Shown piece by piece: positions 1 to 64,000 of a stretch of 64,000 nt of DNA. Both the position numbers and the translations under genes were made by a program. Each line of letters begins with the position of its first letter. Within the stretch, counting starts at the first letter, position 1. The stretch is from positions 1-64,000 of the forward strand of contig OZ025761.1 of NCBI GenBank assembly GCA_964019335.1, read 5' to 3'. Under the pieces are notes generated by a model, which worked only from the letters and a program-made list of their open reading frames with translations, was not told the DNA's origin and did not search any database. This DNA is from Diplonema japonicum (Eukaryota > Protista > Euglenozoa: Diplonemea).

Positions 1-662
1 AAAAAAAAATCTTTCTTCTTATATTTCCCCCCTCCCCCCTAGGTCTATTCTTTTTTTAATTCATATTCAATTGGGGAGAGATGAGGGAAAAAGAAATAAA
101 AACAACAAATTGTGTTTAGTTGTTTTAGTTTTAACACTAATTAGTCTATGCCGGGAACGAGCAAAAAATGGTTGTCCCTGCCAACTGAAGAAGGAAAGAT
201 GGAAAAGAAATTTGAAATGGTAAAATGAGAAATAAAAAACCCTCCTTCTCTCTTCATGGGGGGTAGAAAGGCCCTTTCCCCCCCTTTTTTTTTTCTTTTT
301 CATTTATAATATATATTTTTATCCTTGTTCTCTATCTCCTCCCCCCGCCTTTTCTTTTTTCTCTTGTCATTTTTGGTACCCTTCCTTTTTGTTTCTTTTT
401 TTCTTTTTTTTTTCTTTTTCATCTTCCAGACACGGATTCGTGAAGCAAAGAAGATAAAAAAGGAAGCAAACGGTTAAAAAAGAAAAAAAGAAGGGAAACC
501 ATTCAAAAGAAAAAAAAAGGGGGTGGGGGGGTGGGAAGAAGAAAGTGGGGAAATACCTCGATATTCACGAAAAAGGCCCATCAGAAAGAGAATTGATTGT
601 CGAAGGGGGTGATGGTAAAAACTACAACTTGGGGAAGGGGGAAGGGGGGGAATGTAAAATGT

Positions 663-1115
663 TCAATTTTGCTTCATTTTCTTGAGTGCAGATACAGTTT
701 GGGTGTACTCCTCCCCGCTTACGAAAACAGCCCAATCTACATTTGTCAGAAAGGTGGCCTCGAGCCTGTTCAGCTCAGGGGTGGCTCACACCTCCTATTT
801 TGCGTAGTAAGAGTTACTGTAAACCTGGTCAGCTTGGAACTTTGTTGAGACGACAAGAGCACTCAGCAGCACCCTGTGAACAGACAACGATCTGATGACC
901 AACCCCCCCTCAATTGCTCTGTTTATCAAGATCGCCGCAAGCACTACTGCCTCCTTAGGGCCTTTACTGTATTTCACCCATCTCTTAATAAGGTCAACAA
1001 CTGCAATCTGCGGCACTGCCGCAGCATCGTAGTAGCTCGGCTCCCTGCCAAGCTCCTCTTGTTCATCGTTCTTGAGGGCTACTTGTGTCAACACATTCGC
1101 GACAATAGCCTCCAT
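663..1115 (-). CDS. PHO80/CYCU(P-type)-like cyclin, interrupted by a compensating indel pair near 785-800
   Basis: ORF 795..1115 has cyclin-box motifs (HRVLLSALVVSTKF..D..YSNSYYAK). The same frame resumes as TPELNRLEATFLTNVDW and stops at 663. Adding one A and removing one C restores the family motif YYAKIGGVSTPELNRLE. Confidence 0.8.
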
Positions 1116-1179
1116 TTTTTTTTTTTTTTTCTTTTCGGTTCTCTGTGATGGGTATGATGTGCTGTCTGAAAAAAAGAAT

Positions 1180-1217
1180 CACTATGATAGGAACGAAGTG
1201 TTCAGCAACGGCCCGCC
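1180..1217. repeat. 38-nt dispersed motif CACTATGATAGGAACGAAGTGGTTAGCAACGGCCCGCC, copy 1 (variant GTGTTCAGC)
   Basis: Near-identical copies at 45543, 48296, 50538, 59864 and 63648, all in the same orientation. Confidence 0.9.
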
Positions 1218-1249
<32 letters not shown>

Positions 1250-1635
1250 GGATGGAATCGCCGGCACCCCGTCACGAAGACTACACTCTGTATGGGCCAC
1301 ACCTGTTTTTGCACAATAATAAGAAAATTACACGTATCGCCATTTTGCAGGAAAGAAAAAAAAAAAGAAAAGGGAAATGAACCATTCATATTGCATAGGC
1401 GGCTCTGTAGGTGCCTTCCCCCAATGTAAGAAAAAATCTATTTTTGTTTTTTGTTTTATTAGAAAAAAGTTTTGGGTTAATGTGTAACAAAAATTTTTCT
1501 TTTTTTTTTTTTTTTTTGAAAAAGACCAAGCGACAAGAAAAAGAAAGGAAAAGAACTAATAGAACTCAGAAAGGTCCAGAATTAGAAGACTCTTTGATGT
1601 GGAATAACACCCAACTCAAAAAAAAGAAAAGTTGG

Positions 1636-2247
1636 TCACCCAACACCACCTCCGCATGTAGCTGCGCAGCCCCCGCTGTTGCACCCACCACCGCTGTGAT
1701 GCCTGTTGCGCCCTGTGGCGACAGGTTCATATCGTGACATATCATCACTCTCCCACGCACTGTAGAGGAGCACAGCACCTCCAGCACCGACAACAACACC
1801 AGCTGCTGCGTGTTTGTCATAAGGAGCCCCTGCTCTTTTTCTTTGCTGAGCTTCCTTGGCCAAGATACCACGAGGGTCCGATTGGGGCAGGACGATGGGC
1901 GGCTTCGACACCTTGCCGCACGCCATGCATTTGTGAATCATCTCCGTCTTTGAGCAACACCCACAGCAGCCATTGTGTCCCTTCAGCACCCTCTTCTGCC
2001 GGATTAACCGTTCTGCGGGATGATCACATGCGGGGACAGCCACCGGCTCATTCCTCATATCGTGTTGCGGTGGGACAGCATGCGGATAGACCACATTGAG
2101 AGGTGGTGGTGGTGGTCCCGGGACCACCAACACCATGCCACAGCTCTGGCACGCCGTATCCATTCCAACATATCCTGTCGCCACCAGACCACACGAGGGG
2201 TTGGGGCACATGAACTGCTTCTGGTGCTGTGGTGGTACATAATCCAT
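1636..2247 (-). CDS. Hypothetical Cys-rich protein (N-terminal zinc-ribbon-like CxxxxC..CxxC, Pro-rich linker, Gly/Cys-rich tail)
   Basis: 203-aa ORF in a GC-rich island with paired CxxC motifs, on the same strand as all other genes. Confidence 0.6.
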   Translation of the reverse strand: MDYVPPQHQKQFMCPNPSCGLVATGYVGMDTACQSCGMVLVVPGPPPPPLNVVYPHAVPPQHDMRNEPVAVPACDHPAERLIRQKRVLKGHNGCCGCCSKTEMIHKCMACGKVSKPPIVLPQSDPRGILAKEAQQRKRAGAPYDKHAAAGVVVGAGGAVLLYSAWESDDMSRYEPVATGRNRHHSGGGCNSGGCAATCGGGVG

Positions 2248-2345
2248 CCCTCACCCCCCCCCCCCGCTGTGAAACCATTATATCGTCTTGGAAGAAAAAA
2301 AAAGGGGGGGAAAGGAGCATTATTTCGAGCCGGTTGGAAAACCGT

Positions 2346-4022
2346 CTACAAAACAAGTAACTGGAACTGTTTGCCCTGCGCCACCAAGTCGTGTAGAAAG
2401 GATTCTGACTCGACAACGTCGGCACTCCTGTTGTGCTTTTTAATATCAAGAAGCCGTAATGCCTCACTTGTGTCCCCTCTCAAGTACGACCTCCCTGCCT
2501 CGTTGTAGGCCTCCCACGGGTTAGTCTTTATGCTGTACATCCATTCGCCGCCTTCGTCTTCTTTGCCGCCCCTTCGGAGTACCTCGTAGGCCACCTCCTC
2601 ACCCTCGCGCCCGGCAACCTGCACACGGACAACAATCAGTTTCATGTGGAACACGAAGCTCACCTCGCTGTACTCGTTGCTCCCACACACCACACGGTAC
2701 CCACGCTGCCGGCCAAGCCGCTGCAACACATAAGCCGTTACAGCTGCAGGACCGATGTTGCCAAACGACATGAGCTCCACAGATCCCAAAGGGCCGCAGT
2801 AAACCGTCCCGCTCGCCACCCCCATCACGATGTCGATCCCTGCCAGACCCAACACATCATGCACAGCCATCGCCGCCTCCACACTGCTTCTCACGTGGAC
2901 CACACACCTCTTCGCAGCGTTGAACGAGGCGTGCACATGATCCCCCACAACCACACCCACCACACCCCCATGCTGCTTCACCTTATCCACTATCACGTTG
3001 ATGTAGCTCTCAAACCTCTTCATGAACACTGGGGTGTCCCCAACACATGCGTGCGACCCGAGCATGTTCGTCACGGTGCAGCTCACTTTCTTCTTCTCAA
3101 GAAAAGGTGATTTAATCGACATCGACATCCCCAGTGTGCTCTTGCTGCCCGTGCTGCACGTCCGTACCCCGCTGTTCATAGTCCCGATTATTTCATCACT
3201 GTCATCGTTGTTCAAGAAGCATGACTGAGGAAGGTAGGGGCGGTAGGACCGGAGATTCTGCAAGATGTCACTGAAGGCTGTGCGGAGCGGTAGTGGAAGG
3301 GGAGTGCTGTCGATGGCATGCTCTGCAGACTCAAGGTCGAAACGAGAGAGGCAGTCGGCAATGTGCTCCGCCGCTGTGATGACACGCTGCATGGACATGC
3401 GCTCCCTTTGAAGGTCGTGGGCAAAGCCACGAGTGAAGTAGAAGTCCAAGAGAAAAACACACAACCTTGTTAAGAAAGTACCCAAGGAGGTCAAGGCGCT
3501 CACTTCACACGGTGGGGTGGAGCAATCCCAGTTGTGGGCCTCAGCACGGTCCCCAACAGGCATCATGTTCGGTGTATCGATGTCGTAGAGGCCCCAGCGG
3601 AAGGTGTCCTCTGTGGCGACAATAAAGAGCCAACCAATGAGCAAAGTGACGAGAGCAACACTGACACGATTGGGGAGGCGGCACACAAGAGCAGCGTCAA
3701 TGTAGATAACAAAGAGGGGCCAGTGCAGTTCCTTCGATGCCACTAGATGGCCGAGGTCGTTAATGATAGTCGCAAGGCCTACGCAGTACATCGCGATCTC
3801 TGCCAGTTGAGGTCGCAGCCTCTTCCACATAAACAGCTCGAATAGAACCACAGGCATCACTGCTAGTGTCAAGACGTTCCCTATCTCGGACAACCCAAAC
3901 GAAACGGTGCTGAACACAGTCAACACAAAGCTCACAATAGCTCCCGCCAGAAAGATCTTCTTTCTAAACACTTCATATGGGTCGTCATCCGGGTGGAGGA
4001 CAAAACGTAGCAAGCATGACAT
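2346..4022 (-). CDS. Multi-TM protein with degenerate class III adenylate/guanylate cyclase domain, paralogue 1
   Basis: About 5-6 hydrophobic segments, YRPYLPQS linker, cyclase-like VGDHVHASFN and GVASG..YCG motifs, then EWMY. Start placed at MSCLL by comparison with paralogue 2. Confidence 0.85.
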   Translation of the reverse strand: MSCLLRFVLHPDDDPYEVFRKKIFLAGAIVSFVLTVFSTVSFGLSEIGNVLTLAVMPVVLFELFMWKRLRPQLAEIAMYCVGLATIINDLGHLVASKELHWPLFVIYIDAALVCRLPNRVSVALVTLLIGWLFIVATEDTFRWGLYDIDTPNMMPVGDRAEAHNWDCSTPPCEVSALTSLGTFLTRLCVFLLDFYFTRGFAHDLQRERMSMQRVITAAEHIADCLSRFDLESAEHAIDSTPLPLPLRTAFSDILQNLRSYRPYLPQSCFLNNDDSDEIIGTMNSGVRTCSTGSKSTLGMSMSIKSPFLEKKKVSCTVTNMLGSHACVGDTPVFMKRFESYINVIVDKVKQHGGVVGVVVGDHVHASFNAAKRCVVHVRSSVEAAMAVHDVLGLAGIDIVMGVASGTVYCGPLGSVELMSFGNIGPAAVTAYVLQRLGRQRGYRVVCGSNEYSEVSFVFHMKLIVVRVQVAGREGEEVAYEVLRRGGKEDEGGEWMYSIKTNPWEAYNEAGRSYLRGDTSEALRLLDIKKHNRSADVVESESFLHDLVAQGKQFQLLVL

Positions 4023-4412
4023 TTCTTTTTTTTTTTTTTTTCGTTTTCCTTCAAGCGTTGTGATAGCCATGCTAGTTTTCAATATTCACCTATTTCTTTT
4101 GGGTAAAGGTTTGAAAATGCTACTCAAACTGCTGCCTTGACTTGGTAGTTAGTTTGTTGGGTGCTGGCTTTGATGAAGCATGTTTGCAATCGTAGTCACT
4201 ATTGTGGTGTGATGCAAAATGAATGCCGCACGCTAAAAAGGTGCGTGCGTACTGCCGTATGCCGACAGCGTAGCCCCCCCCCCCCCCCCCCCGCAATAGA
4301 TACCATAAATGCAATAAAAAATATCGATCGTGCAAGGTGGCAACAACAAAGAGGTAAAAGGACTGTGTGTGGGGTGAGGACACTAAACTCACAAAAAAGA
4401 AAGAAAATAAAA

Positions 4413-4521
4413 GAGTTAAAGGAGGCCGGTGTTGGCAACGCCCTGCACAAGAACTGTCTACTTGATTACAGGGGGTGCACCGCGGCTGAGTTGTAGCTTC
4501 TTTTGCGTTCTGCGCCGTGTC
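4413..4521 (-). mobile_element. 5'-truncated copy of the ribozyme-headed retroposon-like family
   Basis: Matches 27885-27992 (gagttaaaggaggccggtgttggcaacgccctgcacaag...). Confidence 0.75.
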
Positions 4522-4800
4522 AAAAAAATTAAACATAATAAACGCCCAACTCTGCTAATCTGTTGTCCGTGCTGCTCTTTTTGCCACAGCTGAAGATTCC
4601 CATTTTATGCACAAAGGACTGGTGCCCGCTCCTCCTGCAGGTCACAACTTCCAAACAACTATCTACACACAGTGAGCATGTACGGGTCTGTAGTAATAGC
4701 TAGCGTTCGGTGTCTCCGTAAACGGGGAAAGAGGGGGGGGGTAAAGGTGCCAAATAGCAACTGCCCTTTTTTGTTTGTTTTACAAGTATAGCTTTTCTTC

Positions 4801-4837
<37 letters not shown>

Positions 4838-5005
4838 AGGTTACCCGTGGAGTGGGAAAACACTACAAAAAAATTGAGTGGAAAAGAAGGTTATAGGTTA
4901 AAAAATTGTGGGCTACCGTAAACAGTGGTGAAAATTCTGCTTACAGACATGGGTGGAAAAAAGTTAACAGGTTACTTGTACGTTGTTTTCTCGAAAAAGA
5001 AGGCA

Positions 5006-5092
5006 GTCTCGATTGTAGTGGTGCCATGCGGTATGTGACACAGCGGCCACCCTTGTGAAACTTCGCCCCGAAGCGTAAAAGTGGGGAGGTAA
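5006..5092. repeat. Partial copy of dispersed repeat B
   Basis: gtgccatgcggtatgtgacacagcggccacccttgtgaaacttcgcc is shared with 6040-6478 and 56518-56840. Confidence 0.85.
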
Positions 5093-5834
5093 AAAAAAAA
5101 AAGAGGGAAGAAATGATAGCAAGCTCTGTATTCTTCGTACCGAGTAAAGATTTACTTCCGCAGGTTTTTTTTTTACCCTTTTTGCTTTTTCCCCCCTTAT
5201 GGCGAGAAGAACCAACTACGACAAATTCATCTATTCTTTTAAGGCTTGCGTTTTTGTGCTCACCAGCCTTCCCGTGCTCAGTCCCCGTTGTGCTGGTTCG
5301 ATGGGCTGTGGCTAGTGTGACTGAAAACTACTATTGAAAACAATATGCAGACTGACAAAGAAAATTCCCGGACACCGAAAATAGAAAGCTCTACTTTGTC
5401 GGGCCCGGCACTTTCATTTTTTTTGAACAGTGCTTTCGATATTGCCTTAGGGATGGAATGGTAGATATAAATAGAAGAGAAAAAACTAAAAAAAGAAGGG
5501 GGGGGGGAAACATGAACTAATGGAAAGAAAACGAACGGTAGGAACCTCAGTATGGGAAGGCATGGAATGTGCTTCATATCCCTAGGTGTTCGTGGACCTG
5601 CCTTTCTGCAGTCCGAGGCCTTCGCCTTTCAGCAGATTACGAGTCTTGCAATTGTGATAGCAGAACCTCTGCACCACGAACTATACTTAATATGACATGA
5701 AGCTAAGTATAAAAAAAAAAAAAAAAAAGAAGAATTCTTTTAACGTCAAGGTGGCAGCACAGTCGGCTCCAAGTGCCCATAAGTACATGGGGTGGGGTGT
5801 TTGTGGCCTAACGACACACGGAGTGTGCTTCCCT

Positions 5835-5904
5835 GAAATGACTCGCTTAAGGGGAGCGTTTGCTACGCGCCTAGACCCGGCTAAAGGTCTAGGTGCGTAA
5901 CAAA
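5835..5904. repeat. Dispersed repeat C with a 19-bp-stem hairpin (5859-5904)
   Basis: gaaatgactcgcttaagggga..cctagacccgg.aaaggtct is shared with 33307 and 36070. Inverted repeat tttgctacgcgcctagacc/ggtctaggtgcgtaacaaa. Confidence 0.8.
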
Positions 5905-6039
5905 TTGACCTAGGATTAAAAAGAGGGGGGGGGGGGGGGTTGAATTAATGACTATTTCAGATAACCTAATTTTTACGAAACTTTTTTTTTCCCTCACAAG
6001 TGGTTTAATTTCAAGAGCGAAGCGAGAAAAAAAAAAGTT

Positions 6040-6478
6040 GTCTCGATTTTAGTGGTGCCATGCAGTATGTGACACAGCGGCCACCCTTGTGAAACTTCGC
6101 CCTGAAGCCTCCCAAGTCCCGTAGAATGTAAAAGTGGAGAGGTAAAGAAAGCTTAGAAATTGAAAATAGGGAGAGGGGCCACAGAAGCAATTAAACACCA
6201 ACTGGAGAGTTGTGGGAGGCTTGCTTCACTGGCACGATGCCGCGGGGAGGCTACTTGCCTGACCTGGTGAAGCCACCTCCTTGTTCGATGTAATGGGATA
6301 AGGGACTCTCCGTTGAGGGCGATGCTAACTGGCGCCACGCGTAGGGTGGGCTCTCCACCCCCGTCCAGGTTTCCCCACGTGTACGGCTTTAGAACGAGAG
6401 TTTCCCTTTCGCTTGTGTTTCTCCAAACCACAATTACCAGGAACTACCACAGGGAGGTTGGAAACATTGGTCCCCCCC
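6040..6478. repeat. Dispersed repeat B, longest copy
   Basis: Colinear similarity to 56518-56840. Nested complementary segments GTGCCA/TGGCAC and AAGCCTCCCA/TGGGAGGCTT. Confidence 0.85.
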
Positions 6479-6507
6479 CAAAAAAAAAAACTCTGAGTTT
6501 AAAAAAC

Positions 6508-6790
6508 CTGGCTGATTTTTATTTAGTATGATATTCTTATTTTAAAATTTTGTAAAGTTAAAAATGAGGAAAACTTGGACACCAAGAATATTGCTTCTCA
6601 TTGACCACAATTTTAGGCGGAGCAATGCTGAGTTATGTCGTCGCACTGTCTCTTGGAGACGCCGGTTCAAGTACTACCCGGCCGAGGTGTCAGCGGCCCC
6701 TAGATTCAAAAAATGAAGACGAGAGTAAAAATCAGATACTTTACATGCACGTTTTAAAGCCAAATTTAGCCTATTGCTTTACGTTTATTC
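6508..6790 (+). repeat. AT-rich dispersed repeat, homologous to 60380-60700
   Basis: Shared blocks tggctgattttt, ggacaccaagaa, aaaatgaagacga and aagccaaat occur in the same order. Confidence 0.65.
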
Positions 6791-7320
6791 CGCACTTTAC
6801 AACATTTTGGAAGGCGACACAAAGTTGTTTTGAAAGTGCCCCCCCAAAAAAAAGAGAAAAAGAAATTGTTGTCTTGTCCGCATGAGCAAAAAAAGAGGGG
6901 GGGGGGGGGTAAAGAAAAGAGAAAAAAATTAGAGAATTTCTAAGATTTTCTTCTTTTTTTTTTTCCTTCTTTAATTCTTTGCTCCGCACTACAGATACGA
7001 ACCCTTTTTGCTCATTTTTATTTATTCTTTTTTTTTTAAAAAAATTGTTTTCGGTTTTTTAAAAAGGGTAAAAAGTCTAGCAGAATAAAAAAAAGAGAGA
7101 CAAGGTACAAAAAAAAAAAAAAACTTGATAAAACTTCAAATGCGGGAAAAATCGTCACCGTTCTGCGGATGAGATAGACGGCACCGTAGTCAGAGTAACC
7201 TGGATGAAGAACGCTGTCACCTTTCCAGAATCTCTGATCGGCTTCACTCCTACTTCCACTGTCGGGAGCATGATTCGCTCCAGTCGCGATGCAACACCAC
7301 TTAACGGGTATTTTAAATGC

Positions 7321-9003
7321 TCACAAAACGATTTTTTCGATCGATGCACCCCTCCCGATGACTTCTTTCAAGGTTGTTTCAGCAGCCGTAACTTCTTCAG
7401 TCTTTTCCACAGAGTCAATATTTAAAAGGCGTAGAGACTCGTTAGCATTTCCTTGCATGTATGCCTTCCCTGCCTCGTTGTAGGCCTCCCACGGGTTCAC
7501 TGCCATGGTATACAGCCATTCATCATCACCCTCCTCTTCATTCTCACCTTTCGAGAGTACCTCGTAGGCCACCTCCTCACCCTCGCGCCCGGCAACCTGC
7601 AGCCGCACTGCAACAAGCTTCATGTGATATGCAAAACTTGTCTCGCTGTGCACTGAGCTGTTGCACAACACTTTTAGCCCACGCTGCCGGCCAAGCCGCT
7701 GCAACACATAAGCCGTTACAGCTGCAGGACCGATGTTGCCAAACGACATGAGCTCCACAGATCCCAAAGGGCCGCAGTAAACCGTCCCGCTCGCCACCCC
7801 CATCACGATGTCGATCCCTGCCAGACCCAACACATCATGCACAGCCATCGCCGCCTCCACACTGCTTCTCACGTGGACCACACACCTCTTCGCAGCGTTG
7901 AACGAGGCGTGCACATGATCCCCCACAACCACACCCACCACACCCCCATGCTGCTTCACCTTATCCACTATCACGTTGATGTAGCTCTCAAACCTCTTCA
8001 TGAACACTGGGGTGTCCCCAACACATGCGTGCGACCCGAGCATGTTCGTCACGGTGCAGCTCACTTTCTTCTTCTCAAGAAAAGGTGATTTAATCGACAT
8101 CGACATCCCCAGTGTGCTCTTGCTGCCCGTGCTGCACGTCCGTACCCCGCTGTTCATAGTCCCGATTATTTCATCACTGTCATCGTTGTTCAAGAAGCAT
8201 GACTGAGGAAGGTAGGGGCGGTAGGACCGGAGATTCTGCAAGATGTCACTGAAGGCTGTGCGGAGCGGTAGTGGAAGGGGAGTGCTGTCGATGGCATGCT
8301 CTGCAGACTCAAGGTCGAAACGAGAGAGGCAGTCGGCAATGTGCTCCGCCGCTGTGATGACACGCTGCATGGACATGCGCTCCCTTTGAAGGTCGTGGGC
8401 AAAGCCACGAGTGAAGTAGAAGTCCAAGAGAAAAACACACAACCTTGTTAAGAAAGTACCCAAGGAGGTCAAGGCGCTCACTTCACACGGTGGGGTGGAG
8501 CAATCCCAGTTGTGGGCCTCAGCACGGTCCCCAACAGGCATCATGTTCGGTGTATCGATGTCGTAGAGGCCCCAGCGGAAGGTGTCCTCTGTGGCGACAA
8601 TAAAGAGCCAACCAATGAGCAAAGTGACGAGAGCAACACTGACACGATTGGGGAGGCGGCACACAAGAGCAGCGTCAATGTAGATAACAAAGAGGGGCCA
8701 GTGCAGTTCCTTCGATGCCACTAGATGGCCGAGGTCGTTAATGATAGTCGCAAGGCCTAAGCAGTACATCGCGATCTCTGCCAGTTGAGGTCGCAGCCTC
8801 TTCCACATAAACAGCTCGAATAGAACCACAGGCATCACTGCTAGTGTCAAGACGTTCCCTATCTCGGACAACCCCTCCACTACCGTGCTGAACAGTGCCA
8901 ACACAAAGCTCACAATAGCTCCCGCCAGAAAGATCTTCTTTCTAAACACTTCATATGGACCGTCATCCGGGTGGAGGACAAAACGTATCAAGCACGACAT
9001 CAT
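7321..9003 (-). CDS. Multi-TM protein with degenerate class III cyclase domain, paralogue 2
   Basis: 560-aa ORF, nearly identical to paralogue 1 over about 1.2 kb and divergent in the last ~115 aa. Confidence 0.88.
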   Translation of the reverse strand: MMSCLIRFVLHPDDGPYEVFRKKIFLAGAIVSFVLALFSTVVEGLSEIGNVLTLAVMPVVLFELFMWKRLRPQLAEIAMYCLGLATIINDLGHLVASKELHWPLFVIYIDAALVCRLPNRVSVALVTLLIGWLFIVATEDTFRWGLYDIDTPNMMPVGDRAEAHNWDCSTPPCEVSALTSLGTFLTRLCVFLLDFYFTRGFAHDLQRERMSMQRVITAAEHIADCLSRFDLESAEHAIDSTPLPLPLRTAFSDILQNLRSYRPYLPQSCFLNNDDSDEIIGTMNSGVRTCSTGSKSTLGMSMSIKSPFLEKKKVSCTVTNMLGSHACVGDTPVFMKRFESYINVIVDKVKQHGGVVGVVVGDHVHASFNAAKRCVVHVRSSVEAAMAVHDVLGLAGIDIVMGVASGTVYCGPLGSVELMSFGNIGPAAVTAYVLQRLGRQRGLKVLCNSSVHSETSFAYHMKLVAVRLQVAGREGEEVAYEVLSKGENEEEGDDEWLYTMAVNPWEAYNEAGKAYMQGNANESLRLLNIDSVEKTEEVTAAETTLKEVIGRGASIEKIVL

Positions 9004-10586
9004 GAAGAACTTGTTCTTTTCTTCTTTTTTTTTCCCCCTTCGGAGGTTTCCTTTTCATAAAATAATGACACTTGAAGTAAGTAGGCAATAAAGTCTTAAC
9101 CACTATAATCGGGGGCGTGCCTCAGCTGTCCTTGTAAAAGGGCATGATGCACGACAAGCGAACCTACAACCACATGTGAGATAAATCTTGCGGCAAAAAA
9201 TCAATCATCAAGGTTGCTCTAGTTTGATAATTATGTGAACACGAACTTCATGTACTTGGGCTACTTGTGGCTGAGTAACTTCCACTCCTTGAGTCCTTGA
9301 AGTCATATCGTTCAGAGCTTGAAAACAAAATAAAAGACTTATTACTTGGTATATAAAGCGTACAAACAAAAGCTGGGCATCAGCTCTTGGGTAAATATAT
9401 ATATATTTTTATACATGGCATCGTTTCAAAAAAAAAGAAAAAAAAAAGAAGAAAAAAAACTCAAATTAGGCCAATTGACACTTTTAATAACTTTCTAAGT
9501 ACTTTTTCCAAAAGAATCTTTTTCTACAACTTTTCCGGCCCAGGTTAGGAAAGAAAACACCTCTGGAAATTGGAAAGTGAGTGTTGCTAGTACCCAAAAA
9601 AAATTCAGTCCTAGGGGCAAAAAAAAAAAAAAAGAAAAATAGGTTTTTCCACTTTGCACAAATTCAGTAAAAGAGGGGGGTGTTCCAAAAAATGGACGCT
9701 TTTAAACTTGCAGTTGAAAAGCTAGGGGTAAAAAAAAAAGGGGGGGGTATTCGGACTGAGAAAGGGTAAATGAACTTCTGCCATCATTTTCTGATTGGTT
9801 TAATAGACAACAAGACACCACACGGCGCCAATTAGTCAGACATGAGGCTTGACCACATCACACGGAATAAGAGCAGCTGGCCTTACTGTTGGAAAGACAG
9901 TGTGCAAGCCATGCCGACCCAGTGCAACGTCCTTGGAGGATGAAATAGAGATCAATTCTGATCATTTAGCAGTCTCCGGCGTCTCGCACGCAAACGCTAC
10001 AGGATGACTACCGTAAGGTGACTCGAGGTGTCATATCAAGATGTTTTTCGGTCATCCGACATGTGCCAAACCCACGGATATGCGATTACTGTGCAAAAGC
10101 ACAACGGATGCGTCTTTCGCTATTGCAAACGAAAGCATATATTCTCTGACTTTACCAAAACGACTAATACCCGATTTTTGACCCTAAAAACTGAATTTCT
10201 CATAGGTTAAAAATAGCACTCTTGAGCGATTTCTGACCCAGGTTCTTTCCTAATATGAGCTCGGAAATATAGAGAATTTTTCTTTGAGGGGTGGCAAGCC
10301 CAAAGATGCAACGAAAGTGTCAATTGGCCTCATTTTTTGGGGGGGGGTTTGAAGTCGACCCAAATAAAAAAGAGAAAAAAGAGGGGGGGGGGGAATTAGG
10401 TAACAAATGGGACGCTGCTTGCCCTTTATTTGCCCCCTTTTTTTAGTTTTATTTTTGCCATTTTTAAGACTCTTGCAACAGAAATATAAGTTTTTCCAGG
10501 AACATATGCAGCAGACAGGGGACAGTGCGTAGGGCAGGCTAAGTACCCCCCTAGAAAAGTCCCCGAAAACTGACCCCCAAAAAAAA

Positions 10587-10660
10587 GGCTATGCTGGCAA
10601 GGAAACGTTTCCAAGCATTTTTTTGAATAAGAAAACGGAAACGGAAACGTTTCCTTACTT
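10587..10660. mobile_element. Degenerate copy of the GGCTATGCTGGCAAG MITE
   Basis: Left end matches the TIR of 22529-22611. Confidence 0.5.
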
Positions 10661-10789
10661 TCGTTAAACGTGGTAAACGTGGGGGGGGGGGGGGAATTTT
10701 TAAATTTTAAAAAAGGGTCTAAAGAAAACCACCCAAATTTACTAAAAAATCAAAATTCGCCGGATGAAATCAAAATTCGCCGAATTAGA

Positions 10790-11140
10790 GCATTTCTGAG
10801 CACTTGCTAATGCTTTATTTGTATTTTTGAAAACAGTAACCACGGTTTGGTACCTGAAATCTTTGCAGAAACAAACTTACCATCCTAACCTCGGGGAAAT
10901 GATAGACATTCATCAGAAATGCCGCGCAAAAACAGAAAGGTTCACAATGACACCGCAAGACAGTACTCCGCCGTTCAAACGGTAGCGACGTCCTGAAGAG
11001 CCGCGTTCAAAGGGAGGTATACCATGTCAGTTTTTTTAAAAGTTTTTCGGGAAAATTGAGAAGATCCAGGTACCAAACCGTGGTCATCTTTTTAAAAATG
11101 CAAAATAATGCCTTGTAGGAGCCCAAAAGTGCCCAGAAAC
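10790..11140. mobile_element. Degenerate foldback/MITE-like element
   Basis: accacggtttggtacctg (~10838) and caggtaccaaaccgtggt (~11067) are inverted copies inside longer decayed inverted arms. Confidence 0.55.
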
Positions 11141-11248
11141 GGGCGGAAATCGATTTTTTGGTCGAGAAAGGGCTGTGTACATGGATTAGGCGGCTCCAGT
11201 ACCCACTTCCCCCCCGCCCCCCCCCCCCCCCTGCTATTTTGGGGTTAA

Positions 11249-12955
11249 TCACATTTCTATCGTTTCTACATTTATAGTACCTTGCACGATCCCAGTCAGC
11301 CAGAGTTCTTCGGGGATCTCTTCGTGGTCAGCTCGAGCCAAATCAAGCAGCCGTATTGCTTCAGTTTCATCCCCTTTCAGGAACGACTTCCCTGCCTCAT
11401 TGTAGGCCTCCCACGGGTTCACTGCCATGTTGTACATCCACTCGTCGTTGTCGTCACACTTGCCACCCTTCCCTAGTACCTCGTAGGCCACCTCCTCACC
11501 CTCGCGCCCGGCAACCTGCACACGGACAACAATCACCTTCATGTGGAACACGAAGCTCACCTCGCTGTACACCTTACAAGCGCACACCACCTTGTGCCCA
11601 CGCAGCCGACCAAGCCGCTGCATTATCGATGCCGTTACAGCTGCAGGACCGATCGTCACGTACGACATGAGTTCTTTACACCCAGCGTTGCCACAGAAAG
11701 CCATCCCGCACGCCACCCCCGTCACGACAGCGATGTCGGTCGCCGTCGCCAGCTCCAGCACAGCCATCGCCGCCTCCACACTGCATTTGGTATGCCCCGA
11801 ACACCTTTTCGTACCGTTAAACGAAGCGCGTACATGGTCCCCCTCAACCACGCCCACCACGCCCCCATGCTGCCTCACCTTCTCAACTATTACAGAGACA
11901 TAGTTCTCAAACTTCTTCAGGAACATCGGGTCTTTCACACTTGCATGCGACCCGATCATGTTCATCACAGTGCAGCTGATATACTTTTTCTCAAGTACAG
12001 CTTTGATTTCTTCTCTAACACTGCTGTTGCTCATGGTGGTGATGGTGGTGTGGCGCGACCTCGCCACAGGGGTTTGATGCTGGCTCTCTTGAATAGAAGA
12101 CAAGTCACTTTCGCTTGAGAACTGTAAGCACGACTGGGGAAGGTAGGGACGGTAAGTGTGGAGATTCGAGAGGATTTCACTGAAGGCAAGGTGAAGTGCG
12201 GGTGGAAGTTCCGATCTGCCGATTTCCTGCTCCGCCAACTCAAGGTCGAAGCGAGAGAGGCAGACCGCGATGTACTCCGTCGCCACGATGACACGCTTCA
12301 TGGAGTCTCGCTCCCTCTGCAAGTCTTGAGCAAAGCCACGAGTGAAGTAGAAGTCCAAGAGAAAGACCAGTGACTGAAAAGCAAAAGTGATCATCGAAGG
12401 CTGGAAACCCCGTGCACACGGTGGGGTGGAGCAATCCCAGTTGTGGGCCTCAGCACGGTCCCCAACAGGTATCATATTTGGCAGTCCGATGTCGTAGAGG
12501 CCCCAGCGGAAGGTGTCCTCTGTGGCAACGATGAAGAGCCAACCAATGAGCAAAGTGACGAGAGCAACACTGACACGATTGGGGAGGCGGCACACAAGGC
12601 TGATGTCCACGATAGGGACGAAGACGGGCCATAAGCGATCGAAAGAGCTTAACACGTTAGCTAGATCATTGAGCAGAAGAGATATTGCGAGAGCGTAGAT
12701 GGCACACTCCACTACCAGCTTGTTGATCCTTCTATTAACAAGCATGTCGACAAGGACAGCCTGGGCCGCAGCTATGGCGAACGCGCACCCTAGCTCTTGT
12801 ATCCCCCTGGACAGCAGAGCAGCAGTACACAGCGCGGTTGTACTAATAACGCCATGAAAGAAGAGCTTCTTCTCAAATCTTGTTCTGCTGTCGTCATCTT
12901 CACGAAAGATTCGTCGGGGCAGGCAAGCTGAAGAACAGCGCGCAAGGCATTGCAT
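11249..12955 (-). CDS. Multi-TM protein with degenerate class III cyclase domain, paralogue 3
   Basis: Same architecture as paralogues 1 and 2 (YRPYLPQS, EGDHV, EWMY). Start placed at MQCLAR and is uncertain. Confidence 0.85.
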   Translation of the reverse strand: MQCLARCSSACLPRRIFREDDDSRTRFEKKLFFHGVISTTALCTAALLSRGIQELGCAFAIAAAQAVLVDMLVNRRINKLVVECAIYALAISLLLNDLANVLSSFDRLWPVFVPIVDISLVCRLPNRVSVALVTLLIGWLFIVATEDTFRWGLYDIGLPNMIPVGDRAEAHNWDCSTPPCARGFQPSMITFAFQSLVFLLDFYFTRGFAQDLQRERDSMKRVIVATEYIAVCLSRFDLELAEQEIGRSELPPALHLAFSEILSNLHTYRPYLPQSCLQFSSESDLSSIQESQHQTPVARSRHTTITTMSNSSVREEIKAVLEKKYISCTVMNMIGSHASVKDPMFLKKFENYVSVIVEKVRQHGGVVGVVEGDHVRASFNGTKRCSGHTKCSVEAAMAVLELATATDIAVVTGVACGMAFCGNAGCKELMSYVTIGPAAVTASIMQRLGRLRGHKVVCACKVYSEVSFVFHMKVIVVRVQVAGREGEEVAYEVLGKGGKCDDNDEWMYNMAVNPWEAYNEAGKSFLKGDETEAIRLLDLARADHEEIPEELWLTGIVQGTINVETIEM

Positions 12956-13144
12956 GTGTAATGTAGTGTTTAGTAAGCAAATAAAGAAAAAGAAAGCTGA
13001 ATGGTTAGTGGCGAAATGCAAAGGCTCCATAACCATAAACCAACCAAAGGAGACAGAAAAACGGAAAACGGTCAGGCTTTTGTTAAAAAGCCGCTCAAAA
13101 TTAGTAGTGGCCTCATAGGCTCAGAAATTGTGGATAAATACGGT

Positions 13145-15244
13145 TCATGACTCTCTCGCAGTGGGCAGCTTGGCCTTCAATGCAACGAGTTGCTTCCTAA
13201 AGATGTCCGTGTCTGTTTTAGCTTTCTCCTGTACATAGCTCAAGTGCTCCTCAAGTGCGGCGATGTAATGTTTCTTATAGGTGCTGTTAACTAACCACAC
13301 AGCAAAGATAACAGCAAGAACAAAGGGCGACACAAGCAGCGTGACAAAGTAGTAGAATGTGGTGTCGGTGACGAAGTCCAACGTGTAATGCAACAACGGG
13401 CTAGTTGGGAATGGGCCGCAGAGCTCGTTGGTGTGCTGTGTCCACACGTAGTAGACCCCTATTTGAGTGATGATGAAGGTCAGGACGTACAGGGCGAGGA
13501 ACCATGATGTCGCGGAGAGTGGGGACCACAGCAGTGCGGGACGCTTCAGGTGGTTGATGATGATGTATAAATCGTACTTGAAAAGCAGCAACTGCCAGGT
13601 GACAGAGACGGCAGTTGCAAAGGGTGACAACGGGACCAGAAGCCACATGATAGCCGTCATGTAGAGCAGGTCGATCACCTCACGTGCTACATCGAACTCA
13701 CGCTTCTCAGGAGTAGTCCGTGTCACTCGCCCCCACACCTTGCGGCCTCCAACCCAGCCGAACCCGCTGAATATCTTCCCTGCCACCGTTGTTGCTGACA
13801 AGAACAGCAGGTCCAGCGACACTTTGTCCTCAGGGCAGGCAGGAAAGGTGCTGTTGCCTTCGGGCTCAATCTCCAGCAGATCAGCCAAACCTTCGCTCAC
13901 ATGGGTTTTGGACAAAGACTCGTACGCCTGCAGCATCATCACCACGACAGTGATTATTTTAATACTGTAAATGCGTACCACGAGGATGACAAGCCGCCTT
14001 TCGGGTGAACTCCACGACTCAAGATCTGTGAGAAAGGTGATAACGACAGGGAGGACCATGGTGATGGCTGTGATCATCATTGACGGTATGAAGTTTGTAA
14101 AGGCGCTGGTAGTGGCACCCGGGTCATCTGGAGTGAAGGAGGATATGATCTGTAGCTCATAGACCTTGATGAAGAGCAGTGCTATCCATGAACCGAGTGT
14201 GATAAGTAACTGGAATGTAATCGAGGCAACACGGATCAGTTTGATCTGCAATGTCGTCGGCTCTCTGCTGTTCGCGTGGATGTCCACAGCAAGCAGTGTC
14301 ATGAGCGATGCTGCAGCGGAGAGCTGCATGGTGTCCACTGTTGCCACATTCGCCTGGGAAACATCGATGAGCCCCAATGCCACTCGGGAGTACCTAGTGG
14401 CTTGGTTGTAGTCATTTTCGAGCTCCTTCTGCGCCATTTCCTTGACAACCTTCTGCATTTTGACCACAAGGGACGCAACGTACACAGCGAGGATGGTCAG
14501 CATGTGCACGCTGAACCGTCCTGCCTCTCCTTCCGTGAAGGAAGAATACGACACCCAACCCACTGGCGTGTTGTTATATGTAATTTCATCAGCGTTCCGA
14601 TAGATGAACGAGAAGTGAAGCGGGACGAAGACAGGTGTCATGATGACTGCAACAAACATAGTGGTCAACAGCACCCAACGGTGGAAGGCAAAGTACAGCC
14701 CCACAGACTCTCCAAAGGTAGTTGTGATGTGCTGTACATCAGACTTGAAAGGAGTGTATGCCTCGATGACATAACACGCAAGCTTGTACGCGAACACCAC
14801 ATAGGAGTAGCAGCCCTGTGTGTGCGCCACTGTGAAGTCCAAGATAATATCGTCGAAGTCCTGGGCCTTGTCTGTCTTCTGATCTTGCTTCTTCAGCTCC
14901 TTTTGTGTTTTCTTTTCGACATCCCTCAAATTTCCCTTCAGCCTCTCAACAGTTTTCTCCAGTTTTACTGCCTCTTCTTTCCATTCTCGGAGCTCTTTCC
15001 TTATCTTGTCGACTGTTTTCACGGGGACAACTTGCTCTCGCTCGCCAGACCATTCTTTGTACGTTTTGGGGACTTCGCCTGGGGTCAGAAAACACCCTAA
15101 CCCTTCTCCTTCCTCGTCGATGGCAACCGTGCACCACCCGCCTTGGCCCTCCCCAGCAAGACCTCCATAATCCGCGGGTACCAGTTCGACTACATTGCCG
15201 ATTGTATTCTCAAGGTCGCCGTCGTCGTAGGTTTCGGCCCACAT
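13145..15244 (-). CDS. Transmembrane channel-like (TMC) family protein
   Basis: TMC signature motifs FGESVGLYFAFHRW, CPEDKV (CWET-like), EFDVAREVIDLLY and CGPF, with multiple TM helices. Start is uncertain. Confidence 0.8.
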   Translation of the reverse strand: MWAETYDDGDLENTIGNVVELVPADYGGLAGEGQGGWCTVAIDEEGEGLGCFLTPGEVPKTYKEWSGEREQVVPVKTVDKIRKELREWKEEAVKLEKTVERLKGNLRDVEKKTQKELKKQDQKTDKAQDFDDIILDFTVAHTQGCYSYVVFAYKLACYVIEAYTPFKSDVQHITTTFGESVGLYFAFHRWVLLTTMFVAVIMTPVFVPLHFSFIYRNADEITYNNTPVGWVSYSSFTEGEAGRFSVHMLTILAVYVASLVVKMQKVVKEMAQKELENDYNQATRYSRVALGLIDVSQANVATVDTMQLSAAASLMTLLAVDIHANSREPTTLQIKLIRVASITFQLLITLGSWIALLFIKVYELQIISSFTPDDPGATTSAFTNFIPSMMITAITMVLPVVITFLTDLESWSSPERRLVILVVRIYSIKIITVVVMMLQAYESLSKTHVSEGLADLLEIEPEGNSTFPACPEDKVSLDLLFLSATTVAGKIFSGFGWVGGRKVWGRVTRTTPEKREFDVAREVIDLLYMTAIMWLLVPLSPFATAVSVTWQLLLFKYDLYIIINHLKRPALLWSPLSATSWFLALYVLTFIITQIGVYYVWTQHTNELCGPFPTSPLLHYTLDFVTDTTFYYFVTLLVSPFVLAVIFAVWLVNSTYKKHYIAALEEHLSYVQEKAKTDTDIFRKQLVALKAKLPTARES

Positions 15245-16266
15245 CGCACTCCATGGCAACAGTGCCCACCCCCGCCTGTTGTCGAACTTATAAAAGAAAA
15301 AATAAACCATAATAGGAAGAGCGAGGGCAAGCGAGCAAGCTTGGTGCGTAAGAAAAGTCCAGTATTTATGCGACACACCCTTGTGAACCAAAGCCTCCCG
15401 AAGCCCCTTGCTCCAGTAGAAAGAAAAAGGAGAGGAAGAGAAAAGCCGTGCTTTGAAACAGGGAGAAGGTCCGCAAGTACAATATATGTGGGATTCTTTA
15501 CTGCCACAGGACCACTTCCAAAAAGACAAATGGAAGTGAGGGGATAGGGAGGAATGAGGTGCTTTTAAAAAATGCAATATGGAGCCAACTCCATTAGATT
15601 ACAGCTGCTACAATCAGGTCTTGCGCAGAAGAGGTCAGCTTCGTAAACCCTGCAGGTTTCAAAATAGACCACCCTAGCCATCCTGCTGCAAGGGTTACAT
15701 AGGAAGAGGGGCAGAGAATGTCAGAAAGTTTCGGGGGAATGTAATATACGCGATGCGGTTACAGGTGCGAAAATTGTCTTTTTTTTTTTTTTTTCTCATT
15801 CTTTTTTTTTTTTCTGTAGGGCGTCACCACCGGCTTCCTTTAAATCATCGAGTTATTTTCTTTTCTTTTTTTTTTTTCCTAAGTTCAATCAGACACCCTG
15901 CTGGCTTGCCAAGCCCACCTCTCCCCTTCGCTAGTTGAGAAAAGTGACCAGATGTACTTTTTGTTCCTTGCGACGCTTCTTGTTAAACATAACCGTCATA
16001 CAAGAAAAAAGGAAAGGACAAAAAAAAAAAAAGGAAAAAAAGAGGGAGACATTTAGAAGTCCTTTTTTTATTGTCATCTGAGTCTGCGGGACGCCGATAG
16101 GAAGAAGGATTTGCCACTCTTGTAAAAAAGGGAACACCTTAAGGCCGACAGGGGGGGGGGGGGGGGGGGGGGGGTGAATAATAATAATGGGGAAAAGAAA
16201 GAGATAACAACGGCAGGAGGGTAAGGTGCATAAGAATATGCTAGGTAAAAAAAGTTAAGGGGGGGA

Positions 16267-19200
16267 TCATTCTTTCATGTCTTTCAGATGATCAAGGCTC
16301 TTTCCATAGTACACTTCCGTATGCTTCACCCATAGTTTTTCAAGCTCTGCTAGCAACTCCTGCCTGTCTGTCCCATCTGCGCCAAACTTCAAAAAGATTT
16401 GCAGGATGGTCTCGTCAGTGTCGTTTTTTTCACCTGCGTAATGGTACATCCACTCGCCGCCTTCGAGGGCGTTAGATTCTGTGTTTAACTGGACAATATG
16501 CAACAACGAGTCCTGCTTCGCCTTGCCAACATGGGTGGGGTACAGGCTGAGCACTTCGGTCTTGATGCGCCCCTTGACGATGGTGGCTAGTTCATTGTCG
16601 GTCATGATCACAGAAGAGAGGTGCACTGTTTGGTTGGCGATAATGCGCGACAGGCGAATAGGGCAGCCCAGAGCCACGAAGGCTTTTAAGCTGCTTGTCC
16701 CGCAGGTTGCGATGGTCGCCTTGCCACGAGCAAGGCCCATCCCCATCACAGCAGGACTGCCTATGATATCCTTCAGCACCAGTCCCGCGCTGCAGGCGAG
16801 GTACTCGTGCGACATTGTGAGGACGGCAACGTTGAAGCCGACAATAGTCTGGTCGCCTGTCGTGCTCAGCATCACACCGCGTGTCGTGTGGGACACGGTG
16901 ACCACAGCGTTCAGGACCTCCGTCACGTACTCAGGTGCACCCCCGGTGTACTCTATTGTCAGTAGCGTCACCGCTTTCGTCGTGGTTTGCATCCTGAGGT
17001 TCGTTATGTTCTGCGTGTTGACGCTGCCCTTCATCACGGACTCGGTCGACAAGGATATTTTTGATGACACTTCGCTCTGCAGCTTGTCGGAATCATCCTC
17101 TACAAACAGCGTAGCGGGCATGTATGCTTTGTACTCGTCCAAGATGTTGCACATGTTGTGGAAGCCGCGCAACAATGCGGAGACCTCTAACAGCACCGAG
17201 TCCCGCTGGGTAATGCTGTCCATCTTCATCAGCTTCACGAGCTGCATGTCGTGAACTAAGTACATGAACGGCCTTGTGACCATTGTGGCGCACACGAGTA
17301 AAATAATAAAGCCCAGCACAGTGAGTATCACCGATAGGTCGACAGCCTCGTCTAGCGTCTTAGCCGCCTCGCCCATGATCACTTCGTGAGGTGTGATGTA
17401 CAGCACCAGCCAGTTGATGTCGTACACCAGGTCGTTCTCCTCCGACAACCGCCTGATGACCAGCATGGACGCGTACACCTTCTCACCAGCTGTGTACAGG
17501 TGGGCCTTTTCGGGATCGATGAACGCGTTCCTCCAATCAACCACGTTCTGCACTGCACCCTGCACCCAAGGGTGGATATTAGGGTTGCTCGGCACCACCG
17601 CTTCGCCTATAGCCTGCACAGCAGAGTCACTGCTCAGCAATAAGTTGCCATCAGCCCTGTCGATGATTACAACGAGCGATCGCGGTTGCAGGCGCATCCT
17701 CAGCAGGTCGACTTTGATGTTGCCCAATGTGCGCTGCATGAGAATTGCATGTGTGGCGCCCGTCCTCCCGACAACGCTGTCGATGCTCCCGTAGATGGAA
17801 AGTTCTGCTGCTAGAAGGCTTTGCGAGCGGAGCTTCGAGGCCCAGTCCTCACTCAGGTCGCGCATACTGTTGTCGTTAAAACTAATTACAACACCCAGTA
17901 CCACAGCAAAGGACGTGGCCGCGACCAACCCGAGCATCACAGAGACAGGGATCCTGACGGTGGAAGCATGCAGACTGATCGCACCGTAGTAGATCACACC
18001 ACCGATCACGGCCAGCGCAAGAGCACCCACCACGCACACCATAACCATCGCAGATCTGCTGCCCGTCCACTCGTCTCGCGAGTATGAGTCCGTCGACGTG
18101 TCGACCTGCCCCAGCAGGCGCTTCAGCTCCACCCCCATGTTCGCTACAGCAATATCCGCAGAGACGTCCTGCAGGAAGTGCGATGCCATGTGCTTCATTG
18201 CGATGGCGGTACACTCGCCGTACAGCGACTTGCACCCCTTACTGGGTCTATGCACCAAGCGTGCCCAGAAGTCCGGGTAGATCTCAAAGGAGCTGGCGAT
18301 GATGGGGTTCTTCTGGTGGAAGACCTTCCACACATTAGGATCCTCGAAATCCTTTGTAAGGGCGGGCTCTTCGTTGTGGATCCAGAAGTTGGAGTAGTTC
18401 TTGAGGTATGCTTGAATGTAGTCATTAGCGATGGCGGGGATGGGGGTGTTCTTATTGACGCCGATGCTCCAGTCGCCGGAGCAGCCCGCTCCATTGATGC
18501 CTGGGATGGGGGCGGCGGCGATCTCCCATCCTTGGGCTTTCATATGTGCGGCGAAGTCGGGTCCGACAGAGTACCACTGGAGGAGAACCGCGCAGTGGTC
18601 GCCCTTAAAATAGTTGTTGACGTCACCCCAGCCGTAACCGAAAGCGGCGGGCGGGACGATCTTTCCGAACCAATTCTTCCACATGGCGAGGGTCTTGGCG
18701 GCCATCGGGTTGTCCACAGAGACGGTGCCGTTGCGCTCCACAACCTGCCCGCCGTCGAAGCCGGACAACAGTGTCACGAACATGTACATCATTCGATTGG
18801 CGGAGTCGAGGTCTGTTGTCAGAACGAAGCCCCAGAAGTCGTTGTTCCCACGGATGGCACGTTCTGCGGCTTGGACCTGCGCGACAGTGATGTCGAACTC
18901 TTCCCATGTGGTGGGCCATGTCAGACCGTGCTTGTCGAAGAGGTCTTTTCTGTAGAACATCACCAATTGGTTTGTGTTTCTTGGCAGGGCGAGAAGCTTC
19001 CCTGAATCGGTAGAGTGCGAGCGCCACTTCTCCCTCACAACGTCCTTCGAGACGTCAAGCTCAACGAGGTCGTCCTGCATCGTGGCCACCCACTGCGTGT
19101 CGAGGTCGAGGATCTCTATTTCCGAGCTTTTATCATGCAGCATCCTTTCCAGGAAGACCTGCTCGTCATCTATGTTCCACCCGAAGACGTCGAGGTACGA

Positions 19201-19398
19201 GATGGGCTCTACTCCGACGTTTGGGTGCTTTGCAGTGAACTCTTCTATCATGCCGCAGGCGTTGCCTTCAACTCTGCTGTGGCCTTTCCCGCTCACCTTC
19301 AAGCTTGTCGTTTTGTTGCGCAAGAACTTACAACTGTTCCCCCACACACCACCCAGCAATGCAAGCACCACTACAACCACGTGTAGGCAGCGTTGCAT
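16267..19398 (-). CDS. Receptor: signal peptide, ABC-type sugar-binding (SBP_bac_1-like) ectodomain, TMs, Cache-like region, HAMP-like helix, degenerate cyclase
   Basis: SBP motifs GKLLALP..YRKDLFDKHGL..PTTWEE and GDWSIGVNKN; EYKAYMP linker; EWMY. Start at MQRCL. Confidence 0.85.
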   Translation of the reverse strand: MQRCLHVVVVVLALLGGVWGNSCKFLRNKTTSLKVSGKGHSRVEGNACGMIEEFTAKHPNVGVEPISYLDVFGWNIDDEQVFLERMLHDKSSEIEILDLDTQWVATMQDDLVELDVSKDVVREKWRSHSTDSGKLLALPRNTNQLVMFYRKDLFDKHGLTWPTTWEEFDITVAQVQAAERAIRGNNDFWGFVLTTDLDSANRMMYMFVTLLSGFDGGQVVERNGTVSVDNPMAAKTLAMWKNWFGKIVPPAAFGYGWGDVNNYFKGDHCAVLLQWYSVGPDFAAHMKAQGWEIAAAPIPGINGAGCSGDWSIGVNKNTPIPAIANDYIQAYLKNYSNFWIHNEEPALTKDFEDPNVWKVFHQKNPIIASSFEIYPDFWARLVHRPSKGCKSLYGECTAIAMKHMASHFLQDVSADIAVANMGVELKRLLGQVDTSTDSYSRDEWTGSRSAMVMVCVVGALALAVIGGVIYYGAISLHASTVRIPVSVMLGLVAATSFAVVLGVVISFNDNSMRDLSEDWASKLRSQSLLAAELSIYGSIDSVVGRTGATHAILMQRTLGNIKVDLLRMRLQPRSLVVIIDRADGNLLLSSDSAVQAIGEAVVPSNPNIHPWVQGAVQNVVDWRNAFIDPEKAHLYTAGEKVYASMLVIRRLSEENDLVYDINWLVLYITPHEVIMGEAAKTLDEAVDLSVILTVLGFIILLVCATMVTRPFMYLVHDMQLVKLMKMDSITQRDSVLLEVSALLRGFHNMCNILDEYKAYMPATLFVEDDSDKLQSEVSSKISLSTESVMKGSVNTQNITNLRMQTTTKAVTLLTIEYTGGAPEYVTEVLNAVVTVSHTTRGVMLSTTGDQTIVGFNVAVLTMSHEYLACSAGLVLKDIIGSPAVMGMGLARGKATIATCGTSSLKAFVALGCPIRLSRIIANQTVHLSSVIMTDNELATIVKGRIKTEVLSLYPTHVGKAKQDSLLHIVQLNTESNALEGGEWMYHYAGEKNDTDETILQIFLKFGADGTDRQELLAELEKLWVKHTEVYYGKSLDHLKDMKE

Positions 19399-20045
19399 AG
19401 TTTTGTTTTTTTTTTTTTTTTTTTTGTTATTTGTCCTTTTTTTTTTTTTTTTTTTTTTTCTGATTTTTTGAGAGAATGCGTCCAAGAGTTATAAAAAAAA
19501 AAAAAAAGGATGGAAGAAGAGAAGAAAAACTTGGAAGGAAAAGCTGTCAAAGCACATGATAAAAACACGGAAGTGAGCACCCCCCCCCCCCCCCCCCCCC
19601 CCTTTTGTGTTTTTCCCCCCCCTTTTTTTTCCCTCCCCGGACCAAAAGATATTTGCACAGACAAAGGAGCGGTACACATTGGACCGATATCACAAAACAA
19701 ACTAATAGCAGGATCGAAGTATTTCGTTTTTCTCCCCTACTGTAACAGATATTTGTATTAAAAAAAACGACAATTTATTGTATTGTGGATGAAAAAGAAG
19801 AAGAGGGGGAGAAAGGCCATGAGGGTTCCATGGGCTAACCTAACCTCTGTTTCCACTACTAGATTGTCCGACATACAAAATCTTGTTACAGCTTTTTTTT
19901 TTTTCCCCCCCTTCTTTGTTTCAGTTTTTTTTGTCGATACATAAACACTGCCCAACATCCCCCCCTTTTTTTTCTGATAACTATAATAGACTGGACTCAG
20001 GTCAATCTATCTAAAAAAGAAAGAAAGAAAACTTTTTATTTTATC

Positions 20046-22684
20046 CCCTAGACGCCCGGAGCCTATCTACGGTACCCCCCCATTTTCGTTGTTGCTTTAA
20101 ATACTCAAAAAAAGGGCAGCATGCAACCATAGGTAGGTGCAAGGAAAGGGTAAACGGTACTAAAATTTTCAATTCCAGGTGCCAGATTCAGATGAGAACA
20201 CTTAACTATGTGTGTAAGAGGGGGATTGAAGGTGTACTTTTTATGTCCGATTTTGGGGGGTCTTGTCGTGGGGGGTCCGTGGAGTTATGGCTGGGCTAAA
20301 AAGGGCAGCATTCAGCCCTATTTGGTGCCCTGAACTCTAGGATTGAGGTCAGTCTGGAGACTTTTTGGGGCTGTGGGATGAAAAAAGCAACTTGTGAGTT
20401 TTTTTTCCAGCTGGGGTAGCATGCAAGGGTAAAAAACACGTTTTGCATAAGGGGGTTTTGCAACAGGGGCACCACGTTTGCACCTTCTTCCCGCACCCAG
20501 GAACAGAGCACCCTCCTCACCTTCGTTCCGTTCATCATGGTCTCGGAGGTGTGATTTAGGGTCAAATCGAGACGTTTTGGGTATTTCTGAGTGAGGGAAT
20601 CCTCATTGCTAGCGTGTTTGCGCTTGGGGGTCGGTGACGGTGTTGTCGGGGGGTGTGTACTATTGGTTTTGGGGGCATGGGTGAGAAGCTTGCCAACAAG
20701 TTCTTCTTTGAAGCTCGGGAAGCCATAATTTTTGCCACATTCCCTACTCTTCTTCCAGATTATGGAGGAGTTGGCAACACAGCTTTCCAGGACCCAATAA
20801 AAAACGACCATGATCCACTTCCGGGTTTTCATACGCCGAACTCCAGTCCCCTGGAGCTGGTCTTGCCGGTCAGGGGTCGACAGCAAACCCTTAGGAGTCG
20901 ACAGTACGCATGACTAGGTCCTGTGTTGTGGACTTCTTGCTGAAAATGTTGAAATTCGCCAGGTAACAGTTTTATGAGTCGCATGTCCAGCGATTACCTT
21001 GATGCCCACCGAGTTGCTTTTTCGTGGTGCCATGACTTTTATTGTTGTCGGGATAACACTGTCGTCAACAGACAACCACTTGCCAGGGGTCCGCACAGTC
21101 CTACACCGGTTGACAATGATGTCAAGAAACCTGCGCATGAGGTGCAGTTTCAGGCCTTCCAAATGTTTTCCAGGTTGTCAAAGGTGAGGTAGCGCTGTAT
21201 GTCAACGAATCGGTTTGCTCATTTTCTCAAAAGCCGGGATGGTTAAATTAGAATTTGTTTCCAGTAGCTCTTCATGTTCGGTACCGAGCGTAAACCCATT
21301 AACAGGACCAACCCAAGCCAAATTTTGTACTCTGGGATGGAAAGATTCAGATTCCGCTGTTTTTTTGAACCGAAACGACCGTTCGTGGAAGAAACTATGA
21401 GCTCAAGTACCGCGTGTGTAAAAAAAAAAGATTAAAAACACCCTCCTCATTGGCCGCTTCACCTAGAGGTGTCTAAGCCCACCTTTTTATGGAAATGATA
21501 TGTTTCGGGCCTATGGGAGTATTTCTCCCACCCAAGCATCGTTTCCGGCCCCTCTTTGACCGCCTCATCGTCTTTTTTGTTCTTTTTCTGACCAGTCGGG
21601 GGAGACTCAAGTTTTCGCTGCTATTTTGATCATCTGATTTCATTTTAAGCCAACCCTGCCGGTTTCAATTAAAACAAAACTTTTAACGCAAAATGTAGTT
21701 CCAAGACAAAATAAACCGCGCAACAATGCCATATTTTGAAGTCCAGGGGCCGTGTTCAAAAAAAAGTACTTACCGAAAAAGCAAATTTTGAAATGAGGAC
21801 AAAAACGTCCGCGCGGGCGTTTAGGGGTTATGAAGAAACCGTAAACCTTTCCTTGCCTAGTGATATTGGGAAATCTTTCTTCTTCTTTTTTTTCTTTCTT
21901 TTTTTTCCCCCTCTTTTTCTTCGATGTATCCCACATCCCATTTCTTTGTGAGACTCTTAATTATTTCGTTGCGAGAAAGGGGGAATAGTGGAGTAAGGGG
22001 GGGGGGGATAAAAAGAAATAACAGGCTTTATATGTCTTTCAGAATGGCACCAAGGCAGGAGAAGGACCGCAGAGCGGACGGCTACAAAAGAAGTGATGCT
22101 TCATCCCTTTGAAAAGAGAGAAAAAGAAAGAAGAAAGAGAAAGAAAGCCTATTAGAAAACCTTTAAGACACGAGGGGGTCAAAAAAATCTTTGCAAAATT
22201 TAATATAGCAGGTATCTAAGGAAAACTGCAACAAGAACCATTCACCTCAGTATATTCTTTTTCTCAACAAGGAGAAGTAAAACTAGAGTATCGAATTTTC
22301 TTTTGCAGCTTCTCCGTCTTCTTCTCCACTCGTCTTTCATCTCTGTACTCAAAAAGGATTTTTTTTTTTAAAAAAGACAATTTTTTTTTTTTGTTTCTTT
22401 TTTTTTTTTTTTTTTTTTTGACCACTAAGCCCACAGGCTAAAAACCGAGAAAAAAAGTCCATTTTTGAGGCGACTCCTTTTAAAGGCGATGTTTAAGGGC
22501 AAAACCCACTACTTGAGGACCACCTTTAGGGCTATGCTGGCAAGAAACCGGTTATCCGTTTCCTTATTTTCGAAAAAAAGCTTGGAAACGCGTTTCCTTG
22601 CCGGCATAGCCTTAGGGGGGGGAGGGGCCTATCTAGCCCAGATTTAGCTTGCGTTTCACCTCTCTGGCGTCCGTGGGCCTAGGG
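20046..22684 (-). mobile_element. Decayed piggyBac DNA transposon (transposase relic ~20300-21300)
   Basis: Broken frames give PGKWLSVDDSVIP...PRK...GIK and KTRKWIMVVFYWVLESCVANS..FKEEL, typical of piggyBac transposases. The degenerate CCCTAG..CTAGGG ends are tentative. Confidence 0.7.
22529..22611. mobile_element. ~83-bp MITE with TTA target duplication (PIF/Harbinger-like)
   Basis: TIRs ggctatgctggcaagaaac / gtttccttgccggcatagcc, flanked by TTA on both sides. Confidence 0.7.
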
Positions 22685-23544
22685 TGAGTATCACGTTGAT
22701 GTCCCCCTTCAGGCGGAATCGAGTGTTCTTCATTGTCACTTTCCTATTTTAGGTCCTTCAAATTTTTAAAGTAATGCCGAAAAAAGGGCAGCATTTAACC
22801 AAACAAAGTGGGGAAAATCGCGCCAAAATAGAGAAGGTCGCTCTATTTGACCCAAACGGTCTATGATTTTTTTTTTTTTTTTAAATCTTTTTTTCTTTTC
22901 GATGACATGTGGGTTTAGTGGTTAATGTTTTTCTTCTAAAATAAAAAAAAAAGTCTTAGAAGAAGAAAAAAAAAGAAAAACAAATATAAAAAGAGGTAAC
23001 TTTTTGTTTTCCCAAACTAAAACGAAAGGCCCAGACCCCCCCCCCCCCCCCCCCCCCATTCTGGAGGTGAGCAAAAATAGAACAAACACTATAGCCGTGT
23101 TTGCGTGTGAGACGTACAGTACAGAAAGAGAACAAAAAACAACAAAATAATAAAACCATAAGAAAAGAAAGGAGAAAGAAAGATGCCGCCTCCTGTCCTG
23201 TAACCGAAGGGTTGCGAAAAAAGAAGAAGAGCCATGTCGTGGCTGGGGGTTTTTTTAAAGAGCATTTTTTTTTTCTTTTTTTTCCCCACTCTATTTTAGG
23301 ACCGAGCCCCTCCCATTGCGGAGAGATTGCTGAACGACCTCAATTTGGAGTGAAAGAAAAAAATAAAAAAATAAAAAAAATAAAAAACCTTCTTTTGCCA
23401 ACCAAAAATTCGGGGCTAAGGGGGGGGGATAAAAACTAAGAAACTCTAGTTAAATTATGACTCTTTTTTTTCTTTTTTTTTTTCTTTTTTTTTTCTTCCT
23501 GCTTTCACCGTCTGGCAGGCAAACTATTGCATCAAAACGGTACA

Positions 23545-24176
23545 TGAGCTCGTCAGGATTAAAATGTCAACACTTTTTTTTGTTACGAAAAATTCTTGTT
23601 TTGATTATTTGAGCAAAAAAGGGCAGCATGCAACCATAGGAAGATGACATACATGGTGTACCTGTTGCCGTTCTTTCAATTGCGATGCTTGTTTTGCCAT
23701 GAGGGCCTATTTTTTGCTTTTTTTCAAGGGGTTCCTAAGGGATTTTCAGAAAAGGCCAATTCTTAACACTCGCCTGCTCATAGCTTCGACATTGGTATCT
23801 TTGGAGCAAACCTACATTCTCTACCCGGGTTTTCCTTTTTTTTTTCTTTTGCACTCATAAAACTTAAAAATTGAATTTTTTGTTTCTTTTTAAGGGGTTT
23901 TTATGAGATTTTAGCCTTAAAATAGGCCAAAACGGCACTATTTCTCCCCACCCCATTTTGATAGTGATTTAGAGTCCAGACCACCCAAGAGACCTCAAAG
24001 GTTTCACAGATTTTCAATCTGCGTCCATTCCTCCTGTCGCTTTTCACGGGAAAACGAAAATGAATTCGATAAATCTCGGTGTGGCGAGTGGGTGCTCACC
24101 GTTGTAAATAAATAAAAAATAGAGTCTGGGTTATTTGTAACTTCCAAACGTTGACATTTCTTTCCGGACGAGCTCA
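23545..24176. mobile_element. Non-autonomous TIR element (TGAGCTCGTC TIR), Tc1/mariner-like by TA flank
   Basis: TIR tgagctcgtc.gga....aaatgtcaac at both ends. A longer inverted relative lies at 57450-58464. Confidence 0.85.
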
Positions 24177-24294
24177 TATGGGGGAAAAAAAAAAGGAAAA
24201 AAAAAAGAGGTTTTTTTTTTCTTCTTTTTTTTTTCCACTTTTCTAAATCCTACCTCAGAAGCATTCTGTAGGATTTCCCCCCACCACGGTGCAA

Positions 24295-26844
24295 CTACGG
24301 TTGGAACTGCAGGCTTGGTGCGGCTCTCTCCTGGTGTATGGGAGCGTCTGTAGAATCTGAGTGTGCGCCGACAGCGTTGGGAACTTCCTCTTGGCGGTGC
24401 GGCAGTGTGCTCTCCAGGACACCATAGGACGTATCGTCGAGAACAGCCAACCTGTGAAGCGTCAGAGGGCAGGCACCGTACTTGTTGGGGTAGCAAGCAC
24501 GGACCCTCTGCATGACATGCCTGACGAGGGGATCGGCAGCGATGGCTTCCTCCAAGGCCGTGTCGACTAGCGTTGACAGGGCAGTGCTTGCAGGTGTGCG
24601 GAGCAGCTTTGTGAAGAATGTCTCAAGAGGGTGGGTGGCGGTGAAGTGTTCGTTGTAGAGCCATTCTTGGTTAGCAGAGGTGCCCACCGCTCCAAGGATC
24701 TCCCAGACAGTGGTGGAGTTGTTCCCTATGAGCTTGATCACGTCTATGCAAACCGTTTTGAAATTCGTCCGTATCACCGTCTGCGCCGTCCCGCAGCATG
24801 CGATCACAGGCCGCTCCAGCTGCACGGATAGCTCGGACGCAGACAGCCCAACCCCTTCGGCCGCTACCACCAAAGGCCCGGATATGCAAAACGCTTTCTG
24901 TTTTTTATTTCCAATGTATCCCGCCTTGCACACTCCGTACGAGACCGACATGAAGTGGTACTTGATTGACGCTTTGGCACGAAGGGCGGTGTTGGCAGCT
25001 CTTTCCGACGACCCTGTGCAGGGCGCTGTAGCGTTCCATGACATGGTGACGGTGTCCAGTGCTGTGGTGGGGATGGGGTGGATCACACCCCGCGTTTCCT
25101 GCAGGATCGCTTCCAAGCTGCTGAGAACGGGCCCGACCTTTGCGGGCCCCCCCCCATCCAGGTGGGCTAGCCGGATGGTTAGCACAGCAGCACGCACAGT
25201 TTCCAACGACAGAGAGAATGACACCCGTTGGGTGTACGTCATGGAACTCGACCGTGAGAAGGAGTGCAGCCTCATTGCCAATGTGGTGGCGGGGCCATCG
25301 TTGTAAGAAGTGTCCGACCCAGACTTGTCGGGGGGCTGCAGGGGGTTCTCCGCCGTAGACGCTTGAACACTATGGTACATTGTCTTGTGCTTCACCTGCT
25401 CCGCGTCGACGGCAAACAGCGACTGCGGCAGGAACGCCTTGTACTCCTTCAGAGACTTGACCGCGGTTCGCAGCCCTTCTGTAAGATGGTGGACCTCTTG
25501 TATCTGAAGAAACGGGTGCTTCGTGAAACACGTCAGCGACAATGGAACAGAGCGGATCACATCCTCGGCATCGTCCAGCTCCATGCTGTTGATGAGCTTT
25601 GTCGCGAGAGATAGAGCGGACAACGGGCGTGCCAGGAGGAAGTACTCTGTGAGCCCCATCGCGATATCGAAGAGCACCACTATACACAAGAAGACGATGA
25701 AGAAGTAAAGAGCAGAATTAATCTGATCCTCCACGTCCGACACATCACGCATCCACACCAAGGCGATTTCACCCAAACTGTTGTCGGTATCATCGAATGT
25801 CTTGATAGGTGAGTACAGCATGCTGCCCCTGACCCAAGCCTGCCCGCCGGACACAGATACTTTTCGGAAGCCGAAATCACGCGACCGTTCAATGACACCA
25901 ACAGCACTGCCGATGCTTTCCGGGAAGGACGATAAGTTCAAAACACAACGTCTGCTGCGCTCCTGCACAAGAACAGGCATGCAGGCATTGGGAACACGCA
26001 CGTTCGAGGCCAGCACTGTGCTGCTTTCCCTGTCGATGGAATTCCACGCCACAGCGACCATGTCAGCAGGCGTGTTCAGCAACCCGAAGTCAAGCTCCCA
26101 ATTGTAAAAATCGATATACGTGGTGACGACGATCTCCTTGTCAGCGAGGAAGGTGGTGTTGACAGTGTTGGGAGGGAAGTAGTCGAACTGCGCATACCAC
26201 ACTGAAGTGTTCGAGAGAGTGACCCATGTGTACTGCCCGTTCCACCAGTGGTCGACCGTTGGGTTGAGGTGGTGCACCTTAAGAGAGCTAGACACCACGG
26301 ATGAGTTGTAATCGTAGGAAACACCAACATCAGCAAAATCATCGAGAAGGAACTGATTGATGCATATTTCTGTCGGGGGTGCTGAACCGGGCATGCACTG
26401 TCTTATTTCTGGCCGTCCCGTTGCATAGATGTAGGACAGGTTCTTGTCTTGTGGTTTATCGTACCAAGCCATCTCGGCGACGTACTCCCCTGACTGGATG
26501 TCCTTCGGGACGATGAAGATGCCGAGCGAGTAGAAGCCGCTGTTCGCTTTCACTGTTGAGATGGCTACCCACTTCGCAAGGTTCCTCCAATCGTGCACGT
26601 CCCAATCGGTTGAGTTAAGTGCCCACAAGTGGCCGCCCACTTCTCTTGCGGTTTCCTCTGCCTTCTTCATGTTGTTTTTTAGAAGTGTGTCCATTAGGGA
26701 GACGTCGCTCTGGCTCAGCTCTTTCACCGTTTTTTCAATCAGCGATTTCCCCTCGAAGTACAGCACCAAACCGCCGGCCAGAGACGCCAAGGTGCTGATC
26801 AGCCCCGTCAGCACTATCATGGAACGGACTGAAACTTTTGCCAT
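24295..26844 (-). CDS. Receptor: TM, extracellular Cache-like region, TM, HAMP-like helix, degenerate cyclase
   Basis: 849-aa ORF with two TM segments around a ~340-aa ectodomain, EYKAFLPQS linker and EWLY motif. Confidence 0.82.
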   Translation of the reverse strand: MAKVSVRSMIVLTGLISTLASLAGGLVLYFEGKSLIEKTVKELSQSDVSLMDTLLKNNMKKAEETAREVGGHLWALNSTDWDVHDWRNLAKWVAISTVKANSGFYSLGIFIVPKDIQSGEYVAEMAWYDKPQDKNLSYIYATGRPEIRQCMPGSAPPTEICINQFLLDDFADVGVSYDYNSSVVSSSLKVHHLNPTVDHWWNGQYTWVTLSNTSVWYAQFDYFPPNTVNTTFLADKEIVVTTYIDFYNWELDFGLLNTPADMVAVAWNSIDRESSTVLASNVRVPNACMPVLVQERSRRCVLNLSSFPESIGSAVGVIERSRDFGFRKVSVSGGQAWVRGSMLYSPIKTFDDTDNSLGEIALVWMRDVSDVEDQINSALYFFIVFLCIVVLFDIAMGLTEYFLLARPLSALSLATKLINSMELDDAEDVIRSVPLSLTCFTKHPFLQIQEVHHLTEGLRTAVKSLKEYKAFLPQSLFAVDAEQVKHKTMYHSVQASTAENPLQPPDKSGSDTSYNDGPATTLAMRLHSFSRSSSMTYTQRVSFSLSLETVRAAVLTIRLAHLDGGGPAKVGPVLSSLEAILQETRGVIHPIPTTALDTVTMSWNATAPCTGSSERAANTALRAKASIKYHFMSVSYGVCKAGYIGNKKQKAFCISGPLVVAAEGVGLSASELSVQLERPVIACCGTAQTVIRTNFKTVCIDVIKLIGNNSTTVWEILGAVGTSANQEWLYNEHFTATHPLETFFTKLLRTPASTALSTLVDTALEEAIAADPLVRHVMQRVRACYPNKYGACPLTLHRLAVLDDTSYGVLESTLPHRQEEVPNAVGAHSDSTDAPIHQERAAPSLQFQP

Positions 26845-26937
26845 TTTTTTTATCTTTTTTTTTTTTTTTTTTTTTTTTTTGCGAGGGAGGGGGGCCCCTG
26901 CACCCCCCCTCTCTCTCTGCCCCCCTCTCCCGCCTGT

Positions 26938-26969
<32 letters not shown>

Positions 26970-27414
26970 CTGGCGGAAAAAGAGAAAAAAATGAAATAAA
27001 TAAAATGAAGCGCGAAAAGGGGGAAAATAAAGATTTGAAAGAAAATAAAGAAGTGGTAATTATTTAATAGAATACCGGGGGGGGGGGGGGGGGATAGGAA
27101 AAGAAAGAAAGAAAGAAAGAAAGAAAGAGAAAGCGCTTGCGAGGTTTGGAAGAGAAGAAGGTGGGGGGGGGGGGGGGAGAAAACGAATTTTCAAGAACTA
27201 AATCTGTAATACGAGAGAGAGGGAGAAAAAAAAGGGGAAAAAACGTGAGGTGAGAGTATTTAAAAAAAAAAAAAAAAAAACTTTTCTTTTTTTGTTTTCT
27301 TCCTTCTTTCTTTGACTAATGTCCATAACTGTTTCTTCATTCCTCCTTTCCCCCCACAGCCAGCGAGGTCTTACGCATGGTAAAAAGCAAAAGCCCAGCG
27401 TGGGTTTCTCGGGG

Positions 27415-27445
<31 letters not shown>

Positions 27446-27884
27446 GGTGTGCAAAGTCGGGATTTCATCCTACAGAAGGTTAAAACCCGAACAAAAGTTT
27501 ATCGCTCGACACTTTTAGCAAACACCAAAAACTTTCATTTACAATGAGAGAAAAAAAGAAGAAAAAAAGAGAGAAAAATCATTTAACCCTGAAGAAGAAG
27601 ATTTAAGACTTTAGTTTAGTTCCTTTTTTTTTTTTTTTTTTTTTTTTTCTTGCCTTTTCCCCCCTTCTTTTTCCCCTTTCCCACCCGTATCTCTTTTCTC
27701 TTTTTTAACAAAACTGATACAAAGACAAAAAAAAGGGGACGAAATATATATAAAAAAAAAGAAAAGAAGGAAAAAAAAAAAGAAAACAAAACACAGCATA
27801 GGCAATGGTGCAGCAAAACACTACGGGCTGATCTGTTTTTCCTTCAAAAAAAGAAAAATAAATACATATTATAAATATATATAT

Positions 27885-28166
27885 GAGTTAAAGGAGGCCG
27901 GTGTTGGCAACGCCCTGCACAAGAACTGTCTACTTGATTACAGGGGGCGCGCCGCGGCCGAGTTGTAGCTTCTTCTGCGTTCCGCGTCGTGTCCTTAATG
28001 CGTGCGGTGTGCAACTCAACTCCAGCCGGGGCGTCCCGGGTAACCAAGATTCTGCGCTCGTGCAGTTCTTCCACTCGGGCGCTACCGGTGATGACCGACG
28101 AGGAGGTCAACAGCGAACAACACATCTGATGTTTTTTTCTTATATTTTCATGTTATCCCCACCACC
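27885..28166 (-). mobile_element. Retroposon-like element with an internally deleted HDV-like ribozyme
   Basis: Homologous to 61215-61535 and starts at the same GGTGGTG. It lacks J4/2 and the 3' strand of P2. Confidence 0.8.
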
Positions 28167-28492
28167 TTGGCACTCAAAAAAAAAAAAAAAAAAAGAGAAA
28201 AAAAAAGAATAGGAATAGAAGGAAAGTCTATTGTGGGGGCAAACATACTATTTTCTTGATTTAAAAAAAGAGAAAAAAAGTATCACCAGATAAGGAGCTA
28301 GCAACGAGAAGGGCTTCCTTTCTGCCAGAAAAGCGCTTTTGTTGTTGCCTTTTGCCGCACATTCCCGCACCCGGGAATCTGGCCAAAGACAAGGCGCATG
28401 AAAAATATTCCCCCCCCAGTGCACCTCCAGATAGGAGGGGGAAAGGGAGGGGGACGATCTTTCTTGTGCCTCCCCCGTACTGTTCAAGATGG

Positions 28493-28555
<63 letters not shown>

Positions 28556-29120
28556 GAGTTCTTTCAAAAAAAAAAAAAAGAAAAGAAATCAGCCAGCAAT
28601 TGCTCGGCAAAAAAAAGGGGGGGGGGGGAAGTACCTAAAAAAATAATGAATAACTACCGTGTTTGTACTTTACATGAAACGGAAAAAAGTTCCAAGACCG
28701 GTTTCCGCTCCAAAACATTTTCCGTTTTCCAAATTTTTTTTTTCTCTTTCATACTAGGTACAAAATACGGTAAATCGAAAAGAAAAAGAAGAAAAAAAAG
28801 GCCATGGACCGGTTCGTAACACCCAAGGCCGGAAACAACGACGGGACCAATGCAAGGCCGCTACGTGCTTACACATATCTTTTTTTTTTTTTTTTCCCTT
28901 CTTTCTTTCTCAGAAGCCCATCAACACCACAACCCTGTCTTGTATATCGTAGGAACAAGGGGTGGTACCAGGGCTTTAATTTTCCCCATTTTCTTTTTTT
29001 TTCTTTCTTTTTTTTTGCGTTCTCTCCCCCCCCCCCCCCCCCCCTCTCTTTTTGTTTTCCCTTCTTTTTGTTGTGTTAGATTGTATTTTATGTAACAAGA
29101 ATTTACGGCCGAAGCACCCA

Positions 29121-31850
29121 CTAGTCAGCGGGAACATCCTCATCCTCAAGGGCAGGGGCGGGTTCCTCCCTCACTCTCTTCTTCTTCTTCTTCTTCTTTT
29201 TAGGTGTTTCAGCAGGTTCTTCCACCGGGTCTTGAGTTGATGTTGTAGTTGCTGCTGCTGCAGGGGCAGCTGCGATGGCCACGTCGAAGGAGTGCTGAAG
29301 CGTACCGTCTGGCTTTGGGGGGCCGGAGGAGGACAAATCTTTCTCCTCGAAGGTCTCGACCACGCCTGGGTCGTCGATGGCCTCGTAGTTGAAGCCGTCC
29401 TCCAGCTCCATGTCCTGCAGCAGCTCGTCTCCAGTCCACTCGAAGTTCTTGATGACCTTCCCCTTGGTCCGCCCTCTTGAAACCTTGTCCCTCTTCTTGA
29501 AGTACCACCACCCCGCCACCATTCCCAGCACGCACACCACCAACAGTATCACCACAATTATAATAATAGGACTCCCGCCTCCTCCGGCGGGCGCTTCCGT
29601 ATCCGGCGCCAAGGTGCCCAGCCCTGGTGCCGGGTTTTTCGGCGACAGTGTCGCTGGCCTCATGGTGGTCCCTGGCACCAGGGTGCTCGGCGACAGTGTG
29701 TTCGGCTGTGCAGTGATGTCCGGCGACAGGGTCCCTGGGACGGCTGTGCTCCATGTTTTGACGTCAGGGGACAGTGTGTTCGGTTGAGCAGTGACATCAG
29801 GTGACAGGGTCGCGGGCACAGCAGTCACAGTGTTGTTGCTGATGTTGGGCGCCAGCGTGTTTGGCACTGCTGTGACGGAGGGGGACAAGGTGCCAGGCAC
29901 GACTGTGGGCACAGATGGGGGTGCCACCGTGTTTGGAAGAGCTGTAAGGTCCGGGGAGAGCGTGCCAGGCACCGTAGTCGTCCCAGGGACAAGCGTCCTC
30001 GGCGGCAGCGTGTTGGGAGTAGCTGTTGGTGGAACCTTGGTTACCGGGACTTGCGGTACCGTATCAGGTGCTTTCGTGTCAGGATTCGCTGTTGGGGGTG
30101 CTTTCGTGCCAGGTGCTTTGGTGTCAGGTGCTTCCGTGTCAGGAGCCGTGGTGATGCTGACAGGAGGGATTGTAGGAGGTGCTCCCGTGTCAGGAGCTTT
30201 GGTGGCGGGGATTGGGAGTGCTGTGGGAACCAGAGTGTTGGGTGGCTGTGTACTGGGCACCACTTTCGGTGTTTGAGTTGGTGGCACCTGTGATGTTGGG
30301 GGTGTTGTGTCGGGGGCTGTGGTAGGCACTGCTGTTACCGGCGGCTGTGTTTGCGGCGGCTGCGTGACCGGTGCCCCTGTACGCGGGGCTGGAGTAAGTG
30401 GTGGCTGAGTATGTGGTGGCTGTGTTTGCGGGGGCATGGTCTGCGGCGGGGATGTGTGTGCTGGCTGTGTCGCGGGTGGCATCGTAGGCGGAGAAGTCAC
30501 AGGAACCTGTGTCTTCGGCACGTCTGTAGGTGGGGACAGGGTGTCAGGGGGCTGCGTTGAAGGTACGCCTGTCTTCGGGACCAAGGTGCTTGGGGGTTGG
30601 GTGTCAGGAGACTGCGTGACAGGAGACTGCGTGTCAGGTGACTGCGTGACAGGAGGCTGCGTGTCAGGTGACTGCGTGACAGGTATTTGTGTAGATGGTG
30701 GGGGTGTCTTCGGTGCTGGCGTGTTGGGACTCGGTGTGAGGGGCGCAAGTGTTTGCTTCGGGCAGCCCTTGGGTGAAGGGCTAGTATCCTTCCACTTTCC
30801 GCCTGCACCGCACGTGATCCAGCTGTCAGCGACCGGAACGCCCCCCCAGCAAGTGTACTGACAGCTGGTCCCTAAGCTTGTGGTGCTAGTGCATGGGAGG
30901 AGGACACCACCGATGTTAGGATCGATGTCGTGATTGTTCGATGAGTCAGGGAGACCGCACGTGCTCGTCTCTGAAACGCATGAAAAGCTGGTGGTCCATT
31001 CAGCCTTGTGGGGTTCGGTCTCCTTGCAGATGACCTGCCCGACACCCTTGTAGCCGACGTCGCAACGCACGGGGCACACGGTGCCAGCAGGAATTTCTGT
31101 ACGAGATCCGTTGCAGGAGGTGAGTGTGCTGGGGACAATGTGGTCAAGTGTGATGTTGGGCTCGTTGGTACAGGTGCCGTTTCCACCAGTGGCAACGGAG
31201 ATGTCTACGAACCAGTGCTTGTCCTTTGACATGGAGCAGGGGTATTTCGAGTCTACTAGGCCGCTCCCGGGAGAGAGGATGAAGTCGACGTCATCGGTCC
31301 ACATCTCGAACCTCCCAGAGATGTCCGACTTCAAGACAACAGCGTACCAGGAGGTAATGCGTAAACCTTCCCAGGCATTGCTGCCTGTTTCCTGGCAGCC
31401 ATACACCGGTTGGGTACCGCTCCTTGCTTCGGCTACAACTTCTTCGTTTGGGTCCCTGTCGTAACAAAAGACCCTACTGTCTGGGAGCACTGCGTACCAT
31501 CCATGCGTGTGGTCCCTGAGGTCGGTGCAGCGTGACTTTAGGTTCAGCTCGTACCTATCCACTGTGCCGTTGACGGCGTAGACATCTGTTGCGGGGTCCG
31601 GTTCTGTCACGTTGCAGAAGTCGGTGAAGTTTGCGACTACTAGGTTACCGCTAGGAGACTTGATGTAGCCCTGCCCAGGCACCGTGGCGTTGGGAATCTG
31701 ATCTGTGTGGTATGTGGCCAACCACAGTGTCACAATATCCGGTTGACTGGGCGAAGTAGACGTGCAGACCTCAACGATGTGCCCCTCGCAGCAGAAGAAT
31801 GTCAACAACACGACTGCAGCAGCCAACAAAGGCTGCGCGGTTCTGCGCAT
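29121..31850 (-). CDS. Type I surface protein: signal peptide, two sushi/CCP-like modules, Pro/Thr mucin-like stalk (TxxP repeats), TM, acidic/basic tail
   Basis: C..C.VGY.G....C....W pattern occurs twice, followed by >400 aa of TxxP repeats and one TM (IIIIVVILLVVCVLGMVAGWWYF). Confidence 0.88.
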   Translation of the reverse strand: MRRTAQPLLAAAVVLLTFFCCEGHIVEVCTSTSPSQPDIVTLWLATYHTDQIPNATVPGQGYIKSPSGNLVVANFTDFCNVTEPDPATDVYAVNGTVDRYELNLKSRCTDLRDHTHGWYAVLPDSRVFCYDRDPNEEVVAEARSGTQPVYGCQETGSNAWEGLRITSWYAVVLKSDISGRFEMWTDDVDFILSPGSGLVDSKYPCSMSKDKHWFVDISVATGGNGTCTNEPNITLDHIVPSTLTSCNGSRTEIPAGTVCPVRCDVGYKGVGQVICKETEPHKAEWTTSFSCVSETSTCGLPDSSNNHDIDPNIGGVLLPCTSTTSLGTSCQYTCWGGVPVADSWITCGAGGKWKDTSPSPKGCPKQTLAPLTPSPNTPAPKTPPPSTQIPVTQSPDTQPPVTQSPDTQSPVTQSPDTQPPSTLVPKTGVPSTQPPDTLSPPTDVPKTQVPVTSPPTMPPATQPAHTSPPQTMPPQTQPPHTQPPLTPAPRTGAPVTQPPQTQPPVTAVPTTAPDTTPPTSQVPPTQTPKVVPSTQPPNTLVPTALPIPATKAPDTGAPPTIPPVSITTAPDTEAPDTKAPGTKAPPTANPDTKAPDTVPQVPVTKVPPTATPNTLPPRTLVPGTTTVPGTLSPDLTALPNTVAPPSVPTVVPGTLSPSVTAVPNTLAPNISNNTVTAVPATLSPDVTAQPNTLSPDVKTWSTAVPGTLSPDITAQPNTLSPSTLVPGTTMRPATLSPKNPAPGLGTLAPDTEAPAGGGGSPIIIIVVILLVVCVLGMVAGWWYFKKRDKVSRGRTKGKVIKNFEWTGDELLQDMELEDGFNYEAIDDPGVVETFEEKDLSSSGPPKPDGTLQHSFDVAIAAAPAAAATTTSTQDPVEEPAETPKKKKKKKKRVREEPAPALEDEDVPAD

Positions 31851-32151
31851 ATTTTTCTTTTTTTTTTTTTTTGTACTCCTTTATGTTTCTCTTTTTTTTT
31901 GGGGGGGGGAAATCTAAAAATAAGTATCAAGAAAAGGGAAGATAAAATAAATAAACACCCTTGGTACCGTGGTACGCTAGCCTTGATTCCACACATGGGC
32001 GGGCGTTCTACGTCCGATCGAAAGCGGCCTACAGGCCCCACACTCTGTGCTATTATTACTTTTTGTTGATGTTGTGAAACAAAAACGCTTGTAAGTATCT
32101 AAATCAAACAAACTTTAAACCCGATCGGGCGAAAAAAAGAAACAAGGGAAA

Positions 32152-33195
32152 TCAGCACAGAACACAGCACTTTCCTGGCCGTCTGCGTTCCATGAATGGT
32201 ACCTTGTTGCATCTCCGCATGAAGTCATCCCCGACATCTGTGACGCCCTTCCTCAGGTGCCCGAGGTTTGCGGTGGTCAGAGAACTGCAGCCAGATAGAA
32301 AGCCGTCCCCCAGCTTTGTCAGGTTTCGCATTGCACTGAAGTCAACAGAAGTGAGGGAGGTGCAATTTCTGAGAAAGAAGTCGCCCACCGACACCACGTC
32401 ACGAAGGCCAAGATCCACAGAAGTGAGGGAACTGCAATAGTTAAGAAACCAATGACCGACCCCCCTAACATTCCGAAGGGGGCTCAAGTCAAGGGTCTTA
32501 AGTGACTTGCAATAAGCCATGAAGCCGCCACCTACCTCCGTCACGTTCTGAAGGGGTCCCAGATCCACCTCTGTCAGGGAATTGCAGTCAGCGAGGAAGC
32601 TGTAGTTGGTGTACGTGATGTCGCGAAGGGGGGTGAGATCAATGGCCTGCAACAACGTGCATCCAGCTAGAAATCTTTTTCCAACTTTCCGAACACACTG
32701 AAGGGAGGTGAGGTCAAGGGTGACAAGGGACCGGCACTCAAACAAAAAGCCATCCGCAATGGATGTCACACACTGCTTGGGGTCCGTCATCTGTAGGTGA
32801 CGAAGGCCAGAAGGGAGGTACGCTGCGTGAAGCTCAAGACAGTCCACACCCGATACCTCCACCTGAAGAAGAAGGCCAGGGTCCTCCTCCAAACGCTGTT
32901 CTATCGCCTCCTTTGTCTCCTCTGAAGACAGCTCCTGTGAAAGGACACACATCGTGTTGCGGACATTGCAGCAGAGAAGGAGCTCGCACCCCTCCCACAT
33001 CCCAAGGTGCTGTATCTCATTCCCACCGAGAGTCTCGTCCAGTTCTTCACCTTCGAAGTGCAAGAGGAAGGTTCCCACCTCTACTCCAGCAGCCTCCCCT
33101 GCCTTCTTGTACAAGTCCTTCACAGTGTCACGGCCTCCCAGCTCTACCTCGTGCGTCTTGTTGTTCTCCATCCTGATGAACACCGTCAGGCTCAT
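32152..33195 (-). CDS. Ubiquitin-like domain + 25-aa BspA-like LRRs + CaaX
   Basis: N-terminal LTVFIR..THEVEL..DTVKDL Ubl pattern, repeats SL..lDl.PL.NV..VG..FL..C, and C-terminus RRRPGKCCVLC. Confidence 0.85.
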   Translation of the reverse strand: MSLTVFIRMENNKTHEVELGGRDTVKDLYKKAGEAAGVEVGTFLLHFEGEELDETLGGNEIQHLGMWEGCELLLCCNVRNTMCVLSQELSSEETKEAIEQRLEEDPGLLLQVEVSGVDCLELHAAYLPSGLRHLQMTDPKQCVTSIADGFLFECRSLVTLDLTSLQCVRKVGKRFLAGCTLLQAIDLTPLRDITYTNYSFLADCNSLTEVDLGPLQNVTEVGGGFMAYCKSLKTLDLSPLRNVRGVGHWFLNYCSSLTSVDLGLRDVVSVGDFFLRNCTSLTSVDFSAMRNLTKLGDGFLSGCSSLTTANLGHLRKGVTDVGDDFMRRCNKVPFMERRRPGKCCVLC

Positions 33196-33306
33196 ATTTT
33201 TCTTTTTTTTCTTCTTCTCTTTCCTTTTTTTTCTCTTTTGCCGGTCAAGGTTTGCCTTATTCTTGTCTCTCTACCGAGCACCCGTAACACTGGCACAAAC
33301 TTTCTT

Positions 33307-33372
33307 GAAATGACTCGCTTAAGGGGAGGTGTCGTTACGCACCTAGACCCGGCCAAAGGTCTTGCTTCCCCT
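33307..33372. repeat. Dispersed repeat C, three-helix form
   Basis: agggga/tcccct encloses aggtg/cacct (overlapping the outer helix by one base) and agacc/ggtct. Confidence 0.75.
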
Positions 33373-33607
33373 GTCAAAAAAGAAGTCGTCTTTCTTTTTT
33401 TTAAAAGAGAGAGGTTAAAATATAAAGAAAATAAAGAAAAAGTACGCAAAGAAAAAGGAGGGAGAAAGAGAAAAAGAAACTGGTTCAAAGACACGGTGGT
33501 GTTTTCGATGAACGGGACGAAATATTTATTTTATTTTTTTTTTTTCTTTCTTTCTGTACCCATATCGAGGACGCCTTTTGTCTTGAGAAAACGTGTTGTC
33601 AGTATCG

Positions 33608-33643
<36 letters not shown>

Positions 33644-33657
33644 AGGGAGGTGAATGT

Positions 33658-34890
33658 TTAGTAGAAACCACCGACAGGCATTATGGGGAATACGTGGGAT
33701 TCTTCCTCGCAATGGGCTTCGATAAAGGTTGTAAGTTGCTTGTTGAAATATTGCATGAGGCTGTCAGACACACCAGGGAGGCAGTCCATGACAGGCAGGG
33801 CGTAGACCCACCTGCTCACCGCATAGAACACAAAATCAGACCAACAGGCATCATAGGAGTAACCTGTAAGATCTGCACCACTCTCCCGAAGCGTGGTGTA
33901 GTACACCCTGACAAGATCAGGAAGGCTGGAGGCATGACGATCGAGGTCTACATCTGAGAGGAAGAACTGCGAGAGATCCCTTAGGGGGTTCCACGCCGAA
34001 ACATTGCACCAGTCGCACACTCGCAGCTCTCCATCACGAGACATAAACATGTTGGAGGCATGCCAGTCCCCATGGCACAGTGTGTATGGACCTTTGTTCA
34101 CCTTTTCCACAACATGTGAAAAAACAGAAGCTGACAGTGAAGCCTGCATCACTTTCAAAACCCGTTCGGAGTACTTAACACTCTTCCTTCTTTGTCGCCA
34201 CATCGCCTTTGCCTTTTCAACAGACATTTCCCACCACACTCTGCCCCTTCCTTGGATGTTATCCACGCCTTTCAGCCACTCACATTTCAGGAGATCCTTG
34301 TCGTTCCAGTGCTTCGCATGGAACCTCCCAGCCGCCATGCACACACCACGCAGCACCTCCGCTTCACTTTGGTATGCAGTGCGGTTAAACCCCTCGGGGA
34401 GGCCCCATATCTTGTTCCCTAGGAGGAGGTCCACCCCTACATAGTTATGAGACATGTTCTTCATGAGGATGCTGTACTTCCCCGTCAATCTGTTGGAGTA
34501 AGCGTGGTGGGACGGTACCGCAATGTCCTTGCAGGTTGTCCGTGCGAAGGTGTTGTAGAACACCGCCTCCCTGTATCCGCTTAATCGGATAGAGAAGGCC
34601 TTCCCCTCCGCACCCCCTGATGTTTTTAATACCAGGTCCTCGTCCCGCTCACCCACCTCGTTACCGCACACAAGGCTCAGTTTGTATATAGTTCCTACAT
34701 ATCCGCCTCCGCCAAGAGGTTGTATTTCCACATTGATCACTCTTTCCTCCGGGCTTAGAACATTCGACTCCCTTAGAATCTTTGTTAGTTGTGAAGCGGG
34801 ATAATCTGCTTCGTCTGTGCTTGACAGCAGGTCACCTATCCAGCCAGCAACCTGAGTATACGTGTTCACCACAGAGCCTAGGAGGGACAT
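33658..34890 (-). CDS. Aminoglycoside/choline/ecdysteroid kinase-like phosphotransferase
   Basis: LVLK, REAVFY, Brenner-type LCHGDWHASN, VCDW and DL..F motifs. Confidence 0.85.
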   Translation of the reverse strand: MSLLGSVVNTYTQVAGWIGDLLSSTDEADYPASQLTKILRESNVLSPEERVINVEIQPLGGGGYVGTIYKLSLVCGNEVGERDEDLVLKTSGGAEGKAFSIRLSGYREAVFYNTFARTTCKDIAVPSHHAYSNRLTGKYSILMKNMSHNYVGVDLLLGNKIWGLPEGFNRTAYQSEAEVLRGVCMAAGRFHAKHWNDKDLLKCEWLKGVDNIQGRGRVWWEMSVEKAKAMWRQRRKSVKYSERVLKVMQASLSASVFSHVVEKVNKGPYTLCHGDWHASNMFMSRDGELRVCDWCNVSAWNPLRDLSQFFLSDVDLDRHASSLPDLVRVYYTTLRESGADLTGYSYDACWSDFVFYAVSRWVYALPVMDCLPGVSDSLMQYFNKQLTTFIEAHCEEESHVFPIMPVGGFY

Positions 34891-36069
34891 TTATACCTGT
34901 GGAACTTAAATGAGGGGATAATATGTCTCGAGGAATCTTTTACTTTTTTTTAGCATGGGACTGCTGCTAGAAACGGACCCACTGAGAAAGAAAGGGAGGA
35001 AGAAGAAGAAAAAAAAAGAAACTAGTTTTTGGTGTGCAGGGGGGGGGGGGGGGGGGGGGGGTGCTCAAAGAAAATGTCTTCGTTGATCGCACAGATCAAG
35101 AAAGGCACAGGGATAAGGGTTAAAAAAAAGGTGTTTTTGTTTTTTTTTGGGGGGGTGTTGATCAATTTCCTCCTTTGGCTTTTTCTCAGGGGGGTGAGGA
35201 GAAAGGGGGAGAACACTTAGAGTCATGGCCGAAACTCAAGAGGAGGGGTAAGGGCTCACCCTAAAGCCTAACAACGCCAATTTTCTTTTTTTTTTTTTAA
35301 ATTTCCACTTCTTTTTCGACCAAGTAGGTGGGTTGGAAGTGTCTGGGAGCTGGGGAAAGCGGGGGGAACATTGATGTCAGCTCAAAAGGCTGAAACTCGG
35401 GAGGAAGGTAGCGCGAATGGCGACTCGAGAGGAAAGGAAGTGTGAGCGGCTCACCCTAAAGCCTAACAACGACAAAGGGAGCGCCACTCGTGAAACTTTT
35501 AAACTATGATGGGGGGGGGGGGGGGGGTCATCGCCAGGGTGCATTTCGCCCTGGCTGAGAGAAAACTCGTTTCTTGCAAAGAGGAAAAAAAAAGAGCCAA
35601 CAAGGGGGGGGGGGGGGGGGGGGGGGACAATAATAATAATCATTCGTCTTAACGCAGGAAAAGGGCAGTCAAGCCTTTTTTTTTTTTTTTTTTTTTTCCC
35701 TGTTTTTTGATCAATTCTAAAATTTCTGAAATTGTGGCGATGACGGATGGTTATCTGGGTGACTGAAATGTAGTTGAAAGGGAGAAACATTACATGAACA
35801 AAAAAAGAGAGAGAAGAAAAAAAAGAATTAACAATAAATAAACTATTCTGCTAACTGAATCGTCCAATACTACCTATAGGCGCTCTTGCAACGACCACCA
35901 CAGCTATCGCCAACGTGCCAAAAAATGGGCTAAACTCGCACAACCAAGGGAGCTAAACGTTTCAGACATGGCGTGCCACACCCATAAAAAAAAAAGAGAC
36001 ATTTGCGCCTCACACTATCTCTTGATCGGTCCGAAAAAGAAATTGAAAACCAGATAATTTAACAATGAG

Positions 36070-36147
36070 GAAAGTAACTCGCTTGAGGGGAGGTGTCGTC
36101 ACCCACCTTAGACCTGGGTCCGGAGACCAAAAGTCTTGCTGCACCCT
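36070..36147. repeat. Dispersed repeat C, diverged copy
   Basis: actcgctt.aggggaggtgtcgt..c.cacct.agac...gtcttgct. Confidence 0.65.
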
Positions 36148-36230
36148 AAGATAAAGAAAAAGATGTGGGGACGGAGGGAAAAGCGGGGGGGGGGGGGGGG
36201 GGGGGCGAGATAAAAAAAAAGCCAGTCAAG

Positions 36231-36287
36231 GTGCTACCGGTGATGACCAAGGAGGCCAACAGCGAACAACACATCTGATGTACTTCT
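36231..36287 (-). mobile_element. Fragment of the ribozyme-headed retroposon (degenerate core)
   Basis: gctaccggtgatgacc..ggagg.caacagcgaacaacacatctgatgtactt matches 61443-61498. Confidence 0.75.
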
Positions 36288-36335
36288 CAAAAAAAAAAAA
36301 AAGAAAAAAAAACATTTATTTTCTCTCAAATTCTT

Positions 36336-36415
36336 TCAAATGATGCTGCTCTTCATCTTGGTGTAGATAATGACCTTCGAAAGACCGCTTGACTTGTAAA
36401 TAGCCGGGTTAACCA

Positions 36416-36468
<53 letters not shown>

Positions 36469-39400
36469 ATTGTTACAAATATTTATCTTTCAAAAAAATG
36501 ATTTTATAACTATATGCAACTTGTGCCGTGCAAAAAGATTTTCGCAGCTTTTTTGCTTGTGCGAACAACAAGACATATAGTCATAAAGAACTACTGTAAA
36601 GTGAAAAACACCCGGACGGACAAATTTACGGGTCTTCTTCGCGTCTGGGAGTTTGTCCGTCTGGACATTCGTCCGTCCGGGATCCTTCTTGAGGTCCTCT
36701 GGAGGCCCAACCCTGGCTGGGCTGACTTGCGTGAACCCACCGCGGCGTCACTGGATTTCAGAGTTTATTTTTTCTCAGCTATTCACTGGATACCCGTGCA
36801 GCAAGGGGGGGAGGGGGACTATGTGCCCTTCCTCGCGGTCACGCTATCGTTCATGATCAAAAGGGCTGGTTCAGCAGGTGAAAAACCATGGGTCTTGGTG
36901 GTGCTTTCGAAAGGGGGGAACACATCGTCCACCCAGATCTCGAGCGTTTCTTGGTTTGCCCGGTGATTGCTCGATGCTGTCAGGCTCCAGGTGGTGGGGG
37001 GTCTTGACCCGAGGCACGGAGCCCCTTCCCCTTTCAGGCTGAGTCTGGCCTTTGTAACTCCCGGACTGACAAACGTCCGGGTTTTTTTGGCTTCCGGGAG
37101 TTCGTCCGTCCGGACATTTTTCCTTCCGGACATTTCACTCTTCTTCACTCACTAGGGGCCTAGTTAAATTATAAGATTTTGGTGTTAAATTATGGGGCTT
37201 CAGAGTGAAAAAATAGGTCTTGTCGTAGAAAAAAAATGTACCCATAATCCCCAAAAAAAAGCTGACCTGTGTGGAAAAAAAAAAACAGCAGTGCAAGCAG
37301 TGAAGAGACTCAAATGACGAAGAGTGAATAAAACGACTTACTTGGCGCCAAATGAGCCATTATTTAACACTCGTTACCGTTTTTTTTTTCTTTTTTCATC
37401 CCTCCCACGTACCTGCGCAATCTTCGGATTATTCATCGCATTAGTAATATGAATAATGGTGTACCTGTCGGCAAGGCTTGTTGCCGTGTCGTACTCTTTC
37501 CAGCTGAGTTCAAAATAGTCCGCCTTGTGCTTCGTTGTCTTCACCTCGAAGACCTTGAAGTCAGGGTGCTTTGCCAGCACCTGCCCATAAGTGTGGTGCT
37601 TGCCGACAGCCGTGAATTCTTCCTCTGTGATCCCGCTCGCAATGTCGAAAGGCGCGAAGCTCTCACCCTGACTGTTCGTGGAATAGAACACCTCTGCAGG
37701 GTATTTCTCTCTGAGGTACGCTAGTGCAGTGTCTTCACCCCACTTCCCCAGCGCCTGCTCCCTTATGGCTGTGTGCACCTGGTGCGCTGACCTCCGCCCC
37801 ACGAGAGGCGGGGCCCGATGGTATAAATGCTCTATCGAGCTTCTCGCTGCCTAACATCGGGAGGGGTTTCTGTTCGTCATCGTCTCTGCTGCTCACTTCG
37901 TCGCTTCCTCCCTCTTCGTATTCCCTTACGCTGTCCTGTGCCTCCTCTGTCACTCCTATTCTGTAATATCCCAGCCCGCTTGTGCCTGACTTGAATTCGA
38001 AGCCCTCCTTGTCGCCCAAGTACCTTTGCGTCTCAACAAAGTGTGTACTATCAGGAACCTGGTATGATGGCCAGTTCTGCTTGTTCAGAATTGCCCTCTC
38101 CATTGCTTCCTTGTTTGGTACAATGCCTGTGTTGTGTCCTACCCTGCCGCCGCCGAATGTCGGTACCGCCATGCTCGGGTCGGCTGACTCCCTAACACGT
38201 TTCTCCTTCTCCTCTTCAGCTGCTGTTGGTTCTGCGATGTCCTCGTTCTTCTTTATCTTGCGCTGTTCCTCCCTTTCCTGGAAGAGGTTCCTTACGGCTG
38301 TCGGGACCTCATCCTCACAAAGCAACTCGGTGTCCTCTAACTCCTCGTTCACCCCGCGCAGCACTTTGTTCCCTTCCAGCAGCGCCACAGGAAGCTTCGT
38401 TGGCAGTGCGAGTTTCAGGCCGTTGTCCAAGGCATTCTTCAAAGCCGTCTCGTCGATATTGCCCAGCTCCCTCGCGAAGCCGATCGTTATATCCTTCAGG
38501 TCGTCGGCGGAGTCGGGCATCGCGTAGAGAGCCTCGCGCGTGTTCTCCTGCAGCAGGGACATCCTCGTCTCTGTGAAGAACACGACCCCCTTCTCCTTGT
38601 ACTTCACCTCCACCCCGGAGGTCATGGGGGACAGGGTGTACGCACCGAGAAGATCTTTGTTCGTGGCAGCTTCTGCGATCTTCGCCGCCACCACCCGAAC
38701 ACTTCGTTCTTCGTCCTGCCCTGTTCAAGCTTCTCCACGTCCTGCACGGTCATCGTGAAGTCGCAAGCGCTTCTCGCCTCGTACCACCCGTCGGCTACTC
38801 CACCTTCTTGCTTTTCGAGGGCGCTCAGCAGGGTGACGACCTCAGAAAACCTCCCTGTAGAGGGTATTTGCGCCAGGTTCCCCTTTAAGGCTCCTACGCT
38901 CTTCGCAACCACGTCGGGGACCCCATGGCTGCCTCCTCGCTGATGAGCGCAACGATAGTCTTCAGCATGGCGGTGAGGATCTGAGTGGGGGTGTTCTTCA
39001 CCACCACGAAGAGAGTGTTCTCGATCTCGTCAAGGTGCACAGCGTTGCTAGTATTGCTGTCCGTCCTGCTTTCCGTGCTCACCGACCCCTTCGACCTCGT
39101 ACTTCACGGTCAACGACCCGACAAGCTTGCACCTCAGGTTTCTGTCTTCGAAGGCTGAGGTTTGGCTGAGTTTCTCGAAGGCGGCCGCTTCCATGTGTTC
39201 CTTGCACAGCAGGTACGCCTTCTCGCACATTACCCTCCATGCGTAGGTGTAGTACACGTAAGCCGAAGGCGAGAAAGGCACCTCTTCAGAACGTGTCTTT
39301 TTCTTCAACACGGTGGAGAGCCTCTGCATCCCGCACCTCTCCATGAACTTCTCGGACAGGTGGATTCTCCCCGACAGCATGTGGTACCCGTCGGGAAGCC

Positions 39401-42400
39401 TATCGGTGCTGATGTGCATGTCGTCGTAGAGGAGCGTCCCCCCGCCCGAGCTGGCGTGCTCAAAATCTTGCGTCCACCAGATTTTGCTTGTCTTGAGGGC
39501 CCGCCATCCCTCTTCAGTGATTTCATCTTGCAAGCTGTCAAAGTCCTGCAGGAGTTTCAGCACGTCGTCATTGCTGACGGGGATGTTGTCCCGTGCGATG
39601 CTCTCGAGACCCTCCACCTGCACTTCCCATGGAGCGTACTCCGTCACCCCTATCTGGCCCAACTGGTGCCCGCACCTCTTGTACACGAACCCAACGTACC
39701 TGTACTTTGTCTTCGCGCAGTCAAAGAATCCCCCCTGCCCTGCCTTAACATAACACGTCTCAGGCGGGAACCACGCTCCTTTCACTACCTCCAAGTCCAT
39801 CCCTTTGTACGGCTTCCTCTCCAGAGGCATCCAGATGTACTTCACCCTTCCCCCCAAGCGCTCCACGATGCCCCTCATCTGCTTGATGCACGCCGTGAAC
39901 TCTTGCTGCTCGTACCATGACTCTAGGTGCTCCACCAGCGTCTCGTCGCTCACAGCATCCATCACCCCGAGCTGTAGCAGCAGCGATTCGAACACCAGTG
40001 TCTGTTCTGCGTTTTGCGTCGGTATGGCGGGTGCATAATAGTTGGCGTGCCTCCCCAAGAAGTTAAATGTGTTCGTGTTATACTGGTACGTTGTACGCGG
40101 TGTGTGGAGACTACCGTCTGTTGCGAGAACCCACTTGGTGCGCATCAGCATCAGCGCCAGGGAGGTGGGGACACGATCCGCGTGGACCCTCCTGTCTTTC
40201 TCAGATGCAAGCTTTCCCTCGAAACCCTTCAGCTTTGACCAGTCAGGTACGTAGCTCAAGGGGGTGGTGAGCTGTGACTTCCATTCAGTCTCGCCCAAGC
40301 ACAACAGCTGCGCCAAGGTCGACCAGCACCTCAGGACATTCTGGTTCTTAATGTCGGCGAAGCCCTGTACCACGCGCTCGACCCCTGGCCAGGTGCAGTC
40401 CTTCTTCAACCTGTACTTTCCATCTCCCGAGTTGGGCAACTCGACACCTAGTTCCCGTGCGTGCTGTGCCCATTCGCTGTCTGCACCCACCGCCACATCT
40501 GTGCTGTAGTACGCTCCCACGATGTTGTCCCTCACCCCCATGATCCTGAGGGTGTTCTGCAGCTTCACCTTGTCGCGCGCTGTGGTGCTGTAGAGCTCGT
40601 GCACATGCATCCACTGCAAGCCAAACGTCGTCGTGGGGTTCATCGCTGCCGCCTCATGCAGCACAAGCTGCTCCGCCGCACTCACTAACAGGAACGCCTC
40701 TTGTGTCTGCGGGTCTCGCAGCTCTCTGCACCCCTCAGTGAGAGACGACGGTACATTCGCAGCACACGCTACGGGCATGGACGCCAGCAGGGAGCGGACG
40801 TCCTCGTCCGACTCAGTTTTACGCCCGAATCTGTCCGAGATCCACGTCACTGCAGATATGACGTGCATCGGAAGGAGCAACTCGTTCTCTTCCCAATTGT
40901 TAGCGATGTCGGTTGATATGCATTTTAGCACCTGCTCATCCTGCGTCGGCTTCACCCCAAGCTTTCCAAGCATTATCCTCAAGCCTACCGCATCCTTGCA
41001 CCCGTCGACGAATGTCTTGTCTACAATGTGTAGCATCTCCATGAAGGCTGCCGGCTGCGACACAGGAAGAAGGATCTTGTGCATCCCGGGTGCCAGCATC
41101 TTCCCCCCTGTCACAGGCACCATCGCCACCTTCCCAACGCGCTCCAGCAGACCTTGTTCCTGGCTCGACCCGGCGATGGAACGCAGAAGTGACCTCAGGC
41201 ACAACAGGTATTTCCCCACCCACTCAGAACTCAAGAATCGTATCCCTGCTTCTTCTTCTTCTTCTTCTTCTTCTTCTTCTTCGGCAAAGCCGGTCTCGTT
41301 GGTGAAGAGCTTCTCCAGCAGGGACACCAGCAACGAGGCGTCTACCTCTTTCACCCCGAGCAGTGCGGCTGTGGGTCTGTATGTGTTGCTGCTCTGGGCA
41401 TCCCCGACGTAGTGCGAGCCCTTAGCACGGAAAAGTGCCTCCGCCCCGAAAAGCTCAAGGATCTCCTCCTCCATGCCTTCGGGGAGCAGGACACACCTCT
41501 TCGGCTCAGCCCACTCGCCAGTTCGGGTCAGCATGATGTCCTTGTTGCGGAGTTCCTTGCACAACTGGTTTGACAGGCGGAACCAGTCCCCTCGAAGCAG
41601 CTCCCTGTCTGGGAGGACGGCAAGGAGGTATTCGGAGGGAAGCTCGTCACGTGTCGCCATGTCCCGCATGCCCTGCATCGCTGACAAGATGACTCCGAGA
41701 GCGGCCTCGCGAAGCCACTTGTTCCACTGGTCTGACTCGACGATCCTGTCACGCGCCGCGTTCACCGTCCAGTCGGCCTGCAGGACAAACTTGAAGACAC
41801 GTGCGTTCGTGGGAAGGAACGCTGTCACTGGGAACACCGGCATGTCGCAAGCAGTCTCGGACCTCAAGAAGGCGACCTGAATGCAGGTATCTTGTGACCC
41901 ACCTGGCGACTTCACCCCCTCAGGCACCGCCACGTTCTTCTTGTGCACCACGAATACTTTGTCTCTCCCTTGCCCCTCGTCGCCGACCGTCTCGAGTAGC
42001 TTCACGACCTTGGTGCTCGACGTGTTGCCTTCGTCGTCGTTGGCACTATCTTCCTCGGCAGCAGCCTCGTCGAGGCGTGACAGCGTTCTCGATACCCCGC
42101 GGATCTCGTTCAGCACCTCGACCCTCCGCAGCTTGTTCAAGAAGAGGAGGACTATGAGTTGCACATCGTTCGCGCCTGTCGTGCACTCCTCGTAGAAGTC
42201 CTCGTTCTGAAGGGACTCCTTGAACGGCAGGTGCAGCTGCGTCACCCATTCGCCTTCACAAAGCTTCTGCGTTTCCGGCTTGGGCTTTACGAGGCTACCG
42301 TTCGAGGGGTCACGCCAACTCCCCTCCTGAGGGAGGATCAGTCCGAGGTCGCAGCTCGTCCTGTCGAAGTAAAAGTTGTACCCGTTGGAAATGATGTGTG

Positions 42401-45400
42401 GCTCGTCAGACACGCTGAAGACGGCCTTGAAGCCGATCCCCTTGCGGCCGATGGATGCACTTTTACCAGCTTTCGTGCTGAGGTTCACGTTGCAGACTGC
42501 ACGTACGTTGTTCTCGACAAACCCGCACTCGTTGTTCAGCACCTCGATCCCTTCGGGCCTCAGGGTCAGCCTCAGCGAGGGAACCGTGTCCGGGAAGTAC
42601 GCGTTGTCGTCTGCGTTCTGAATCAGCTCGAAGAAGAAGTGGAACTTCGATTCATACAGCTGCTCAGAGATCACCGTCAGCGTCCTTTGCAGAATCTTCG
42701 TTACGTTGCTGTCCTCCCCCTCGCACAGGCCCGCACGGATGTTCGCGATCACTTCCTCCTCGCTGCTCATCTGGATATCCCCTCCTTCCTTCTCCTTTTC
42801 CTGTGCCGCTGCTGTACCGTTCGTGTTTTCCCTCACCACTGTGGTCTTCTCGGCGACGGCCTTCGGTACAGGCTTTGCAACCTCTACCACCTCCCTCACG
42901 ACGGCCGTCTTCTGAAACACTGGGTATTCGGTCACGGCCCTCCTCCCTGCCTCTATCCATGACTTGATGTTAAGCTTTACCGCCCTTTTCAAGAGCTCGC
43001 TGCGCATCGGGTGAGACGCAGCGTGCCCCGCACACTTTTCGTCCCACTTCGGGTCTATCTTCTCCAGCACAGGTATCACAGCTGTATCGAATACTGCCTT
43101 GACCACACCTGTTGGGATGGCCAGCAGCAGCTCTGCCACTGCCTTCGGGAGGTTGTAGGACGACACCGCAGCCTGAAGCGTCTCCCTGATAGGGTCCCAG
43201 ATGCTCTCCGTGTCGCTGCGATCGTCACTCTCTATGGCGTTCATGCCTTCCAACACGATGTAGCTCCACAGTTGAACACCAAGCCCCCAGTAGTCCCTCC
43301 TTGTGCAGGCAGACTCGATCGAGGAAAGGTCCGCCCCTCGTGCCACGGCGTAGAACTTCGTCTTTTTCGGGAGCCCTTCGGTGCACTCCAAGATCTTCAC
43401 ACCCTTCACGACGAGCCTCTCGCTGTTCTTCCCGATGAACTCCTCGAGGGGCCCGTGTGCCCGGCGTACAACTCGTCCCACAGCATTACCGACCTCAGGT
43501 CCTCACCACTGGGGTCTTCAGCGGCATCCAGTAGCAGCTCCAGCGGGTCCTCTTCAAAGACGCTGGCCATGGCCTGTGTCTCGGCTGCAGCTGCATCCGT
43601 CACAACACAGCTGCTGCCATCCTCACCAGCGACGTCAAGCTCGCAGTGCCCTGGGTAGTGCAGCACCTTGACCAGTGCACTGGTCTTTTCAAGGTGCTGC
43701 ACTTCAACGCCTTTAAGAACACATTCCTTGTTCCCGAGATTGAGGTCGTCGATCTTCCGCACACCGTAGTGTTCTTGAAGAAGACGCTCCGCCACCTCGC
43801 TGCTGTCTGTGACTGCCCCTGTCTTGGTGATAAACGCAGCGGCGAGCGTTATGTCAACCACCGGTGGTGCAGTGTTGCTGCTGTGCAGGAACTCGTAGCC
43901 CTTTTCAGTGAACACTCCTGAGTTCAATTTCATGAAGTGCGTGAACGGGTGGTTGCTTATGTCGCTCCACCTTTCGTACCCAAGCCCCTTTGGCGTCTCC
44001 ACCTCCAGGTAGTTGAGGATAGTCCATGTCCTGTGGAAGAGGGAACGCGCCGAGAGCAACGCCAGCATTTGGTCCACAATCTCCTTTGGGCTGGGTTTTG
44101 TGTCCTTCGACAGTTCGTTGCCGGCGCTTGAAAAAGCAAGCCCAGCTTCCTCCAGCTCCGTGGTGTTCTCCACGATAAAGTCGAGGAAGCTGCCGTGGCC
44201 CAGGCTATCGAACGACAGGACATTGAAGAAAGCACGTGAGTCTTCTTCGAGGCTGTGCAGGATCTGAGCCTCTCCTCCCTGCATGCTGCTGGTGATGCAG
44301 TTCTTCACAACGTTGAGCAGCTCGTCTTCCGAGACGGTACCTGTTTCGAGCTGGGCGGCGACCTTGTGTGTGCCGGTGCGCTCACGCAGAGTCTTGGTAC
44401 AGGCAGCGCAGCTGTCCATGGCGGTCTTGCACACGGGGCATTCCTTGTGGACTTCGACGAACTTCATGAGAGAGATGATGAGCGCGTCCATGACGTGAAC
44501 TTCCCTCTTCCGTTTTAAAAAGCCGACGTAGCTCATCATCTTGAAGTGGATATCTTTGATCGTGCCCTCGCAGCTCATCCACATTGTGAGCTTTTGAAGT
44601 AGGCACCTGTAGATATCCTGCCCGTTGCGCATAGTGCGCATGATCTCAGCATCGTACTCATCAATATCCTTCTGTGTGACGCCCATCTGCCTGGCACGGA
44701 GCTCTGTGCGCTGCTTCTTGAGATACTGTGTCGTTGCCTCCTTGACTTCGGCCTCGAACTGGCGTAAGCCAGGCGCTGCCAGGCTTATCATTCGTCCGAT
44801 GTTTCCGTCGTTTACGTAGACACACAGCTGCTTAATGGTCGCACCCAGTTTCTTTTCGAGACGGTCAGTGATCATTTGAGGAGTGAGCGGCTTACCTTTC
44901 CTGCTACGAAGGAGGATCACGAAAACCTCAAAGCCTCTCGTAGAATGTTACACGAGGGGGCATCTTGGAACCGGGGATGTCAGCCATCCCTGGGAAGTGA
45001 TGCTGAAGCTCCGGATGGGAGCGGAAGGGCCCCAAGCCGAGGTCGTCAAAGCATGTGATGGGTCCCGGGCTGAGCTCGAGGTCCACGGCCTGCCTTGTGA
45101 CGTACTCGAGACATTCATGAAGCGACCCAAAACTGAAATGGGATTTGTAGGTGTTGATGAGGAGCATGACATCAGCTTGCAATTTAGACAACTTAAGCAG
45201 CGGTGCTAACTTCCACGGAGCGTTGATGCCCAGATCCGTAAGCTCGACCACCTTGAAACGGACTATGAGAAGCGCGGTTACGGACCCCACATCCAAGCTC
45301 AGCACCCCGTTCTCCCTCTCTTTCTTTATGATCTCGGTGCATGTTTCTTCTACCTCCTGCTTCGTAAACCTACAGCCCCCGCCTTTACCTCCACCTTTAC

Positions 45401-45422
45401 CTCCTTTGCCCCTGTGCGACAT
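36336..45422 (-). CDS. NO VEIN/sacsin-like protein (GHKL-type ATPase + C-terminal DUF3883 PD-(D/E)XK-like domain); six apparent single-base frameshifts and one intron
   Basis: ELIQNADD, NNECGF, STK..IGRKGIGFKAVF and LQADW motifs; C-terminal GKWGE..PFDI..FEVKTT..FELSWKE. Seven adjacent ORFs join by +/-1 shifts; last exon 36336-36416. Confidence 0.8.
36417..37412 (-). other. Putative GT-AG intron (996 nt) in the NO VEIN-like gene
   Basis: Donor CAG|GTACGT and acceptor AAG|GTG. Splicing gives in-frame PKIAQ-VVNPAIYKSSGLSKVIIY, a plausible DUF3883 end. Confidence 0.7.
36600..37139. mobile_element. MITE-like element with subterminal CCGGACGGAC repeats, inside the intron
   Basis: agtgaa..ccggacggac at the left end, gtccgtccgg..ttcact at the right end, and several internal copies of the motif. 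Confidence 0.55.
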
Positions 45423-45542
45423 CGAGACTTCTCTTTCGTTTATTTGTTTGTTTTCGTTCCTTTTACAGTCCTGTGTTTTCGGGAAAAATGGTGAAAAAAT
45501 AACTTTCAGAGAAATAGATTGAATGAAAGAAGAAAAGAAATT

Positions 45543-45576
45543 CACTATGATAGAAACGAAGTGGTTAGCAACGGCC
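45543..45576. repeat. 38-nt motif, copy 2
   Basis: cactatgatagaaacgaagtggttagcaacggcc. Confidence 0.9.
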
Positions 45577-45620
45577 AACGGAAGAGAAAAAAAAAAAAAA
45601 AAAAAAAGAGAAACCGCAAT

Positions 45621-46395
45621 TTATGGAAACAAATCACGTGAATTATTTGTCGAAAACCGCCCGCTTGCAAGCACACGCAAGCAGCCCGACACCTGCAGTG
45701 TGCAGCTCGTCTGGTACACCCGGTCCGCTCCCTTACTCAGCAGCACGGCCGCGCTGTTGTCGTGGCTGCCGTTCTTGTTCATCCACAACACTGCTGCGAG
45801 CGCAGCGTTGAGAGCCTCCAGGTAACCTGCGGACAGCGACACCACCTGCTCGTTGTACTCCAACTCCGCCGCCACCTGCAGCAGTGTCTTGCCGTCCACA
45901 ACAGGCATTGCCGTTCTGAGCGGGTTGGCTACCCACCTTCCTTCGCGTACCACTTCAAAGCGTTGCTTCATCTCCAGCATTGGCTTGGCGCACGACGCAC
46001 CTTCGAAGAACTCCTCCACCCTCCACCCTCCACCCTCGGTCCATGTCGATCTCGCGCAGTACCGGCTCACCACTCCCTTTCTCGCTGGCACCTCCTCCAG
46101 CCACCTTGAAAGCCTTCACCGCATTCTGCAGCTCCTTACGCGCCTCCGACACCGGTGATGACACGCAGTCCGTCACACCACGCTCCTTGCTGTGCTTCAA
46201 TCACGCTGTCGCACAGTGCGTCGTGCCTCCCCAGCGCCGCCACCAGCTCCTTCTTCGTGTCGTGGCGGTGTCGGTGGTACCCCACTGTCCACGCAGCTGC
46301 TCCACCGCTTCTCACGCTGTCTTTACTCTCTCTCCTGCTGGAAGCGACGTCAGGGCCTTAGCAGCCTGCACACCAGATCCCGCTGTCGTTGTCAT
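45621..46395 (-). pseudogene. Disrupted gene with an ankyrin-like segment
   Basis: GC-rich coding-like DNA with DGKTLLQVAAE...AVLLSKGAD. In-frame stops and frameshifts upstream. Confidence 0.45.
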
Positions 46396-46614
46396 CGCAA
46401 AGCCTTCAGGGGGGATGCTGTGGATACAAATAAAAGACTCGTCTTTGCAAAAAAAAGAAGAAAATGGGGGGGGTGGTAGAAAGTAATATTCAAAGAAAAA
46501 AAAGAGGGGGAAATGTTAAAAAAAAGAGGAGGAGGATGTTAAAAAAAAGAAAAAAGAAACTTGAAGAGGATGGAGGTAACTGAGCGCCCCCGCCCCCAAG
46601 AATTTAGACACCGA

Positions 46615-46669
<55 letters not shown>

Positions 46670-48295
46670 TGTAATATTTTCGTTTTCCCTTGGACCCCAT
46701 TTTTGCGTCTCTCGATATCAGTGACGGGGGTTCGCTGGGTGTGCACCCATGACCATTCTATCAGCCTTCTCCGTGAGCTGCATAGTCTAGCTATGGCAAG
46801 TCAGGTCTTCACTTTACTGAAGGGGTCCCACTCCTTGTGCATCATCTTGTCTAATTATAAACACTCTATAGAGGTCTTTAAATAGACAAAATGGTGGCAT
46901 ATAGTGGTGGACGGCTTTGACAAGGCAAAAAATAGGGATTTTCTGCCTCGTCAAACGGGTTTAGACTTCTGACCTTGGAAGGAAAAAAAAAAAGAAAAAG
47001 AAGAAGAAGGGGGGGGGGGGGGGGAGGAAAAAAGAAGAAGAGAATCACCAAATTAAGAATTCGTGTTGACACACAACGCGGTAGGTACTAAAGTGAAGGT
47101 TCAAAAAAAGGGAAGGGGGGGGGGGGTTTAGAATTTCTTGTTGTAGTTTCGTTTCTTTTTTTTTTTTTCCATATATTTTTGCTGTCTACGCACAACTTTC
47201 AGTAAAGAAAGCCTTTTTTTTTTTTTTGTTGCTTGCAGGGTTGACAAATTTAGAGAAAGAAGAGAAAAAAGAAGGGGGGGGAGAGAGAATAGCTATGGTA
47301 CCACCAACAAAGCACTTGAGATAAGCTAAACATAGCTCTTTCCCCAGCGACCGCACCGATACCCTTTGCTGGTCATCAGGAGAGGGGAGAGCTTACAAGG
47401 GGGGGAGTTGGCCCTGCTGACTGGACCTAGCCAATATGGTCATTGTCAAAGGTTATCTTCCAGCAGAGTGAAATAAAAAAAAAAAAGATTTATTTGCCAC
47501 GCCCCCTATCAACCATACGGCCTATGATGGGGGACCGACAGTGTAGCTAGCGCTTTTTTGCAATTTGTGTTATCGCGACTTAGTGCGATAAGCCGAGTCT
47601 TGTAAACACTTGAAGAAGAAGCATTTTGCAGGAGCCTTTTTTTTTTTTTTTTTTTTTCTTTTTTAAATTCCACTTCTTTTTCGACTTGCTCAGGTCGCAC
47701 CCACTAGTTGGAAGTGTGCTGGTTGTTTGGCACTTTAGCTTGCACAAGACTGTTGGCGATGTCACCTGCATAAAAGAAAGAAGAAAGACTTTTTAACCAT
47801 CTTTTGTAAATTCTTTTTTTTTTTTTCTTTTGGGAGGGGTTGCATCGATGGGTAGAAAAATAAAAAAATACTTTTTTTGCTTTTTTGCTTTTTTTTTTTT
47901 TTTTTTTTTTTTTTCATGGCAGGATATATTAATGGAGCTAAAAAGAAAAAGAAAATTCATCTATCAATGCACGAAAGAAATCAAAGGAAGGTATTGTAAT
48001 ACTTGTGCCATTTGTTTGCTTTTTTTTTTTTTTTTTTCTTTTTTTTTTCCGTTCATATTGCGTGTTGAGAGCACTACGCATCAAGAAAGAGGTAGGAAGG
48101 GATAACAGGTAGGGATATCATTTAGTTCCTGTACCACATGGCAATGCACCAGTGGCCGAGGTTCAAATTCTGCTTTTTTTTTTTTTTTTTTTTTTTTTTT
48201 TCTTACTAGAAGCAACAAAGAAAAACAATAGGAAAGAAAAAAAAATTCACTTTTCAAAACGAAATTTCTTTGGGAAAAGAAAAGAGAAAAAAATT

Positions 48296-48333
48296 CACTA
48301 TGATAGGAACGAAGTGGTTAGCAACGGCCCGCC
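48296..48333. repeat. 38-nt motif, copy 3
   Basis: Exact consensus copy. Confidence 0.9.
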
Positions 48334-48500
48334 GTTGGAAAAAAAAAAAAGAGAAAAAAAAAACTTAGCTTAGCTTCACATATCCCCGAAACCCTACCAC
48401 CCCCCATGTGAGAATGTTATTAAAACAGTGGCGGGGGGGGGGGGGGGGGAGGGGAGGGGAGTCACACCACACCTCAGGTATATGAAGAAACATTATTTAC

Positions 48501-50427
48501 GCTCAGGATCCGCTAAGTGACCCATCAGAAATCGCAAAATAACGGGCTAACAAAATTTCTAATTGCTTTTTCTAGGGCTGGAATAGATTTATTTGCGTCC
48601 AGGGGGGCCAATGTTCGACATATGGATTTTCTGGAAAAAACCTTTCACATTCTTTCTTTCTTTATTTATATATGGTCACCTCTCCGCTATTTGTCACAAA
48701 GTACTGCCCGCAAATTTCATATTTCTTTCAGTGTAAAAATCAAAAGCCATGCCTCCGATTTGCTCCAGAAGTGGAATAAAATTTTGAATAAGAAAATCAT
48801 GGCTAGGTGCTGTCATTTCTTTTACTTTTTTTTAAACCCAGCGAAAATTAAGCAGGATTTACACTAGTTTTCCATGTCAAAGTTGTGCAAACTGTGTTCA
48901 GACACCACGAGAACCGGTATCTTGTTATCCAGCTTCCGGCGTTGTGGCTTCTAATTGGGTGTGGGTCTTGCATCAGCACCTCGGTGTCTGTGGACACTGC
49001 CTGACAGGAAGGTGGAGTAGCCAACTACATCAGCACCCGAGCCCAGGTACTGTATGTGGAATTCATGAAAAGTGCCTTGGGTGTAACACAGCCCAATGCG
49101 TTGATCACTCCCCGGAGAAACACGAATTGTTCTGCGACTTTGATGCAGAATCGATTCATTTTAGCGCAGGCTATGCCTGCCGACAATGCATCAGAACGCG
49201 TTTTCCTTGCAGGAGACTCTCGTGTTCTGTAACACAAACGCTTGTCACTGTTGTCCAAGGAAAAGAACTTAACGATGTCCTTCGGGTCGACATCCTTGTC
49301 CAGGAAAGAAGTGAAAAGGTCCCTCTTTGCCTTTGGTGAGAACTCGCATAAGGCCTTCTGGGCGGGGTGCTCTTCGGGGGCTCTGCAGTTGTTCGTCGTT
49401 GCAAGCCTCTTGCGCTTCAGGGTGGGGGCCTAAACTCCTCCTCGTCTTGGGCTTCCTGCCGCCTAACGTTCTCGTTACGCACCTTCGCAGCACTACAGAT
49501 GACCTTATCCTCAGCCACATAACTAGGGATTCCCAAAGATATCCTAGCGTTCCAAGTATTCTCCGGGATCGACTGAAGTGTTTCCCTCTTCACAATTCCT
49601 AAACGCTCCTTCGACTTCGTGGCCTCTGGGCAGTTGAAGTTACCACTAGGACAGTGGCCCTTAGCCCACCCATTCTTCGAGACCAGCTCTGTTAGGTGTG
49701 TCGGTCTGTCACCACATTCTGGAGTGTTTCGGGAAATGTTCCAACTGTTCGCCTATCGTCCTGCCGAGCTGTGGTTCTTCTCACTTCGTGCTGGAGGATG
49801 AGATTACGTTCCGTAAGTTTGAAAATGTCAAGCCCACTCTGATCTGAGGCGGCAGAAACCACCGTTTCTCCCACCGAATTCCTTCGGTTCTTTGCAGAAG
49901 ATGCCGAAAAGCCGCTGCAAGAGTCCCAACAGCACCCCACAAGTACCTCATGGTGTTTGCTGGGCCAAAAGAGCACTCTGAAGACTTAAGACTTAGAAGT
50001 GTCGCTGTGTAGAAAATCTGATTTTATTGCCTGAATCAGGAAAAAACAGGCCAAAAAACGCACACAAATTGGCTCACTAGTGCCCACCGAAGATCGAACA
50101 GAGACAAAAGCACCTTCCAGTGGGACCCCTCTTTGGCTGCAGATTGTCAATAAAATTTTTTATGTTGCGCGTTTCTGGGTGAATAAATCGGGATTTTGCT
50201 GCATTTTCCCCTTTTTCGTGACAGCCGAATTTCGGTTCATTTTTATGTTTCAGCCCCCCACATTGTATTTTTTTCTCAAAAGCAAGCCCTTTAACGGAGT
50301 TTTCGGGACTATTTACACACTTCTTTCATACTTCCTGTGGTTGCATGCTGCCCTTTTTTTGTGAAAATTTAAAAAAGCGTTTTTTCGCATTTTTCGAAAA
50401 AAGCATTGACAAATAGCGGAGAGGTGA

Positions 50428-50462
<35 letters not shown>

Positions 50463-50520
50463 CCCTGGGCCCTGGGAAACCACTATGGACAAAAGCTGAG
50501 TCACTTAACGGATCCGGAGC
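48501..50520. mobile_element. 2.0-kb decayed TIR DNA transposon, superfamily unassigned
   Basis: 24-bp TIRs with 3 mismatches (gctcaggatccgctaagtgaccca / tgagtcacttaacggatccggagc) and a broken coding-like interior. Confidence 0.7.
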
Positions 50521-50537
50521 TTTAAGAAAAAAAAATT

Positions 50538-50572
50538 CACTACGATAGGAACGAAGTGGTTAGCAACGGCCC
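50538..50572. repeat. 38-nt motif, copy 4
   Basis: cactacgataggaacgaagtggttagcaacggccc. Confidence 0.9.
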
Positions 50573-50820
50573 ACAAAAAATGAGAAGAAGAAGCGGGAGG
50601 GGGAGCAGGGCGAGGAGGAAAAGGACATTACAAAGAAAATATTCACTTGCGTATCCTCACCCCTCTTCTCATCCCCCCCCCCCCCCCCCCCCCACGGCAC
50701 CACGTCAAAAGAAAGAGAAAAAAAAAAAAAGAGAGTCAATTAATTGTTGCTTGTGCAATCATGATCGGCAGATATCTTTTTTTCTTTTTTTTTTTGTTTT
50801 TGTGGTGCACTACCACTACT

Positions 50821-50854
<34 letters not shown>

Positions 50855-50879
50855 ACTTCTTTTAAAACTTTTTTTTTTC

Positions 50880-53642
50880 TTACTCATTAAACACACAAGG
50901 GGGAGGGGACAGTGTTGCCTCTTCCCTACTGTACTTCACCGAGCTTGGGGGGGGCAGCTTCCTAGGCGACACGACCATGTCATGAAAACTAGGCAGGGAA
51001 TCAACATCAACCTGCTGCAACAACGCAGACTCCAACAACTCCCCAGCGGCCGGACGCTCTGACTCCTCCCTCTTGAAACACATCGCAAGTATCGCTTGGA
51101 ACGCACCAGGCACACCCTCAATCTCCACAACAGGGTTAATAGTCTGCAGCCTCCCCAGCTGATATATAAAAGCACTATGAGGCAACGATAACGCCTCCTT
51201 ACCATAAGGCAAGGTCCCGGTTAAACAAACAGCAACTGTAACTCCTAAACTCCAAATATCGGATCGAAATGTTGGGAATCCAAGACAGGCCTCGGGGGAC
51301 ATGTACAAGGGTGTTCCCAACAACTGTGTGTCGCCAGAGTCCAACCGCCAGGAAGCTCCGAAATCGGCGAGTTTACACTGTCCGTCATTCATTAGCAAAA
51401 CGTTCTCCGGTTTAATGTCGCGGTGGATCACACGCGAGCTGTGGAGGTATGCCAGTCCGCGGAGCATATCACGAAGGTACCTTGTCATACAATTTGGAGG
51501 AAGGCGGGTGAAGGACTTTATAACGTCAGCTAGTGAACCGCCTGGCATGTACTCCATGATGACTATAAGGTGGTTCTCAGTGATGGCGAGGCCGAAGTAT
51601 GTTACGATGTTGTCGTGCCTGAGGTCGGAGAGAAGCTTTATCTCGTTGGCCAGGCGTTTTAATTCGTCTGAGCTCGACCGTCGTTTTCTCAGCATGGTGG
51701 GCTTTTGTCCTTGCGGTAAGGGCAGCGTCTTCAATGCAGCAAACCCACCGCTATCCTCCATGCCCGTCCACACCTCCCCGAAGTTCCCCCTCCCCAACAG
51801 CTTCGTTGATCTGTAATACACATTGTTCTCCCTGTCTATGATCCTAGTAGGTACATCGCCGATAAGGTTTATCGTTTCCCTGTTGACCGCTTCCTCAATG
51901 ACCTTGCCTATACTGAATGTTGATGATTTCCTCGTGAAGGGTTGGTTTAAACCCATGAATGGTGAGCCGGGGGAACCCGGGGTGATGTGTTGTTCTTCTT
52001 CCCACTCCGAACGGGGTTCCTTGCAGTAATTCGAGGTTTGAAACCCGGGCTGCAGTGCTATCTGGAGCAGCCTGTGCGCCTGCTTATCTCTCGGAGCGTT
52101 TGCAAGATGACGTTGGAACCCGAGAACAGCTGCACCAGCGTTCAACATTTTAAAAGCTTCGAATCCCTCTGAGAAGTCCTTACTGATGTACTGGCGGTGT
52201 TTTACGATTTCATGGACGCACTCTGCGACGGAATCAGGGCGGATGACATCGATAGGCCTCACGAGGATGGCTGGGTCTGTCATTCGTTCCCGGGTGCTAG
52301 CAGATACCACACACTTCGCAGAGATCGCCCTCCCGAGGCTTAGCAACGATTTGCACAACGAAATCGGCCGGCCGAAACAGGTGTGTGTCTTTGTCAGTGA
52401 ATCGCCTATCGTTCCGGCATACACGTGGCCCGATGATATCGCAGCGTTCCAAGGTGTGGCGGTCTCGATGGACACCGCCGAGCTCTCAAGAGCTAAATAA
52501 GTATTAACACCCGCTGCCCAGTGGCGTGGTGCGTTAGAATGGCAATTGAAGGTTGTGGTCAGGCTGTCCGCTGCTAGCAAATGTGTGACGCCGTTTTTCT
52601 CGCGAAAAACCTCTAAACAAAGTGGGACGAAGGCGCGCACCCATGCCTCGTCTGGGTTCTGTGCATGGCCCAGGGTACCTATCGCCAAGATGGTCGCCTG
52701 CCGTTCTCTTAAACCGCTTGTCGAAAACCTTTTTGTCAACGGGTTCACCGCGACAGTAGCTACGTCCGCTGCTGCGCCGTTGCACTCATCTCCATCGTCA
52801 TCGACAAGTACCGCTTGGTTCATGTGCGCGCGGTACTTGAAGAGGTTGCTTACCATCACCGTGAAGCTGCTTTCCATGCTTCTGATCTCTTCGATGTACG
52901 AAACCCGCCGCTTGCTGATGTTTTCCAAATCCATACTTGCGACTTGGTCCATCGCCTGGCACAGGTCCTGAAGGGGATCGGAGATCTTCCCCGCGAAGAT
53001 CACGGTGAACAATAAAAGCACGGCGAGGAGCCCCACCTCCGCCCCGACAGCCATCGCCACGACACCCTTTTCGAATCTGTTCCTCGTGCTGCGAGACGTG
53101 GTTTGCCGTTGTTGCTTCAGCTCTGCTGTGGATGTAGCGTTTGACTTCAGCATGATAACTATCCACAGGGGATCTTGGTATCGTGATTTTGTGGTGATAT
53201 AACCGCCCCAGGTCCCTTCATAGGTTCCGTTGGTGTGTTTGCTGAGTTGTGAAATAACGTGGTCTTCCGAGTCTTGTGCCTTGATTGAGTCGCTACCATG
53301 TGACGATGAGAGGAGGAGCTCGTGGTCTGCCGTGCCGGGTTCGAGGTGGACCAGTACAATGCGGGAGTTGAACTGTGCCAGGACGTCCTTTGCAAAATAG
53401 TTCAAAAGGAGGGTGTCGTTGCCGATCCCCAGGTCCCGCAGGATAATGTTCCCCACTACGGTGCCCAGCGCACTGGCCCCGTTGCCGAGGGACGCTTCGA
53501 GTAGACCATCACAGCTAGCATCCAAGTCCTCCATTGCTTCACCCGCCGAGATGCAGCATATCGTCACTGATACAAAACCAGAAATAAGGACCACACTGCT
53601 GCATAACAGTGTGATGGCAATTCTTGTTGTGCACACTATCAT
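50880..53642 (-). CDS. Receptor kinase: 2 TM, HAMP-like, degenerate cyclase, helical linker, STE11/MAP3K-like Ser/Thr kinase
   Basis: Intact kinase motifs LGRGNFGEV, AALK, HRDIKPEN, DFG and GTPLYMSPE; cyclase-like ISSGHVYAG..G; KYRAHM linker. Confidence 0.88.
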   Translation of the reverse strand: MIVCTTRIAITLLCSSVVLISGFVSVTICCISAGEAMEDLDASCDGLLEASLGNGASALGTVVGNIILRDLGIGNDTLLLNYFAKDVLAQFNSRIVLVHLEPGTADHELLLSSSHGSDSIKAQDSEDHVISQLSKHTNGTYEGTWGGYITTKSRYQDPLWIVIMLKSNATSTAELKQQRQTTSRSTRNRFEKGVVAMAVGAEVGLLAVLLLFTVIFAGKISDPLQDLCQAMDQVASMDLENISKRRVSYIEEIRSMESSFTVMVSNLFKYRAHMNQAVLVDDDGDECNGAAADVATVAVNPLTKRFSTSGLRERQATILAIGTLGHAQNPDEAWVRAFVPLCLEVFREKNGVTHLLAADSLTTTFNCHSNAPRHWAAGVNTYLALESSAVSIETATPWNAAISSGHVYAGTIGDSLTKTHTCFGRPISLCKSLLSLGRAISAKCVVSASTRERMTDPAILVRPIDVIRPDSVAECVHEIVKHRQYISKDFSEGFEAFKMLNAGAAVLGFQRHLANAPRDKQAHRLLQIALQPGFQTSNYCKEPRSEWEEEQHITPGSPGSPFMGLNQPFTRKSSTFSIGKVIEEAVNRETINLIGDVPTRIIDRENNVYYRSTKLLGRGNFGEVWTGMEDSGGFAALKTLPLPQGQKPTMLRKRRSSSDELKRLANEIKLLSDLRHDNIVTYFGLAITENHLIVIMEYMPGGSLADVIKSFTRLPPNCMTRYLRDMLRGLAYLHSSRVIHRDIKPENVLLMNDGQCKLADFGASWRLDSGDTQLLGTPLYMSPEACLGFPTFRSDIWSLGVTVAVCLTGTLPYGKEALSLPHSAFIYQLGRLQTINPVVEIEGVPGAFQAILAMCFKREESERPAAGELLESALLQQVDVDSLPSFHDMVVSPRKLPPPSSVKYSREEATLSPPPCVFNE

Positions 53643-54606
53643 TTTCTTTTTTTTTTGAGAAAGGGGAGGAAAGGGGGGGGGGGGGGTTATTGTGTAAAGA
53701 TCCTTTGTGTGTTTTTTTTTTTTTTTTTTTTTTTTTTTTGCATAATTATAAACCGTATAAAAAAAACGGGGTTGGGAAAGAAAACAAAAAGGAGGGGGGG
53801 AACTATAAAAGAAAAAACATAGAGATTAGATTCATTAACGTTAAGAGGGAAGAGGGGAGGGGGAGGGGGTAGAAAATATACTAAAAACACCTTTTTCTTT
53901 GATGAAGTAGGCTTTTTTTTTTTTTTCCTCTTTTTTCACCCCTGGTTCTATTTCTCGTTCTCCTCAAATTATTACCTTCTCTTTTTTTTTCTTTTTTTTT
54001 TTTTTTTTTTTTTTCTAAAATCATATCGTTCAGATAAAGTTGGTACCACACAAATTTCGCTTGCACACACGTTCGTAAAGGGGAAGAAGAAAAAGGAAGA
54101 ATAAAAAAAAAAAAAAAAAATACCCCTCTTGATATAGAGGATGACAGTAAAAGTGACTGTTGCACAGAATGGTTTTTTTGAGCTTTTTCTTTTGGTGCCT
54201 GCCACAAAGAAAATACGAGTCATTGTCCGGGGGGGGGGGGGGGGGGGATATTGTTGTGATTGTGATTGTGATTGTGTGTGTGTGTGTGTGTGTGTGGGGG
54301 GGGGGGGGTGCTTCTTTTTGTTCTTTTTTGGAGAAGACAAAGAAGGGAGTGAAGAAAATTGTTTTGTGTTCAATTTCTTTTTTTTCTTTTTTTTTTCCCC
54401 TTTTTTTTTTGTATTTAACAAGTACTGCTTAGTTTCTTGTTAAGAACGGGAGGAAAGAAAAAGAAGGAGAAAAAAAAGGAGTAGTGGCAGCATGCAGTAC
54501 TTATCTCAGGATTTGTACCATTCACAAACAAAAAATAAGTATCGACTCTTGTTGTTTATTTTTTTTGGGGGGGGGAGGACAAGCACTTGCAACAAATATA
54601 TTACCG

Positions 54607-54642
<36 letters not shown>

Positions 54643-55131
54643 ACTTTTTTAAGTAACCATATGGTACCTCAGATCTGCTGGGAGCACGTCGGTGCAGTCA
54701 CCTTCTGAACAGCCTCGAAGATTCGTTTTCCATTAAGATTTCTTCGTTCACTAAGATGTTTCATTTTTTTAACTCAGCAACTTTGCTGAGGCCGAGGCCT
54801 GTTGTCAAAGGCTGCAAAAAGCAGCAAAAGACGACGGTCAAGCAGAGGAGGTAGGAAGCTAATGGTAACGTGGCCTCTCTTCGCAACTTTTTTTTTTTTT
54901 TTTTTCTTGCCTGCCTTCTTTAAAAGCTCTTACTGCAGAAACAAAAATTTCTCCCAGGGACGGCGTGCAGGACGGCAGGTAGTTAGAAAGGTCTAAAAAA
55001 AAAAGAAAAATGCCATTTTTTTTTTTCTTTACAGTAATAAGTAAAATCTTTTGGAGCCAAAAAAGAAAAGGGGGGGGAAAAAAAATCCTCAAGTTTTTTT
55101 TTGTTTGTTTGTTCGTTTTCTTTTGTTTTTT

Positions 55132-55166
<35 letters not shown>

Positions 55167-55623
55167 CCTTCCAGAAACCTGGGCTGGGCACTTTGGAACC
55201 AAGGGGGCCGACTTTGGGTGTTTCGAGACTTAGGGATCAAGTTACCAACCAGAGGGGGAAAAAAAAAAATCAACACCAGTGGTTTAGCAACGCTCACCCA
55301 GCAAAGAAAAAGAAAAAGAGGAAAAAACTGTCTGAGGTCAGGGGTGGTCACTTTCTTGCCTCGCTTAAAGGAGGTATAGCCATGCACCTTGCACCTGCTA
55401 CCCCAAAATAAATAGGAGAGAGAGAACAGGCAAGCTATTCTTTTTTTTTCTTTTTTTTTTTTCTTTTATTTTTTTCAAAGACATTCCTTCTCTGGTACCT
55501 TAGCTGGTTTCCCTTCTTATTTCCTATCGTTTAAAAAAAAAAAAAAAAAAAAAAAAGAAAAGCCATTAAGCCTATATGTCTTTGTTGTTCGCACGAATAA
55601 AAAGGATTTTAAAAGCTGCGAGT

Positions 55624-55662
<39 letters not shown>

Positions 55663-55738
55663 CTTGTTTGCTCAGCAACAAGTTGCAATCTAGAGATATA
55701 AAATCATTTTTTTTTTTTTTGAAAAGTTAAATAGTGTA

Positions 55739-57445
55739 CCGGGGTTTGCACTTATTATGTACTGTAAAAAGTCCTAAATTGGGTAAAAAAAAAATAAAAA
55801 AAAAAAAGTAACATAATTTATTACATAGCCTGCACGTTATAACGCAAGCATAACGTTATCAAGTTGATATTTTAAAATACCCGGTATCAAATACTATAAC
55901 GCAAAAAAGGGCCCATAATCTGTTACGTTACCCGTTATTTTAACGATATCGAATTAAATAACGTTATTTAATTCGGGCAAATATTAAATAACGTTATTTT
56001 TTATTCGGAATAACGTTATTTTATTCAATGGATGATCGATGTTGCCAATATTTTTACCAAGACCAATTTTCAATTTTTTTTTTTTTTTTTTTTTTTTTTC
56101 AAAAACCCTATTTTGACGATCTGAGCCCATTCCGACCTCCAAAACCCAAAATAGAGCCCTATTTAAGGCTTTAAATGCAGTTTTGAGAAAATTGGGTTTT
56201 CGGACTTGTAATCAATATTGGGCCAGGGTCGATTCTTTACCTATATTTCAGGCAAAAAAAAAAAAAGAAAAAACCCATGTATGATATGAATCCGTCCAGA
56301 AAGAATGTGTTCAACAGCTTTTCGGGAAAATAATCCTTTTCTATGTCGTTTCGATACTCTAGTGGGTCGGCTTTGTGCATCTGGGGCCCCCAGGAGACGA
56401 ATAGAAGGGTTGTAATGATATGGTTTCAATGCTCGCCTCCCATTTTAATTTTAGTGACTTTTGATGTCGCTCCAAGTTAAAATTTAAACATGAAGGGAGG
56501 GAAACTGGTAAAAAGGTAGTCTCAATTTTAGTGCCATGCGGTATGTGACAGCGGCCACCCTTGTGAAACTTCGCCCCGAAGCCTCCCAAGTCCCCTGTGG
56601 TCCCGTAGTAAGTAAAAGCGGAGAGGTAAAGAAGGTTTTTCAAAAAGGGAGGAGCCACAGAAGCAATTAAACACCAACTGGGGAGTTGTGGGAGGCTTGC
56701 TTCACTGGCACAAGGCCGCGGAGAGGCTACTTGCCACTTGGTGAAACCACCTCCTTGTTCTATTTATTGGGATAAGGTGCACGGCTTCAGAACGACCCAG
56801 GAACCACCACTGGGAGGTCGGAGGCAAACATCGGTCCCCTAAAAAAGGGGGAAACTAACTTTTCTGGAAAATAATCCTCTCGTGCTTTCGTTAGCTTTCT
56901 CTGGAATATCCGCACCAGCACTAAAGAGAGTCCTTGTCTCCAGACGTTCCTGCCACCACGGACTGCTCGTACGATGCAGCGAACAAAGCGCCGTTCCCTC
57001 ATGCATCTCATGCATCTCATGCATCGTCTGGAGTCCCACTGACTCGGGAATCTCTTCTAAGTACTTTCTGGGGGTAGCCATGCCTTCCAAACACCCACAA
57101 GTACCCCTCTAGTTCTCTTGTAGTCTCTTATCCCTCCCTGGAATCCCTCCTTGGAACAGCGTCTTCATTCTCCAAATTTTCACCGATTAAAATAACATAA
57201 AATAACGCACCCAAAATTCGCCACAATTGGGGTGGGCTTCGGATGTTAAGTTACCCATGTTCATGGTCTCTAAAAATCATATTTCGTGTTTCTGGACCCC
57301 ATCTCGACATCTGCGGGGGTATAGAGGACCTCGGCGTGCCCAAGCCAATTTTGCACTATTTAAATACCCGATTGGTATCGGTATAACGTGCAGGCTATGT
57401 TATTACAGCATTTATAAACACGGTATAAAATAAGTACAAATCCGG
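55739..57445. mobile_element. 1.7-kb TIR element containing repeat B
   Basis: ccgg..tttg.acttatt and acatagcctgcacgttata occur inverted at both ends. Subterminal palindromic ATAACGTTAT repeats at 55850-56020. Confidence 0.65.
56518..56840. repeat. Dispersed repeat B copy
   Basis: Colinear with 6040-6478. Confidence 0.85.
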
Positions 57446-57449
57446 AATA

Positions 57450-58464
57450 TGAGCTCGTCCGGAAAAAAATGTTAACAAATGACCCTCCTATGCGGCGGAA
57501 AACCCCCGTTAAATTTCTAAGTAAAAAAGTAGTCCGACACCACTTTGTGTGCAGAAATGCAGTCTAAGCTTGAACACCATATAGGTCAAAATGCTCGCCG
57601 TTTGTTTTATTTTTAAAACGCACGTGCAAAAACATGTTTTTTTAGAATGGTTTTTGGCAAACGAAGTTACAAATAACCCAGACGCCATTTTTTATTTTCG
57701 TTTTTCCGTGAAAAGTGACAGGAGGAATGGATGCAGACTGAAAATCTGTGAAACCTTTGGGGTCATTTTGGGTGGGCTGGACTCTAAATCACTATTAAAA
57801 TGGGGTGGGGAGAACTTACCCTTAATGTGCCATTTTCGCCTATTTAAGGCTAAAATCCCTTTAAAACCCCTTAAAAAAACAAAATTTTCACTTTTAAAGT
57901 ATTAGGAGTGCAAAAGAAAAGGAAAAACCTCAGCAGATGGGTAGAGAATGAAAGTTTGACCCCAAAGATACCAATGTCGAAGCTCTGCATGAGCAGGCAA
58001 GTGTTAAGATTTGGTTTTTCTGAAAAAGGTCAAAATCCCTTAGGAACCCCTGAAAAAGCCAAAAAATGGGGTGTAAAAACCGGGTTTTCAGGGGCTATGC
58101 GGCGCCATATATTTTTCGCTAAGTACTTTAACAGTAACCCGACCCTGGGTTGTACCCAGGGGTCACAAGTGCTTGAACACCAATTTTATGCACCCTAGAT
58201 GCTGCATTTTAAGCAATAAAAATGCATTTTAAACATTTTCGCCGTTTTTCTGACCTCTCTTTTTCGCTTCCCGGGGGCAGCCGGTTGCAAAGCCTGCCAC
58301 CCTCATGGCAAAACAAGCATCGCAATTGAAAGAACGGTGTCATGTACACCATATATGTCATCTTCCTATAGTTGCATGCTGCCCCTTTTTTGCTCAAATA
58401 ATCAAAACAAGAAATTTTCGGAGGTGCCCAAAAAAGTGTTGACATTTTCGTCCAGACGAGCTCA
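57450..58464. mobile_element. TGAGCTCGTC-TIR element, longer copy, TA target duplication
   Basis: ta|tgagctcgtcc...cagacgagctca|ta. The interior is the reverse complement of 23545-24176 plus insertions. Confidence 0.85.
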
Positions 58465-58736
58465 TATAAAAAAAAAAAAAACAAAAAAAAAAAAACATAA
58501 TATAATTATAGACCAATGTAGCCTCACGCCGAATCAGGAGAGGCAACAATGGAAATATATAAAAGATAAAGGACGCGGTGTTGTGGGAGGAGGGGAGGCA
58601 AGCTAACAAAAGGGGGAAAAAAAAAAAAAGGAAAAAAAAAGAAAAGAAAGGAACATTGCTCTGTGGGGCCAGAGACAATCCTGAAGAGAAGAAAGAAATG
58701 GGGGGGTAAAGGTGGAAATCAAAGGAAAAAAAAAAA

Positions 58737-58998
58737 GTGCCAGGACTTGGTACCTGGAGAGTGGCCGATTTTTGGATGGTCGGTATTTAGCTTCAGGGCA
58801 GTCACAATAGGCCTGTTTGGGTCCGCAAAAAACACGCTGCATGCAGCCAGTGTGCCGTCCTAGAGGTCCGTCCTGTGCATGCAGTTGCACGTGGCGTTTC
58901 AGACTAATGTAGTACCAACTCCACCTTCCTGCAGTTGGCGGCTCACGATGCAAGCTGTTTGAAACATAAAAAATCGGCCAAGTACCAAGTCCTGGCAC
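58737..58998. mobile_element. ~260-bp MITE
   Basis: Perfect 17-bp TIR gtgccaggacttggtac plus an inner inverted repeat tggccgattttt. Confidence 0.75.
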
Positions 58999-59098
58999 AT
59001 TTCTTTTTTTTTCCCCCCCCCCGATTTTTTTAAATTTATCTATTTTTGGGCAAAAAAAAAAATAATTCTTTATGACTATGTCTTTGTTGTTTCACACA

Positions 59099-59147
<49 letters not shown>

Positions 59148-59355
59148 AAAAAAAAAAAGAAGAAAAGAGTTTTTAAAAAAGCTGTGAATGTTTTTTTTTT
59201 TTTTTTTTTTTGCTTGGCACAAAGTTGCATTTTGTTATAAAATCTTTTTTTTTTTTTTGAAAGATAAATGTTTGTAACAAAAAAAGGGGGGGGGGGTCGG
59301 GAGGGTCTGGGGCTGGTTTGGGTGAAGGTATATGGTCACAAGGCCTTAGAAAAGC

Positions 59356-59392
<37 letters not shown>

Positions 59393-59668
59393 CAACGTTA
59401 GTTCTCGCAAACAGCGTGCAGGTGAAACTATGTTTGTTGAAGTAGGGTCGATCTTTAGGCTTCCACCGAGCAATGCCCACCCTTGCGTCCCTGAAAAAAA
59501 GTCTACGGTGTACGTTCGGTATACACGTATGTACGGCCGTACGGCAAAAGTAGCCCTGGGTAGTGATGATTCAAATGGGAAAGTGAGTAGCCTGCAACAA
59601 AAAAAAGGGGGGGAACCTAGCTTTTAACGTCAAGGTAACAGACACAAGTCGTAAAAGTACATGGCACA

Positions 59669-59703
59669 TGGGGATAGGGATAGGGATAGGGATAGGGATA
59701 GGG
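59669..59703 (+). repeat. (GGGATA)n telomere-variant-like microsatellite, about 5 units
   Basis: Read directly from the sequence. Confidence 0.8.
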
Positions 59704-59863
59704 TGGATGGTGTTTGCAACACATGCACTCCACACATTTTTGAGCCTTTTTTTGTGGGGGGGGGGAGTTAGTGAAACTTTGGACTTCTTTTGGGTATTTC
59801 GTGAATTTCGACTCTTTTCTTGAATTACCCTTTAAAGAAGAGGGAAAAAAAAAAAAAAAAAAT

Positions 59864-59900
59864 CACTATGATAGGAACGAAGTGGTTAGCAATGGCCCGC

Positions 59901-59901
<1 letters not shown>
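59864..59901. repeat. 38-nt motif, copy 5
   Basis: cactatgataggaacgaagtggttagcaatggcccgcc. Confidence 0.9.
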
Positions 59902-59933
<32 letters not shown>

Positions 59934-61214
59934 AAGTACGTGTGGGACAGGCTAAGAGCGGTATGAAGAAAATAATAATAATAATAAAAAATAATAATAA
60001 ACCATAAGACTCAGCAGCTCGAGCGTGACGGCCGAAGAAGGGAGGGTCAACTACCGGCCTTTCTGAGTGGGGGGGGGGGGGGGGGGGGGGCTGTAGTGGT
60101 GTTTATAAAAGATGTTTATTTCGTGCAAAAATATGTTTTACACAATTGCTACACGATTCGTCCTTCAGGGGGGGGGGGGGGGGGGGGGAGGGGGTTGCAA
60201 CGAAAAGTAGAAAAAAAAAAAAGAGAAAAGGAATAATAGATGGGTGTCATATATATTCACTCGGACTTAGTAATCATTGAGCTCGTTGGAAGAGGAAAAG
60301 CACATATAAATTTTAAAGTAGAAATCACGAGTAAAAAAAAAAAAATAAAAAAAAGAAAAAAAAAAAAAACACTCCGAGTGGCTGATTTTTATTTAAAGCA
60401 TAATATTTTTTTATTTAATTTTTGTAAAATTAAATGAGGGAAATTCGGACACCAAGAAAAATAAGGCTAAGTTTTCTAGTTATGTTTCAAAGAGAAAAAA
60501 CGTAACATGCATCAGCCACAGATTCAAAAAAAAAAAAAATTCACTGCGGTGGCGTGCCTACCTTATGATACTCCCCCTTTTTTTGGGGGGGGGGTCGTTC
60601 CCTAAAAAATGAAGACGAAATGCTCAGAGTAAAAACCAAGAGTTTACTTTGCATTTTACAGCACTTTTTTTTTTTTCAAAGCCAAATACGGCCTTTTACT
60701 TTGCACTTTGCATTTACTCGTAATATGATTTCTGATTTTTTTTATGATTCTGCAGAATTTCCCTCATGTAAGTTTTGTGGAATTAAATAATATATATTCT
60801 CTCATTATGAATACTGTAAAGCGAAGAGAGAGAAAAAAAAAGGGGGGGGGAGGGAGGGGGGCTGACAAAAACGTCCGGACGCCAAGAGAGAGAGAAAAAC
60901 TCGGACACTTTTTGTTGGCCCATCGTCGCACTGTTATTTGTTTTTCTTTTTTTTTTTTTTTTTTTTTTTTTTTTGTGTTCCCCTTTTTTCTTCCCCCGTC
61001 TCTTCAACTTCTTCTGTTTTTTTTTTCTTTTTCCACGTGGAACCTACATACCCCCCCCCTTGTTATTTTCTTTCGTTTCTTCTTTGTTTTTTTTTTCTAG
61101 CTTTTTGCTGATCTTGTTTCTTTCCCCAATCCCATTCGATAAAAAAATCTTATGAAGGGGGGGGAGAGAAAACAATTTAAAAAAAATATATATAAATAAA
61201 AAGAGACTATTTAA

Positions 61215-61535
61215 GGGTGCCTGCAGTATGCGGCAGGGCGCCCTGCACAAGTATCGTCTACTTGATTACAGGGGGCGCGCCTCGACCTAGTTGTAGCTTC
61301 TTCTGCGTTCCGCGTCGTGTCCTTAATGCGTGCGGTGTGCAACTCAACCCCAGCCATGGCGCCCCTGGTAACCAAGATTCTGAGCCCGTGCAGTTTGCTG
61401 CCTGTTCGTCACCCTGAGCATCTGCGATACGTTCTTTCGGGCGCTACCAGTGATGACCGACGAGGAGGTCAACAGCGAACAACACATCTGATGTACTTCT
61501 TTATATTGCCATATTTCTGTGTTATCCCCACCACC
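61215..61535 (-). mobile_element. Short retroposon-like element headed by an HDV-like ribozyme (most complete copy)
   Basis: Homologous to 27885-28166, 4413-4521 and 36231-36287. Confidence 0.8.
61397..61535 (-). ncRNA. HDV-like self-cleaving ribozyme
   Basis: P1 GGUGGUG/CAUCACU with G1-U wobble; P2 GCUGUUG/CAGGCAGC; P3 ACC/GGU; L3 UCCUCGUC; P1.1 CC/GG; P4 CGCCC/GGGUG; J4/2 ACGAA. Confidence 0.8.
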
Positions 61536-61553
61536 AATAAAAAAATAGAGCCT

Positions 61554-62684
61554 TTAACACACAATGCAGCCTCCCTCCTTCAACTTGCGTTTCTTCACCG
61601 GTATCCCATCGCACCCCTCCATGAAGCCAGGCCCGACAGAAGCGACCGTGCCTTTCATATGAGAAATATCGACCGCCGTCAGCGAGGAACATCCTGCAAG
61701 GAACGCGGCCCCGATGAGCTTTATGTTCTGAAAACTGCGAAGGTCCAGAGAGGCCAGGGAAGAGCAGTCAGATAAAAAATAATCGCCCACCGAAGAAACC
61801 TGGCTGAGCTGGCTGAGGTTGGCTGAGGTGAGAGAGGTGTTGTTGGAAAGGAAGTGGTGGGACAGCGACTTCAAATTTCGAAGAGGGCTGGTGTCGATCA
61901 CTTTCAGGGACTCGCACTTTGACAAAAAACCCTCCCCCACATACTCCACCCACCGAAGCGGTGCGAGGTTCACCGATCTCAAGCTCGTGCAGCTACTTAA
62001 AAAACAAGAATCAACAGATTTCACATTTCGCAGTGGGCTGAGGTCGATGGTTTCCAGAGACGAACAACAACTGAGGAAACCAAAATCCACCATCTTCATG
62101 TTTTTACATGGTGTCAGGTCGGTCGCCTTGAGAGATGTGCAGCCGTACAAAAAGTATTTCCCGACAGTTAGAACCCCCAACAAAGAAGAAACATCCAACG
62201 TTACAAGGCTCTCACAGTTTTTTAGAAACCCATCGCCGATAGCCTGCACGTCGTTCAGGGGGTCTGCCACCCGGAGGTGTTTCAAGCCTGCTGGTATGTT
62301 TTTCGCTGATATTTTGAGAAAGGTGATGCCTGATGCATCGATTTCGAGGAGGAGGTTGGGGTCTTCCTCCAAGCGCTTAGCCATCACATCTCTTGTGGTT
62401 TTCGTGCACAGGTCGTTCACCGCAACACGCATTTCGCCCTCTTTGCAGCAGAGAAACAGTTCGCATCCCTGCCACATCCCCAGTTGTTGTATTTCTTCTG
62501 TGCCATATGCGTCGTCAAGTACCGTGCCCTCGAAATGTAGAAAGAAGCTGCCTTTGGTTCCCACCTCCAACCCAGCAGCCTCCCCTGCCTTCCTGTACAG
62601 GTCCTTCACAGTGTCATGGCCTTCCAGATCCACCTCGTGTGTCTCCTTGTTTGCCATCTTGACGAACACCGTCAGCAGGCTCAT
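61554..62684 (-). CDS. Ubiquitin-like domain + 25-aa BspA-like LRRs + CaaX, paralogue of 32152-33195
   Basis: Same architecture; ends KKRKLKEGGCIVC. Confidence 0.85.
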   Translation of the reverse strand: MSLLTVFVKMANKETHEVDLEGHDTVKDLYRKAGEAAGLEVGTKGSFFLHFEGTVLDDAYGTEEIQQLGMWQGCELFLCCKEGEMRVAVNDLCTKTTRDVMAKRLEEDPNLLLEIDASGITFLKISAKNIPAGLKHLRVADPLNDVQAIGDGFLKNCESLVTLDVSSLLGVLTVGKYFLYGCTSLKATDLTPCKNMKMVDFGFLSCCSSLETIDLSPLRNVKSVDSCFLSSCTSLRSVNLAPLRWVEYVGEGFLSKCESLKVIDTSPLRNLKSLSHHFLSNNTSLTSANLSQLSQVSSVGDYFLSDCSSLASLDLRSFQNIKLIGAAFLAGCSSLTAVDISHMKGTVASVGPGFMEGCDGIPVKKRKLKEGGCIVC

Positions 62685-62752
62685 TTTTTATTTTATTTAT
62701 TTTTTTTTTTTTTTCCTTCTCCTCCCCCCCCCCCGCCTCCCCACTCTCCTTA

Positions 62753-62819
<67 letters not shown>

Positions 62820-62820
<1 letters not shown>

Positions 62821-63413
62821 TATTTCACTCTTCAGAAATTACTTCACGCACTGGGGGGCCCATTACTTCACGCTAAATCTCATTACTTCACAGTGAAATA
62901 ATGGCCTGTTTTCCGTGAAGTAATAGGGGGTTTCCGTTAAATAATATGCCTCGGTAGGCCAATTTTTGCCTCGGTTCGGTTCCCAGTGGGGCTACTTTTT
63001 CCTCTCAGTTTGCTATTTCCCCCCAGGTTCAGCTCAATTGGCCAACTTTTGCCTCGGCTCAGTTCCAAGTTGGACTACTTTTTCCTCCCAATTTGCCCAC
63101 TTTTGGCTAGGCCTTGTTCCCAGTTTCTGTGGGTAACTCTTCTGTGGGTAAGGGTAACTTAGTCAGCATACCCAAGCACCCCAAAAGACTTCACCGAAGC
63201 AGCAGAAAAAAAGGAGCCAGCGGCCGCGCTAGGTATGGGAAGGCCTGATTAGAGATGGTGACAGTGGCAATGCCAGCGACAGTGGCAGCTCTTAGTCAAC
63301 AAAAGGAGGAAAAACAACTTGTATTGTAACCTTTGTAACCCCTCTCTTGTTGTACCCCTTGTCACCCTGTTGTGCCCCTCGTGGTGAAGTAATTTCAGAG
63401 TGTCGTGAAATAA
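62820..63413. mobile_element. ~600-bp TIR element with TTACTTCAC subterminal repeats
   Basis: ttatttcac..gaaattacttcac / gtgaagtaatttc..gtgaaataa. Confidence 0.65.
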
Positions 63414-63424
63414 AACCACTTACC

Positions 63425-63547
63425 TACCGCCAAGTAATGCTTTACCGACCTCTCGGTTCCGCATTTTACCATCTCGGGCCCTGCAGGCCCTCGACGGTAA
63501 AATGCGGAACCTCGAGGCAACGGTAAACTCATTACTTGTTGGCAGTA
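63425..63547. repeat. ~120-bp foldback hairpin (MITE-like)
   Basis: caagtaatg..tttaccg..ggttccgcattttacc / ggtaaaatgcggaacc..cggtaaa..cattacttg. Confidence 0.8.
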
Positions 63548-63647
63548 AATAGCTATTTTTTTTTTTTTTTTTTTTTTTTTGTCTGACTAGAAAATTAATA
63601 AAAAAAAGAGAAAAAAAAAAAAGAGAAAAAAAAAAGGGGGGGGAATT

Positions 63648-63678
63648 CACTATGATAGGAAACGAGGTGGTTAGCAAC
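63648..63678. repeat. 38-nt motif, copy 6 (truncated)
   Basis: cactatgataggaaacgaggtggttagcaac. Confidence 0.8.
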
Positions 63679-63811
63679 CTCCTCACCGCCTTCTTGTCGA
63701 TGTCAATCGTCGTGTTGACGTTGACCCCCCTACGCCTACGTCCTCTTAGTGTAGCATTCGAAACCAATTGCCAGATAATAAATAACACCCACCCTCCGAC
63801 TCCTTGAACGC

Positions 63812-64000
63812 TCTGAAGGGAGGTGAGGTAAGGGTGACAAGGGGATTCGCATTCAGCTGCCCAGGGTCCGTCCCTCGGAGGTCCCCTTTTGCGACTCGGA
63901 CTCTGTAAATACTGATGCCTCCACTTGAAGAAGGCCAGGGTCCTCCTCCAAACGCCGTTCTATCGCCTTCCTTGTCTCTTCTGAAGACAGCTCCCGTGAA
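63812..64000 (-). pseudogene. Deleted fragment of a Ubl-LRR-CaaX paralogue (runs off the window)
   Basis: Matches 32698-32730 and 32856-32941 with deletions. Confidence 0.7.

What the first reader, a model, noticed from the sequence alone, without database searches (positions are those of the whole stretch)
61397..61535. Complete HDV-like ribozyme at the 5' end of a short dispersed retroposon-like family
Seen on the minus strand, in the correct order: P1 5' GGUGGUG (61535-61529); a 52-nt J1/2 containing a 10-bp hairpin (GGAUAACACA/UGUGUUGUUC); P2 5' GCUGUUG (61476-61470); P3 ACC; L3 UCCUCGUC; P3' GGU; P1' CAUCACU (7 bp, G1-U wobble); GG for P1.1 (61448-61447); P4 CGCCC/GGGUG; J4/2 A-C-GAA with the candidate catalytic C at 61408; P2' CAGGCAGC (one bulge). 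The second copy (28166) shares sequence up to exactly the same G1 and differs immediately upstream, and it has a G1-C pair instead of G1-U. Known: this nested double pseudoknot defines HDV/CPEB3-type ribozymes, which process the 5' ends of R2 and trypanosomatid L1Tc/ingi retroelements. Inference: this is a non-autonomous ~300-nt retroposon that cuts itself out of read-through transcripts. Its sequence does not resemble the trypanosomatid 77-79 nt signature as I recall it, so it may be a new family.
Basis: partly seen in the sequence, partly recalled or inferred. Interest (0 to 1): 0.92.

Follow-up and report, generated by a model that had tools for sequence, protein, structure and literature searches.

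The report
Ribozyme-headed short retroposon family
A 333-base mobile element, present in about 700 or more copies in this kinetoplastid-type genome, starts exactly at the predicted cut site of an HDV-type self-cleaving RNA; this is a new sequence family of a known kind, and cleavage itself has not been shown.

Summary
A strict HDV descriptor finds only this site in the window and none in 41 shuffled windows. The fold heads a 333-337-nt dispersed element with 708 exact heads in the genome. Homology begins at G61535.

It is a retroposon: copies have target-site duplications, some are 5'-truncated, and some are chimeras with 5S rRNA (joined at G1) or with the spliced leader (joined at G2). The tail is oligo(T), not poly(A). 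Insertions sit in T-tracts, and all 27 copies that could be scored are sense to the genes.

Rfam's best family is HDV_ribozyme, but far below threshold (18.4 against 50 bits) because of a 44-52-nt structured J1/2. The covariation test is uninformative because copies are about 94% alike. The second window copy (28166) lacks 38 nt that carry P4-3', J4/2 and P2', so it is not a complete ribozyme. No RNA reads were available.

The sequence is unrelated to trypanosomatid Pr77/L1TcRz. First readers of this scan noted the same family on other pieces of this genome.

Verdict: a real, probably active HDV-like ribozyme; a new variant of a known kind.

The parts
61203..61535 (-). Full copy of the 333-nt non-coding retroposon (G1 at 61535, last base of ...AATAGTCTC at 61203)
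   Evidence: BLAST of this copy against the held loci gives full-length matches at 89-97% identity.
61397..61535 (-). HDV-like ribozyme candidate, 139 nt
   Evidence: Read directly. It is the only descriptor hit in the window, with 0 hits in 41 shuffled windows.
61529..61535 (-). P1 5' strand, GGUGGUG. The predicted cleavage is 5' of G61535.
   Evidence: The family's 5' boundary falls here.
61477..61528 (-). J1/2, 52 nt. It has a 1-nt linker and a 10-bp hairpin (P1.2-like, 61527-61518 with 61486-61477) that abuts P2.
   Evidence: Subfamilies change C17>U and A18>G and still keep the pairs as wobbles.
61470..61476 (-). P2 5' strand, GCUGUUG
61456..61469 (-). P3 (ACC), L3 (UCCUCGUC) and P3' (GGU)
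   Evidence: On a sister copy, this core aligns in register with the Rfam RF00094 consensus CCUCCuCGcUGG.
61447..61455 (-). P1 3' strand, CAUCACU (61455-61449), followed by the GG of P1.1 (61448-61447)
61410..61443 (-). P4: CGCCC with GGGUG plus an upper GA/UC extension. This copy has a 4-nt deletion in the loop.
61405..61409 (-). J4/2, ACGAA, with the candidate catalytic C at 61408
   Evidence: C and G are invariant and both A's nearly invariant across the 37 aligned copies.
61397..61404 (-). P2 3' strand, CAGGCAGC
61203..61237 (-). 3' module: a hairpin (CCUGC, 8-nt loop, GCAGG) followed by the CACCCUUAAAUAGUCUC box
   Evidence: Related tails with the same layout end other short elements.
61188..61202 (-). 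T-rich run after the element: the oligo(T) tail plus a probable target-site duplication, TTTTTAT(T)
61536..61553 (-). 18-nt spacer between the stop codon and G1. It ends in TTTTTTTATT, the upstream copy of the probable duplication, or possibly a remnant of a spliced-leader 3' end.
61554..62684 (-). Upstream gene, an LRR protein of 376 aa. Its stop codon TAA is at 61556-61554. The gene is complete, so the element lies in its 3' UTR.
   Evidence: It aligns end to end with the paralog at 32152-33195.
27883..28166 (-). Second copy. It belongs to a different subfamily with a different 3' tail, and a 38-nt deletion removes P4-3', J4/2 and P2'.
4395..4521 (-). 5'-truncated copy (element positions about 215-297, plus a tail of the copy-2 type)
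36230..36287 (-). Fragment of the element (positions about 36-96)

Best explanation
The region is the 5' module of a non-autonomous, non-coding retroposon of about 335 nt in a kinetoplastid-type genome. The module folds as an HDV/CPEB3-type nested double pseudoknot.

Proposed mechanism:
1. Every copy sits in sense orientation inside the Pol II polycistronic units, so it is transcribed as part of long precursors. This is inferred from the orientation of the copies.
2. The ribozyme cuts 5' of G1 and frees an element RNA with a 5'-OH end that carries neither promoter nor flank. This is inferred from the fold and from the RNA 5' ends recorded in the retrocopies.
3. A LINE reverse transcriptase, not identified here, recognises the 3' hairpin-plus-box. 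It primes on the U-run with the A-run of a nicked T-tract. This gives new copies with an oligo(T) tail, T-rich target-site duplications, and the same sense orientation. The anatomy is shown; the enzyme is inferred.
4. A structured J1/2 hairpin with very short linkers would hold P1 and P2 together, as reported for large HDV-like ribozymes.

Side effect: copies that lie 13-71 nt after a stop codon, such as this one at 18 nt, would cut the host mRNA off from its 3' UTR and poly(A) tail.
For: Fold:
- All helices are present.
- The strict descriptor gives 1 hit in the window and 0 in 41 shuffles. Its 23 hits in 279 kb of other loci are all family members.
- The same descriptor picked out an unrelated compact HDV-like motif with the identical L3 in a metagenome contig.
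- Of 4227 Rfam families, the best match on a short-J1/2 copy is RF00094 HDV_ribozyme, with the L3 and J4/2 cores in register.
- The minimum-free-energy fold of a consensus-like copy contains P1, the J1/2 hairpin, P3 and P4.
- PMC4908430 reports that structured J1/2 domains with short linkers activate large HDV-like ribozymes.

The RNA 5' end is at G1:
- Homology starts there in 34 copies, and there are 708 exact heads genome-wide.
- Five 5S-rRNA chimeras with five different junctions all join at G1.
- Six spliced-leader chimeras join at G2, which is where an (A)G1 splice acceptor would place them.

Subfamily differences: three subfamily consensus sequences differ only in the J1/2 loop, L3 position 4, the P4 loop or bulge, and the first J4/2 base. 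The 150-nt body carries about 14 substitutions between the same subfamilies.

Retroposon anatomy:
- Target-site duplications of T(n)+G type, with the extra T's lying between the element end and the 3' duplication.
- 5'-truncated copies that keep the 3' end.
- Sense orientation in 23 of 23 loci and 4 of 4 window copies, and same-strand blocks of hits genome-wide.
Against: - No cleavage assay was possible, and no RNA reads were available. All public runs are contigs, which cannot show RNA ends.
- No Rfam hit reaches the gathering score; the best is 18.4 against 50 bits, E 0.83.
- There is no compensatory change in any of the 37 pairs, because the copies are about 94% alike.
- Folding energy is no better than that of shuffled sequence (z -0.27 and +0.29).
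- The nested minimum-free-energy fold of the window copy itself prefers an alternative pairing.
- The family consensus has G1-C where HDV has G1.U (the HDV pair is from memory). P1 is rich in wobble and A-U pairs, and P2 has a bulge.
- An efficient ribozyme 13-71 nt after a stop codon in 7 of 20 genes looks costly to the host.
- The descriptor was written after the candidate had been seen.
Confidence: 0.72

Rival explanations
1. The 5' end at G1 is a transcription start. A master copy would be driven by Pol III or by an internal promoter of the Pr77 kind, and the oligo(U) tail would come from Pol III termination. The HDV-like fold would then be vestigial, very slow or inactive.
For: - The tail is an oligo(T) run, as a Pol III terminator would leave.
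- 5S genes sit directly upstream of some copies.
- In L1Tc the same 77 nt are both promoter and ribozyme (PMC3383444 abstract).
- Covariation and a significant Rfam score are both absent.
Against: - There is no tRNA-like or other known Pol III head.
- The five 5S junctions all differ, and one includes the U-tail of 5S RNA. That fits template switching onto 5S RNA, not a fixed 5S-driven master gene.
- 5S is joined in the same way to LINE fragments and to other elements.
- A complete canonical HDV core falling by chance exactly at +1 is very unlikely.
- The core has stayed unchanged between subfamilies while the body diverged.
Confidence: 0.15
2. The match is a chance HDV-like pattern in a repeat whose 5' end is set by something else, such as trans-splicing or nuclease processing at the T-tract.
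For: - T-tract plus AG directly before G2 is a good trans-splice acceptor in the copies that have A at -1. Six spliced-leader chimeras show that it is used.
- The folding z-score is about 0.
Against: - Spliced-leader copies are 6 of about 700, and they start at G2, not G1.
- Most copies have T or G at -1, so they have no AG acceptor.
- The descriptor's false-positive rate is below about 1 per 5 Mb of shuffled sequence.
Confidence: 0.06
3. A C/D-box snoRNA-like gene lies on the plus strand at 61445-61524.
For: There is a weak Rfam match to snoU83 (19.1 bits, E 1.1).
Against: - The score is far below the gathering score of 50.
- The match lies inside a 333-nt repeat with about 700 copies.
- It is antisense to the transcription units.
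- A sister copy gives a different weak snoRNA family on the other strand, as chance would.
Confidence: 0.02

Closest known systems
L1TcRz / Pr77 ribozymes of trypanosomatid L1Tc, NARTc, ingi/RIME and SIDER elements (PMC3185411, PMC4035085)
   Same: Both are HDV-like folds at position +1 of non-LTR retroposons in kinetoplastids, including short non-autonomous elements. Both release the element RNA from co-transcripts. Both occur in 3' UTRs of host genes in sense orientation, as SIDER does.
   Different: There is no sequence resemblance to Pr77, whose L1Tc version starts CCCTGG... and ends ...GCGCCTGCTG. In this family L3 and J4/2 are of the canonical HDV type, P1.1 has 2 bp, and J1/2 carries a 44-52-nt hairpin domain. 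The element ends in oligo(T) and homes to T-tracts, rather than ending in poly(A). The host's spliced leader is closest to a non-standard kinetoplastid entry, 'Euglenozoa 14' in PMC3795323.
R2 ribozymes and R2-derived non-autonomous elements (PMC3774820, PMC3414825)
   Same: Both have a 5' HDV-like ribozyme that defines the element's 5' end by self-cleavage of a co-transcript. Both include short derivatives that keep the ribozyme head and the 3' protein-binding end. J1/2 is large.
   Different: R2 is specific to the 28S rDNA site and is co-transcribed by Pol I. This family is dispersed in Pol II polycistrons and specific to T-tracts.
drz-Agam-2 type large HDV-like ribozymes (PMC4908430)
   Same: Both have a structured J1/2 (P1.2) domain joined by very short linkers to P1 and P2.
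   Different: drz-Agam-2 has a 12-bp P2, whereas P2 here has 7 bp with a bulge. The host and sequence differ, and activity is not measured here.
HDV genomic ribozyme, Rfam RF00094
   Same: The core aligns in register: CCUCCUCGUCGG with the consensus CCUCCuCGcUGG, and GGCGAAC with GGCuAAu.
   Different: The score is 18.4 bits against a gathering score of 50. The P1 5' strand cannot be placed by the model because of the long J1/2.

Membership tests
HDV-like (HDV/CPEB3-type) self-cleaving ribozyme | Nested double pseudoknot in the order P1-J1/2-P2-P3-L3-P3'-P1'-P1.1-P4-J4/2-P2', with a 6-7-bp P1, a 3-bp P3 and a P2 of about 7 bp | tested here: met
   In one search, 98.3% of cells are paired across 37 copies, against 33-54% when the partners are slid. 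The structure was derived from these same sequences.
HDV-like (HDV/CPEB3-type) self-cleaving ribozyme | Core residues: L3 begins with U, has CC for P1.1 and G at position 6; J4/2 is C-N-R-A directly before P2' | tested here: met
   L3 is UCC(U/A/C)CGUC and J4/2 is (A/G)CGAA in all subfamilies. Both align to the RF00094 consensus.
HDV-like (HDV/CPEB3-type) self-cleaving ribozyme | The cleavage site is at the first nucleotide of P1, with no sequence requirement upstream | tested here: met
   This was tested in silico only. G1 is the 5' boundary of the family, and the -1 base and flanks vary. The 5S and spliced-leader chimeras put the RNA end at G1 and G2.
HDV-like (HDV/CPEB3-type) self-cleaving ribozyme | Score at or above the gathering threshold of a curated covariance model | tested here: not met
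   There are 0 hits at gathering in the window. The best is RF00094 at 18.4 of 50 bits, E 0.83, on a short-J1/2 copy. The long J1/2 explains the loss of the P1 5' strand.
HDV-like (HDV/CPEB3-type) self-cleaving ribozyme | Compensatory base changes that support the helices | tested here: inconclusive
   None of the 37 pairs has a change on both sides. There are only one-sided changes, such as C-G to U-G. Mean column identity is 94%, so the test has no power.
HDV-like (HDV/CPEB3-type) self-cleaving ribozyme | Mg2+-dependent self-scission giving 5'-OH and 2',3'-cyclic phosphate ends, abolished by mutating the J4/2 C | not testable with these tools
   No raw RNA reads exist for this organism in the served runs.
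Trypanosomatid Pr77 / L1Tc-ingi clade retroposons | The 77-79-nt Pr77 signature sequence at the 5' end | tested here: not met
   I compared by eye with the L1Tc 5' sequence rebuilt from printed primers and found no resemblance. The full Pr77 consensus was not available as a sequence.
Trypanosomatid Pr77 / L1Tc-ingi clade retroposons | A poly(A) 3' tail | tested here: not met
   The tail is oligo(T) on the element strand and lies between the element end and the 3' target duplication.
Non-LTR, target-primed non-autonomous retroposon (SINE-like) | Dispersed copies with target-site duplications, a homopolymer tail, 5' truncations, and chimeric retrocopies at the 5' end | tested here: met
Non-LTR, target-primed non-autonomous retroposon (SINE-like) | An autonomous LINE partner that shares the 3' end or the head | tested here: inconclusive
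   The genome holds at least 150 RT matches, many with intact ORFs of 1429-2185 aa. The LINE proteins are not in the protein collection. No tail A' hit lies 3' of the listed RT hits.
Non-LTR, target-primed non-autonomous retroposon (SINE-like) | A head derived from a Pol III gene (tRNA, 7SL or 5S), as in classical SINEs | tested here: not met
   ARAGORN finds nothing and Rfam gives no hit. The 5S parts are add-ons in about 5 of roughly 700 copies.

The most novel reading that the evidence does not exclude
This would be a promoter-less SINE that lives entirely on Pol II polycistronic transcription. A canonical HDV-type ribozyme makes its 5' end. An oligo(U) run, primed on the A-strand of sense-strand T-tracts, makes every new copy sense-oriented. 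Several hundred potentially active self-cleaving ribozymes then sit in 3' UTRs and intergenic spacers, a third of them within about 70 nt of a stop codon. There they act as a genome-wide layer of mRNA 3'-end truncation and decay, in an organism that regulates genes almost only after transcription.
Probability: 0.3. Interest if true: 0.8.

Novelty: new variant of a known kind. Interest (0 to 1): 0.6.

Why it matters
HDV-like ribozymes are already known to process the 5' ends of R2 and of trypanosomatid L1Tc/SIDER elements, so the principle is not new.

Three things are new. The first is a separate sequence family with a textbook HDV core and a structured J1/2 domain. The second is its carrier: an element with an oligo(T) tail that homes to T-tracts. 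The third is its host, a kinetoplastid whose spliced leader differs from the trypanosomatid ones.

If the ribozyme is active, hundreds of sense-strand copies inside polycistronic units would cut host transcripts, some a few bases after stop codons. That gives a directly testable case of retroposon ribozymes shaping mRNA fate. It also gives a natural set of about 460-700 near-identical ribozyme variants for kinetic work.

Tried and rejected
1. Rfam at gathering score on the whole window gave nothing. A permissive scan of the window copy gave only a weak plus-strand snoU83 match, which I rejected.
2. The covariation count on 37 copies found no double-sided change. The test has no power at 94% identity.
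3. Public reads: all seven runs are contigs and none is on record as RNA. Laying them confirmed the high copy number and the variant sites but cannot show RNA ends.
4. The search for the LINE partner did not succeed.
   - The RT loci lie inside ORFs.
I did not try to get round this.
   - The LINE protein has no close entry in the protein collection; the best is a 43%-identical transcriptome ORF.
   - Tail A' hits do not lie 3' of the listed RT hits.
5. The reading '5S rRNA as Pol III promoter module shed by the ribozyme' was considered and downgraded. The junctions all differ, one carries the 5S U-tail, and 5S is joined in the same way to LINE fragments and to other elements. That fits template switching.
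6. The reading 'opposite orientation with a poly(A) tail' was rejected on the geometry of the target duplications.
7. The metagenome scan with the core pattern returned almost only GC-rich bacterial coding DNA and no relatives of this family.
8. tRNA, promoter and terminator scans found nothing.
9. Literature searches for this family, for bodonid retroposons and for oligo-T-tailed retroposons found nothing specific.

Full report
**What is at the coordinates**

| Element | Sequence | Coordinates |
|---|---|---|
| P1 | GGUGGUG with CAUCACU | 61535-61529 with 61455-61449 |
| J1/2 | 52 nt, with a 10-bp hairpin | 61528-61477 |
| P2 | GCUGUUG with CAGGCAGC (one bulged G) | 61476-61470 with 61404-61397 |
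| P3 | ACC with GGU | 61469-61467 with 61458-61456 |
| L3 | UCCUCGUC | 61466-61459 |
| P1.1 | GG, pairing with the CC of L3 | 61448-61447 |
| P4 | CGCCC with GGGUG, plus a short upper extension | 61443-61439 with 61414-61410 |
| J4/2 | ACGAA, with the C at 61408 | 61409-61405 |

**Is it more than chance?**

I wrote a descriptor from the general HDV-like consensus. It requires G1, a 7-bp P1, a 3-bp P3, a 7-8-nt L3 with U at position 1 and G at position 6, two Watson-Crick P1.1 pairs, a P4 of at least 4 bp, C-N-R-A directly before P2', and a P2 of at least 6 bp with at most one bulge. J1/2 may be up to 70 nt.

- It gives exactly one hit on both strands of the 64-kb window, with G1 at 61535.
- It gives none in 41 block-shuffled windows, about 5 Mb in all.
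- In 279 kb of other loci from this genome it gives 23 hits, all of them members of this family.
- It also picked out an unrelated compact HDV-like motif in a metagenome contig, so it recognises the class and not only this sequence.

The descriptor was written after I had seen the candidate, which weakens the statistic somewhat.

**Rfam**

No family reaches its gathering score in the window. On a sister copy with a shorter J1/2 (L043), the best of 4227 families is RF00094 HDV_ribozyme, at 18.4 bits against a gathering score of 50, E 0.83. The L3 core CCUCCUCGUCGG and the GGCGAAC of J4/2 are aligned in register. Only the P1 5' strand is misplaced, because the model cannot bridge 44 nt. This is not a significant hit, but it agrees independently with the manual assignment.

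**The family**

The 139-nt fold is the head of a dispersed element of 333-337 nt.

- The whole-genome search scored 40 copies at 88-97% identity, out of 1384 first-look candidates.
- Exact pattern counts, each with 0 hits for the reversed control pattern, give 708 copies of the 16-nt head and 459 copies of a 31-nt stretch that runs from the end of P2 to the start of P4.
- In an alignment of 34 copies with flanks, homology begins at GGTGGTGGGG and the upstream flanks are unrelated.
- The family consensus pairs G1 with C; the window copy has G1.U.
- The second window copy (28166) shares the head but has a private 38-nt deletion that removes the P4 3' strand, J4/2 and P2'. It cannot be a ribozyme.

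**It is a retroposon, with an unusual tail**

- Full copies end in ...CCCTTAAATAGTCTC, followed by a T-run.
- In several copies the upstream flank T(n)G recurs after a longer downstream T-run. L002 has T15G upstream and T40G downstream. L007 has T29G and T47G. L023 has T14G and T15G. L030 has CTTTTCTTTTTTT on both sides.
- The extra T's therefore lie between the element's end and the 3' target duplication. The tail is oligo(T) on the same strand as the ribozyme. It is not a poly(A) tail of an element lying the other way round.
- Fragments keep the 3' end and lose the 5' end, as expected for reverse transcription that starts at the tail.
- The 3' module is a 5-bp hairpin plus a CCCTTAAAT-type box. 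Subfamilies and other short elements carry variants with the same layout. One variant occurs 440 times.
- Targets are T-tracts. The A-run of the nicked bottom strand could prime on a U-run of the RNA; this step is inferred.

**Evidence that the RNA's 5' end is G1**

The genome is of kinetoplastid type. All long ORFs of the window lie on one strand. A 36-nt spliced-leader sequence ending ...CAGTTTCTGTACTTTATTG is recognisable in flanks. It is closest to 'Euglenozoa 14' in PMC3795323.

- Six copies genome-wide are spliced leader joined to GTGGTGGGG, that is, to G2. This is where trans-splicing at a T-tract plus (A)G1 acceptor would join it.
- Five copies are a complete 5S rRNA joined to G1. Their five junctions all differ (CTAAAC+A, CTAAAA, CCAAAA, CCAAACC+A, CCAAACTTTTT), and they belong to different subfamilies.
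- 5S is joined in the same way to internal LINE sequence and to other elements.
- I therefore read these as template switches from the end of a retroposon RNA onto 5S RNA, as in U6/L1 chimeras (from general knowledge), and not as a 5S promoter cassette.

Either way, independent events place the template's 5' end at G1, and the bulk of about 700 copies start there without a spliced leader. In an organism where Pol II transcripts receive their 5' ends by trans-splicing, a defined end without a spliced leader calls for a processing event. The predicted ribozyme cut is at exactly that base.

**Constraint**

The covariation test is uninformative. None of the 37 pairs shows a change on both sides, and mean column identity is 94%.

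The consensus sequences of three subfamilies differ in the head only at these places:

- the J1/2 loop, by an 8-9-nt indel and a few substitutions;
- two hairpin positions that stay paired as wobbles;
- L3 position 4 (U, A or C);
- the P4 loop and bulge;
- the first base of J4/2.

The 150-nt body before the tail carries about 14 substitutions between the same subfamilies. By my rough Poisson estimate, 1 change in about 60 core positions against about 5.6 expected gives P of about 0.02. This is suggestive only.

On folding, the nested minimum-free-energy structure of a consensus-like copy contains P1, the J1/2 hairpin, P3 and P4. The window copy prefers an alternative fold. Neither is more stable than shuffled sequence.

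The architecture is 1 nt, then a 10-bp hairpin, then 0 nt between P1 and P2. This matches the 'pinch' arrangement that PMC4908430 reports as activating large HDV-like ribozymes.

**Context and consequences**

- All 23 copies with flanking ORFs of at least 170 aa, and all 4 copies or fragments in the window, are sense to the genes.
- Genome-wide hits come in same-strand blocks.
- The simplest cause is that sense-strand polypyrimidine tracts are the targets and fix the orientation. It follows that every copy is transcribed in sense within polycistronic precursors.
- Of 20 copies with an upstream sense ORF, 7 start 13-71 nt after its stop codon.
- In the window the element starts 18 nt after the TAA of an LRR gene. 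That gene aligns end to end with its paralog, so the element is in the 3' UTR and not in the coding sequence.
- An active ribozyme there would detach the 3' UTR and poly(A) tail. This resembles what has been proposed for Leishmania SIDER2 (PMC4035085).

**Comparison with what is known**

HDV-like ribozymes at +1 of non-LTR retroposons are established for R2 and for trypanosomatid L1Tc, NARTc and SIDER. This family works like those.

It is not a Pr77 element. It shows no resemblance to the L1Tc 5' sequence rebuilt from printed primers. It also has a canonical HDV-type L3 and J4/2, a 2-bp P1.1, a large structured J1/2 and an oligo(T) tail.

I found no paper on this family or on oligo-T-tailed retroposons in the held library. 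First readers of this scan have flagged the same family, its oligo(T) tail and a possible LINE partner on other pieces of this genome. Those notes are unchecked.

**What could not be done**

- No raw RNA reads exist among the served runs.
- The autonomous partner was not identified.
Two metagenome loci labelled as human-gut assemblies are GC-rich microbial contigs and were only scanned with the descriptor.

**Verdict**

It is a new sequence family and a new variant of a known kind (oligo(T) tail, T-tract homing, always in sense). It is interesting mainly for its scale and for its position inside host transcripts.

Noticed in passing
L041-L045 (for example L043:1501-1640:+); genome places: A complete 5S rRNA is fused through five different short junctions to G1 of the element. 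5S is also fused to LINE-internal sequence (L033, L034), to the last 45 nt of the element (L036, L052), and to other short elements (L038, L039, L050). These look like template-switch chimeras or 5S-headed SINEs.
   Followed up: partly
L009:1809-1850:-, L003:1809-1830:-; six places: A kinetoplastid-type spliced-leader sequence, lacking its first 3 nt in L009, is joined directly to G2 of the element. These are retrocopies of RNAs that were trans-spliced at the T-tract plus (A)G1 acceptor.
   Followed up: partly
L009 (minus) about 3090-3200, L044 (minus) about 2650-2740, L018:3130-3220:+; 440 genome places: These are mini-elements of about 45 nt, made only of the 3' hairpin, the CCCTTAAATGTCTC box and a T-run, sitting in T-tracts. 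A second tail family (CAGTGAGCACCCCC...CACTGAAAT...CGAG plus T-run) is inserted right after the copies in L017 and L022.
   Followed up: partly
window about 15810-15850 (+): A fragment of a related tail (GGGCGTCACCACCGGCTTCCTTTAAATCATCGAG) lies on the plus strand, antisense to the genes. It is the only antisense piece I saw.
   Followed up: no
L158:737-826:+ (same sequence at L187:5829): A compact HDV-like ribozyme candidate lies in a GC-rich metagenome contig, between a TAG stop and the next ATG. P1 is GGCCCGC/GCGGGCC, J1/2 is AA, P2 is GCTCCCG/CGGGAGC, and L3 is TCCACGTC, identical to this family's commonest L3 in the aligned sample.
   Followed up: partly
L006, L008, L012, L005, L023, L030 and window 61536-61556: 7 of 20 copies start 13-71 nt after the stop codon of the upstream gene. 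Either T-tracts sit right after stop codons or there is an insertion or retention bias.
   Followed up: partly
window 2346-13036 (-): Three tandem gene copies are spaced 4978 and about 3920-3930 nt apart (repeat families D13, D16 and D18). The ORFs of 560-595 aa have no Pfam match (for the copy tested).
   Followed up: no
window, many intergenic sites (for example 16150-16175, 28498-28555, 36416-36466, 46616-46670): There are very long homopolymer runs: G of 20 or more, and A or T of 50 or more. These are the landing sites of the T-tailed elements.
   Followed up: no
window 23615-24064 and 57691-58390: A pair of inverted repeats of 81-91 nt, 89-92% complementary, lies 34 kb apart (I1, I2 and I19). 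This is another repeat family, present in both orientations.
   Followed up: no
G000, table; L053-L082: There are at least 150 RT (PF00078) matches falling into about ten score classes. Many have uninterrupted ORFs of 1429-2185 aa and identical scores, clustered on a few contigs (C51, C52, C61). The closest protein in the public collection is only 43% identical.
   Followed up: partly
window 61554-62684 (-) and 32152-33195 (-): These are paralogous proteins with a ubiquitin-like N-terminus, BspA-type LRRs and a C-terminal CxxC-type end (CIVC, CVLC) that looks like a prenylation box.
   Followed up: no
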